The translations under genes and the position numbers were made by a program. Positions 1 to 32,000 of a DNA stretch of 32,000 bases are shown piece by piece (positions within the stretch are counted from its first letter, which is position 1; each line of letters opens with the position of its first letter). This DNA comes from Mucisphaera calidilacus (GTDB lineage: Bacteria > Planctomycetota > Phycisphaerae > Phycisphaerales > Phycisphaeraceae): positions 180,001 through 212,000 of the forward strand of contig NZ_CP036280.1 in assembly GCF_007748075.1 (NCBI RefSeq). Reading direction: 5' to 3'. The notes beneath the pieces are model-generated. The model was not told where the DNA came from. It saw only the letters and a list, made by a program, of their open reading frames with translations, and did not search any database.

Positions 1-719
1 CGGCGCTACATCTGGTCGGATCGCGGCCGAGTCATGGGCTGGTGGCGATGGGGGAGGACGCGATGCCCGATGGCGTGGTGCGTCGGCTGGAGGGGCTGGA
101 CTGGGTTGAGGGTCCGTGGGGGCAGTCGCATCAGGGGGCTGGGCTGTACGCAAGCGTCAAGCTGGCCATGGGGTTGGATCGTGAGGCGGAGCGAGTGTGG
201 GAGGATGCTTATTTTGATTGGGTGCTGGCGGCGTTCGATCCGGAGTCGGGGCTGTTACGCCGGGGTTGTCTACCGGGCCAGCATGCCGGTTCGGCGGGGA
301 TTCATGCGCACATGGCGGGCACGTTTCATTACCTGTTCTGCATGGAATCGGCTCGTGTGCCGCTGCCTTACCCCGAGCGGATGATCGACACGTGTCTGGC
401 GATGAAGCCGGGTAATGCGTGTCCGGGTCTGGGGTGCAGCGTGGGCTTTATCACGGTCGATTGGGTTTATTGCCTGACGCGGGCGCTGCGTCAGTGCGGG
501 CACCGTTTTGATGAGGTGCGTGCCGCGGTGCGCGAGGTGGTTACGGGATTGGTGACGTACCTGCGTGGTCTGGATCATGCGTCGGACGTCGGGTTCAACG
601 ACCTGCACGCGTTGTTTGGTGTGTTCTGCGCTCTGGCCGAGGCGCAGGCGGCGTTGCCGGGTTTGTTGCGGACGGACCGTCCGTTGCGGCTGGTGCTGGA
701 CGTTCGGCCGTTTATCTGA
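1..719 (+). CDS. Hypothetical protein, C-terminal part (5' end outside the window)
   Basis: Frame 3 is open from the left edge (…ALHLVGSRPSHGLVAMGED…) to the TGA at 717-719. Codon position 3 is GC-rich. I recognise no family motif. Confidence 0.5.
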   Translation, partial: ALHLVGSRPSHGLVAMGEDAMPDGVVRRLEGLDWVEGPWGQSHQGAGLYASVKLAMGLDREAERVWEDAYFDWVLAAFDPESGLLRRGCLPGQHAGSAGIHAHMAGTFHYLFCMESARVPLPYPERMIDTCLAMKPGNACPGLGCSVGFITVDWVYCLTRALRQCGHRFDEVRAAVREVVTGLVTYLRGLDHASDVGFNDLHALFGVFCALAEAQAALPGLLRTDRPLRLVLDVRPFI

Positions 720-724
720 GGTAA

Positions 725-2458
725 TCAGGGTGCGGCGGCGGTTCCGCCGCGTCGGTGGTCGGCGACGCCGGTGCGTGTGCCGGTCTTGGGATCGATGCGG
801 ATGGAGTGAGCGGCGCCTTGGGGACCGGTGCGGACGCGGACGGCGTGGCCGAGGCCGCGAAGGTCCTGGAGGGTGGATTCGGCGATGCCGGGTTCGACGA
901 CGAGTTCGTCGGGGAACCAGCCGTGATGGATGCGGGGTTCGTCGATGGTCTGGGCGAGGGGCTGGTTGTAGTCGAGGGTGGAGACGAGGATGCCGAGGAC
1001 GGTGTTGATGATGGTGCGTCCGCCGGGAGAGCCGGTGACGAGGATGGCTTTGCCGTGTTGCCGGACGATCGTGGGCGACATGGAACTGAGCATGCGTTTG
1101 CCCGGCTCGATGATGTTGGCGGGCGTGCCGATGCGTCCTTTACGGTCGGTGTGGCCGGGCTTCCAGTTGAAGTCGCCCATCTCGTTGTTGTAGACGAAGC
1201 CGAGTCCGGGCGTGATGATGCGGCTGCCCCAGGCCTGTTCGAGGGTGGTGGTGTTGGCGACGGCCATGCCTTGCTCGTCGATGACGGAGAAGTGGGTGGT
1301 GCTGGGGCTTTCGTCGGCGAGTTGGATGGGTGGTGCGAGCTCTTCGCTGGGCGTAGTCTTGTCGGGGTTGATGGACTGGGCGAGGCTTCGGGCGTAAGCC
1401 TTGGTGGTGAGTTCGGCGAGGGGGACCTCGACGAAGTCGGTGTCGCCGAGGTGTTTGGCGCGTTCGCTGAAGGCGCGTTTCATGGCCTCGGTCATGAGGT
1501 GGAGGGTGCGGACGCTGTAGCGTTCGTCGGCGACGAGGTCGTAGCGTTCGAGCATGTTGAGCATGAGGGTGATGGTGACGCCGCCGGAGCTGGGCGGGGG
1601 TGCGCCGTAGACGTCGTGTCCCAGGTAGGTGGTGTGGATGGCCTTGCGTGTGCGTGCTTCGTAGCCGGCGAGGTCGGTGGTGGTGATGATGCCGCCTTGG
1701 GCTTTCATGTCGTCGGCGATGGCCTGCGCGACCTTGCCCTGGTAGAAGCCCTTGCTGCCCTGGTGCGCGATCGTTTCGAGGGTGTTGGCGAGGTCGGGGA
1801 GTTGGAGGCGGTCGCCTGCCTGCCAGTCGGTGCCGTCGGGTTTGCCGTAAACGCGTCGGAGTTCGGCGAGGTTGTCGGCGGTTTGGGTCTTTTCCTTCTT
1901 GAGGACACTGTTCAGTGAGCCCGCGAGGTGTTCGTCGACGGTGAAGCCGTTGCGGGCGAGTTCGACGGCGGGTGTGACAAGGTCGGCCCATTCGAGGGAG
2001 CCGAACTTGTGGTGTGCCTGTTCCATGCCGGCGACGGTGCCGGGCACGCCCGCGTGTCGGTGGTGGTGCCGGTTCTCGCCGAATGTGTACATGTCGGTGG
2101 TTGCGTCGAGGGGCGCGGTTTCGCGGTAGTCGATGCAGACGACCTCTTTGTGGGGTGGCGCGACGAGCATGAACCCGCCACCGCCGATGTTGCCGGCTTC
2201 GGGCCACGTGACAGCGAGGGCGAACTGGGTGGCGATGGCGGCGTCGACGGCGTTGCCGCCCTGGCGGAGGACGTCGGCGCCGATGCGGGAGGCGACGTCT
2301 GAGTTGGAGGCGACCATGCCGGTGGTCGAAGTGGTGACCTGGGCTTTCGTGGCGGCTTCGGGCTGCGTCTTCGTCGGCGCTGGTTGTGGTTCGGTCGGCT
2401 GTGTGGCGGTGCAGGCGCAGAGGGCGAGGAGGCAGAGGGTGAGGAGCACGCGTTTCAT
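725..2458 (-). CDS. ggt: Gamma-glutamyltransferase (gamma-glutamyltranspeptidase), probably a lipoprotein or secreted
   Basis: 577 aa. The N-terminal signal has a Cys lipobox-like LLALCAC. The autoprocessing/catalytic Thr lies in the context PSTTHFSVIDEQG. GSPGGRTIINTV and the small-subunit region are conserved as in the Ntn-hydrolase GGT family. Confidence 0.93.
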   Translation of the reverse strand: MKRVLLTLCLLALCACTATQPTEPQPAPTKTQPEAATKAQVTTSTTGMVASNSDVASRIGADVLRQGGNAVDAAIATQFALAVTWPEAGNIGGGGFMLVAPPHKEVVCIDYRETAPLDATTDMYTFGENRHHHRHAGVPGTVAGMEQAHHKFGSLEWADLVTPAVELARNGFTVDEHLAGSLNSVLKKEKTQTADNLAELRRVYGKPDGTDWQAGDRLQLPDLANTLETIAHQGSKGFYQGKVAQAIADDMKAQGGIITTTDLAGYEARTRKAIHTTYLGHDVYGAPPPSSGGVTITLMLNMLERYDLVADERYSVRTLHLMTEAMKRAFSERAKHLGDTDFVEVPLAELTTKAYARSLAQSINPDKTTPSEELAPPIQLADESPSTTHFSVIDEQGMAVANTTTLEQAWGSRIITPGLGFVYNNEMGDFNWKPGHTDRKGRIGTPANIIEPGKRMLSSMSPTIVRQHGKAILVTGSPGGRTIINTVLGILVSTLDYNQPLAQTIDEPRIHHGWFPDELVVEPGIAESTLQDLRGLGHAVRVRTGPQGAAHSIRIDPKTGTRTGVADHRRGGTAAAP

Positions 2459-2500
2459 GGTGGTTGCTTTCCTGAGGCTTCGGGTTTCGATGGCCCGTTT

Positions 2501-4267
2501 CTAGCAGAAGATCCAGACCGTGGCGGTCCAGCAGAAGGCGGCGAGTCCCATGGCGACGGATGCGGGGACGATCTGCGTTCGGACGTGGTCCATGAGGTCG
2601 GCGCCGGAGACCATGGAGCTGAGGACGGTGGTGTCGGAGATGGGCGAGCACTGGTCGCCATAGAGCGATCCGTTGAGGATGGTGGCGAAGCAGACCATCA
2701 TGTAGAGCTGGGGATTGGCGAGGTCGTGGGACTGTGCGACGGCCCAGGCGAGCGGCATGCCTAGGGGGAAGGCGACGGCGTAGGTGCCCCAGCTGGTGCC
2801 GGTGGAGAAGGAGATGATCATCGTGAGGGCGAGGAGCCCGAGGGGCAGGGCGACGTAGTGGATGGACTCGCCGAGCAGGGAGACGAGGAAGGCGGCGCCG
2901 CCCGCGTCCTTGGAGAGGTTGCCGACCATGATGGCGGTGACAAGGATGACGGCGGCGAGGGCAACGGCCTTGATGCCCAGGCCGACGCCATCGACGAGTT
3001 CGGTCAGGGCGAGCCCGCGTGCGAGTTCCATGACGATGGCGGCGATGAGTCCGATGAAGAAGGCCCAGGTGACGTCGGGCGATCCGGTGGCGAAGTAGGT
3101 GCCGAGCGCGGTGGCGATCAGGAGGGCGAGGGGGAGGACGAAGCTCCAGAGGGAGGGGATGTGTCCTTCGGGGACCTCGGGGTTCTCGAGTTCCTGTGAG
3201 GAAAGAGGTTCGGAGCCGGGGGCGTTGAGCTGCCCGGTGGTGCGTGCGCGGGTGATGGCGTCGCGGAAGCGTCGGCCGATGAAGGGGAGTTTCTCGAAGC
3301 TGAGCAGGAGGGTTCCGATGACGGCGAAGAGGGCGTAGAAGCTCAGGAAGATGGAGGCGAAGTAGAACGCCATGCGGCTGGACTCGGTGGCGAGGAAGGC
3401 GACGCCCGGGACGAAGATGAGCCCCTGGACGTAGGCGGGCCATGCGTTGAAGGGGATGAGTGCAGCGATGGGCGAGGCGGTGGAGTCGACGACGTAGGAG
3501 AGTTCTTCGTGGCTGACCTTCTCGCGGTCGGCGATGGGACGTGCGGTCGCGCCGACCATGACGGTGGAGATGGTCCCGCCCTGGAAGAAGCAGACGCCCA
3601 GGAGCCAGGTGAGGAACTTGGCGGTTTTGGGTCCGGTGACGATCGAGCGTGCGGCCCATTCGGCGAAGGCCTGGGCGGCGCCGGATCGTGCCCAGATGCC
3701 GACGAGGGCGCCGAGCAGCCCGCAGTAGAGGAGGATGACCTCGGTGACGGAATCGAGGACCATGGTGGGCTTGAGCACGTCATCGACGATGTTGTAGCGG
3801 CCGAGGAGCAGGACGCCCGAGAGCACGCCGCCGAGCAGCGCGGTGAGGGGCTCGCGGGTGGCGACGCAGAGGAGGATGGCGGTGAAGGCGGGGAGCAATG
3901 ACCACCAGTGCCAGTGCCTGTAGGCGCGGAGTTCGAGGTACACGCGGGTCTCGCCTGTCTCGCGGAAGACGATCTGGCTCTTGATGGCGGGGGCTTGCCC
4001 GTCGGCGACCAGAGCTTCGAGGTTGGCGGGCGTGATGGGGGATTCGGTGTAGGGCACGGCGTCGGCGAGGGAAGTCTCCTTCTCGCGGAGGATGTAGGCC
4101 CAGGATCCGTCGTCGGTCGGGTAGGCGTCGAGGGTGGTGGACTGGCTGACCCAGGCCGGCGGGAGGAAGAGGCCGACGAGCAGCGAGGCGGTCATGCAGG
4201 CGGCGAACAGCCAGATGCCCGGGTGCTTGATGCGCGCGGCGAGCGAGCGAGATTCGGTTGTGGACAC
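2501..4267 (-). CDS. NhaC-family Na+/H+ antiporter-like membrane transporter
   Basis: 588 aa polytopic membrane protein. It has segments typical of the NhaC C-terminal family (GGTISTVMVGATARPIADREKVSHEELSYVVDSTASPIAALIPFNAW). GTG start at 4267 with a GGAAGG Shine-Dalgarno about 9 nt upstream. It lies 42 bp upstream of ggt on the same strand. Confidence 0.8.
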   Translation of the reverse strand: MSTTESRSLAARIKHPGIWLFAACMTASLLVGLFLPPAWVSQSTTLDAYPTDDGSWAYILREKETSLADAVPYTESPITPANLEALVADGQAPAIKSQIVFRETGETRVYLELRAYRHWHWWSLLPAFTAILLCVATREPLTALLGGVLSGVLLLGRYNIVDDVLKPTMVLDSVTEVILLYCGLLGALVGIWARSGAAQAFAEWAARSIVTGPKTAKFLTWLLGVCFFQGGTISTVMVGATARPIADREKVSHEELSYVVDSTASPIAALIPFNAWPAYVQGLIFVPGVAFLATESSRMAFYFASIFLSFYALFAVIGTLLLSFEKLPFIGRRFRDAITRARTTGQLNAPGSEPLSSQELENPEVPEGHIPSLWSFVLPLALLIATALGTYFATGSPDVTWAFFIGLIAAIVMELARGLALTELVDGVGLGIKAVALAAVILVTAIMVGNLSKDAGGAAFLVSLLGESIHYVALPLGLLALTMIISFSTGTSWGTYAVAFPLGMPLAWAVAQSHDLANPQLYMMVCFATILNGSLYGDQCSPISDTTVLSSMVSGADLMDHVRTQIVPASVAMGLAAFCWTATVWIFC

Positions 4268-4337
4268 GAGTGATGCCTTCCCAAGCGTTTTCGTGACGCG
4301 GTGGCGTCATTGTAAAGGACAACGGGGGAAGGGGTTG

Positions 4338-4904
4338 TCACGCGTCGAGGATGGTGGCGTTGATGCCGCGTCGCGTGATCTGTGCGCGGACCCGGGGCGG
4401 CGGCGCGACAGCGATGGCGTGATCGGCCTGCTGCCAGATGACGAGGTCGGGTCGTGCGTCGCCCGCGTAGGCGAAGCCGGTGTGGTTGTGTTGCGTGCAC
4501 CAGTCGCGGATGGCGTCGAGTTTGCGGCCTGCCTTGAGGTTGTTGCGTTGTTCGCTGGCGAGGACGTCGTCGAAGACGCCGAGGTGGTCGGCGACGTGTT
4601 GCGCGGGTTCGCGGTGGGAGGCGGTGGCGAGGATGACGGGTTGGCCTGCGTCGCGGGCGGACCGGATGAGTTCGAGGACGGCGGGCCGATAGGGGAGCCT
4701 GGTGATGTCGAGTCGGGCGCGTCGGTAGGCGAGGCGTTTGAGTTCGGGCCGGCCTCGGAACAGCCAGGTGATCAGGAGGGCGGGGATCTGCCAGGGGCGG
4801 TGTTTGAGGACGCCAAGGAGGCTCTGGTTGAAGACGTCGGTGGCGATGAGGGTGCCGTCGAGGTCGACGAAGAGGGGGAGGGGTTGGGTGGGTGGCGGGT
4901 TCAC
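4338..4904 (-). CDS. HAD-superfamily hydrolase (HAD-IB-like)
   Basis: 188 aa. HAD motif I is FVDLDGTLIATD, and a later ILATAS and AYAGDARPD are consistent with motifs II-IV. GTG start with a weak RBS, so the start is uncertain. Confidence 0.7.
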   Translation of the reverse strand: MNPPPTQPLPLFVDLDGTLIATDVFNQSLLGVLKHRPWQIPALLITWLFRGRPELKRLAYRRARLDITRLPYRPAVLELIRSARDAGQPVILATASHREPAQHVADHLGVFDDVLASEQRNNLKAGRKLDAIRDWCTQHNHTGFAYAGDARPDLVIWQQADHAIAVAPPPRVRAQITRRGINATILDA

Positions 4905-5041
4905 GGGGTCAGTTTAAAGGGGTGACGACCCGAGGTGTCGCTTGGCGAGGCGTGTCCGGCAGAGATGACCTGAGGTGACGTCCGGAGGTGTTACTTGTGA
5001 CACGTTCGAGGCGGGGCCGCCTCGCTGGAAGTTCCGCAGAA

Positions 5042-5115
<74 letters not shown>

Positions 5116-5154
5116 TAGCGTGGCCTCAGTATACCCGTTGGGTGGGTGGAGGGT

Positions 5155-6267
5155 TTATGCGGTTTCGAGGTAGGCGGCGAGCAGGCTGATGGCGGCCTTG
5201 AGGTCGTCCTGGTGGACCATCTCGGTGACGGTGTGGATGTAGCGTGTCGGTGTGAGCAGGGTCATGACGGGGATGCCCGCTCCGGCGCGTTGGATGGTTC
5301 CTGCGTCGGTCCCGCCCTTGTGCAGGAGTGTCCGCTGGGCCTTGATCCGTCGCTTTTTAGCGAGTTTCTCGATCTGCTCGTAGAGGTCGAGGTCGGTGAT
5401 GGCGGCGCCGTCCATGACGTTGAGGCCGATGCCCTGACCCTGCTGGGTGACGCGTTCGGTGTCGGGGACGCCGGGCGTGTCGCAGCAGAGCGTGGTGTCG
5501 AGCGCGATGCCGACGTCGGGCTGGAGGCCGTAGGCGGCGGGCCCGGCTCCGCGGAGTCCGACTTCTTCCTGGACGGTGAAGACGATGCTGATCTCGGCGT
5601 CGTGGTGTTTGAGCTGGCGGAGGGCTTCGATGGCGATGTAGCAGGCGACGCGGTTGTCGAGGCACTGGGAGACGATGGTGTCGCCGATGGCCTGCGGCTG
5701 GGCGTCGAGGACGACCATGTCGCCGACGCTGACTTGCTTGTGGACTTCCTTGGCGGGGAGGCCGAGGTCGATGGTGAGGTCTTCGATCTCGGGGACTTTC
5801 TTGCGGTCCTCGGGGGAGGCGATGTGAACGGGTTTCCCGCCGGGGTTGAGCACGCCCGGGAGGTCCTTGTCGGGGTCGCGGACGTCGGGGCAGACGCGGA
5901 CCAGGCGCGCGAAGAGGTTGCGGGTGTCGAAGCCGCCGACGTTGGTGAGTCGGAGGAAGCCGTTGGTGTCGATGTGCTTGACGATGAAGCCGATCTGGTC
6001 CATGTGGGCGGCGACCATGATGCGTGCGGGTCGTGCATCGGCATTGCTGGAGCGTCTTGAGGTCTTGCTCTGGGTTTTGGGGCGGGGCTTTTGTGTGACG
6101 ATCAGCGAGCCGAGCTTGTCGGTGGTGATCTCGTCGGCGAGTTCGGTGACGTGGTCGCTGATGAGGTCGCGGACGCGGTGCTCACGGCCCGGGACGCCTG
6201 GCGTGGTGACGAGTTGGGCGAGGAGTTCGGGGACCTGAGGCTGGGTACGGCGGGGCTTTCGGGCCAT
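5155..6267 (-). CDS. M42-family metallo-aminopeptidase (FrvX / glutamyl aminopeptidase-like)
   Basis: 370 aa. Family signatures present: AAHMDQIGFIV, DNRVACYIAIEAL and FTVQEEVGLRGAG. Confidence 0.9.
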   Translation of the reverse strand: MARKPRRTQPQVPELLAQLVTTPGVPGREHRVRDLISDHVTELADEITTDKLGSLIVTQKPRPKTQSKTSRRSSNADARPARIMVAAHMDQIGFIVKHIDTNGFLRLTNVGGFDTRNLFARLVRVCPDVRDPDKDLPGVLNPGGKPVHIASPEDRKKVPEIEDLTIDLGLPAKEVHKQVSVGDMVVLDAQPQAIGDTIVSQCLDNRVACYIAIEALRQLKHHDAEISIVFTVQEEVGLRGAGPAAYGLQPDVGIALDTTLCCDTPGVPDTERVTQQGQGIGLNVMDGAAITDLDLYEQIEKLAKKRRIKAQRTLLHKGGTDAGTIQRAGAGIPVMTLLTPTRYIHTVTEMVHQDDLKAAISLLAAYLETA

Positions 6268-6455
6268 GTCGGTGTCCTGTGGTTTGAGATTCAGGGTCGG
6301 TCGGATCGTACCGGCTGGGGCCTTGGGGTGTGGATCAAGTGTTGACCGGATCGAACGTTATGGATGATTTTATGGTCTTATTCAGACTAACCTAAAAGCG
6401 TCAGATTCGTTCATTAGGCGTTAAATATCGGGTTTTAGGCTGTATGTGCTGGACA

Positions 6456-6514
6456 TGAATGACCGATGCAGGTAATGTAATGAACGAATTGAACGATTTG
6501 AAAATGGTCATTCA
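6456..6514 (+). promoter_or_regulatory. 9-bp perfect inverted repeat (TGAATGACC ... GGTCATTCA) in the AT-rich leader of the sigma-factor gene
   Basis: The arms are at 6456-6464 and 6506-6514. The 3' arm ends 2 nt before the AGGAGA Shine-Dalgarno (6517-6522). The loop contains tandem GAACGAATT/GAACGATTT (6482-6499) and GTAAT x2 (6472-6481). Function is inferred only. Confidence 0.3.
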
Positions 6515-6528
6515 ACAGGAGATCGATC

Positions 6529-7542
6529 ATGGGAACGACATCAGCCAGTCTTGAGACCCGGACCCGCCTTACCAACGAGTGGACGCTGCCCGAGGGCCTG
6601 AGCGAGGAAGGGCGTGAACGCCTCGGCGAGTTGCTTCCCGAACCGATCGACTTCATGGCGAGTGATCTGTTCAACGACGATCTCGCTATAAAGGCGTTGC
6701 TGGCGGAGGCCGAGGCCATCCCGCGTGCGTCGGTCGATTGGTATTACCACCTCGAGCGGGACACGCCGGTGCTGCAGATGAATCAGGCGTCCGAGCCGCA
6801 GCTGCTCACGCCCGCCCAGGAGCGTGTGATCTTCGTGGCGTTCAACTACTGCCGGTTCCGCGCCGAGGAGGTCCGCAGCAGCATTAAGACGCGTCGCGTG
6901 GGTGCCCGGCAGGCCGAGGCGTTGCTCGACTGGGACGCACGGGCGATGCGGCTTCGTGAGTTCATCGCGGAGTACAATGTCGCTCTGGTGCTGGCCATGG
7001 CGCGGAAGTTCGAGCGCAGCCGGCTGGATTTCTCGGAGATGATCGCCGAGGGCAACCTCGCGCTGATCCGTTCGATCGAGAAGTTTGATGTCAGCCGCGG
7101 GTTCAAGTTCTCGACCTATGCCTGCCGTTCGATCCTCAAGGCGTTCAGCCGTCTGGGCGAGAAGACGTCGCGTTACCGCAGGTTGTTCCCGGTCGAGGCG
7201 AACCCGGACTACGAGCGTTCGGATCACGCCGAGCGCAAAGCCGAGGAGCAGCGTGAGGACTGCACCGAGCAGGTCGCCCGGCTGGTGGATCATGACGCGT
7301 CGGGCCTGACGAGCCTCGAGCGCGAGGTGGTGCGTCAGCGATTTGGTCTTGACGGTGCGAACGAGGGCCAGGCGATGACGCTGCTGCAGGTCGGCCAGAA
7401 GATCGGCATGACCAAGGAGCGCGTGCGTCAGATCCAGAACCGTGCGCTGCGGAAGCTGCGTTCGAGCCTGGAGGAGACGTTCCTCGACGGGCACGTCGAC
7501 CTGTCGATGCCCTTTGTTCAGCCGGCGCTGGTCAACGCCTGA
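6529..7542 (+). CDS. Sigma-70 family RNA polymerase sigma factor
   Basis: 337 aa. Region 2 is EGNLALIRSIEKFDVSRGFKFSTYACRSILKAF. The region 4.2 helix-turn-helix is MTLLQVGQKIGMTKERVRQIQNRALRKLR. ATG start is preceded by AGGAGA. Confidence 0.9.
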   Translation: MGTTSASLETRTRLTNEWTLPEGLSEEGRERLGELLPEPIDFMASDLFNDDLAIKALLAEAEAIPRASVDWYYHLERDTPVLQMNQASEPQLLTPAQERVIFVAFNYCRFRAEEVRSSIKTRRVGARQAEALLDWDARAMRLREFIAEYNVALVLAMARKFERSRLDFSEMIAEGNLALIRSIEKFDVSRGFKFSTYACRSILKAFSRLGEKTSRYRRLFPVEANPDYERSDHAERKAEEQREDCTEQVARLVDHDASGLTSLEREVVRQRFGLDGANEGQAMTLLQVGQKIGMTKERVRQIQNRALRKLRSSLEETFLDGHVDLSMPFVQPALVNA

Positions 7543-7568
7543 AAAACGAATCAGAACCTTCTCAGCGG

Positions 7569-7610
7569 CGCCTGATGTCCCCACGGAGACGTCAGGCGTC
7601 TTATCATTGG
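7569..7610 (+). terminator. Possible terminator or attenuator hairpin between the sigma-factor gene and argG
   Basis: CGCCTGATGTC (7569-7579) pairs with GACGTCAGGCG (7588-7598): 11 bp including one G-U, 8-nt loop. It is followed by a T-rich but interrupted TCTTATCATT. Confidence 0.35.
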
Positions 7611-7631
7611 GGTTTCCCTCTGGAGAGTGCC

Positions 7632-8867
7632 ATGTCCGCGAAAGACAACCCCAAGAAGATCGTGCTCGCCTACTCGGGCGGGCTGGACACGTCCGTGATC
7701 CTGCCCTGGCTCAAGGATCGTTACCCCGGCGTCAAGCTGGTGGCTTTTGCCGCTGAGCTGGGTCAGGGCGATGAGTTGAAGGGGATTGAGGAGAAGGCGT
7801 ACGCGTCGGGCGCGGACGAGGTGGTGGTGAAGGACCTGCGCCGGGAGTTTGCGGAGGAGTACTGCTACCCGATGATCCGTGCGCACGCGGTGTACGAGAC
7901 GGATTACCTGCTGGGAACGAGTATCGCCCGTCCGCTGATCGCCAAGCACCAGGTGCTGGCGGCGAAGCAGACAAAGGCAGACGCGGTGGGTCACGGCGCG
8001 ACGGGCAAGGGGAACGATCAGGTCCGTTTCGAGCTGACGTACCGGGCGCTGAACCCGCGGCTGAAGATCGTGTCGCCCTGGAAGGATCCGGCGTTCCTGG
8101 CGTCGGGCCTGACGGACCGCGAGACGGCGATTGACTACGCGAAGAAGCACAAGATCCCCATCGAGCAGAGCAAGAAGAAGATCTACTCGCGTGACCGCAA
8201 CCTCTGGCACATCTCGCACGAGGGCGCGGAGATCGAGGACCCGGCGAGCGAGCCGTCGTGGAAGAACTGCCTGGTGATGTCGTTGACGCCTGAGAAGGCG
8301 CCGAACAAGTCGGCGACGGTGACCCTCGGCTTTGCCAGGGGCAATCCGGTTTCGATCGACGGCGAGAAGCTGCGTGGCGAGCAGATCATCGAGAAGCTCA
8401 ACGCGTTGGGCGGTCGGCACGCGGTGGGCACGACGCTGCTGGTCGAGAACCGGCTGGTGGGGATGAAGTCACGGGGCGTCTACGAGACGCCCGGCGGGAC
8501 GATTCTGTACGAGGCGCACAAGGCGCTGGAGCAGGTCTGCCTGGAGCGTGACCTGTTTCACGAGAAGATCCGGTTGGCGTCGCGGTACGCGGAGCTGGTC
8601 TACAACGGCCAGTGGTTCCACCCGTTGCGTGAGGCGTTGCAGGCGTTCTTCGACAGGGCGAACCAGGTGGTGACGGGCGAGGTCAAGGTGCGGCTGTACA
8701 AGGGCACGGCGACGGCGGTGGAGGCGAGCAGCCCGAAGTCGCTTTACGACGAGAAGCTGGCGAGTTTCGCGATGGACGGCTACGACGTGACGGCGGCCCG
8801 AGGCTTTATTGATCTCTATGGTCTGCCCATGACGGTGGCGGGTCGCCGGCAGCCACCGAAGCACTGA
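7632..8867 (+). CDS. argG: Argininosuccinate synthase
   Basis: MSAKDNPKKIVLAYSGGLDTSV carries the N-type ATP-pyrophosphatase motif. HGATGKGNDQVRFE and ENRLVGMKSRGVYETPGG are also present. I prefer the ATG at 7632 (GGAGAG RBS) over the upstream in-frame ATG at 7575. Confidence 0.95.
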   Translation: MSAKDNPKKIVLAYSGGLDTSVILPWLKDRYPGVKLVAFAAELGQGDELKGIEEKAYASGADEVVVKDLRREFAEEYCYPMIRAHAVYETDYLLGTSIARPLIAKHQVLAAKQTKADAVGHGATGKGNDQVRFELTYRALNPRLKIVSPWKDPAFLASGLTDRETAIDYAKKHKIPIEQSKKKIYSRDRNLWHISHEGAEIEDPASEPSWKNCLVMSLTPEKAPNKSATVTLGFARGNPVSIDGEKLRGEQIIEKLNALGGRHAVGTTLLVENRLVGMKSRGVYETPGGTILYEAHKALEQVCLERDLFHEKIRLASRYAELVYNGQWFHPLREALQAFFDRANQVVTGEVKVRLYKGTATAVEASSPKSLYDEKLASFAMDGYDVTAARGFIDLYGLPMTVAGRRQPPKH

Positions 8868-8897
8868 GCGTGACGAACAGGATGATTCGATCTTTTG

Positions 8898-8930
8898 CGG
8901 GCCGTGCCTCTGAGGCGCGGCCCGTTTTTT
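8898..8930 (+). terminator. Rho-independent terminator downstream of argG
   Basis: CGGGCCGTGCC (8898-8908), loop TCTGA, GGCGCGGCCCG (8914-8924), then TTTTTT (8925-8930). Confidence 0.75.
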
Positions 8931-9116
8931 GTGCATGATTCCCGGTTTATCCAGTTGAACGTGAAGGGGGGCAAGGCTTGCGGGGTGCGGTCGTGAATTG
9001 TGGCCGGAGGCTGTTTTTTGAGCTTCTTTGAGTTGGAGTGAGGCCTGTTGAATCGCATACTCCGGTGGCAGCCGGAAGGGCGGCTGACTACGAACCACTC
9101 CGTGAAAGGGAGAACT

Positions 9117-9911
9117 ATGCGTGGATGGATGAGCGCGGCCGCTGTGGCGGCCTGCGGAATCATGGTGGGCAACGCCGAGGCGACGAGCGTCGTGACGCTC
9201 GACTGGCAGGGTTACGTCGGCGGCAGCATCAAGACGAATCTGGGCAACCGCAACGCGGGCCTGATGCGTTGGAGCCAGTCGGCGGGCGACGCGGTCTCGG
9301 TGAACCTGACCGACGTCACCAAGAAGTCGGGTGGCGGGACGATCACGGGCTTCCTGGCCTTCTGCATCGAGCCGCTCGAGTCGCTGCACAACGGCGGCAA
9401 CGAGTTCGCGGTGCTCGAGCCTGAGCAGGCCCCGAACAAGCCGGCCCCGATGGGCGCGATCCGTGCCGAGAACATGGGCAAGCTGTTCGAGGTTGGCTTC
9501 CTGGGCACGTCGGAAGACGACTGGAAGGTCAACGGCTCGTTCGACATGAACTACATCAAGGCGTTCCAGCTCGCGGTGTGGGAGGTTGTGAACGAGGCCG
9601 TGGTGAACGGCATGCAGACGCTGAACATCCTCAAGGGTGACACGGCGGACCGCGGCGGCTTCTACAGCAACTACTCGGACAGCCACGCGATTGCCTCGCT
9701 GTCGCAGAGCCTGCTCGATCAGGCGATGGCCTCGGACACCTCGGCGAACCTGATTGCCTTCGGTGCTCCGTTTGAGGACGTGACGCGTCGCAGCCAGGAT
9801 CAGATCACGCTGTCCTCGACGCCCCCGGCTCCGCCCATGGTCCCGACGCCCGCCGCCGCCGCGGCCGGCCTCCTGGGTCTGGCGGGTCTCGCGGGTCGCC
9901 GTGGCCGCTAA
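9117..9911 (+). CDS. Secreted PEP-CTERM-anchored protein with thioester-domain-like Cys and Gln motifs
   Basis: Start at ATG 9117 (GGGAGA RBS). The signal peptide is MRGWMSAAAVAACGIMVGNAEA. The C-terminus is PPMVPTPAAAAAGLLGLAGLAGRRGR: a Pro-rich motif, a hydrophobic helix and an Arg cluster, which is PEP-CTERM-type architecture. Internal FCIEP and FQLAVWE motifs are discussed in the findings. Confidence 0.75.
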   Translation: MRGWMSAAAVAACGIMVGNAEATSVVTLDWQGYVGGSIKTNLGNRNAGLMRWSQSAGDAVSVNLTDVTKKSGGGTITGFLAFCIEPLESLHNGGNEFAVLEPEQAPNKPAPMGAIRAENMGKLFEVGFLGTSEDDWKVNGSFDMNYIKAFQLAVWEVVNEAVVNGMQTLNILKGDTADRGGFYSNYSDSHAIASLSQSLLDQAMASDTSANLIAFGAPFEDVTRRSQDQITLSSTPPAPPMVPTPAAAAAGLLGLAGLAGRRGR

Positions 9912-9946
9912 CCCGACAGCAGTCTTGTGGCCTTGTTGATTCCATC

Positions 9947-9984
9947 AAAACGCCGTGCCCCGTTCTGGGGTACGGCGTTTTTTT
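9947..9984. terminator. Strong, potentially bidirectional rho-independent terminator
   Basis: AAAA, CGCCGTGCCCC (9951-9961), loop GTTCT, GGGGTACGGCG (9967-9977), then TTTTTTT (9978-9984). It sits between convergent genes. Confidence 0.8.
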
Positions 9985-10013
9985 GTGTGTGACGGTTGAA
10001 GCGTGGCGGTGGA

Positions 10014-10223
10014 TCAGGCGGCGTCGTCTTCGGGCAGCTTGAGGCCGGGGACGACCTGGCCGTGCGCGACCTCGGTGCAGCGTGTGAGCAGTGCCTTGGG
10101 GTGCTCATGGGCGAGGCGGCGTTCGGCGTCGTGTCGGTCGGCGGCGATGAACTTGACGCGTCGGCGGAGGACGCCGTTGGCGTCGATGAAGTCCATCTCG
10201 AACTGTCGTGCGAATTCGGGCAT
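10014..10223 (-). CDS. Small hypothetical protein (69 aa)
   Basis: Codon position 3 is very GC-rich (ccc, ttc, gac, atc, gcc, aac, ggc, gtc and so on) and the composition is non-repetitive. The overlapping plus-strand ORF is G/V/D/E-rich and shadow-like. The start lies only about 30 nt downstream of a terminator, so expression is uncertain. Confidence 0.4.
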   Translation of the reverse strand: MPEFARQFEMDFIDANGVLRRRVKFIAADRHDAERRLAHEHPKALLTRCTEVAHGQVVPGLKLPEDDAA

Positions 10224-10254
10224 GGTGCTGATCTCGTCGGTTGATCCCTGGGCG

Positions 10255-10285
10255 AAAAAGACGACGGATCGGTGGATCCGCCGCC
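10255..10285 (-). terminator. Rho-independent terminator downstream of the HDOD gene
   Basis: The minus strand reads GGCGGCGGATC-CACC-GATCCGTCGTC-TTTTT: an 11-bp stem with two G-U pairs and a 4-nt loop. It lies 30 nt after the stop at 10315. Confidence 0.75.
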
Positions 10286-10314
10286 CGGAGGGAAAAGAGA
10301 GATACGGTTGTCGC

Positions 10315-11220
10315 TCATCCGTTCATGAGCGCGGAAGCTTCGTCGTAGGCCGCGGGGAGGCTTTCGAGGACGCGGTCGATGGCCTCGGGTTCGAGCCCGA
10401 GTGTTTCGAGCCATTCGGCCTTGGGCTCGGTGCGGTCTTCGCCACGCGTGAAGCCGAAGCCGGCCTTGGCGGCGAGGCAGTCGGCGACGGCGACGATGGT
10501 GGGCAGGACGGCTTCCTCGCCGTCGAAGCGTTCGGGCTCGTGGTGGCCGCCGATGACGTTGACCAGGGCGGGCGGGAACTTCCAGCTGCGTGCCAGGACG
10601 CGGCCGAAGTCCTCGTGCGAGGCGTTGAAGGTCTTGAACTCGACCTCGCGGAACGAGATGTTTTCGTCGGCGAGGACGGTCTCGATGCACTGGATGAACT
10701 TGGGCCGACGCGACTGGATCTCGACCATGAGGCCGAGGTCGTGGATGAGTCCTGCGAGGAAGGCTTCGTCGAGGTAGCCCATCGAGAGCTCGTTGACGAG
10801 CAGCCGTGCGCCGGCGGCGGTGGCGATGCTGTGGAGCCAGAGGTCCTTGGCGGAGAAGCCCTCGGTGATCTTGCCGCTGCGGAAGAGCTTGGTGAGGCTG
10901 GCGGCGATGGCGATGTTCTTGATGGCGTTGAGCCCGAGCAGGACGATGGCCCGGTTGATGGAGCCCACCTGTGCCGGGACGCCGTAGAAGGCGGAGTTAA
11001 CGACCTTGAGGATGCGGGCGCCGAGCGCGGGGTCGTTCTGGATGACCAGATTGAGATCCTGCGCGGTGGCGTTGGGATCGTCGATCAGGTCCATGATCTT
11101 GGTGGTGACTTCGGGCAGGGTGGCGATGTGGCTGATCTCGCGGATCGCCGGCTCGACAACCTTCTCGGCTTTGGTGATGCGTGCTTCGATCTCTGCTTTG
11201 CTGGTTCCGGATGCGGCCAT
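10315..11220 (-). CDS. HDOD domain-containing signalling protein
   Basis: LPEVTTKIMDLIDDPNATAQDLNLVIQNDPALGARILKVVNSAFYG, LWLHSIATAAGARLL and GLIHDLGLMV match the HDOD (HD-related output domain) pattern. I prefer the ATG at 11220 (GAGAGGGA RBS) over the ATG at 11310. Confidence 0.85.
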   Translation of the reverse strand: MAASGTSKAEIEARITKAEKVVEPAIREISHIATLPEVTTKIMDLIDDPNATAQDLNLVIQNDPALGARILKVVNSAFYGVPAQVGSINRAIVLLGLNAIKNIAIAASLTKLFRSGKITEGFSAKDLWLHSIATAAGARLLVNELSMGYLDEAFLAGLIHDLGLMVEIQSRRPKFIQCIETVLADENISFREVEFKTFNASHEDFGRVLARSWKFPPALVNVIGGHHEPERFDGEEAVLPTIVAVADCLAAKAGFGFTRGEDRTEPKAEWLETLGLEPEAIDRVLESLPAAYDEASALMNG

Positions 11221-11336
11221 GGTGTCCCTCTCGTGGAATAAATGAAGACCTGTCTGGGGGATCGGTGCGGGCTGGGCGGGACTTGATGGCGTCCAGTTAA
11301 TCTGCCTCATTGCAGGGCGGATGAGGTGGGTCTAGC

Positions 11337-11633
11337 ATGGCTGTGATGGCTTGGGGATTTCGCCTGAATCAGTTCGATGGGCCCGGTTTTGATCCGGGTC
11401 GGGTTGCGCGGGCCAACTGGCCTGCGGCGATGTCGTTGCTGGTGGCCGGGGTTGTGGTTCTGATCCCGCTGATCGCGTTGCTGGCCGTCGGGATCGCGGT
11501 GGGGATGCTCTGCTACCTGGTGTTATCGGTCGTTGCGGGCGTGATGAACGTGGTGAGCGGCGTCTTCGGCCCGAGGGGGGGCGGCCGCGGGCGTGACTCG
11601 GACGGCCGGGAGAATGTTCGGGTGATTCGATGA
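11337..11633 (+). CDS. Small membrane protein (98 aa), first gene of the MscS/Mla-like operon
   Basis: A long hydrophobic core (AAMSLLVAGVVVLIPLIALLAVGIAVGMLCYLVLSVVAGVMNVV) is followed by a Gly/Arg-rich tail GPRGGGRGRDSDGRE. The stop overlaps the next start (ATGA at 11630-11633). Confidence 0.55.
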   Translation: MAVMAWGFRLNQFDGPGFDPGRVARANWPAAMSLLVAGVVVLIPLIALLAVGIAVGMLCYLVLSVVAGVMNVVSGVFGPRGGGRGRDSDGRENVRVIR

Positions 11634-13243
11634 TCGCGGCGATGCGTTACCTGGTGCTGGTTCTGGCGGTTTCCCTGTTGGTGCCGGTGGCGGCGCAGGA
11701 TTTTGGGATGGACCCGCTGCTGATGCCGCCGGCCGAGTCAGCGGAGGTGCCCAAGACGAGCGAGGCGGGGTCGGAGCCGGAGGCGGCGGCGGGCGGGGCG
11801 TTGCAGGCGTCGGCGGAGGATGATCGCGCGGAGTACCTGGATGATGCGCGTTGGAAGGTGCTCCGGGACGTGATCGAGGATCGAGCCCCGGCGTGGATGA
11901 TCGAGGACGGCGCGCTGGGGGTGGCGTACTGGCAGTGGATCAGCGTGCTGCTGTTTATTTTCGGCGCGGTGGTGATCGATTACTCGGTGCAGATCGTGCT
12001 TCGGGTGGCGATCAACCGGTTGTTGAAGGAGCAGGGGGCGCACGCCCGCCGGGATGAGCTGCGCAAGACGCTGCGTCCCTTCGGCCTGACCGCGGGTGCC
12101 TTGTTCTGCCTGGTGACGCTGAACTTCCTGCAGTTTGACGGGGTGGTGTACGCGATCGCGCACGGCTCGCTGGCGATCTTCACGGTGCTGACGGGTTCGG
12201 TGTCGGCGTGGCGTTTTATTGATCTGGTGGGCGACGTGTTTGCCCGCTACGCACAGAACACGAGCACGCGTTTTGATGACGTGCTGATCCCGCTGATCCG
12301 CAAGACGCTCAAGCTGTTCGTGCTGGTGCTGGGCTTTGTGTACGCGTCGACGTCGCTGGGGCTGAACCCGTGGCCGATCGCCGCGTCGCTGGGCCTGGGC
12401 GGTGTGGCGTTTGCGTTTGCGGCGAAGGACACGGTGGAGAACTTCTTCGGCTCGCTCGCGGTGCTGGTGGACCGTCCGTTTGATGTGGGCGACTGGGTGG
12501 TGATTGACGGTCAGGAGGGGACGATCGAGTCGGTGGGTTTCCGGTCGACCCGGGTGCGGACGTTCTACAACTCGCAGATCACGATCCCGAACGCGAATCT
12601 GGTGCGTGCCGCGGTGGATAACTACGGGCGTCGTCGTTATCGGCGGTGGAAGACGACGATGGGCCTGCAGTACGACACGCCGCCCGACAAGCTGCTGGCG
12701 TTCGCTGAGGGCGCCCGGGAGCTGGTGCGTCAGCACCCGTTTACGCGCAAGGACTACTACCAGGTGTGGGTGAACGAATTCAACGCGTCGAGCATCGACG
12801 TGCTGCTCTATATGTTCTTTGACGTACCGGACTGGAGCACGGAGCTGCGTGAGCGTGAGCGTCTGCTGGTGGATCTGGTCCGGCTGGCAGACCAGGTGGG
12901 CGTGAGTTTCGCGTTCCCGACGACGACGGTGCACCTCAAGCAGGACGAGGGTGATCCGGTTTATAAGCAGCACGAGCGTCCCAAGCGGATCACGGACCGG
13001 TTGGCAATGCTCCAGGGCGCTCGGGCGGCGCGTTCGATCATCAGCGATCAGCCCTGGCGTGAGACGCTGCCGGACCCCGTGGATTACGGGAAGAATGACC
13101 TGGGTCTTGAACTGGACGCGGCGGGTAATCCGATAGAACCGGTGGAGACGCAGGTTTCGGACGATCCCGAGACGGCGTCGGAGGACGGTGTCGAGGTCGG
13201 GGAGGCCGGAGAGGATACCGAGCCCAGACGAGAGACCCTGTGA
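11630..13243 (+). CDS. MscS-family mechanosensitive ion channel protein
   Basis: 537 aa with an N-terminal signal peptide. The MscS core is AFAAKDTVENFFGSLAVLVDRPFDVGDWVVIDGQEGTIESVGFRSTRVRTFYNSQITIPNANL. Confidence 0.92.
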   Translation: MIAAMRYLVLVLAVSLLVPVAAQDFGMDPLLMPPAESAEVPKTSEAGSEPEAAAGGALQASAEDDRAEYLDDARWKVLRDVIEDRAPAWMIEDGALGVAYWQWISVLLFIFGAVVIDYSVQIVLRVAINRLLKEQGAHARRDELRKTLRPFGLTAGALFCLVTLNFLQFDGVVYAIAHGSLAIFTVLTGSVSAWRFIDLVGDVFARYAQNTSTRFDDVLIPLIRKTLKLFVLVLGFVYASTSLGLNPWPIAASLGLGGVAFAFAAKDTVENFFGSLAVLVDRPFDVGDWVVIDGQEGTIESVGFRSTRVRTFYNSQITIPNANLVRAAVDNYGRRRYRRWKTTMGLQYDTPPDKLLAFAEGARELVRQHPFTRKDYYQVWVNEFNASSIDVLLYMFFDVPDWSTELRERERLLVDLVRLADQVGVSFAFPTTTVHLKQDEGDPVYKQHERPKRITDRLAMLQGARAARSIISDQPWRETLPDPVDYGKNDLGLELDAAGNPIEPVETQVSDDPETASEDGVEVGEAGEDTEPRRETL

Positions 13244-14076
13244 CGCACCCGGCTTTTGCTCTGACACAACATGGTTGGCTGCGACGGCTGCTGCGCCCGT
13301 GGTCGCTGCTGATGCGGACCTCGGAGCGGGGGCTGATCATCTTTGCGGCGGTGGGGGCTGCGCTGCGTCTGGCGGTGCGTCCGTCGACGTGGAACCGTGC
13401 GGTGCGTGAGGAGTTAGCCCGTCAGGTGATCAACGCGGGCCTGTTCGCGGTGCCCGCGGCGGCGTTGGCGGGGATCGGCGTCGGGGTCTTCATCGTGGTT
13501 CAGGCCCAGCAGTGGCTGGACCGTTTGGGGCACGTCTCGCTGCTGGGGCCGCTGCTGGTGGTGGGCGTGGTCCGGGAGATCGCTCCGCTGGTCACGAACC
13601 TGCTGGTGATCGGGCGCAGCGGGTCGTCGATGACGACCGAGGTGGCGAACATGAAGATGCTGGGGGACGTGGACCTGCTTGAGGCGCAGGGGATCGACCC
13701 GTTTGTCTACCTGGTGGTGCCGAGGATTCTCGGGATGGGGATCGCGGTGTTGTGCCTGAACCTGATCGTGCTGCTGGTGAGTCTGATCAGCGGTCGTCTG
13801 CTGGTGCTGATCGTGAGTTCGGACCCGACGCCTATGGTTGCGTTCGCGGACAACGTGCTGCGTTCGCTGGAGGTGATCGATGTGTTCAACCTGCTGGCGA
13901 AGACGGTGCTGACGGGCATGCTCACCGGCGCGATCTGCTGCGTGACGGGGTTGCAGGCGGCGCCGCACCCGCTGGCGGTGGCGGCTGCGTCGCGTGCGTC
14001 GTTCATGCGTTGCATGGCGGCGTTGCTGACGGTGTCGGGTTTTGTGTCGCTGAGCATGTATCTGGATCTGGTGTGA
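13240..14076 (+). CDS. mlaE: MlaE-family ABC transporter permease
   Basis: The MlaE signature region is VREIAPLVTNLLVIGRSGSSMTTEVANMKMLGDVDLLEAQGIDPFVYLVVPRILG. The GTG start overlaps the mscS stop (GTGA at 13240-13243). Confidence 0.88.
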   Translation: MTHPAFALTQHGWLRRLLRPWSLLMRTSERGLIIFAAVGAALRLAVRPSTWNRAVREELARQVINAGLFAVPAAALAGIGVGVFIVVQAQQWLDRLGHVSLLGPLLVVGVVREIAPLVTNLLVIGRSGSSMTTEVANMKMLGDVDLLEAQGIDPFVYLVVPRILGMGIAVLCLNLIVLLVSLISGRLLVLIVSSDPTPMVAFADNVLRSLEVIDVFNLLAKTVLTGMLTGAICCVTGLQAAPHPLAVAAASRASFMRCMAALLTVSGFVSLSMYLDLV

Positions 14077-14077
14077 G

Positions 14078-14836
14078 ATGATCGTGACGCACCCCGAGCC
14101 GCCGGCGGCCGAGACGGACACGCGGAGCGTGGAGCGTCTGGTGCTGCGTGATGTTGACCTGCCCGCGGGTCGTCAGCACGATACGCGACTGAGTGGCGTG
14201 AATCTGTCGCTGGGCGTGGGCGAGATGGTGATCGTTCAGTCGGAGCCGGAGCGGCCGCGTCTGCCGCTGGCCGACGCGATCATGGGGTTGACGGACACGG
14301 CGGGCGGGAGCATCGCGGTGGACGACTCGTCGTGGGATGACCTGACGCCTGCGCGTGCGGCCCGGCTTCGGAGCCAGATCGGGCGGGTGTTCGATCACGA
14401 CCGGTGGCTGAGCGGGCTGACGCTCGAGGAGAATGTTTTTCTCGCGGCGCGGTATCACCACCAGATGCGTGAGGAGACGATGGTGGTGGAGGCAGTGCGT
14501 CTGGCGGAGAGTTTTGGTCTGGCGGGCTTGCCGACGAGCCTGCCGTCGCGGTCGCCTGTCGAGCTGCGTCAGAAGGTGGCGTGGATCCGTGCGCTGCTGG
14601 GGCCTCGTCGTCTGCTGATCCTTGAGCAGCCGCTGGGTGGTGTTTCGGCGCAGGACGCGCGTGCGTTGGGGCGTTCGTTGGGGCAGTTTCGGGCGCAGGG
14701 TGCGGCGGTGATCTGGATCACGGACGTCCCGGTGCCGATCGACTGGCCCGGGATGCTGCCCGATTACCTGGCGCGTGTGACGGGGACCGAGTTGGCGGTG
14801 GAGCCGGGGATGCTGCCGCGTGGAGGAGATCCATGA
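14078..14836 (+). CDS. MlaF-like ABC nucleotide-binding-domain homologue with degenerate catalytic motifs (probable pseudo-ATPase)
   Basis: Colinear with E. coli MlaF as recalled from memory. Walker A GPSGxGKT is replaced by SEPERPRL. The Q-loop Q is replaced by D (FDHDRW). The signature LSGG is replaced by RSPVEL. Walker B hhhhDE is replaced by LLILEQ. The H-loop SHD is replaced by ITDV. ATG lies 1 nt after the mlaE stop. Confidence 0.8.
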   Translation: MIVTHPEPPAAETDTRSVERLVLRDVDLPAGRQHDTRLSGVNLSLGVGEMVIVQSEPERPRLPLADAIMGLTDTAGGSIAVDDSSWDDLTPARAARLRSQIGRVFDHDRWLSGLTLEENVFLAARYHHQMREETMVVEAVRLAESFGLAGLPTSLPSRSPVELRQKVAWIRALLGPRRLLILEQPLGGVSAQDARALGRSLGQFRAQGAAVIWITDVPVPIDWPGMLPDYLARVTGTELAVEPGMLPRGGDP

Positions 14837-15870
14837 GTCGACCGCTGGTGCAACGATACGCGGGGCCGGTCGCCGGCCTGTTCGTGGTGAGTGTTCTGAT
14901 CCTGCTGCTGGTGCTGGTGCTGGCGGCGAGCAGCCGTGGCAACTGGTTTGCGCGCACGGTTCCGGTGACGGTGACGCTGCCGGAGGAGGGCGCATTTGGC
15001 CTGCGGCCGGGCGCGGACATCCAGATCCTCGGCATCGTCGCGGGCAACGTGACCGAGATCACGCTCGTGGGCGACCGCCTGGTGGCACAGGGACGGATCC
15101 GCGGGGATCTGGCGACGCTGCTGCGTGTGGATGTCCCGGTTTACCTGCGTCGCACGCTGCTGGTGTCGGGCGACACGTACCTGGAGATCGTGCGGAGCGA
15201 GGGGACGCCTTTTGCGGAGGGCGAGACGATGGTGCTGCGGGCGCAGACGGACCCGAGTCTCGAGTCGTTGCCCGGCGAGCTGCGCGAGACGCTGGCGTCG
15301 TTCACGCGTACCGCGCGGGCTTACGAGGGGTTGCTCGAACGCATCGAGGATCCGGAGGGGCGTGTGCAGCAGATCCTGGCGAACACCGAGTCGGTGACGC
15401 GTGAGATGGAGCGTGTGGTGGTGGCTTTTCGTGAGCAGGACGCGATCGGCATGATCGCGGACATGCGCGAACGTGTGGACCGGATCATCGCGTCGCTGGA
15501 CAACCTCGTGGGTGTGGCGACGGAGGGTGTGGAGACGGCGACGGCGACGGTGCGCACGGTCGAGGAGCAGCTGACCTACCTGCCGGAGCTGGCGGAGGCG
15601 TCGGCGGAGACGATCAGGCTGGTGCAGGGAAACCTGACGCAGCTGCGTGAGATCATCGAGTCGCTCGAGCGTGTGACCGAGACGCTGAGCGACGAGCTGC
15701 GTGACTCGCCTGGCGTGCTGATGCAGGTCCGTTCGACGCTCAAGGAGCTCGAGTCGTTGAGCCGGGCGTTGCGTCGGAGCTGGCTGGTGACGGGACCGGA
15801 GCTGGGGCGGGAGCCGTCGGACGGTCCGGATGAGCCGGTGGGTGGCGTTGATCTGATTGGGAATCGCTGA
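14833..15870 (+). CDS. mlaD: MlaD/MCE-domain protein with a long coiled-coil C-terminal region
   Basis: An N-terminal TM helix (VAGLFVVSVLILLLVLVLAA) is followed by an MCE domain (VTVTLPEEGAFGLRPGADIQILGIVAGNVTEITLVGDRL…) and about 190 aa of helical E/L/R-rich sequence. ATGA overlap with the upstream gene, and a GGAGGAG RBS. Confidence 0.85.
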   Translation: MSRPLVQRYAGPVAGLFVVSVLILLLVLVLAASSRGNWFARTVPVTVTLPEEGAFGLRPGADIQILGIVAGNVTEITLVGDRLVAQGRIRGDLATLLRVDVPVYLRRTLLVSGDTYLEIVRSEGTPFAEGETMVLRAQTDPSLESLPGELRETLASFTRTARAYEGLLERIEDPEGRVQQILANTESVTREMERVVVAFREQDAIGMIADMRERVDRIIASLDNLVGVATEGVETATATVRTVEEQLTYLPELAEASAETIRLVQGNLTQLREIIESLERVTETLSDELRDSPGVLMQVRSTLKELESLSRALRRSWLVTGPELGREPSDGPDEPVGGVDLIGNR

Positions 15871-16811
15871 TGCGCAGGACGTGCTGGTTGTTATTGGCTC
15901 TGCTGCTGGTGTTGCCCGCCTGCCGGGGTGCGGGGCGTGCGTCGTCGCAGAGCGTCGAGACGGAGTACCACGGTCAGCTGGTGAAGCTCGCGCACGAGGC
16001 GATGGAGCGAGGCGACGCGGACCGGGCTGCGGACCTCTACCTGCGTCGGCTCGAAGAGGCGCGTCGCGTGGACGATCCGGAGGCGTTGGTCACCGTCGCG
16101 GCGTGGGCGGCCCGGGCGATGATGGCGGCGGGGCGCGCGCGCGAGGTCGCGCCGATCCTGAGTGAGGCGGAGCTGGCGGCCGATCGGCTGGGTGTGGTTC
16201 GTGCGGACCTGTCGCTGCTGCGTGGGGCGTCGGAGCTCCGCGAGGGCGAGGCGGATCTGGCGATTGTGTGTGTGGAGCCGATCCTGCGTGGCGATATCGC
16301 GGCGAGTCGGGATCAGCAGCTGGACGCGTTGCTGATCGCGGGGCACGCCGAGATGGATCGTGGCGAGTCGGGCAACGCGCAACTGGCCTGGATCGATGCG
16401 CGGGGGCTCGCTCAGGAGTTGGACGAGGCGTCGGCGTGGGCGCGGACGCTGCGGCTGGAGGCGCGACTGGCACGAGTATCGCGTGACGTGGCGCGGGCGG
16501 CGGCGACCTCGGATCAGGAGGCCGGCTACTGGCGTTCGGCGCATCGCTACCTGGCGATGGCGCACGCGTTGCACCGAGCGGCGCAGGCCTATGCCGAGGC
16601 CGGCGATCTGGAGCTTGCGTCGGATCGGGCGTTGCGGGCGGGCCTGAGTTTCAAGGCGCAGGAGCGTTTCGGGGAGGCGCACGAGGCGTTGCACCTGGCG
16701 CTGGCCGCGTCGGGCGAGGGGGGCGACGCCACCCGCCGGGAACTGGCCGAGCGTGCGTTGGAGGATGCGCGGCTGCGGGCGCTGGATGATCAGTCGGGCA
16801 GCGCGGAGTAG
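15870..16811 (+). CDS. Putative lipoprotein, Ala/Arg/Leu-rich helical-repeat (TPR-like), last gene of the operon
   Basis: The signal plus lipobox-like sequence is MRRTCWLLLALLLVLPAC. The remainder is helical repeat-like. The start overlaps the mlaD stop (TGATG). Confidence 0.65.
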   Translation: MRRTCWLLLALLLVLPACRGAGRASSQSVETEYHGQLVKLAHEAMERGDADRAADLYLRRLEEARRVDDPEALVTVAAWAARAMMAAGRAREVAPILSEAELAADRLGVVRADLSLLRGASELREGEADLAIVCVEPILRGDIAASRDQQLDALLIAGHAEMDRGESGNAQLAWIDARGLAQELDEASAWARTLRLEARLARVSRDVARAAATSDQEAGYWRSAHRYLAMAHALHRAAQAYAEAGDLELASDRALRAGLSFKAQERFGEAHEALHLALAASGEGGDATRRELAERALEDARLRALDDQSGSAE

Positions 16812-17749
16812 GTTGGTTCACGGCCCTCGAGCACGGCCCATACGTCATGCACCACCCACGACATGTTGTCCATGGCGGTGTCGGTGCGCGAGGCTAGGTG
16901 GGGCAGGATACGCACGTTGGGCAGGGTGCGGAGCGGTTCGTCGGGCGCGGGCGGTTCGGGGTCGAGGACGTCGAGGATGACACGGGCGTGGGGGTGTGCC
17001 TTGGCCCAGTCGGCGAGGGCCTGCTGGTCGATGAGCATGCCGCGAGCGGCGTTGATGAGCAGGGCGTCGTCGCAGAGGTGGCCGAGGGTCTGCTCGTCGA
17101 GCAGGTGGCGGTTCTCGGGTCGTCCGTCGACGTGCATGGTGATGACGTCGGCGTCGGCGAGGAGTTGCTCGAGGGGGACGAAGGCAAAGGGGTAGTCGAC
17201 GTCGCGGCGGAGGTCGGCCTCGGGGAGCAGGTCGCAGACGCGGAGGTTCATGCCCAGGGCGTGGGCGGCCTTGCCCAGTCGTTTGCCGATGCGGCCGAGC
17301 CCGAGGATGCCGAGTGTCATCTGGTCGAGCTGTCGGCCGACGTGCTGCTTGCGCATGGTGTGGTACATGCCGTCGTCGGCGATGGCGGGCAGGTCGGCGC
17401 GGGGCCGGACGGCGTCGAGCATGAGGCCGAGGACGTACTCGACGACGGCCTGGCTGTTGGCGTCGGGGGTGTAGACGACCTCGATGCCGCGTCGCTTGCA
17501 GGCGTCAAGGTCGATGTTGTCGAGTCCGACGCCCGCGCGGCCGACGACGCGCAGGCGCGGCGCCGCGTCGAGCAGGTCATCGTTGACGATCGTGTAGGTG
17601 CGCACGATGAGCGCTTCGGCGCGGGCGAGTTCGTCGCGGAATCCGGGCTGATCGTGGGCGTGGCGGACGACGCCGCAGCGCTCGGCGAGCCAGTCGGCGG
17701 GATCCTGACTCAGGTGCTCGCTGATGAGCGCAGTGGGGGTGGGCATCAC
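16790..17749 (-). CDS. D-isomer-specific 2-hydroxyacid dehydrogenase (phosphoglycerate dehydrogenase-like), NAD-binding
   Basis: 319 aa with the Rossmann motif LGILGLGRIGKRLG and the catalytic-region motifs INAARG and HLASRT. Confidence 0.9.
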   Translation of the reverse strand: MMPTPTALISEHLSQDPADWLAERCGVVRHAHDQPGFRDELARAEALIVRTYTIVNDDLLDAAPRLRVVGRAGVGLDNIDLDACKRRGIEVVYTPDANSQAVVEYVLGLMLDAVRPRADLPAIADDGMYHTMRKQHVGRQLDQMTLGILGLGRIGKRLGKAAHALGMNLRVCDLLPEADLRRDVDYPFAFVPLEQLLADADVITMHVDGRPENRHLLDEQTLGHLCDDALLINAARGMLIDQQALADWAKAHPHARVILDVLDPEPPAPDEPLRTLPNVRILPHLASRTDTAMDNMSWVVHDVWAVLEGREPTYSALPD

Positions 17750-17797
17750 GCACCTCCGGCGGCGATGGGTTGAGACTGAATCTCAGTCGTGCCCGTG

Positions 17798-18055
17798 TCA
17801 GGCGTAGTACTGGGCGTTCTTCTCGACGAAGGCGGCCCATTCTTCGGGCAGGTCTTCTTCGGGGAAGATCGCCTTGACGGGGCACTCGTCGACGCAGAGG
17901 CCGCAGTCGATGCAGGTGTCGGGGTCGATGAACAGCTGCTGCGCGCCCTCGAAGTCGTCCTCGTCGGGTGTGGGGTGGATGCAGTCGACGGGGCAGACGG
18001 CAATGCACGCGGTGTCCTTGGTGGAGACACAGGGTTCAGCGATGATATGTGGCAT
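17798..18055 (-). CDS. fdxA: 7Fe-type ferredoxin (3Fe-4S plus 4Fe-4S)
   Basis: 85 aa. CVSTKDTACIAVCPVDC (C-x7-C-x3-CP) plus CIDCGLCVDECP. It is colinear with Azotobacter/Thermus-type FdxA. Confidence 0.9.
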   Translation of the reverse strand: MPHIIAEPCVSTKDTACIAVCPVDCIHPTPDEDDFEGAQQLFIDPDTCIDCGLCVDECPVKAIFPEEDLPEEWAAFVEKNAQYYA

Positions 18056-18193
18056 GATTTGACTCCCATAACCCGGCGGACCGGGGGTGTTTACGTACTA
18101 CCCCAGAGTATAGAGAGAGCAGCCGGTTCGGGGCAATGCCGCAGCGGATGAAGCTGATCGATACGCCGGGCGCAGACGGGTGCCCGCGGTGGC

Positions 18194-19165
18194 GTGCTGG
18201 CGCATCCGGGCGTCCGGGGCTATGCTCAGGGCATGACTCAAATGCGTTCGAGCGGTGTGATGCCGCGTAATCACCTGGCTCATGCGGACTGTCTGGAGGC
18301 GATGGCGTCGTGGCCCGAGGATGTGATCGACCTGATCTTCGCGGACCCGCCTTACAACATCGGGTTTGATTACGACGGGCACTATCACGACAAGCTGACG
18401 GACGATGAATACGTGGACTGGACCTGTCGCTGGATCGATGCCTGCGCACGGCTCCTGAAGCCGACGGGCAGCTTCTACGTGCTGATCGGCGACGAGTATG
18501 CGGCGGAGTGCCGCGTGCACCTCAAGAAGCTCCAGCGCGAGGGGCAGCTGCTGTTTCGCAACTGGATTGTCTGGCATTACACGTTCGGACAACGCTGCAA
18601 GGTAAAGTTCAACCGCAGCCACGCGCACCTGTTCTACTGCGTCGGCTCGGCGTCGGTCGGGCGTCAGGGCAAGCCGCGGGCGGACCTGGCCAGGCGTCGG
18701 TCGTTCACGTTCAATCACGAGGCGATCGCGGTGCCCTCGGCGCGTCAGACGACCTACAAGGACAAGCGGGCCAATCCGGCGGGCAAGCTGCCCGACGACA
18801 CGTGGTACCTCAAGAACTACCCCGACACCGCGAACTGGTACGTGCGTCCGCAGGAGGCGTCGGAGGATGCGGGGGGCGGCTACTTCGAGCCGGACCTCGA
18901 CACGTGGTATCAGTCGCGGCTCTGCGGGACGTTCAAGGAGCGTCGGGGCTGGCACCCGTGCCAGCTGCCCGAGGCGCTGCTGGAGCGGATCGTGAAGGTG
19001 TCGTCGAATCCGGGGGACCTGGTCTTCGACCCGTTCGTGGGATCGGGGACGACGCTGGCGGTGGCCCGGCGTCTGGGGCGGGATTATCTCGGCTGCGAGC
19101 AGAGCGAGGCGTACGCGGAGCAGGCGCTGGAGCGGATCGAGGGTGAGGCCGTCACGACGGCGTGA
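18194..19165 (+). CDS. Beta-class DNA methyltransferase (N6_N4_Mtase family, DPPY type), no cognate endonuclease nearby
   Basis: Motif IV IFADPPYNIGFDY precedes motif I VFDPFVGSGTTLAVARRLGRDYLGCE, which is the beta-class order. The start is ambiguous: GTG at 18194 or ATG at 18233. Confidence 0.88.
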   Translation: MLAHPGVRGYAQGMTQMRSSGVMPRNHLAHADCLEAMASWPEDVIDLIFADPPYNIGFDYDGHYHDKLTDDEYVDWTCRWIDACARLLKPTGSFYVLIGDEYAAECRVHLKKLQREGQLLFRNWIVWHYTFGQRCKVKFNRSHAHLFYCVGSASVGRQGKPRADLARRRSFTFNHEAIAVPSARQTTYKDKRANPAGKLPDDTWYLKNYPDTANWYVRPQEASEDAGGGYFEPDLDTWYQSRLCGTFKERRGWHPCQLPEALLERIVKVSSNPGDLVFDPFVGSGTTLAVARRLGRDYLGCEQSEAYAEQALERIEGEAVTTA

Positions 19166-19287
19166 ACCGTGTTTTGGGTGAACGGAGCGCATCCGACATC
19201 TTTTCCACAGGCGTCTATCTCTTGGAAGACGGATCGTGTGCGTCTATGGTGCGTGGTGACGCATGACGACTGAAAGGCACGCCAGGG

Positions 19288-22200
19288 ATGGCAGACGGTC
19301 CTGATTTCAACGATCCCAACGGGTTTGTCCACCTTCACCTGCACAGCCAGTACTCGCTGCTGGACGGCGGCAACCGTCTCGACCGGCTCGTGAAGCGGGT
19401 CCGGGAACTGGGGATGCCGGCGGTGGCGGTGACCGACCACGGCAACCTGTTTGGCGCGATCGATTTCTACACACGCGCCAAGAACGAGGGGATCAAGCCG
19501 ATCCTGGGGATCGAGGCGTACGTGGCGCCGGACGTGGACGGGCCGAGCGACCGGACGTCGCGCGCCTTTACGGGTGTGTCGGACGGCGGGTTCCACCTCG
19601 TGCTGCTAGCCGAGGACATGACCGGCTGGCGGAACCTGCTCAAGCTGTCGTCGGACGCGTTCATCAACGGCTTTTACTTCAAGCCGAGGATGGACAAGGG
19701 GACGGTGGAGGCGCACGCGTCGGGCCTGATCGCGATCAACGGGCACCTGGGCTCGTCGATCGCGCACTGGCTGGTGAAGCACGTGCAGTCGGGCGAGAAG
19801 ACGTACTTCAACCGGGCGATGGAGGAGGCGGCGTGGCACAAGGAGGTATTCGGGGTCAACGAGGCGGGCGAGCCGCGTTTCTACCTCGAGCTTCAGCGTC
19901 ACGAGGAGAAGCTCCAGGACGAGATCAACCCGCACGTGATCAAGATCGCGCGCAAGCTGGATATCCCGCTGGTCTGCGACAACGATGCGCACTTCCTGCT
20001 GGAATCGGATTACGACGCGCACGACACGCTCTGCTGCATCTCGATGGGCAAGATCAAGACGGACGAGAGCCGCCTGCACTACCCGCGCGGGCTGTATGTC
20101 AAGTCGCCGGCGCAGATGCGCGGGCTGTTCGAGGACGTGCCCGAGGCGCTGGACAACACGCTCAAGATCGCGGAGCGGTGCAACGTCGCGTTGGACTTCG
20201 ACGCGAACCACGCCCCGGTGGTGCGGATCGACTTCAAGAAGGACAAGGCCCTCAAGGGCAAGTCGGCGCCACCCGTGGGCTCGAGCGACTGGTTCAAGCG
20301 GTTCTGTGCGCAGTACGAGTTGCTGCCTTTCGATGCGACACGTGACGCGGCGCTGAGCGCGGAGGACCTCAAGACCGAGTGCGACAAGGCGCTGCGCGAC
20401 CTGTGCGAGGCGGGCCTGCTCTGGCGATACGGCGAGGGCGGGATCACCGACGAGATCCGGGCGCGGCTCGAGCGTGAGCTGAAGATCCTGTCGGACAAAC
20501 TCATCTCGGCCTACTTCCTGATCGTGTGGGATTTTGTGAACTACGCGCGGGCCAACGGCATCCCGTCGAACGCCCGTGGCTCGGGCGTCGGGACGATGGT
20601 CGGTTACGTGCTCGGCCTGTCGAACGCGTGCCCGGTGCAGTACGGGCTGCTGTTCGAGCGGTTCACCGATCCGGACCGGTCGGAGTACCCCGATATCGAT
20701 ATCGACATGTGCCAGGACGGGCGTCAGGCGGTGATCGATTACGTCCGGCAGAAGTACGGGCACGTGGCGCAGATCATCACGTTCGGGACGCTCAAGGCGC
20801 GGGCGGCGATCCGGGACGTGGGGCGTGTGCTCAACATGCCGTTGTCCGAGGTCGACAAGGTCTGCAAGCTGGTGGGCGACGGGCTCGGGACGACACTCGA
20901 CAAGGCGCTGGACCAGGAGCCGGACCTGCGCAAGCTGTACGACGACTCGCCCGAGCACCAGAAGATGTACGACACGGCGCGTCGGCTGGAGGGGATGGCC
21001 CGTCACGCCGGCGTGCACGCGGCGGGCGTGGTGCTGGCGACCCGGCCGCTGGACGACATCGTGCCGCTGTATCAGCCGGCGGGCACCGAGCAAGTCGTGA
21101 CGCAGTGGGACGGGCCGACGTGCGAGCGTGTCGGTCTGCTCAAGATGGACTTTCTGGGGCTGCGGACGCTCTCGATTCTGGAGCGTGCCAAGCTGCTGGT
21201 TCGTTCGTGCTTCAGCGAGGAGCGGATCCGTCAGGCGGCGGCGCGGCCCGACCGGCCCGAGCAGCTGGAAGACCCGGCGTGGGACCCGCTGGACCTCGAG
21301 CGACTGAGTTACGACGACCCGCGGGTGCTGAGCCTCTTTGCGCGGGGCGAGACGGCGGCGGTGTTCCAGTTCGAGTCGGGGGGCATGCGCAACCTGCTGA
21401 TGGCGATGAAGCCGGACCGGCTGGAGGACCTGATCGCGGCGAACGCGTTGTACCGGCCCGGCCCGATGGAGCTGATCCCGAACTACAACAACCGCAAGCA
21501 CGGCCGGGAGGAGGTCCCCGAGCAGCACGAGATCGTGCGGAAGTTCACGGCGGAGACGCACGGGATCATGGTGTACCAGGAGCAGGTGATGCAGATCGTC
21601 CACGAGCTGGGCGGCATCCCGTTGCGACAGGCGTACACGCTCATCAAGGCGATCTCGAAGAAAAAAGAGAAGGTGATCAACGCCAACCGCGCTTCGTTCC
21701 TCGACGGCGCGGAGGAGAAGGGCCTGGCGCGGGCGAAGGCGGAAGAGCTTTTCGACCTGATCCTCAAGTTCGCGGGCTACGGCTTCAACAAGTCGCACTC
21801 GACGGGCTACGCGATCGTCGCCTACCAGACGGCGTACCTCAAGACCTTCTTCCCGATCCAGTACATGGCGGCCGTGCTGACCTACGAGTCGGTGAGCACG
21901 GACAAGGTCGTCGAGTACATCGACACCTGCCGGCGTCTGTCGCTGCCCGACGGGACGCGAGGCGTCGAGGTCAAGCAGCCGGACATCCAGCGCTCGGAGG
22001 TCGGCTTCACGGTTGTCTACGACGACGACGAACCGGGGCCCGACGAGCGTGGCGGGCATCACGGGCACATCCGCTTCGGGCTGTCGGCGGTCAAGGGCGT
22101 GGGCGAGAAGGCGATCAACGCGATCATCGAGGCGCGCGAGAAGGAGGGGCCGTTCCGCGGCCTACACGACTTCTGCGAGCGTGTGCCGCTGGACGCGGTG

Positions 22201-23232
22201 AACAAGACGTGCATCGAGGCGCTGATCAAGTGCGGCGCGTTCGACGAGCTGCACGGCCAGGATCGCCGCGCGGCGATGCTCGAGGCGCTGCCCGACGCGG
22301 TGCAGGCGGGCAAGCGAGCCGCCGCGGACCGGGCGTCGGGCCAGATGAACTTCTTCGGGGGTGTCACAGAAGCGGAGCAGGAGAACGCGCCCCCGACGCA
22401 GCTGCCTCGGGTCGAGGCGTGGAGCCGACGCGAGACGCTCGCCTTCGAGAAGGAGGTGCTGGGGTTCTTCGTGTCGAGTCACCCGCTCGACGAGCACCGC
22501 GGAGCGATCGCTCGGTTCGGGACGGCGTCGGTGCGTGACATCGCAGACGTCGCGGAGGGCGTGGACATCGTGATGGGCGGGATGATCACGCGTGTCCGGC
22601 AGACGGTGACGCGGGCGAAGCAGGAGAAGATGGCGATGCTGACGATCGAGGACCACACCGGCCCGATCGACGCGGTCTGTTTCCCGCGGACCTACGACGT
22701 GGTCGCGCCGCTGCTCGAGCCGGACGAGGTGGTCTACATCGTGGGCAAGGTGGATCGTCGACGCGAGGAGCCGAACATCGTCGTGGACAAGGTGATCCCG
22801 GCGGATCAGGCTCAGGCGCAGCTCACGCGCGCGGTTCGCATCGAGCTGGAGCCGGACACGACGGTGGGCAACGGCCACGCCGGTGCCTACAAGACGATGC
22901 TCTCGGAGCTGCGCGAGGTGCTGCGGCAGGCGTCACGCCGTGCCAACGGCGCGACGGCGGAAGTCCAGCTGCGGATCCGCGAGCGCGCCTCCGACGTCTC
23001 GTTCCGGCTGCAGGGGCTGCGCGTCGCGATCGATGATCACCTGACCGACGCGATCGGCAGCGTGATCGGGCGTTGCCCGTGCACGGAGGGTCGATGCGTA
23101 CTGGTGGGTGCGGGGCGGCTGCGGCCGATGGAGGATCAGCGCTACGACGCGTCGCAGGACGAGGGCGAGAAACTGGCGATGAGCTCGTCGGTTCAGGGCG
23201 AAGAGCACTGCGCCTCGATCGATCGTTACTGA
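19288..23232 (+). CDS. dnaE: DNA polymerase III alpha subunit
   Basis: 1314 aa. It has the PHP domain FVHLHLHSQYSLLDG, a palm/fingers region (GYGFNKSHSTGYA) and an OB-fold near the C-terminus. Confidence 0.97.
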   Translation: MADGPDFNDPNGFVHLHLHSQYSLLDGGNRLDRLVKRVRELGMPAVAVTDHGNLFGAIDFYTRAKNEGIKPILGIEAYVAPDVDGPSDRTSRAFTGVSDGGFHLVLLAEDMTGWRNLLKLSSDAFINGFYFKPRMDKGTVEAHASGLIAINGHLGSSIAHWLVKHVQSGEKTYFNRAMEEAAWHKEVFGVNEAGEPRFYLELQRHEEKLQDEINPHVIKIARKLDIPLVCDNDAHFLLESDYDAHDTLCCISMGKIKTDESRLHYPRGLYVKSPAQMRGLFEDVPEALDNTLKIAERCNVALDFDANHAPVVRIDFKKDKALKGKSAPPVGSSDWFKRFCAQYELLPFDATRDAALSAEDLKTECDKALRDLCEAGLLWRYGEGGITDEIRARLERELKILSDKLISAYFLIVWDFVNYARANGIPSNARGSGVGTMVGYVLGLSNACPVQYGLLFERFTDPDRSEYPDIDIDMCQDGRQAVIDYVRQKYGHVAQIITFGTLKARAAIRDVGRVLNMPLSEVDKVCKLVGDGLGTTLDKALDQEPDLRKLYDDSPEHQKMYDTARRLEGMARHAGVHAAGVVLATRPLDDIVPLYQPAGTEQVVTQWDGPTCERVGLLKMDFLGLRTLSILERAKLLVRSCFSEERIRQAAARPDRPEQLEDPAWDPLDLERLSYDDPRVLSLFARGETAAVFQFESGGMRNLLMAMKPDRLEDLIAANALYRPGPMELIPNYNNRKHGREEVPEQHEIVRKFTAETHGIMVYQEQVMQIVHELGGIPLRQAYTLIKAISKKKEKVINANRASFLDGAEEKGLARAKAEELFDLILKFAGYGFNKSHSTGYAIVAYQTAYLKTFFPIQYMAAVLTYESVSTDKVVEYIDTCRRLSLPDGTRGVEVKQPDIQRSEVGFTVVYDDDEPGPDERGGHHGHIRFGLSAVKGVGEKAINAIIEAREKEGPFRGLHDFCERVPLDAVNKTCIEALIKCGAFDELHGQDRRAAMLEALPDAVQAGKRAAADRASGQMNFFGGVTEAEQENAPPTQLPRVEAWSRRETLAFEKEVLGFFVSSHPLDEHRGAIARFGTASVRDIADVAEGVDIVMGGMITRVRQTVTRAKQEKMAMLTIEDHTGPIDAVCFPRTYDVVAPLLEPDEVVYIVGKVDRRREEPNIVVDKVIPADQAQAQLTRAVRIELEPDTTVGNGHAGAYKTMLSELREVLRQASRRANGATAEVQLRIRERASDVSFRLQGLRVAIDDHLTDAIGSVIGRCPCTEGRCVLVGAGRLRPMEDQRYDASQDEGEKLAMSSSVQGEEHCASIDRY

Positions 23233-23458
23233 TGGAATTCTCGCACGGGGGGTGGCCCGCTCGTGCCGGGGTGTTATGCTGTCCGCGTGGCCACTGCCTG
23301 ATTCACAACTCGGTCAGACAACGCACGACGAGAAGCCTCGTTGCAGCAGTTGTGGTCCGCTCCGAGCCAGGCCTGACCGGGTTCCCCTCCGCGTGTTCGA
23401 TCGGTGATTCCCGATGTTGTGACGCTGTTGAGCGTCGATCGATCACAGGACTCGTTGT

Positions 23459-23845
23459 ATGTCATCACGAAGGAAGCCCCGTCAGCGTGACGGGTTTGTC
23501 TGTATTCATTGCCGGATGCCGATTGACGGCTGCGCTTCGGGCACGAAACACCGCAATCACTGCCCGCTGTGCCTCTGGTCGCGTCACGTCGACGAGCGCG
23601 TGGGCGATCGTCGGTCGGCGTGTCGTGCGCCGATGGAGCCCATCGGTATCGACGTGCGCAGCGACGGGGAGTGGGCACTGATCCATCGGTGCACGGGATG
23701 CGGGGTGATCCGCACCAACCGAATCGCGGGAGACGACCAGGAGCTTGCGCTGCTGCAACTGGCTCTGCGTCCGCTGGCGCGTCCGCCATTCCCGCTGGAC
23801 CACCTGCCGCTGCTGCGCGGTGCGGATCGTGCTTCGCGGTGGTGA
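23459..23845 (+). CDS. RNHCP domain-containing zinc-ribbon protein
   Basis: 128 aa with the literal motif KHRNHCPLCLWSRHVD preceded by CIHC and followed by CRAP…CTGCG. This matches the RNHCP domain family of unknown function, named from memory. Confidence 0.75.
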   Translation: MSSRRKPRQRDGFVCIHCRMPIDGCASGTKHRNHCPLCLWSRHVDERVGDRRSACRAPMEPIGIDVRSDGEWALIHRCTGCGVIRTNRIAGDDQELALLQLALRPLARPPFPLDHLPLLRGADRASRW

Positions 23846-23934
23846 CAGGCGTTCAACCGTACGGGTCGCAGGCGTGTCGCGCACAGAGATAATCTCACGC
23901 TGTATAGTGCCGGTCGCACCCGGAGTTCATACGT

Positions 23935-24909
23935 TTGCGTCGCAGCCGTAAGCCCATCGTGATCGCTTCCCGCAGCAGCGCTCTGGCCCGCGTTCAGGCC
24001 GAGCGCGTCGGTGCTGCGCTGGGCAGGCTGCATCCGTCGCTGCGCATCGAGTACCTGTGGATCGAGTCACAGGGCGACAAGATGGTCGACAAGCCGCTGC
24101 ACGACGTCGGCGGCAAGGGGTTGTTCACGCGTGCCGTCGACAACGCGGTGCTCGAGGGCAACGCCGACCTCTCGGTGCACAGCCTCAAGGACCTGTCGGC
24201 GACCGAGACGCAGGGCTTGACGATCGCGGCGGTGCCCAAGCGAAACGATGTTCGCGACACGCTGGTATCGGCGGAGGGTTACGCGTCGATCGATGCGCTG
24301 CCCGAGCGGGTCGCAGTGGGGACGGCGAGCCCGCGCCGCAAGGCGCAGCTCCTGCGTAAGCGGCCGGACATCGAGATCAGCATCCTTCGCGGCAACGTGC
24401 CGACGCGGCTCGAGCGCGTGATGGAGGGCCGTGACGGTTTCGGCGCGACGATCATGGCGGTGGCGGGCCTGAAGCGGTTGGGCCTGACCGAGCACCTTCG
24501 CTTCCCGATCGACACGGACACGATGCTGCCCGCTGCATGTCAGGGCGCGCTGGCGTTGGTCTGCCGATCGGACGATCACGTGACGCTGACGCGCTGCCTG
24601 CCGTTGAATCACGCGGTGTCGGCGGCGGAGGTCCATGCCGAGCGCGAGCTGCTGCGTCACCTGCACGCCGACTGTCACCACCCGATCGCGGTGCTCGCCG
24701 AGCAGACGGTGCCCGACCACTTCCGGTTCCGCGCCGAGGTGCTCTCGCCCGACGGCGCCGTGAGCCTGAGCATCGACGAGCGTGCGACGACCAAGTCACT
24801 TCGGCGCGTGGTGCAGAAGTCGGCGGCCCGCCTGCTGGAGCGGGGTGCGGACCGTCTGCTGGGCCGGGATTCGTTCCCGCTGCCCAACGAGGCCTCCCCG
24901 GCCGGGTGA
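23935..24909 (+). CDS. hemC: Hydroxymethylbilane synthase (porphobilinogen deaminase)
   Basis: VIASRSSALARVQAE, VHSLKDLS, GTASPRRKAQLL, RGNVPTRLERV and MAVAGLKRLGL are present. The putative start is TTG at 23935. Confidence 0.92.
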   Translation: MRRSRKPIVIASRSSALARVQAERVGAALGRLHPSLRIEYLWIESQGDKMVDKPLHDVGGKGLFTRAVDNAVLEGNADLSVHSLKDLSATETQGLTIAAVPKRNDVRDTLVSAEGYASIDALPERVAVGTASPRRKAQLLRKRPDIEISILRGNVPTRLERVMEGRDGFGATIMAVAGLKRLGLTEHLRFPIDTDTMLPAACQGALALVCRSDDHVTLTRCLPLNHAVSAAEVHAERELLRHLHADCHHPIAVLAEQTVPDHFRFRAEVLSPDGAVSLSIDERATTKSLRRVVQKSAARLLERGADRLLGRDSFPLPNEASPAG

Positions 24910-25008
24910 GGAGCAGGGCGGCTTCAAACGACCGGCCTATCCGATATACTGCCTCTCCACGCGGGCAACCGCCCGCATCTCACACCCCTCAAGCTCAGGA
25001 GACCGGCT

Positions 25009-25776
25009 GTGTCCACACGCACGCCCACCATCGGCGGTAACTGGAAGATGAACCTGCACAAGGCGGAGGCGATCGAACTGGCCGCGGCGCTGGCGGCCAA
25101 GGCCGACGACTTCGCGGGCGTCGAGGTGACCGTCTTCCCGGCGTTTCCCTACCTGATCCCGGTGGCCGATGCCCTCGCCCCGGCCGGCGGCAAGATCAAG
25201 CTCGGTGCCCAGGATGCCTATATCACCCCGAACGGTGCCTTTACGGGCGAGGTGAGCCTCTCGATGATCCAGGACGCGGGTGCCTCGGTGCTGCTCGTGG
25301 GTCACTCGGAGCGTCGCCACGTGATCGGCGAAACGGACATCCTCGTGAACGACAAGGTTCTGGCTGGCCTCGAAGCGGGTCTCGACGTCGTGCTGGCGAT
25401 CGGCGAGACGCTCGAGCAACGCGAGTCGGGCAAGACCGACGCGATCAACACGGGTCAGCTCGGCTACGGCCTCGCGGGCGTGACGGCGGAGCAGATGAAG
25501 CGCATCACGATCGCTTACGAGCCGGTCTGGGCGATCGGCACCGGCAAGACGGCGACGCCTGAGGACGCCCAGAAGGCCCACAGCGTCATCCGGCAGGCCG
25601 TCGCGTTCCTCTACGACCAGGGCATCGCGGACGCGGTACGCATCCAGTACGGCGGGTCCATGAAGCCCGGCAATGCGGGCGACCTGCTTGCCCAGACTGA
25701 CATCGATGGCGGCCTGATCGGCGGCGCAGCGCTCAAGCCGGACGACTTCGCCGGCATCATCGCCGCTGCGAAGTAA
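25009..25776 (+). CDS. tpiA: Triosephosphate isomerase
   Basis: IGGNWKMN, VGHSERR, IAYEPVWAIGTGKTAT and IQYGGS are present. GTG start. Confidence 0.95.
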   Translation: MSTRTPTIGGNWKMNLHKAEAIELAAALAAKADDFAGVEVTVFPAFPYLIPVADALAPAGGKIKLGAQDAYITPNGAFTGEVSLSMIQDAGASVLLVGHSERRHVIGETDILVNDKVLAGLEAGLDVVLAIGETLEQRESGKTDAINTGQLGYGLAGVTAEQMKRITIAYEPVWAIGTGKTATPEDAQKAHSVIRQAVAFLYDQGIADAVRIQYGGSMKPGNAGDLLAQTDIDGGLIGGAALKPDDFAGIIAAAK

Positions 25777-25813
25777 TCAAGGCCCGACAGACGTCCCATG
25801 AACAGCCCCCGCG

Positions 25814-25840
25814 CCTTTCCCACCCGCAAGGTGGGAAAGG
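25814..25840 (+). other. Perfect 11-bp stem hairpin (CCTTTCCCACC / GGTGGGAAAGG, 5-nt loop) in the tpiA-secG spacer
   Basis: Read directly from the sequence. There is no T-tract after it. TATAAT follows at 25844-25849. Confidence 0.5.
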
Positions 25841-25877
25841 CTCTATAATGCACGATTCCCTTGGGAGTCCATGAACC

Positions 25878-26252
25878 ATGCTCGTACTGGCCGCTCTGAC
25901 CACATCCATCCTGATGGTCTTGTTCCTTGTCGTTGGCGTCACCATGACCCTCGTGGTCCTGGTCCAGCGGCCGAAGGGTGGCGGCCTGGCCGGCGCGTTT
26001 GGTGGCGCTTCGACGGACGCGGCGGCGGTCTTCGGCGCCTCGATCGGCGACGTGCTGACGTGGATCACAGTCGGCTTCTTCGTCGTCTGGATCCTGCTGG
26101 CGATGGGCATGCAGTGGTCGATCGCGGCGGAGGTCCACTCGATCCCCCAGCCCCCTGCTGTCCAGACACCTGCTGAGCCCGCGACGCCCGCACCGGCGAC
26201 CACGGCACCGGCACCTGAGCCCGGGACAACGCAGGGCACCCCGACCGAGTAA
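25878..26252 (+). CDS. secG: Preprotein translocase subunit SecG with a Pro/Thr/Ala-rich tail
   Basis: Two TM helices flank VQRPKGGGLAGAFGGAS. The tpiA-secG order is conserved across bacteria. Confidence 0.88.
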   Translation: MLVLAALTTSILMVLFLVVGVTMTLVVLVQRPKGGGLAGAFGGASTDAAAVFGASIGDVLTWITVGFFVVWILLAMGMQWSIAAEVHSIPQPPAVQTPAEPATPAPATTAPAPEPGTTQGTPTE

Positions 26253-26281
26253 TCCGTATCCGAGCAGGCGAGCGACGCGAC

Positions 26282-27175
26282 ATGATTCGATCAATGACCG
26301 GATTTGGTGGCGCGTCGCGTGAAGCCGATGGCGTGCATTACGCGGTCGAGATCCGGAGCGTCAACAACCGGTATTTCAAGGCGGTCATCCGCCTGCCGGA
26401 GGAACTGGCCTCGCTGGAGGCCGAGGTGGAGACGCTGCTGCGCAAGCGTTTCTCACGCGGCTCGCTGACGGTCTCGATCCAGCACCGCATCAGCGAGGGC
26501 CGGGCGACATCACGGATCAACGACGAGGCCCTGCTCGAGTACATACGCCACCTGGAGACGCTCCGCGGCAAGGTGGAGGGCCTTGGCGTTCAGGTTGATC
26601 TGACGCAGCTGTTGTCGCTGCCGGGCGTGCTTCGTCCCTCGGAGATCGAGGAGCAGCTGGTCGAGCGGTCGCGTCCGGTGATCGCGGAACTGCTGGCCGA
26701 GTCGAGTGAGAACCTCGAACAGATGCGTACCACGGAGGGGCAGGCGCTCGCACGCGAACTGCGGGAGCTGCGTGCCCAGATCCTCGAGCAGCTGACGGTG
26801 ATCCGTGAGCGTGCCCCGCTGGTCGTCAACGAGTATCACGAGCGGCTCAAGAGCCGCGTGGCGCAGCTGCTGGCTCGGGCGGAGCTGGATATCGCGCAGG
26901 TCGATCTGCTGCGTGAGGTCGCGGTCTACGCCGACCGCATCGACATCACCGAGGAGATCGCCCGCATCCTGGGCCACATGGACCAGTTCGAGCGGATTCT
27001 CGATCAGCCCGGCGGGGAGCCGGCGGGCCGAAGGCTCGATTTCCTCGCTCAGGAACTGCTGCGCGAGGCCAACACGATCGGGAGCAAGGCGAACGACACC
27101 GACATCAGCCGTGCGGTCGTGGAGATCAAGTCGGGCATCGATCGCATCAAGGAACAGGTGCAGAACGTGGAGTGA
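26282..27175 (+). CDS. yicC: YicC/YloC-family protein
   Basis: The N-terminus MIRSMTGFG and the C-terminal EANTIGSKAND…EQVQNVE are typical of the YicC N- and C-terminal regions. Confidence 0.9.
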   Translation: MIRSMTGFGGASREADGVHYAVEIRSVNNRYFKAVIRLPEELASLEAEVETLLRKRFSRGSLTVSIQHRISEGRATSRINDEALLEYIRHLETLRGKVEGLGVQVDLTQLLSLPGVLRPSEIEEQLVERSRPVIAELLAESSENLEQMRTTEGQALARELRELRAQILEQLTVIRERAPLVVNEYHERLKSRVAQLLARAELDIAQVDLLREVAVYADRIDITEEIARILGHMDQFERILDQPGGEPAGRRLDFLAQELLREANTIGSKANDTDISRAVVEIKSGIDRIKEQVQNVE

Positions 27176-27945
27176 CCACGGTGAGGCGCATCGGTCCATC
27201 ATCATCCGGTTTGAGCGGCTTGCTGGGGCTGTTGTGCATGCTGGTTCCGCTGTGCGTCTCGCCCGCGGATGCTCTGCCCCTGCAGGACGGCACGCCCGAA
27301 GCCGATCCCCTCGTGATGCTCGAGAGCGAAGACTGGGCGGAGCGTGATGCGGCGACGCATCGGCTGCTCGCGGATCACACCCTGACGGCGGAGGCGGTCC
27401 GCGAGGCGTGCGTGGGTGCGTCGCTGGAGGCGCAGCAACGGCTGATGACGGTTGCCCGCCATCACTTCCTGAGACAGGTGGTCGGCGAACGCTTCCCCAA
27501 CGAGGGGCAGGGCGCCGTGGGCATCGTGCAGCGCGACGAGGGGCTGCTGGAAGTCGAGGGGACGCCTCGGGCCTCCATCGCGGTGATCCGCACGCTCCCG
27601 GGTTTCCCCGCGTACGAGACGCTGCGGCTCAACGACCGCATCGTGCAGGTGAATGGTGATTGGCTGGACACGAGCGAGCCGGTCGAGACGATCCGCCAGG
27701 CCTCCCAGCAGACGACGCCCGGGCGGATGCTGAGCTTCGCCGTCATCCGCGACGGCGTCATGATCGAGTGCAAGGTGGGCGCCCTTCCGCTCGCGGCCCT
27801 GCGGACGCTCTATCAGCCGGGTCCGTACACCCTGGTTCAGGAGCTTGATGACGCGTGGATGGAACTGCGTGAGAAGCTGCTGCCCCCGGATTCGCCGTTG
27901 CTGGACACCTCGTCGGGGCTGGATCTACGCCCGCACAGCGACTAA
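27172..27945 (+). CDS. Secreted hypothetical protein with a probable PDZ-like domain
   Basis: Hydrophobic signal LSGLLGLLCMLVPLCVSPADA. PDZ-like stretch GAVGIVQRD…IRTLPGFPAYETLRLNDRIVQVNGDWL. GTG start overlaps the yicC stop (GTGA). Confidence 0.6.
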   Translation: MTTVRRIGPSSSGLSGLLGLLCMLVPLCVSPADALPLQDGTPEADPLVMLESEDWAERDAATHRLLADHTLTAEAVREACVGASLEAQQRLMTVARHHFLRQVVGERFPNEGQGAVGIVQRDEGLLEVEGTPRASIAVIRTLPGFPAYETLRLNDRIVQVNGDWLDTSEPVETIRQASQQTTPGRMLSFAVIRDGVMIECKVGALPLAALRTLYQPGPYTLVQELDDAWMELREKLLPPDSPLLDTSSGLDLRPHSD

Positions 27946-27986
27946 ACATCAGATCAATAAGTCTTTTAATATCTCCGGGAATCATC

Positions 27987-28000
27987 TCAAGACGTCTTGA
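27987..28000. promoter_or_regulatory. Perfect 14-bp palindrome TCAAGACGTCTTGA, candidate operator for the downstream GbsR/MarR-like regulator
   Basis: Read directly from the sequence. It lies in an AT-rich 111-bp spacer, 57 nt upstream of the TTG start at 28057. Confidence 0.45.
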
Positions 28001-28056
28001 AAACGGCCCGATGAAACACTACAGTTATTTCTGTCGAAACGGAAAGGACTGACGCT

Positions 28057-28608
28057 TTGGACCTCACGCCCGCCACACAACGCTTTATCCTCCACTGGGG
28101 CGAGATGGGCACGCGCTGGGGGATCAACCGGACGGTCGCCCAGATCCACGCGCTGCTCTTCGTCGCTCAGGAACCCCTGCCTGCCGAGGAGATCGCGGCG
28201 ACACTCAGGGTCGCTCGGTCCAACGTCTCCAACAGCCTGCGCGAGCTGCAGGGCTGGGACGTGGTCAAAACGGTTCACGTCATGGGTGATCGCCGCGACC
28301 ATTTCGTCGCCGTCCGCGACGTCTGGGAGATGGCGCTGGCGATCATGGACGAGCGTAAAAAGCGCGAGCTCGACCCCACGCTCGAGACCCTCAGGGAGTG
28401 CGTCGCGGAGGCCCGTGTGACCGGTCAGGAGAGCGAGCACACGCAGCAGCAACTCGAGGAGCTTCTGGGGATGGTCGAATCGCTCGACGACTGGTACGCC
28501 CGTGTCCGCAACCTGCCGCGTGGCGTCAGACGCCTGGTCATGATGGGCGATCAGGTCAGCCGCTGGCTCGCACCGGCCGGCTCCGAACGGATCGGAGGCT
28601 CGTCATGA
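28057..28608 (+). CDS. GbsR/MarR-family winged-helix transcriptional regulator
   Basis: FILHWGEMGTRWGINRTVAQIHALLFVAQEPLPAEEIAATLRVARSNVSNSLRELQGWDVV is typical of the GbsR-type wHTH. TTG start with a GGAAAGGA RBS. Confidence 0.8.
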   Translation: MDLTPATQRFILHWGEMGTRWGINRTVAQIHALLFVAQEPLPAEEIAATLRVARSNVSNSLRELQGWDVVKTVHVMGDRRDHFVAVRDVWEMALAIMDERKKRELDPTLETLRECVAEARVTGQESEHTQQQLEELLGMVESLDDWYARVRNLPRGVRRLVMMGDQVSRWLAPAGSERIGGSS

Positions 28609-29186
28609 GTGCGGCTGTTCAGCGAAGTCTCTGGATCGGCACCGCGGTTCACGAAGAGTTGGCGGGCTTCCTGCCAAGGCGGCTCGAACTCGTGCGCTAC
28701 GGCGAGCACGGGTTCTGGGTGCTCGAACGATCCGCGGACGGAGACACGGCATCGATCCTCACGCAGGCGATGACCCGCGATGGCGACCTGATCCGCGGCC
28801 TGTCACGGGTTGACGCGCGGGCCGGTGCGGGGATCGATCTGAGTCGCGCGACGCCGGCACAGGCCAGGCCGCTACGCTCCTGCTTCGCGACGTCGACCGA
28901 CCTGCGTGAGTGGATGGTCGAGCCGATGTGGACACGCACGCTGGCCGTCGAAGATCACCACCTGGTGATGACGCAGCCCGAACCCTCGGCCGCCATCGCG
29001 GGTCTGGCGTGGTGCGTCGCATCGTCAGAACAGCAGACCCGGATGGAAGAGGTCTGGGGCTTTGAGACAAGACTCGAGGCCTGTCTGGTGCTGGCGACGT
29101 CCAGCAGTTCAGAACGCCTGGTGCGTCGCAAACCCCTGCTGCCGATGGCCTCGGTTTCGATGACCTCGGTCGTGCTCACGAACTGA
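28605..29186 (+). CDS. Hypothetical protein (193 aa), translationally coupled to the regulator
   Basis: ATGA overlap at 28605-28608 with a GGAGG RBS at 28594-28598. The composition is non-repetitive and I recognise no motif. It has slightly more rare codons than its neighbours. Confidence 0.55.
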   Translation: MSAAVQRSLWIGTAVHEELAGFLPRRLELVRYGEHGFWVLERSADGDTASILTQAMTRDGDLIRGLSRVDARAGAGIDLSRATPAQARPLRSCFATSTDLREWMVEPMWTRTLAVEDHHLVMTQPEPSAAIAGLAWCVASSEQQTRMEEVWGFETRLEACLVLATSSSSERLVRRKPLLPMASVSMTSVVLTN

Positions 29187-29199
29187 AAGCCCCGGGCGT

Positions 29200-29820
29200 T
29201 CACCGTGTCAGGGCGTCGAAGACCGAGGTGGAGGACTCGCCCTCCTGCTTCTGCGCGAGTTCGTTGCCCGGCGATGCGATGTCCGGGCGGAGCTCCTGGA
29301 AGCGCTCTTCGGTCAGCCAGAGCAGTTCACCCGAGGCGAGAAGCACCAGCCGCGTGCGGTTGCCGAGGGGTTTGATGAACGACCACGGCGCCTGATAGAA
29401 GGGCTCGGGCGTGTAGGCGACCCACTGATAGTCGTTGGGCGTGCCGCGATAGGCCTTGACCTCGACGTACCGATAAGGCACCGGGTTGGTCCCGCCCTCA
29501 AACATCGGCTCGATGCTGCGCCCGACCCACTGCGCGGGGATGGGCCGGCCGGGGTGGTTGACGGCGTACATCTCGATCTCGGGGAGAATCTCCGTGACGA
29601 GGTCGGCCTGGGCCTGCCAGTAGGCACGCACGGTCTGCGAGGCGGTCCAGCAGGCGGCGACGTTGAGACCGAAAGCGGCGAACAGCCCGACGGCCAGCGA
29701 TCGGGCCATCAGACGCGAGGTCCCGGACTGGTGATGCAGGGGATGGAACGCGAGGAACACCCCGCCGGTGAAGGTCACCAGCGCGACGGCGAAAACCAGT
29801 ACCAGCCAGATCAGCACCAT
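29200..29820 (-). CDS. Hypothetical membrane protein (two N-terminal TM helices plus an extracytoplasmic domain)
   Basis: 206 aa. The TM helices are VLIWLVLVFAVALVTFTGGVFLAF and SLAVGLFAAFGLNVAACW. It lies 44 bp downstream of ftsK on the same strand. Confidence 0.6.
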   Translation of the reverse strand: MVLIWLVLVFAVALVTFTGGVFLAFHPLHHQSGTSRLMARSLAVGLFAAFGLNVAACWTASQTVRAYWQAQADLVTEILPEIEMYAVNHPGRPIPAQWVGRSIEPMFEGGTNPVPYRYVEVKAYRGTPNDYQWVAYTPEPFYQAPWSFIKPLGNRTRLVLLASGELLWLTEERFQELRPDIASPGNELAQKQEGESSTSVFDALTR

Positions 29821-29864
29821 CAGGAGCGCCGGCCTTCCTCAACCGCCCGCCCTGATCACGCACT

Positions 29865-32000
29865 TCAGGATCGATCGGGCGGCAGGCGTCCTTCGTCCGC
29901 GTCGTCCTCGGCAAGACCTTCTTCGCCGTCTTCGGACCACGCTTCGTCTTCCTCGATATCGTCCTCGTCCGCGTCCTCGCTCCCGTCCTCTTCCCAATAA
30001 CCCTCTTCGGACGCAGGTTCTTCGTCGACTTCCTCGTACTCGACCTCGTCCACGACCTCGGCCACGACCTCGGCGTCGTCGCCGTCCTGCTCCTCGGCGT
30101 AGTCAAACGCGGCCTGCACGCCTTCCTCGCCCTCTTCGGATGCCCCGGCCTCGAGGGCGGCATCGGCAGCCGCCTGGGCCGTCATCGCCTCCCACTCCTC
30201 GAGCGAGATGTTCACCTCGCGTGCCTGCGCGGTCTTGTGCCCGCCGAGGATACCCGCCGCCTCCATCTCCTCGATGATCCGTGACGCCCGGCCGTAGCCG
30301 ATGTTCATGCGTCGCTGGAGCAGCGAGACCGACCCGCGGTTGGTCTCGATGACCACACGCACCGCCTCGTCGAAGAGCGGGTCGCGTTCGCTCAGGTCGG
30401 CGTCGACCTCCTCGCTGCGCAGCTGGACGAGCTGCGGCTCGAAGTTCTGCTCGGCCTGCGTCTTGAGGAACCGGCAGGCACCCCGCACTTCGCTGTCCTC
30501 GACCAGCGATCCCTGAGCGCGGGTGAGCTTGCTCGAGCGTGGCGAGAGGAAGAGCATGTCGCCATGGCCGAGCAGCAGCTCGCCGCCTTTCTGGTCGAGG
30601 ACGATGCGGCTGTCCATGCCCGATGCGACCTTGAAGGCGATGCGTGCGGGCATGTTCGACTTGATCAGCCCCGTCACCACGTTGGCCTGCGGCCGCTGGG
30701 TGGCAAGAATCAGGTGGATGCCGACGGCGCGTGCCTTCTGGGCGATGCGGACGATCGAGCCTTCCACCTCCTTGTTGGTCATCATCAGGTCGGCGAGCTC
30801 GTCGATGACGAAGACGATGTAGGGCAGCTTCTTGGGGATGCGTGCCTCCTCGGCGGGGCTGCTCGGCTCCATCCGCTCGAGGATCTCCTCCCACTCCAGC
30901 TCGTTGTAGCTGCTGATGTCGCGCACGCCGACCTCGGCGAGCAGCTCGTACCGCTCGTCCATCTTCGTCACCGCCCACTCGAGGATCGAGGCGGCCTTGG
31001 GCATCTCGGTCACGACCGGGCACATGAGGTGGGGGATGTCCCGGAACATCGACATCTCGACCATCTTGGGATCGACGAGCACCAGCTTGAGCTCGTCGGG
31101 CCGCTTGGTGTAGAGGAACGACATGATGACCGCGTTCATGCAGACCGACTTGCCCGAGCCGGTGGTGCCGGCGATGAGCAGGTGTGGCATGGAGGCGAGG
31201 TCGGAGATCAGCCGCGTGCCCGAGGCGTCCTTGCCGAGGAACATCGGCAGACGCATCTTGCGTGTCGCTTCCTCGGAGCCCTGCATCAGCTCCTTCAGCC
31301 GGACGCGTTCCTTCTTGATGTTGGGGACCTCGATCCCGACGGTGTCCTTGCCGGCGGAGTTCGCGACCACGCGGATGTTCTGGGCCTTCATCGCGCGGGC
31401 GAGGTCGGAATCAACGGCCTGGATGCGCGAGACCTTGGTGCCCGGCGCGAGCCGGACCTCGAAGAGCGTGATGACGGGGCCCGAGTCGATGCCGACGACC
31501 TCACCCTCGATCCGGTACTGACGCAGGGCCTTCTCGAGTTCGAGCGCCTGGTCGCGAACGATCGCCTCCTGCTCGGCGGTGAAGTCGCCCTCGGGCTCCT
31601 CCAGAAAGTCCATGCCCGGGAACTGGTAGCCCGAGAGGTCGATCTCACGAGGCGGCGCGGTCGACTTGGCCTGCTTGGGCGCGAAGTTGATGGGCAACGC
31701 CGCCATCTTCGCACGCAACTCGTCGGGGTTGAACTTCTTCTGGCTCTGGAGGTAAGCCTCGGCGACCTCGGCCTCGTCGTCGAGCTCCTCGTCGTCCTCC
31801 TCCTCCGGCTCCTCGTCCTCATCGACCTCTTCGTATTCGTACTCGTCCTCCTCCTCGGCAACCACGTGCTCGTCGGGGTCGAACGCTTCGGTGCCGCCGA
31901 AGCCGCCGGCGTCCTCGTCGATGTGCTCGTCTTCTTCGGCCTGTCGCTTCTTGCGGCTGGCCGTGGCACGCTCACGGCTGGCCTCACGCATGCGGTCGAG
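29865..32000 (-). CDS. ftsK: DNA translocase FtsK/SpoIIIE (N-terminal membrane part outside the window)
   Basis: The frame is open to the right edge. Walker A AGTTGSGKS, Walker B IVFVIDELADLMM, ATQRP, and the gamma winged helix SVSLLQRRMNIGYGRASRIIEEMEAAGIL are present. An acidic linker and an acidic C-terminal tail flank the motor. Confidence 0.93.
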   Translation of the reverse strand, partial: LDRMREASRERATASRKKRQAEEDEHIDEDAGGFGGTEAFDPDEHVVAEEEDEYEYEEVDEDEEPEEEDDEELDDEAEVAEAYLQSQKKFNPDELRAKMAALPINFAPKQAKSTAPPREIDLSGYQFPGMDFLEEPEGDFTAEQEAIVRDQALELEKALRQYRIEGEVVGIDSGPVITLFEVRLAPGTKVSRIQAVDSDLARAMKAQNIRVVANSAGKDTVGIEVPNIKKERVRLKELMQGSEEATRKMRLPMFLGKDASGTRLISDLASMPHLLIAGTTGSGKSVCMNAVIMSFLYTKRPDELKLVLVDPKMVEMSMFRDIPHLMCPVVTEMPKAASILEWAVTKMDERYELLAEVGVRDISSYNELEWEEILERMEPSSPAEEARIPKKLPYIVFVIDELADLMMTNKEVEGSIVRIAQKARAVGIHLILATQRPQANVVTGLIKSNMPARIAFKVASGMDSRIVLDQKGGELLLGHGDMLFLSPRSSKLTRAQGSLVEDSEVRGACRFLKTQAEQNFEPQLVQLRSEEVDADLSERDPLFDEAVRVVIETNRGSVSLLQRRMNIGYGRASRIIEEMEAAGILGGHKTAQAREVNISLEEWEAMTAQAAADAALEAGASEEGEEGVQAAFDYAEEQDGDDAEVVAEVVDEVEYEEVDEEPASEEGYWEEDGSEDADEDDIEEDEAWSEDGEEGLAEDDADEGRLPPDRS

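Follow-up and report, generated by a model that had tools for sequence, protein, structure and literature searches.

A candidate thioester-domain protein with a PEP-CTERM-type sorting tail in the planctomycete Mucisphaera calidilacus

Introduction

To our knowledge, no bacterial adhesin domains other than thioester domains (TEDs) form covalent bonds with their target, and TEDs have been seen as a feature of Gram-positive pathogens. They have been described "exclusively in Gram-positive bacteria" (PMC4450167), and a paper of October 2026 still places them "across Firmicutes and Actinobacteria" (PMC13685950). Class I TEDs, in the scheme of Walden 2015 and Miller 2018, such as those of S. pyogenes Cpa, SfbI and FbaB, S. 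pneumoniae PnTIE, C. perfringens CpTIE and S. equi FNE (5dcq), are domains of about 200 aa. Their fold combines a six-stranded antiparallel barrel with a three-helix bundle; the cysteine is carried on strand C, a Gln/Trp pair on helix alpha2 and the bonding glutamine on the last strand, Q, while a linker of about 10 residues leads from alpha3 to the penultimate strand (PMC6194298). Class II TEDs include B. anthracis BaTIE (6fwv; PMC6194298), S. aureus SaTIE, E. faecium EfmTIE86 and the TIE of B. subtilis pLS20. Their slipknot arises from a seven-stranded beta-sandwich of about 75 residues that follows alpha3 and precedes strand P, and they are parts of long, sortase-anchored stalk adhesins.

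Two glutamines have to be told apart in these domains. The one in the TQxA(I/V)W motif sits on helix alpha2 and is dispensable for thioester formation, as mutagenesis has established; in solved TEDs this glutamine and the tryptophan of the same TQxxPhiW motif, which is common but not universal, hydrogen-bond the cysteine backbone, and neither is essential for the bond (PMC4450167, PMC6194298). The glutamine of the thioester itself belongs to a weak motif, PhiQ-zeta-PhiPhi, in the last beta-strand. It lies 129-153 residues past the cysteine in the structures quoted, and the solved pairs are Cys109-Gln261, Cys94-Gln247 and Cys138-Gln267 (PMC4450167, PMC6194298).

The second system of interest here is PEP-CTERM/exosortase sorting, the EpsH/XrtA system of Haft. 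Its cargo proteins have a signal peptide and, at the C-terminus, a Pro-x-Pro, a hydrophobic helix and an Arg cluster; many paralogous tails occur in one genome, with exosortase genes present. One example of such cargo is the floc protein PepA (Zoogloea, Aquincola), which is no longer than about 250 aa. In a full-text literature search we found no paper that joins thioester domains to PEP-CTERM/exosortase cargo, the sole co-occurrence being an entry in a reference list. Here we describe a protein of M. calidilacus in which the two may meet.

Results

We analysed a window of 32,000 nucleotides, that is, the whole stretch from position 180,001 to 212,000 of contig NZ_CP036280.1, in the complete, 3.49-Mb, 64% G+C genome of M. 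calidilacus. The open reading frame at 9117-9911 is real and, on translation, gives a protein that we call P0001 (Table 1). It is a single-copy gene in this genome, and the choice of start codon agrees with the N-terminus of the closest homologue, P0003. An argininosuccinate-synthase-like reading frame (7575-8867) lies upstream, and the terminator-like hairpin at its end shields our gene from read-through. A further hairpin precedes the gene and another one ends it, and these three compare with 0.9 expected in shuffles. Since they flank the reading frame, it forms a stand-alone unit between the argininosuccinate-synthase-like gene and a convergent gene, and it is monocistronic. This bears out an earlier, sequence-only reading of the window, which had the gene bracketed by terminators of its own. 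Across 79 related loci there are no conserved neighbour genes; dnaE synteny is the only recurrent arrangement (15/79), all of it in related genomes. Tandem copies, two or three in number, occur at 23 of the 79.

Table 1. Features of the locus, with positions counted from the first nucleotide of the window; conservation refers to 213 unique family members
Feature	Position	Strand	Remarks
Terminator-like hairpin, end of argininosuccinate-synthase-like gene	8897..8925	+	13-pair stem (10 GC), then T-run
Second, weaker terminator-like hairpin	9000..9014	+	upstream of the reading frame
Shine-Dalgarno sequence GGGAG	9108..9112	+	4 nt 5' of the ATG; read from sequence
Coding sequence of P0001	9117..9911	+	264 aa plus stop; homologue P0003 also starts MRGWM
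Signal peptide, aa 1-22 (MRGWMSAAAVAACGIMVGNAEA / TS)	9117..9182	+	A-x-A cleavage site, ends AEA/TS; read from sequence
TED-like domain, aa 23-235	9183..9821	+	AlphaFold2, Foldseek; Pfam TED match at aa 81-189
[YFL]C-Phi-zeta motif, F82-C83-I84-E85	9360..9371	+	end of strand 76-83
Cys83 (TGC), proposed thioester cysteine	9363..9365	+	kept in 211/213
TQxxPhiW-type motif, A149-F-Q151-L-A-V-W155-E156	9561..9584	+	central helix, 144-159
Gln151 (CAG)	9567..9569	+	kept in 211/213
Trp155 (TGG)	9579..9581	+	kept in 213/213
Last beta-strand, aa 222-233, with S226-Q227-D228-Q229-I230	9780..9815	+	
Gln227, proposed thioester glutamine	9795..9797	+	kept in 207/213
Asp228			kept in 205/213
PEP-CTERM-type sorting tail, aa 241-264: M-V-P243-T-P245, hydrophobic AAAAAGLLGLAGLAG, basic RRGR C-terminus	9837..9908	+	architecture; relatives' tails
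Pro243, first proline of the tail			kept in 208/213; invariant in alignment A1
Pro245			kept in 178/213; invariant in alignment A1
Intrinsic-terminator-like hairpin ending the gene	9947..9981	+	16-pair stem, then T-run

P0001 consists of a signal peptide, one domain of about 210 residues and a C-terminal tail. The signal-peptide region has low pLDDT in the AlphaFold2 model, with a helix at residues 4-13, and hydrophobic N-terminal segments align in all relatives. Both motifs that the sequence-only reading had picked out are present: GFLAFCIEPLE, which contains Cys83, and IKAFQLAVWEVV, which contains Gln151 and Trp155. Cys83 is the cysteine that we propose for a thioester.

To place these motifs in a family, we ran HMMER exhaustively against 1.8 billion representative proteins, which gave 73 relatives, all of 208-294 aa; scanning genomes at one per species added at least 200 further loci. 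Besides the residues listed in Table 1, position 82 is F, Y or W in 203 of the 213 unique members, and an acidic residue, D or E, occupies position 85 in 198. The consensus motifs FC[ITV][DE], AFQxA[VI]WE and QD are near-invariant. The conservation of Cys83, Gln151 and Trp155 puts these motifs beyond chance. Cys83 is the sole cysteine of the mature domain in 182/213 members, which argues against a disulfide role. No relative that has been given a name is called a thioester protein; the names in use are hypothetical, PEP-CTERM and MYXO-CTERM protein.

The family is carried by many Phycisphaerae, by other Planctomycetota, by Alpha-, Beta- and Gammaproteobacteria and by Acidobacteriota; the proteobacterial carriers include Methylomonas, Accumulibacter, Gallionella, Rhodoferax, Paracoccaceae and Sphingomonadales. 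Among 301 sampled Planctomycetota genomes at least 16 have a full-length match, a lower bound with nine candidates scored per genome, and these matches are concentrated in Phycisphaerales. A family member also occurs in a MAG labelled 'Bacillota' (L045), whose phylum has TED matches in only 2 of 151 genomes. A protein of 773 aa from Kolteria novifilia Pan216 has the same domain fused to the Pfam domain pAdhesive_15 ('putative adhesive') and to a CBM_2 cellulose-binding module. The joint loss of the cysteine and of Gln227 that a MAFFT alignment suggests for this protein is a misalignment, the HMM alignment having all motifs intact. Through its domain context, the Kolteria fusion lends independent support to an adhesin role.

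How close is this family to known thioester domains? The earlier reading had proposed two profiles for this question. The Pfam TED model (PF08341) matches residues 81-189 of P0001 with an E-value of 0.012 and 16.5 bits, under its gathering threshold of 22, and TIGR03934 has no match at E<=10. Across the family, 51 of 76 relatives have a PF08341 match at E<=1, the best at 2.4e-5, and one relative (P0035) scores 22.3 bits, over the cut-off. A useful yardstick is TIEpLS20, from the pLS20 adhesin, a TED that is backed by mutagenesis, with Cys68 and a predicted thioester Gln256 (PMC8092201). Taken from its plasmid record, this domain scores just 24.7 bits on PF08341. Identity among solved TEDs falls as low as 12% (PMC4450167); with the score of TIEpLS20, this indicates that weak sequence scores are normal in the superfamily.

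Searches against PDB sequences, with P0001 in phmmer and with the family profile in hmmsearch, return no TED. The genuine TED TIEpLS20 likewise finds none by phmmer, therefore this type of search has no power in the TED superfamily. With hhalign, alignment A1 matches the single TIEpLS20 sequence at an E-value of 0.051, aligning the Cys motif alone. When the 213-member alignment is compared with 75 TIEpLS20-type TEDs the E-value is 0.04, which is statistically insignificant. Along the path of this alignment three landmarks of TIEpLS20 nevertheless fall into place: its Cys68 stands against Cys83, its helix Trp against Trp155 and its Gln256 against Gln227.

The predicted structure provides a further line of evidence. 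AlphaFold2 with 76 relatives reaches a pLDDT of 87.7 and a pTM of 0.82, against a pLDDT of 32.7 for AlphaFold from the single sequence. The model opens with strands at 25-40, 43-57, 76-83 and 94-100, which are followed by helices at 113-127, 144-159 and 191-205; after a linker of six residues it closes with a hairpin (212-219/222-233). In the model, the order of these predicted elements fits the class I TED fold, and the structure has no room for the beta-sandwich of class II. A Foldseek search of the PDB places TEDs in its top three positions, namely two chains of FNE, the best match, which is homologous to the Cpa thioester region (PMC8473114), and BaTIE. These have probabilities of 0.91-0.98, BaTIE the highest at 0.98, and all matches below them reach at most 0.14. 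The E-values of the top matches are about 0.02 and their TM-scores 0.36-0.46, both modest, for a model from which signal peptide and tail helix had not been trimmed.

Might the resemblance to TEDs be convergent or accidental, with P0001 a member of an unrelated PEP-CTERM family of another fold and function? No single statistic is conventionally significant for P0001 (Pfam E 0.012, Foldseek E 0.02, hhalign E 0.04-0.05), and 22 of the 76 relatives partly resemble the model of the floc protein PepA. The PepA matches, however, are confined to the C-terminal third and reach about 29-31 bits where the cut-off is 80 (NF033554), and P0001 itself has no match to this model; we reject the link. The weak signals that point to TEDs are independent and agree with each other. 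They comprise the Pfam matches across the family, one of them over the cut-off, a fold search in which TEDs are the only credible matches, three motifs in the correct order, spacing and secondary-structure context, and the congruent landmark pairing in hhalign. We consider an accidental resemblance quite improbable. Pfam, the predicted fold, the fold search and the three ordered motifs support P0001 as a distant relative of thioester domains, and to this extent the claim of the sequence-only reading stands.

The same reading had paired Cys83 with Gln151, and this part of the claim does not hold up. Gln151 sits in the helix motif that corresponds to TQxxPhiW, whose glutamine is dispensable in TEDs, and the last-strand Gln227 fits instead. 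It is the only near-invariant glutamine in a C-terminal strand of P0001 (S-Q-D-Q-I); the adjacent candidate Gln229 was rejected, being kept in just 129/213 members. Gln227 lies 144 residues past Cys83 (family median 131, range 108-163), compared with 129-153 in known TEDs. This removes the caveat that had been attached to Gln151, namely that a spacing of 68 residues is too short.

Covariation bears on the same question. We applied mean-field DCA to 183 members (Meff 157), which gives about 33,000 pairs. The coupling of A81 with Q229 is the third strongest of these, with a score of 1.61, a small margin over the maxima of 1.30-1.51 in four column shuffles, which ignore phylogeny. Its register, i+j=310, would set Cys83 opposite Gln227 if the strands are antiparallel, an orientation that a single coupling does not give, and we regard it as supportive. 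Cys83 and Gln227 are reciprocal best partners; their coupling is modest because both residues hardly vary. Cys83 couples at 0.59 with its best partners, Gln227 and D228, and at 0.33 with Gln151. D228 in turn couples best to residues 151-153, and the F82-E156 coupling ranks 47th of the roughly 33,000 pairs. Together the A81-Q229, Cys83-Gln227, D228 and F82-E156 couplings suggest that the cysteine strand, the glutamine strand and the Q..W helix converge as they do at the TED active site. We take the covariation as supportive only.

A thioester between Cys83 and Gln151, at the unusually short spacing, would still agree with the near-invariance of both residues and with the F82-E156 coupling, which packs the Gln151 helix near the cysteine strand. 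Against this stand the role of the TQxxPhiW glutamine in all solved TEDs, where it just hydrogen-bonds the cysteine backbone, the presence in P0001 of a last-strand glutamine at canonical spacing, and the covariation preference of Cys83 for Gln227 and D228 (0.59 versus 0.33). We find this pairing hardly credible. The most likely bond partner of Cys83 is Gln227.

The C-terminus of P0001, PPMVPTPAAAAAGLLGLAGLAGRRGR, has PEP-CTERM architecture: VPTP, 15 small or hydrophobic residues and RRGR. The tail has no match to PF07589 or TIGR02595; its best match is NF038039 with an E-value of 0.0097, and the PEP-CTERM thresholds are missed. Among the aligned tails of 76 relatives PF07589 is found in 29 and TIGR02595 in 17. 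The tetrad at the start of the tail varies among the 213 relatives, the commonest forms being VPEP (38), VPAP (19), VPTP (13), VPVP (13) and VPLP (12). About 148 reading frames in the M. calidilacus genome end in a PxP, a hydrophobic stretch and a basic tail, in the form PEP in 114, PTP in 18 and PAP in 11, in line with the PEP-CTERM-type anchor that the earlier reading had proposed. The exosortase search that it had called for is also positive. Two exosortase genes are present, scoring 163.8 and 147.2 bits on PF09721, both over the cut-off. One encodes a protein of 294 aa with 110.2 bits on TIGR02602 (cut-off 105.55) and an EpsI-like neighbour; the second encodes a fused form of 692 aa that scores best on XrtW/XrtD, under their cut-offs. 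Neither gene is near P0001 in the genome. P0001 is probably sorted by an exosortase.

Discussion

P0001 resembles class I TEDs in many respects. The domain has the same size, its predicted elements run in the same order, from strands at the N-terminus through three helices and a short linker to a final hairpin, without a beta-sandwich insert, and the cysteine and the proposed glutamine are spaced as in the solved structures (144 aa versus 129-153). It is also N-terminal, directly after a signal peptide, in a protein with a C-terminal sorting signal. The differences lie in the host, a diderm planctomycete rather than a member of Bacillota or Actinomycetota, and in the tail, which is of PEP-CTERM type for an exosortase in place of an LPXTG for a sortase. 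P0001 is moreover a single-domain protein of 264 aa, without a stalk of isopeptide or ester domains and without fibronectin-binding repeats. It has Phe instead of Thr before the helix glutamine (FQxAVW), helix alpha0 is absent or vestigial, the Pfam score is sub-threshold and the bond is a predicted one. With class II TEDs it shares the core lobe and the three landmark residues, but its linker of about six residues stands where those domains hold their sandwich, and it is unlike the long stalk adhesins to which they belong.

Seen from the other side, P0001 looks like PEP-CTERM/exosortase cargo. It has the signal peptide, the C-terminal Pro-x-Pro, the hydrophobic helix and the Arg cluster, its genome holds many paralogous tails and exosortase genes, and it is about as small as PepA. 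It differs from such cargo in having VPTP and not VPEP, in missing the HMM thresholds, and in the position of its gene, which is apart from any exosortase or EPS locus.

We propose, with a probability of roughly 60%, that P0001 is a Sec-exported, exosortase-sorted protein with a single compact, class-I-like TED and a Cys83-Gln227 thioester, acting as a covalent adhesin or cross-linker. Export by Sec would be followed by sorting by an exosortase. After folding, Cys83 at the end of beta-strand C and Gln227 on the last beta-strand would react spontaneously to give a buried thioester and ammonia, with Gln151 and Trp155 on the central helix packing against the cysteine strand as in known TEDs. Once the protein is on the cell surface or within the exopolysaccharide matrix, the thioester would be attacked by a primary amine on a target molecule, for which lysines, polyamines and amino sugars are candidates. 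The outcome would be an isopeptide bond that joins the target to Gln227 and frees Cys83, and the role of P0001 could be that of a covalent adhesin or of a matrix cross-linker.

What if the fold derives from TEDs and the thioester is absent? P0001 would then be a non-covalent surface or matrix protein, and its conserved Cys, Gln and Trp would have been kept for something else: the cysteine might be the nucleophile of an enzyme, for instance, or the residues might mark a place where the protein itself gets attached. Several observations are in keeping with this. The similarity to TEDs is remote by Pfam, by PDB profile search, by Foldseek and by hhalign, the environment and the anchor are unlike those of every characterised TED, and the invariant or near-invariant E156, D228 and G180 fall outside the defining TED residues. 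Thioesters are also not structural determinants of the fold (PMC4450167), and a conserved fold alone is no proof of the bond. On the other hand, Cys83 and Gln227 are near-invariant (211/213 and 207/213), and covariation sets the lone cysteine and the last-strand glutamine side by side. We judge the loss of the thioester unlikely but far from negligible.

The reading with a Cys83-Gln227 thioester can be extended to the family as a whole. TED 'harpoon' domains would then reach beyond Gram-positives, and free-living diderms would hold a large, unannotated family of minimal, exosortase-sorted TEDs that bond covalently to amine-bearing targets. We offer this tentatively, at a little short of even odds. 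If it is true, the targets in diderms could be particles, other cells or the cell's own exopolysaccharide matrix, and the thioester would explain in chemical terms how attachment becomes irreversible or how flocs and biofilm matrix are cross-linked.

If the domain is functional, TED chemistry would extend to diderm environmental bacteria, and the poorly understood PEP-CTERM/exosortase system would gain a cargo with a testable biochemical activity. The family would also supply a minimal TED of about 210 residues, free of stalk domains, for mechanistic work and for protein-ligation tools.

Distribution and relatives of the family

Tandem arrays of two or three paralogues of this family are found in 23 of the 79 related loci (L013-L091; e.g. 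L027, L034 and L050), and the nearest relative, a Mucisphaera sp. (L013), carries two copies where the M. calidilacus genome has one. A further member lies in a MAG labelled 'Bacillota bacterium' (contig JBLNDH010000670.1; loci L045 and L092). The genome collection places this MAG in a phylum in which only 2 of 151 sampled genomes have matches to the thioester domain (TED) model, and the MAG's NCBI label or its binning may be misleading.

In 22 of the 76 family members, the C-terminal third of the floc protein PepA model (NCBIfam NF033554) is matched partially and below threshold, with scores of 29-31 bits against a cut-off of 80 in the two that were examined (P0011, aa 165-267; P0050, aa 118-208). 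The XDP1 model (NF041927) is matched by 20 of the 76. Judged from these profile matches, the likeness may have more than the common tail as its source.

Sorting tails and exosortases

The M. calidilacus genome encodes 114 PEP, 18 PTP and 11 PAP tails, and many of the PTP tails read VPTPAAFGAG... Some of the tailed genes stand in tandem (see table). There are exactly two exosortases, a short one with an EpsI-like neighbour and a 692-aa fusion, and these may act on different tail classes.

Coordinates of additional features
Feature	Location	Strand	Context
69-aa ORF	window 10014-10223	-	between the studied gene's downstream terminator and the next gene's terminator
Three tandem genes with sorting tails (example)	C1:3298901-3301791		M. 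calidilacus genome (G000)
Four tandem genes with sorting tails (example)	C1:1471805-1475340		M. calidilacus genome (G000)
773-aa protein with TED-like domain	L085:5269-7590	+	Kolteria novifilia Pan216, NZ_CP036279.1

A multidomain version

The Kolteria protein lacks a PEP-CTERM tail. C-terminal to its TED-like domain (aa 198-383), which keeps every motif, lie Pfam pAdhesive_15 and a CBM_2 cellulose-binding module. By its predicted domain order, this is a multidomain adhesin form of the TED-like family in a cultured planctomycete.

Follow-up and report, generated by a model that had tools for sequence, protein, structure and literature searches.

The window analysed here is a stretch of 32,000 nucleotides from the genome of Mucisphaera calidilacus (Phycisphaerae). 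Positions 11337-16811 of its plus strand hold six co-directional open reading frames, whose coordinates and strand were verified. The six genes and the two genes flanking them are as follows.

10315..11310, minus strand: HDOD-domain gene (PF08668, 182 bits), divergent from the array
11337..11633, plus strand: p98, a small membrane protein with a hydrophobic stretch of ~45 residues and a conserved C-terminal motif, GR[ER]NVRV[IV]
11630..13243, plus strand: predicted YnaI-like MscS-family channel (beta domain PF00924 at residues 267-333, 77.5 bits against a cut-off of 20.2) with a signal-like N-terminal helix
13240..14076, plus strand: MlaE-family permease (PF02405, 147 bits), the first of four cassette genes
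14078..14836, plus strand: pseudo-NBD, an ABC nucleotide-binding fold from which every ATP-binding and hydrolysis motif is gone (PF00005, only 26.3 bits)
14833..15870, plus strand: MCE (MlaD-like) protein with an N-terminal transmembrane anchor, a single MCE domain (~43-120) and a helical C-terminal region of ~200 residues
15870..16811, plus strand: TPR lipoprotein (lipobox Cys, and TPR matches in homologues), the last cassette gene
16790..17749, minus strand: D-2-hydroxyacid dehydrogenase gene (PF02826 and PF00389), convergent with the array

The junctions, with spacings of -4, -4, +1, -4 and -1 nt along the array, are all on the plus strand.

11630-11633, plus strand: ATGA, p98/mscS
13240-13243, plus strand: GTGA, mscS/mlaE
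14077, plus strand: 1-nt gap, mlaE/NBD
14833-14836, plus strand: ATGA, NBD/MCE
15868-15872, plus strand: TGATG, MCE/lipoprotein

A preliminary description of this DNA had reported six co-directional genes with overlapping or abutting codons, and both the reading frames and all five junction sequences agree with it. There are two candidate starts for mlaE, GTG at 13240 (4-nt overlap) and ATG at 13312 (68-nt gap); the former is favoured because a related genome (L160) has the same GTGA overlap and N-terminal homology begins at that codon. Identical junction types were seen again in three related genomes (L001, L081 and L160), which shows that the close spacing is no isolated case. The p98/mscS ATGA overlap is retained in all four genomes of this clade. 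The array thus has the sequence features of a single operon, being co-directional and having no intergenic gaps, terminators or sigma-70-like sites between its genes, and the six genes are probably co-transcribed as one unit.

It is unlikely that the array consists of two transcription units, with a promoter located within the 3' end of mscS driving the cassette alone and no regulatory coupling. At other sites the cassette is preceded by an upstream region of its own, and in two loci (L082 and L083) the genes ahead of it are divergent; the weakly conserved C-terminal tail of MscS could also accommodate embedded signals. However, no terminator-like site was found at any junction, including mscS-mlaE, and a scan of 10800-17200 gave zero promoter-like sites under a sigma-70 consensus, which covers planctomycete promoters poorly. 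Within this scope, the scan did not find the promoter or terminator splitting mscS from mlaE that the preliminary description had considered. Moreover, the 3' end of mscS contains no non-coding DNA block conserved in the four genomes, where only a coding motif is conserved, and the tight mscS-mlaE spacing (-4 to about +12 nt in 4 of 4 genomes) favours read-through and coupled translation. Thus a single transcription unit is preferred.

With regard to the left part of the array, the HDOD gene probably starts at Met31 (11220), which is consistent with the gene calls of 304 aa (L081) and 301 aa (L160) and leaves a divergent promoter region of ~116 nt. Of the 80 loci scanned with MscS, 16 from Phycisphaerae have a divergent HDOD gene upstream of the channel gene, as do L081 and L160; it is a conserved left-flank marker of the ancestral p98-mscS unit. 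The p98 protein did not match any family in Pfam or NCBIfam. An HMM built from six homologues found a same-strand p98 directly upstream of MscS in 16 loci, and p98 appears to be an ancestral upstream partner gene of the MscS subfamily concerned. On the right side, the dehydrogenase gene begins at most ~150 nt past the MscS match in three loci (L043, L045 and L046), and it is the ancestral right-flank marker, directly after mscS in outgroups. The channel itself has more than 2,000 homologues, of which the best 120 listed are 48-67% identical and chiefly from Planctomycetota. Two further MscS models, for the pore-lining TM3 helices and the C-terminal alpha/beta domain, were slightly under their cut-offs (PF21088, 20.9 against 23.1; PF21082, 19.7 against 21). 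Among solved structures the channel comes closest to E. coli YnaI (1.8e-33), with matches to MscS in the PDB as well, and the alignment to YnaI (residues 222-437) takes in the pore helix, the beta domain and the C-terminal domain. On the other hand, the channel of the window differs from YnaI in its length of 537 aa, its signal-like N-terminus and acidic N-terminal region, and the conserved p98 gene ahead of it, which YnaI does not have.

In the cassette, the permease matched the MlaE and YrbE1A structures in the PDB (1e-16 to 3e-12) and scored 98 bits against TIGR00056, under the subfamily cut-off of 212. The MCE domain is borderline (PF02470, 27.0 bits against 25.1), and the score of the MCE protein against the equivalog model TIGR04430 (26 against 135) indicates that it is not an MlaD orthologue. 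Coiled-coil-type matches lie within its residues 139-318, and a faint 'Helical_needle' match was found among its homologues. The lipobox Cys of the last protein (LPAC in the window) recurs in most of 25 inspected homologue N-termini (LAGC, LVGC and similar), TPR Pfam families matched 10 of 14 homologues (best E 3.4e-13), and the last 22 nt of its gene also belong to the convergent dehydrogenase gene. None of the six array proteins matched the STAS (MlaB) or MlaC families.

The most unusual member is the NBD. Motifs were defined as GxxGxGK[ST] for Walker A, LSGGQ for the signature, D-E for Walker B and His for the H-loop. Alignment to canonical NBDs and HMMER alignment to MacB revealed that Walker A, Q-loop, signature, Walker B and H-loop are all replaced in the window protein, and the same five are replaced in 29 of 29 aligned family members. 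Among the best 150 family representatives, Walker A and the signature were each present in 0/150 and a Walker-B-like motif in 2/150. This family comprises about 576 clusters (50% identity) at E<=1e-30, and the motif loss is family-wide, not specific to the window. The ABC fold is retained despite the motif loss, as seen in the AF2 model (pLDDT 90.6) and its Foldseek TM-scores of 0.65-0.79 to the NBDs of MacB, LolD, MlaF and MceG. Thus the family assignments of the preliminary description mostly hold (MscS, MlaE, MCE and lipoprotein), but its 'MlaF-like NBD' is a predicted pseudo-ATPase and not a competent ATPase. Since the NBD is degenerate in this way, 'Mla operon' is only an approximate label.

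The cassette resembles E. coli MlaFEDB(C,A) in its PF02405 permease (PDB MlaE matches of 1e-16 to 2e-12), its membrane-anchored single-MCE-domain protein and an NBD-fold subunit gene adjoining the permease gene. It differs in the absence of all five motifs from the NBD, the lack of a STAS (MlaB) or MlaC gene, the terminal TPR lipoprotein gene, the order E-F-D instead of F-E-D, and the size of the MCE protein, which at 345 aa includes a long helical tail, whereas E. coli MlaD has 183 aa (PMC10665443). In Veillonella parvula, a minimal MlaEFD core has a 'long' MlaD, which was proposed to bridge the envelope, and such a core was reported to be widespread and probably ancestral (Grasekamp et al. 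2023, PMC10665443). The window shares with it the mlaE-mlaF-mlaD order, overlapping codons, a locus without MlaC and MlaA, and an elongated MlaD. However, MlaF of V. parvula is close to its counterparts in model diderms, and the MlaD of this species terminates in an outer-membrane beta-barrel (PMC10665443), whereas the window encodes a degenerate NBD and, instead of the barrel, a TPR lipoprotein as a protein of its own.

Likeness to the mycobacterial Mce systems is found in the alignment of MCE protein residues 18-291 with TIGR00996 (Mtu_fam_mce) and in YrbE1A among the PDB matches of the permease. Mycobacterial Mce1-4 and E. coli PqiABC and LetAB contain MCE proteins with long helical extensions and a lipoprotein partner (PqiC-like role), which resemble the predicted helical extension and lipoprotein of the window. 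Mce1 comprises six MCE genes and two permease genes, whereas the window has one of each. Pqi and Let operate without an ABC ATPase, and by analogy the pseudo-NBD system might likewise do so, though it lacks PqiA or LetA and keeps an NBD-fold subunit.

Gene neighbourhoods were compared from both ends of the array. The MscS-seeded test covered 80 species-level loci of the nearest MscS orthologues, 71 of them with at least 1 kb downstream. The order MlaE-NBD-MlaD-Lipo followed mscS in only one of the 80 (L001, Mucisphaera sp.), the other 79 being without the cassette behind mscS; the genes downstream of the next-closest orthologues (P0005, 59%, and P0010, 57%) are unrelated. Two further relatives (L081 and L160) carry the six-gene arrangement, which makes four genomes including the window. 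The cassette-seeded set consisted of 75 metagenome loci and 3 others with the pseudo-NBD, among which the MlaE-NBD-MlaD(-Lipo) order is conserved: outside the window, mlaE precedes the pseudo-NBD gene in 65 loci, the MCE gene follows it in 58, and the cassette MlaE-NBD-MCE-(TPR lipoprotein) is found in 68. MscS was upstream of mlaE in 0 of the 36 cassette loci having at least 1 kb of upstream sequence. The conservation of the MscS-MlaE adjacency that the preliminary description had proposed to search for was not borne out (1/80 and 0/36), and the adjacency is confined to one small planctomycete group. Within that group, gene order in the three relatives follows that of the window from ArgG through DnaE, and with the whole ~17-kb neighbourhood collinear the adjacency would be kept without need of special selection.

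In outgroup Phycisphaeraceae the backbone is HDOD, p98, MscS, 2-hydroxyacid dehydrogenase, ferredoxin and methyltransferase, with the cassette absent. Three outgroups (L043, L045 and L020) keep the HDOD, MscS, dehydrogenase and methyltransferase genes; the HMM detects p98 in each of them, and ferredoxin is present in L043 and L045. Between mscS and the dehydrogenase gene, where gaps are up to ~150 nt, tblastn found no cassette remnant in three outgroups. The pseudo-NBD is 54-64% identical within the clade and at most 41% outside, and the outside copies with examined contexts lie in unrelated genomic places. The GC3 of the cassette (0.81-0.86, against 0.84-0.91 in the flanks) gave no signal of foreign origin, and no repeats flanking the cassette were found.

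We consider it likely that two autonomous modules, p98-mscS and the four-gene cassette, were fused into this array in one lineage. The former, divergent from the HDOD gene, would be ancestral at this Phycisphaerae chromosomal position, and the latter (MlaE, pseudo-NBD, long MCE protein and TPR lipoprotein) would be a self-contained module, of which many other genomes carry a free-standing copy. Insertion of the cassette exactly between mscS and the convergent dehydrogenase gene, with zero intergenic space left, would have taken place in the ancestor of the Mucisphaera clade, and the cassette would now most likely be read through from the p98/mscS promoter. Its source may have been translocation or horizontal acquisition, both being compatible with the data. 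The channel would presumably act as an ordinary osmotic release valve. The cassette would presumably form an inner-membrane complex of MlaE2/pseudo-NBD2/MCE6 type, whose helical MCE extension may reach toward the TPR lipoprotein and which may work without ATP hydrolysis by its own NBD. Survival of the array despite MscS divergence to 60-67% identity across the four genomes could reflect selection, and general synteny explains it equally well.

The preliminary description had taken translational coupling to imply stoichiometric co-production and a functional link of MscS with Mla. We regard it as improbable that p98, MscS and the Mla-like proteins are one functional unit, in which translational coupling sets the stoichiometry and tension sensing is linked to lipid transport. 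The unbroken array with overlapping stop and start codons and its retention in four genomes with such divergent MscS would fit this idea, and so would an NBD unable to hydrolyse ATP, in that another input might control the cassette. Moreover, in four cassette loci of another clade a distantly related MscS paralogue lies 5-7 kb downstream, which hints weakly that such proximity recurs. However, several ORFs, including one of ~712 aa, separate this paralogue from the cassette, the two modules are independent elsewhere (79/80 and 0/36), outgroups keep the backbone without the cassette, and clade-wide collinearity accounts for the retention. MscS forms heptamers and Mla forms MlaE2F2D6-type complexes, whose stoichiometries are unrelated, and no paper among the searched literature treats MscS and MlaE as a single system. 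Co-expression is the only coupling with evidence, and nothing points to a physical complex. There is little likelihood that the Mucisphaera lineage has an ATPase-dead MlaE/MCE machine wired transcriptionally, perhaps physically, to tension-gated MscS and p98; if it were true, membrane tension, and not ATP, would gate or trigger intermembrane lipid movement. It is very improbable that the six-gene operon is the original state in Phycisphaerae and that every other lineage has lost the cassette at this position. If the Mucisphaera clade were the earliest branch of the HDOD/p98/MscS genomes, a single loss at this locus would be no less parsimonious than a single gain. Against this reading stand the 15 non-clade HDOD/p98/MscS loci without the cassette, the fall in pseudo-NBD identity outside the clade with examined copies in unrelated places, and the dehydrogenase gene abutting mscS without cassette remnant in three outgroups.

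As a fusion of two modules, the array reflects a gene-order change local to a single planctomycete clade; it sets no general principle and should not be cited in support of tension sensing being linked to lipid trafficking. The pairing of p98 with a YnaI-like MscS across Phycisphaerae makes p98 a candidate accessory subunit. No description of an MlaE-MCE variant with a degenerate NBD was found in the literature searched, and we lean towards regarding the pseudo-NBD cassette, independent of MscS, as an undescribed ATP-independent class of MlaE-MCE transporters. Because M. calidilacus is in culture (PMC8882080), both this cassette and the p98-MscS pairing are open to experiment. The MlaE-MCE-lipoprotein cassette is widespread, and its NBD is without any nucleotide-binding motif yet under selection, which prompts one to ask how an MCE machine of the ABC type runs without ATP hydrolysis and what purpose the NBD scaffold serves.

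The six-gene array around the MscS gene of Mucisphaera calidilacus is most likely a lineage-specific operon fusion, in which a YnaI-like MscS pair was joined to a cassette of genes for an MlaE permease, an NBD-fold protein without ATPase motifs (pseudo-NBD), an MCE protein and a TPR lipoprotein. Re-reading of the sequence confirmed the six co-directional ORFs and their junctions as claimed in the preliminary description (ATGA, GTGA, 1-nt gap, ATGA and TGATG, in this order):

11337-11633, plus strand, gene 1, p98, small membrane protein of 98 aa
11630-13243, plus strand, gene 2, MscS channel of 537 aa
13240-14076, plus strand, gene 3, MlaE permease of 278 aa
14078-14836, plus strand, gene 4, NBD-fold protein of 252 aa
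14833-15870, plus strand, gene 5, MCE protein of 345 aa
15870-16811, plus strand, gene 6, TPR lipoprotein of 313 aa

With regard to protein identities, the earlier assignments to MscS, MlaE, MCE and lipoprotein families stood in Pfam, PDB and lipobox comparisons, while gene 4 turned out not to be an ordinary MlaF. Gene 2 belongs to the MscS family (PF00924, 77.5 bits), its nearest solved structure being E. coli YnaI (1.8e-33), and gene 3 to the MlaE family (PF02405, 147 bits), with PDB matches to MlaE and mycobacterial YrbE1A. The gene 5 product is membrane-anchored and has a single MCE domain and a helical tail of ~200 residues, with no PDB sequence match. Gene 6 encodes a lipoprotein; of 25 homologue N-termini that were looked at, most show a lipobox cysteine, and TPR families were matched in 10 of 14 homologues.

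The motif losses of the gene 4 product were read from a pairwise alignment with MacB and from a 34-sequence alignment including five canonical NBDs.

ATPase motifs, canonical form and form in the pseudo-NBD
Walker A: canonical GxSGSGKST; here SEPERPRLP
Q-loop: canonical Gln; here Asp/Glu
Signature: canonical LSGGQ; here absent
Walker B: canonical hhhhDE; here LLILE[Q/R/N]
H-loop: canonical His; lost in nearly all members

PLADA, RIGRVF, ENV.LA.RHH and VRALLG are the family's own conserved motifs. The AlphaFold2 model is confident (pLDDT 90.6) and superposes on the NBDs of MacB, LolD, BceA, MlaF and MceG with TM-scores of 0.65-0.79. In an exhaustive search with a profile, run against 1.84 billion representatives, E<=1e-30 was reached by 576 proteins (about 576 clusters at 50% identity), and among the best 150 of these 576 representatives, none had Walker A or the signature and two had a Walker-B-like motif. 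Members collected here (14078-14836 of the window, proteins P0121-P0316, loci L082-L159) are encoded between mlaE and the MCE gene. Taken together, the motif losses, the confident ABC-fold model and the search counts indicate that gene 4 encodes a predicted pseudo-ATPase from a sizeable family of non-catalytic subunits with an NBD fold, which is under selection and linked to MlaE and MCE genes. No description of a degenerate or pseudo-ATPase MlaF was found in the literature searched, and we call the family only apparently undescribed because that literature does not cover everything.

Two start codons are candidates for mlaE, GTG at 13240, which overlaps the mscS stop, and ATG at 13312. The overlap is probably real, because GTGA is also present in L160, one of the relatives sharing the array, MlaE protein homology runs from that GTG, and the MlaE coding region starts at most about 12 nt from the mscS stop in two further relatives. 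In L001 (Mucisphaera sp., 11435-11530), the MlaE frame runs on in frame from the TAG stop of mscS, with the first ATG, GTG or TTG only at +90 nt and homology to the MlaE N-terminus of L081 from about +6; the frame may be read through, start at a non-canonical codon or contain a sequencing error.

An internal promoter or terminator separating mscS from mlaE, which the preliminary description had named as something that would refute its reading, was not detected. None of the array junctions has a terminator-like site, and 10800-17200 has no sigma-70-like promoter in a scan with a sigma-70 model, which covers planctomycete promoters poorly. Terminator-like matches inside mscS and mlaE were at background (6 observed vs 3.2 +/- 2.0 expected), and alignment of the mscS 3' ends of four genomes for a conserved internal promoter revealed conservation of a coding motif only. 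Judged from these sequence features, the array is probably one transcription unit, so that the channel is likely to be co-expressed with the cassette in the Mucisphaera clade.

The window was assigned to M. calidilacus (Phycisphaerae, Planctomycetota) by a protein match of 100%. With a 26-orthologue MscS alignment, contigs representing one genome per species were screened, and the 80 loci that matched best were taken with 10 kb on each side and searched by tblastn with the six array proteins and both flanking genes. Sequence after mscS extended for 1 kb or more in 71 of the 80; MlaE-NBD-MCE-lipoprotein followed mscS in L001 only, and the next-closest orthologues (59% and 57% identity) had unrelated genes downstream. 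Exact-protein look-ups added two more carriers of the array, L081, a Phycisphaeraceae MAG with 60-61% MscS identity, and L160, a contig of 7 kb. A minus-strand MlaE gene 3-7 kb after MscS in 10 Phycisphaerales loci of one clade (among them L034, L035, L036, L038, L040, L047, L048, L051 and L057) was rejected as a second linkage, since it encodes a distant paralogue (23-26% identity) on the opposite strand; it lies outside any pseudo-NBD cassette, and other ORFs separate it from mscS in L035. The ORF adjoining this paralogue in L035 may be STAS-like, as judged by eye from its N-terminus.

Seen from the cassette, the NBD relatives form a small distinct set, set apart from canonical ABC proteins by a gap in bit score between 99 and 56. 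Three relatives on long contigs lie in cassettes of MlaE, NBD, MCE and a TPR-like protein of ~313 aa, with unrelated genes upstream. A metagenome scan with an 8-sequence NBD alignment added 75 loci, and the order MlaE-NBD-MCE(-lipoprotein) was constant across the resulting 78; MscS was upstream of mlaE in none of the 36 with at least 1 kb there. In four loci of another clade, the pseudo-NBD cassette is followed after 5-7 kb, on its own strand, by a distant MscS paralogue, which makes a second case of proximity:

L114, 10723-10989, cassette's strand, MscS paralogue
L121, 15314-15994, cassette's strand, MscS paralogue
L122, 15283-16146, cassette's strand, MscS paralogue
L142, 15540-16220, cassette's strand, MscS paralogue

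These paralogues are 25-29% identical to the window MscS and 64-80% among themselves. Recurrent linkage was rejected in favour of clade-level synteny as the more likely explanation, since several unrelated ORFs intervene. One of these, of ~712 aa, has the length of the CHASE2/guanylate-cyclase gene that was called in the corresponding place in L083.

The window shares its gene order with L001, L081 and L160 over a stretch that begins with argininosuccinate synthase, continues with HDOD, p98, MscS, the cassette, 2-hydroxyacid dehydrogenase, ferredoxin and methyltransferase and ends with DnaE. Since this collinearity covers the whole region in the clade, no selection on the adjacency itself is needed to explain why it has persisted. 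The outgroup Phycisphaeraceae loci L043, L045 and L020 keep the HDOD, MscS, dehydrogenase and methyltransferase genes (L043 and L045 also ferredoxin) and have no cassette, the dehydrogenase gene lying at most about 150 nt after the MscS match in L043 and L045 and about 1.7 kb away in L020. On the simplest reading, an autonomous four-gene cassette would have been inserted once, in the Mucisphaera stem, on the 3' side of an ancestral p98-mscS unit. Flanking repeats around the cassette were only short and at chance level, and we found no tRNA nearby, no GC3 anomaly in the cassette and no block of non-coding conservation at the 3' end of mscS.

The p98 protein has a hydrophobic stretch of ~45 residues and a conserved C-terminal motif, GR[ER]NVRV[IV], and matches no family in Pfam or NCBIfam. 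A word-index homologue search with p98 matched only p98 itself and one relative. With a purpose-built HMM, applied to the ORFs in all six frames of the fetched loci, p98 was found immediately before genes of this MscS subfamily, and in the same orientation, at 16 loci of Phycisphaerae (L020 included), all with a divergent HDOD gene and with a p98-to-mscS gap of -4 to about 500 nt. The p98 protein may be an accessory subunit. Its copies are:

window, 11337-11633
L001, 9393-9713
L081, 5281-5589
L043, 8875-9177
and 12 more loci

For the HDOD gene (10315-11310, minus strand), the start of the longest ORF is only 26 nt from p98; a start at Met31 (11220) agrees with gene calls of 301-304 aa in relatives and gives room for a divergent promoter region of ~116 nt. 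Further upstream, a 287-aa protein (9048-9911, plus strand) without Pfam match is kept in three clade relatives (52-69% identity), and has a C-terminus (...PTPAAAAAGLLGLAGLAGRRGR) that resembles a sorting signal of the PEP-CTERM type. The plus strand has a very strong G-over-C excess in 1-17000 compared with 18000-32000 (GC skew 0.2-0.34), which falls to about 0 by 25-32 kb. Third codon positions show the excess whichever way the genes run, with values of +0.27 to +0.51 for genes on the plus strand and about -0.5 for those on the minus strand.

Pqi and Let systems do without ATP, and the cassette would be alike in this respect. Unlike canonical Mla, it has neither a functional-looking ATPase nor MlaB and MlaC. 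In layout it comes closest to the long-MlaD form of the MlaEFD core, described by Grasekamp et al. (PMC10665443) as widespread and probably ancestral, but differs in its dead NBD and separate TPR lipoprotein.

The preliminary description had read the array as wiring tension sensing to lipid trafficking. The gene arrangement holds, whereas the functional link (stoichiometric co-production, a complex and tension-controlled lipid transport) is without comparative support, the adjacency being essentially confined to this lineage; no paper in the literature searched treats MscS and MlaE as one system. What the original claim retains is of moderate value and lies in the pseudo-NBD cassette and the p98-MscS pair.

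Follow-up and report, generated by a model that had tools for sequence, protein, structure and literature searches.

A conserved pseudo-nucleotide-binding domain, very probably non-catalytic, encoded between MlaE and MCE genes in Mucisphaera calidilacus and related loci

We describe a 252-residue protein of Mucisphaera calidilacus (Phycisphaerae) that has the fold of an ABC nucleotide-binding domain (NBD) and has lost all of the catalytic motifs of one. The protein (QDU70347.1 / WP_145444383.1) is encoded at 14078..14836 on the + strand of the 32-kb stretch of the 3.49-Mb genome analyzed here, which we refer to as the window. Judged from its sequence and those of its relatives, this pseudo-NBD (pNBD) appears to be selectively maintained, with its nucleotide site lost at the base of a large family, and it is very probably a conserved, non-catalytic subunit of a four-gene cassette that also encodes an MlaE-type permease, an MCE protein and a TPR-like lipoprotein. 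The best overall reading of the data, which we hold to be probable, is that the pNBD has a structural or gating role, without catalysis, in an MCE conduit that works independently of ATP.

The pNBD reading frame is unbroken, is of a length typical for the family and is set tightly between its neighbors. A single base separates the TGA stop codon of the MlaE gene (14074–14076) from the pNBD ATG at 14078, and the pNBD stop codon overlaps the ATG of the MCE gene (14833) in the sequence ATGA at 14833–14836. The GC3 value of the gene is 0.81, as against 0.78–0.91 in adjacent genes, and the cosine between its codon usage and that of the pooled neighbors is 0.91 in frame and 0.52 and 0.60 out of frame. 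An initial annotation, made from the sequence alone, had described the ORF as intact, normal in codon bias and coupled on both sides, and these values bear it out.

Homology of the pNBD to ABC NBDs far exceeds what chance would produce. The match to PF00005 is marginal (26.3 bits against a 25-bit cut-off) and its alignment spans profile positions 27–135 only, leaving the Walker A region unmatched. A phmmer search of the PDB returned MacB (4.8e-12), LolD (2e-11) and MlaF (1.5e-5), and a profile of the family reached approximately 2e-22 at best (LolD, 2.6e-22; MlaF, 2.3e-18). An AF2 model of the protein (pLDDT 91.1) was matched by Foldseek at E = 1e-17 to MacB, BceA, YbbA, FtsE, LolD, MlaF and MceG, with TM scores of 0.65–0.79 to MacB, LolD, FtsE, MlaF and MceG, the last represented among the structural matches by chain 8fed_H. 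The model, the Foldseek matches and the PF00005 alignment together place both a RecA-like core and a helical subdomain in the pNBD. The protein had initially been called an MlaF homolog, a description that stands for gene position, since the gene adjoins those for MlaE and the MCE (MlaD) protein as mlaF does, and fails for sequence: in NCBIfam and PDB searches the pNBD is no nearer to MlaF than to LolD, MacB, FtsE or ABCB NBDs, and the MlaF model is absent from its top 25 NCBIfam matches. The pNBD C-terminus lies about 36 residues past the switch position, and this tail is variable in the family. No STAS (MlaB) gene was found among the 16 window ORFs scanned with Pfam or in the Pfam-annotated cassette loci; some genuine Mla systems also lack MlaB (PMC10665443). 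Public records label proteins of this kind as ATP-binding or as MacB or organic-solvent ABC ATPases.

Motif columns were taken from HMMER alignments and from MAFFT alignments that included eight canonical controls, and in these columns all five catalytic motifs have been replaced (all coordinates on the + strand). The former Walker A motif, or P-loop (residues 55–62, 14240..14263), reads SEPERPRL in place of the canonical G-x-S-G-S-G-K-S; it has no Gly, and its Lys has become Arg (R61). The Q-loop Gln is Asp (D106, 14393..14395), preceded by a G-R-V-F sequence that is invariant in the family. The former signature (residues 159–163, 14552..14566) is SPVEL rather than LSGGQ, the former Walker B (residues 179–184, 14612..14629) is LLILEQ, with E183-Q184 at the canonical D-E pair, and the switch His is Asp (D216, 14723..14725), before which stands W213, conserved in the family. 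The initial annotation had judged every one of these motifs degenerate, and its Walker A string without a Gly loop or Lys, its Gln to Asp change in the Q-loop, its Glu-Gln in Walker B and its missing switch His all recur in the HMMER and MAFFT columns; its signature loss is likewise real, although its reading RSPVE was one residue out of register, which is immaterial. The scaffold strings that it quoted lie at residues 38–53, 113–120, 179–185 and 213–216. The profile alignment of the motif columns uncovered no hidden intact Walker A or signature.

The same losses are common to the whole family. The Walker A pattern G..G.GK[ST] occurs in none of 304 sampled members and in all eight controls, and hhhDEP occurs in only two of the 304. 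The Q-loop column holds E, D, A, G or S in the family and Q in all eight controls, the switch column holds S, D, G, A or T in the family and H in all eight controls, and the signature columns are variable. Glu occupies the Walker B Asp column in approximately 90% of members, with R, Q, H or N in the catalytic Glu column. At the position of the Walker Lys, Arg is the commonest residue (approximately 27%, 50/186), A, S, H, G and L being common as well. We also considered whether an acidic pseudo-P-loop and a basic pseudo-signature might mimic the ATP-glued dimer; across the 304 members the mean net charges were −0.5 ± 1.3 and −0.1 ± 1.0, respectively, with no consistent complementarity of charge, and the idea was discarded.

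The family comprises at least 574 clusters at 50% identity (E ≤ 1e-30), and the best 150 of these 574 all fall below 1e-60. Loci were sought, among other ways, by a genome scan with a 7-sequence alignment subset, and a profile-based word-index homology search yielded almost no additional members. One scan match (L055) proved to be an unrelated, canonical LolD-like ABC gene beside FloA and is not a family member. Values of dN/dS for the pNBD range from 0.15 to 0.38; in the least saturated pairs they are 0.21 (L009/L010, dS 0.16) and 0.165 (L025/L028, dS 0.47). For MlaE in the same pairs the range is 0.02–0.32, and the pNBD evolves two to three times faster than MlaE. These ratios point to purifying selection on the pNBD, of moderate degree.

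Within the protein, column entropy is lowest at residues 101–130 (1.15–1.70), 171–180 (1.33) and 61–70 (1.80) and highest in the P-loop block 51–60 (2.86) and in the block past the D-loop, 191–200 (2.99). Residues W86, R103, W110, H127, W213, D66 and E183 are family-specific invariants. Conservation has shifted from the P-loop, signature and D-loop to the strand and helix flanking the Q-loop and to helix alpha-1. In ABC proteins the ATP-glued interface between two NBDs is built from the P-loop, signature and D-loop, and the most conserved region of the pNBD corresponds to what we take to be the surface by which NBDs dock to the coupling helix of the permease in solved ABC transporters.

The order MlaE, pNBD, MCE and TPR lipoprotein (the fourth gene, hereafter G4) is kept in all of the approximately 54 distinct family loci wherever the contig permits, and these loci derive from Planctomycetota, Verrucomicrobiota, Kiritimatiellia, Lentisphaerota and one Burkholderiales isolate. 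The intergenic junctions within the cassette measure −8 to +16 nt throughout the eight loci with called genes. MlaE is the conserved partner of the pNBD throughout; in the window it is a 278-residue permease (13240..14076, +; PF02405, E = 6.3e-43, profile positions 2–210 of 212) whose gene ends 1 nt short of the pNBD start codon. The MCE protein (345 aa, 14833..15870, +) is identified by PF02470 (27.0 bits against a 25.1-bit cut-off), by TIGR00996 (E = 1e-9) and by synteny. It has an N-terminal transmembrane anchor, an MCE domain at residues 43–120 and a long coiled-coil or helical C-terminal region, with matches to coiled-coil families over residues 140–320; its orthologs give only weak or faint MCE-domain matches. 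G4 (313 aa, 15870..16811, +), the start of which overlaps the MCE stop by 1 nt and which is syntenic in the cassette loci, is a lipoprotein and an all-alpha, TPR-like repeat protein. Its signal peptide carries the lipobox ...VLPAC, and 42 of 47 orthologs have a lipobox-like motif; the ortholog in L004 scores above the TPR_12 and TPR_19 cut-offs, and a single-sequence AF2 model of G4 is all-helical, at low confidence (pLDDT 67). G4 gave no match to PqiC (PF03886).

Upstream of MlaE in the window lie an MscS-like channel gene (537 aa, 11630..13243, +; PF00924, E = 8.7e-22), whose stop overlaps the MlaE start in GTGA, and a gene for a predicted membrane protein of 98 aa (11337..11633, +), whose stop overlaps the MscS start and which is syntenic in the Mucisphaera clade only. 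The initial annotation had found the MscS attractive as a source of energy or as a gate for the transporter, a suggestion that we abandon. MscS adjoins the cassette in only 3 of 57 loci (the window, L005 and L006), all in the Mucisphaera clade, and for this reason is a clade-specific addition rather than a component of the conserved system. Two other neighborhood features recur more broadly. A class III nucleotidyl cyclase, CHASE2-, HAMP- or GAF-linked and located upstream of, downstream of or convergent to the cassette, adjoins it in 27 of 57 loci in at least four arrangements; it is absent from the Mucisphaera window and its two syntenic relatives. A downstream block encoding an SH3_3 protein, an M48 lipoprotein peptidase and a Lactamase_B protein is kept in approximately 25 loci. 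The presence of a cyclase beside about half of the loci hints at a signaling role, which a purely passive conduit leaves unexplained.

None of the approximately 54 family loci carries a cassette-linked catalytic NBD, and none of canonical type lies within the 32-kb window, so the earlier description of the pNBD as the only encoded NBD holds for the cassette and the window. Nearby ABC genes were considered as the NBD of the cassette and rejected: the sporadic upstream ones of L036 and L029 are parts of complete other pumps, namely OEP-HlyD-MacB/FtsX and ABC_tran_2 systems, and the ABC_tran genes of L001 and L041 are encoded on the opposite strand and have an ABC-F-like pair of NBDs.

Since all motifs are lost in the pNBD, the sole NBD encoded with the MlaE of the cassette cannot be a canonical ATPase. 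The nucleotide-free state in solved MlaFEDB structures has a V-shaped cavity that opens to the MCE pore. If the conserved region of the pNBD is indeed a coupling-helix docking surface, two copies would dock below the MlaE dimer as a non-cycling cap, a placement suggested by the conservation pattern together with general knowledge of ABC structures, and this cap might keep MlaE in the nucleotide-free state. The cassette could then act as an ATP-independent and possibly gated conduit, through which lipids or other hydrophobic molecules would pass between the inner membrane and either the periplasm or the outer membrane, in analogy to PqiABC and LetAB with a different inner-membrane protein. MlaE in its nucleotide-free state is reported to open to the MlaD channel, and lipids are reported to pass from MlaD to MlaC without ATP (PMC10212509). 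We regard the chances that the cassette actually runs as such a conduit as about even.

Other explanations can be weighed against this one. It is conceivable, though we think it unlikely, that the cassette is a signaling or regulatory device, in which the MlaE-pNBD-MCE-lipoprotein assembly serves mainly as a sensor of envelope or lipid state and the pNBD, as a cytoplasmic input or output domain, binds a partner or a small ligand such as a cyclic nucleotide, gating or reporting instead of just capping the permease. The recurrent cyclases and the SH3_3/M48/Lactamase_B block speak for it, as does the invariance of the seven family-specific residues, for which a generic fold does not account. Against it, no part of the pNBD varies more than the former nucleotide pocket, making a conserved ligand site there unlikely, the window and its two syntenic relatives have no cyclase, and in other respects MlaE and the MCE protein are ordinary components of transport systems. 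Less likely still is ATP-driven transport energized in trans, by a catalytic MlaF-type ATPase that is encoded elsewhere and replaces the pNBD or heterodimerizes with it. Mycobacterial Mce systems are powered by a distantly encoded ATPase, MceG, which serves several of them, and this precedent favors the idea, as does the presence of the family in a Burkholderiales isolate, Proteobacteria normally having a canonical Mla system. In the table of Grasekamp et al. some PVC genomes have more than one Mla-type cluster, among them Kiritimatiella glycovorans with a canonical MlaA-C-D-F-E cluster and a second E-F-D cluster, but several complete Phycisphaerae genomes are listed with one MlaE and no syntenic MlaF, and these MlaE genes are candidate members of the cassette described here (supplementary table, PMC10665443). 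Moreover, at every locus the pNBD gene is coupled, tightly or translationally, to those of MlaE and MCE, which favors stoichiometric co-assembly, and both composite ATP sites of a heterodimer would be partly degenerate, one containing the pNBD signature and the other the pNBD P-loop.

That the pNBD is instead a cryptic ATPase, binding or hydrolyzing nucleotide at a non-canonical site with, for example, Arg61 for the Walker Lys and Glu183 for the Walker B Asp, strikes us as very improbable. The frequency of Arg and Glu in these two columns is what such a site would suggest, but the Arg is not conserved, there is no glycine-rich loop, prolines stand inside the P-loop, and the Q-loop Gln, signature, catalytic Glu and switch His are all lost from columns that vary. 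We give practically no credence to a recent pseudogene or a misalignment by eye, for which the PF00005 score barely above its cut-off is the one argument. The frame is unbroken and of family-typical length, the HMMER, MAFFT and structural alignments agree on the motif columns and leave no intact motif masked, orthologs share the losses, dN/dS is far below 1 and synteny is kept across phyla. The view expressed in the initial annotation, that this is a retained pseudo-ATPase and not a decaying gene, is upheld by the absence of Walker A from all 304 members, the 574 clusters, the dN/dS values and the fixed cassette.

A non-catalytic subunit of an ATP-independent MCE conduit, the reading that we prefer, has partial counterparts among known systems; in full-text literature searches we came across no account of a degenerate MlaF or a pseudo-NBD MCE system. 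MlaFEDB of E. coli, A. baumannii and P. aeruginosa and MlaEFD of Veillonella likewise combine an MlaE permease, a membrane-anchored MCE protein and an NBD-fold subunit, and Veillonella mlaEFD has the same E-NBD-D order and overlapping junctions (PMC10665443). MlaF, however, is catalytic and has all of the ATPase motifs in place; it also has a C-terminal handshake extension and, in Proteobacteria, is partnered by the STAS protein MlaB. In the pNBD cassette the motifs are gone and no STAS gene was seen. Unlike MlaFEDB and MlaEFD, the cassette also has a long helical extension on its MCE protein and a TPR lipoprotein as a fixed fourth subunit, and unlike Mla it is without MlaA or MlaC. The chimeric Mla-Pqi system MpcEFDA of Brucella abortus, proposed to span the envelope, also consists of four genes for an MlaE-like permease, an NBD, a needle-type MCE protein and a terminal lipoprotein, its helical-needle MCE protein being 331 aa long compared with 345 aa here (PMC12436622). 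It differs in its NBD, MpcF, described as an ABC ATPase homologous to MlaF, and in its permease, MpcE, to which is fused a STAS domain that is missing from the permease here; its lipoprotein, MpcA, is PqiC-like rather than, as G4, an approximately 313-aa TPR lipoprotein (PMC12436622).

PqiABC and LetAB resemble the cassette as we read it in having a periplasm-spanning MCE conduit and no catalytic ATPase, the PqiA and LetA systems being devoid of any ATPase (PMC12436622), and PqiC, as an outer-membrane lipoprotein partner, parallels the lipoprotein here. PqiA and LetA are unrelated to MlaE and have no NBD-fold subunit, whereas here an ABC permease and a dead NBD fold are kept. The mycobacterial Mce1-4 systems share with the cassette MlaE-type permeases (YrbE) and needle-type MCE proteins, but the mce operons encode no NBD and use the catalytic MceG from elsewhere, in contrast to a cassette that always has a non-catalytic NBD. 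Replacement of catalytic residues with retention of the NBD fold for structural or regulatory roles is familiar from asymmetric ABC transporters such as CFTR, Pdr5/Cdr1 and those of TM287/288 type. In these, only one of two composite sites is degenerate, and it keeps an intact Walker A by which ATP is still bound, while the other site hydrolyzes ATP; in the pNBD, Walker A, Q-loop, signature, Walker B Glu and switch His are lost together, and with a single NBD type so altered both sites of a pNBD homodimer would be dead.

Taken further, and more tentatively, the data suggest an ancient cassette, widely distributed in the PVC group, in which an ABC transporter may have become an ATP-independent trans-envelope conduit, with the dead NBD as its structural or gating module, and which in many lineages may be wired to cyclic-nucleotide signaling through the neighboring CHASE2-, HAMP- or GAF-linked cyclases. 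To our knowledge every known ABC system keeps at least one hydrolytic site, and we know of none with a fully non-catalytic dedicated NBD; if the reading is correct, the present ABC-type permease family would be the first of that kind and a natural experiment on what MlaE and MCE proteins can do without ATP. PqiABC and LetAB show that MCE transport need not be ATP-driven. Both the energizing of MCE/Mla systems and the direction of lipid movement are still debated, and a large natural family in which MlaE invariably comes with a dead NBD makes it possible to test directly what the machinery does without ATP hydrolysis. The two isolate genomes that carry the family, those of M. calidilacus and Piscinibacter (Ideonella) sakaiensis (WP_418317111.1), provide possible experimental handles. 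Finally, the annotation of the family in public records misleads, and the ATP-driven lipid transport inferred for Planctomycetota, Verrucomicrobiota, Kiritimatiellia and Lentisphaerota may be wrong.

The pseudo-NBD gene of Mucisphaera calidilacus (Planctomycetota, Phycisphaerae; 14078-14836, + strand; product 100% identical to QDU70347.1/WP_145444383.1) lies in a run of six co-directional plus-strand genes whose stop and start codons overlap or abut. The others encode a 98-aa predicted membrane protein (ORF at 11337-11633), an MscS-like channel (11630-13243; PF00924, 8.7e-22), an MlaE permease (13240-14076; PF02405, 6.3e-43), an MCE protein with an N-terminal anchor and a long coiled-coil region (14833-15870; PF02470, 27 bits against a cut-off of 25.1; TIGR00996, 1e-9) and G4, a 313-aa protein without a Pfam match (15870-16811). 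The pseudo-NBD junctions read TGAgATG on the upstream side and ATGA on the downstream side, and GC3 and codon usage are in line with those of the adjoining genes.

By sequence and predicted fold the protein is an ABC nucleotide-binding domain, as the initial annotation had it. The PF00005 match is just over cut-off and spans only profile positions 27-135, phmmer against the PDB finds MacB (4.8e-12) and LolD (2e-11), and the AF2 model (pLDDT 91.1, pTM 0.87) matches MacB, BceA, YbbA, FtsE, LolD, MlaF and MceG in Foldseek (E = 1e-17, TM 0.65-0.79). In NCBIfam and PDB searches the sequence is no nearer MlaF than LolD, MacB or FtsE, so that "MlaF" describes the gene's position and nothing more. HMMER alignments and MAFFT alignments with eight canonical NBDs show every catalytic column substituted: Walker A reads S55-EPERP-R61-L62 where the canonical sequence is GxSGSGKS, the Q-loop Gln is D106, the signature LSGGQ is S159-PVE-L163, the Walker B D-E pair is E183-Q184 and the switch His is D216. 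The proposed loss of all catalytic motifs thus stands, with the signature moved by one residue from the register first assigned. Asymmetric ABC transporters (CFTR and Pdr5, for example) have a single degenerate site, which still binds ATP, and the other site hydrolyses it; here every catalytic column is lost.

The order MlaE - pseudo-NBD - MCE - G4 is found in all eight loci with gene tables and, by HMM scans and wherever the contig permits, in 47 further family loci drawn from a GTDB-wide scan, with junctions of -8 to +16 nt in every gene-called locus. Hosts are Phycisphaerae and other Planctomycetota, Verrucomicrobiota, Kiritimatiellia and Lentisphaerota, one "Gammaproteobacteria" MAG (L042) and the Burkholderiales isolate Piscinibacter (Ideonella) sakaiensis (L056; CP182947, 1968092-1988790), which lies outside the PVC group; horizontal transfer is possible. 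The MCE gene of that isolate encodes a shorter protein (243 aa), and an additional 81-aa ORF separates it from the gene for the TPR protein. G4 is, on sequence grounds, a predicted lipoprotein with TPR repeats: a lipobox-like motif is present in 42 of 47 orthologues, one orthologue (L004) exceeds the TPR_12 and TPR_19 cut-offs, and single-sequence AF2 gives an all-helical model of low confidence. At the loci examined the cassette has no catalytic NBD linked to it, and the 32-kb window holds none. The few upstream ABC genes elsewhere were rejected as the cassette NBD, being parts of complete other pumps or of two-NBD, ABC-F-like architecture. The closest known architectures are Brucella MpcEFDA and MlaEFD-type systems, from which the cassette differs in that its NBD is dead, its lipoprotein is of TPR and not PqiC-like type, and a STAS domain is missing.

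In a direct homology search about 40 relatives, most of them without a Pfam match, score between E = 1e-89 and 1e-23 at 33-64% identity; canonical ABC proteins begin only at E = 1e-9, clearly set apart from them. Of 1.84 billion cluster representatives searched by profile, those of 574 clusters reach E <= 1e-30 (150 of them, the best, are all < 1e-60), and canonical NBDs score at most ~82 bits against the family profile. G..G.GK[ST] is retained by none of 304 sampled members and hhhDEP by two; both occur in 8/8 canonical controls. Where the catalytic residues used to be, the columns are non-canonical and also variable. Conservation is strong in the columns beside them: P-L-A-D follows the P-loop, G-R-V-F precedes the Q-loop position, W-x-T precedes the switch position, and L-L-L-L-E-x-P is a further such stretch. 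Among 10-residue blocks, 101-130, 171-180 and 61-70 are best conserved, and of the structured parts the blocks that hold the P-loop and follow the D-loop are least conserved. Pairwise Nei-Gojobori dN/dS is 0.15-0.38, pairs with unsaturated dS included, and so purifying selection acts on the gene; the same genome pairs give 0.02-0.32 for MlaE and 0.02-0.37 for MCE. The pseudo-NBD evolves at ~2-3 times the rate of its permease, whereas ABC systems usually show the opposite.

Catalytic loss is thus a family trait and not decay, which agrees with the proposal of a retained pseudo-ATPase and makes a pseudogene very unlikely; a cryptic ATPase is very unlikely too. That an MlaF encoded elsewhere in the genome energises the cassette in trans has a precedent in MceG, and PVC genomes with multiple clusters are listed in PMC10665443 (Dataset 1), but the pseudo-NBD is tightly coupled to MlaE and its heterodimer with MlaF would hold two crippled sites, and we regard this as quite improbable. 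A sensing or signalling role is somewhat less remote, though still unlikely. At 27 of 57 loci a class III nucleotidyl cyclase gene (PF00211) adjoins the cassette, placed in one of at least four ways (for example L001 12105-14249, L007 1391-3046, L031 8760-9974 and L056 12599-13759, minus strand), which suggests a functional link to cyclic-nucleotide signalling; these cyclases bear CHASE2, HAMP or GAF sensor domains. A conserved same-strand block downstream of the cassette likewise speaks for such a role: it comprises an SH3_3 protein, an M48 lipoprotein peptidase, a CHASE2-cyclase and Lactamase_B (L001 10628-15219 and ~25 other Kiritimatiellia, Verrucomicrobiota and Lentisphaerota loci) and has the look of a wider gene neighbourhood for envelope maintenance. 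Against this role, the former nucleotide pocket varies too much to be a conserved ligand site, and Mucisphaera lacks a cyclase neighbour, no class III cyclase gene being present in the window.

Overlapping stop and start codons join the 98-aa membrane protein and the long MscS-like channel to the cassette. Among the 57 loci, this pair adjoins it only in the Mucisphaera clade, that is in the window (11337-13243) and its two closest relatives (L005 7093-9137; L006 7281-9130). The link to MscS, which in the initial annotation made another energy source or a passive or gated mechanism attractive, is for that reason no property of the system. The clade also keeps a gene divergent from the operon (window 10315-11310, minus strand), whose counterparts in the two relatives carry HDOD (PF08668) and a weak HD domain, and a ferredoxin - methyltransferase - dnaE arrangement. 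The putative DNA methyltransferase gene (18194-19165, + strand; DnaE at 19288-23232) is labelled by synteny with orthologues annotated PF01555 (N6_N4_Mtase), and the gene tables of both relatives list no restriction-enzyme family. GC skew across the window (1-32000) starts strongly positive (+0.2 to +0.34), stays so for roughly 17 kb and drops to ~0 past 24 kb; its cumulative curve levels off near 25-30 kb.

Solved structures of ABC transporters place the Q-loop region and the helical subdomain against the coupling helix of the membrane subunit; the ATP-dependent contact between the two NBDs is made by P-loop, signature and D-loop. By analogy, we infer that the conserved Q-loop region of the pseudo-NBD is a docking surface for the permease. 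Two copies would cap the MlaE dimer through this retained surface without ATP-driven closing. The conduit, which may be gated, would start at the inner membrane and lead along the helical tube of MCE in the direction of the TPR lipoprotein. In MlaFEDB structures the cavity of nucleotide-free MlaE is V-shaped and opens onto the MCE pore, MlaD passes lipid to MlaC without ATP (PMC10212509), and PqiABC and LetAB are MCE systems without any ATPase (PMC12436622); we therefore favour an ATP-independent conduit, a reading to which we give an even chance.

The finding is real and broader than first proposed: the family is very probably a conserved, non-catalytic NBD-fold subunit dedicated to the MlaE/MCE/lipoprotein cassette. 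Full-text literature searches found no description of it. Its members are named in databases as ATP-binding proteins (QDU70347.1 is "Macrolide export ATP-binding/permease protein MacB" in UniRef, and relatives are "organic solvent ABC transporter ATP-binding protein"), names that imply an active ATPase.
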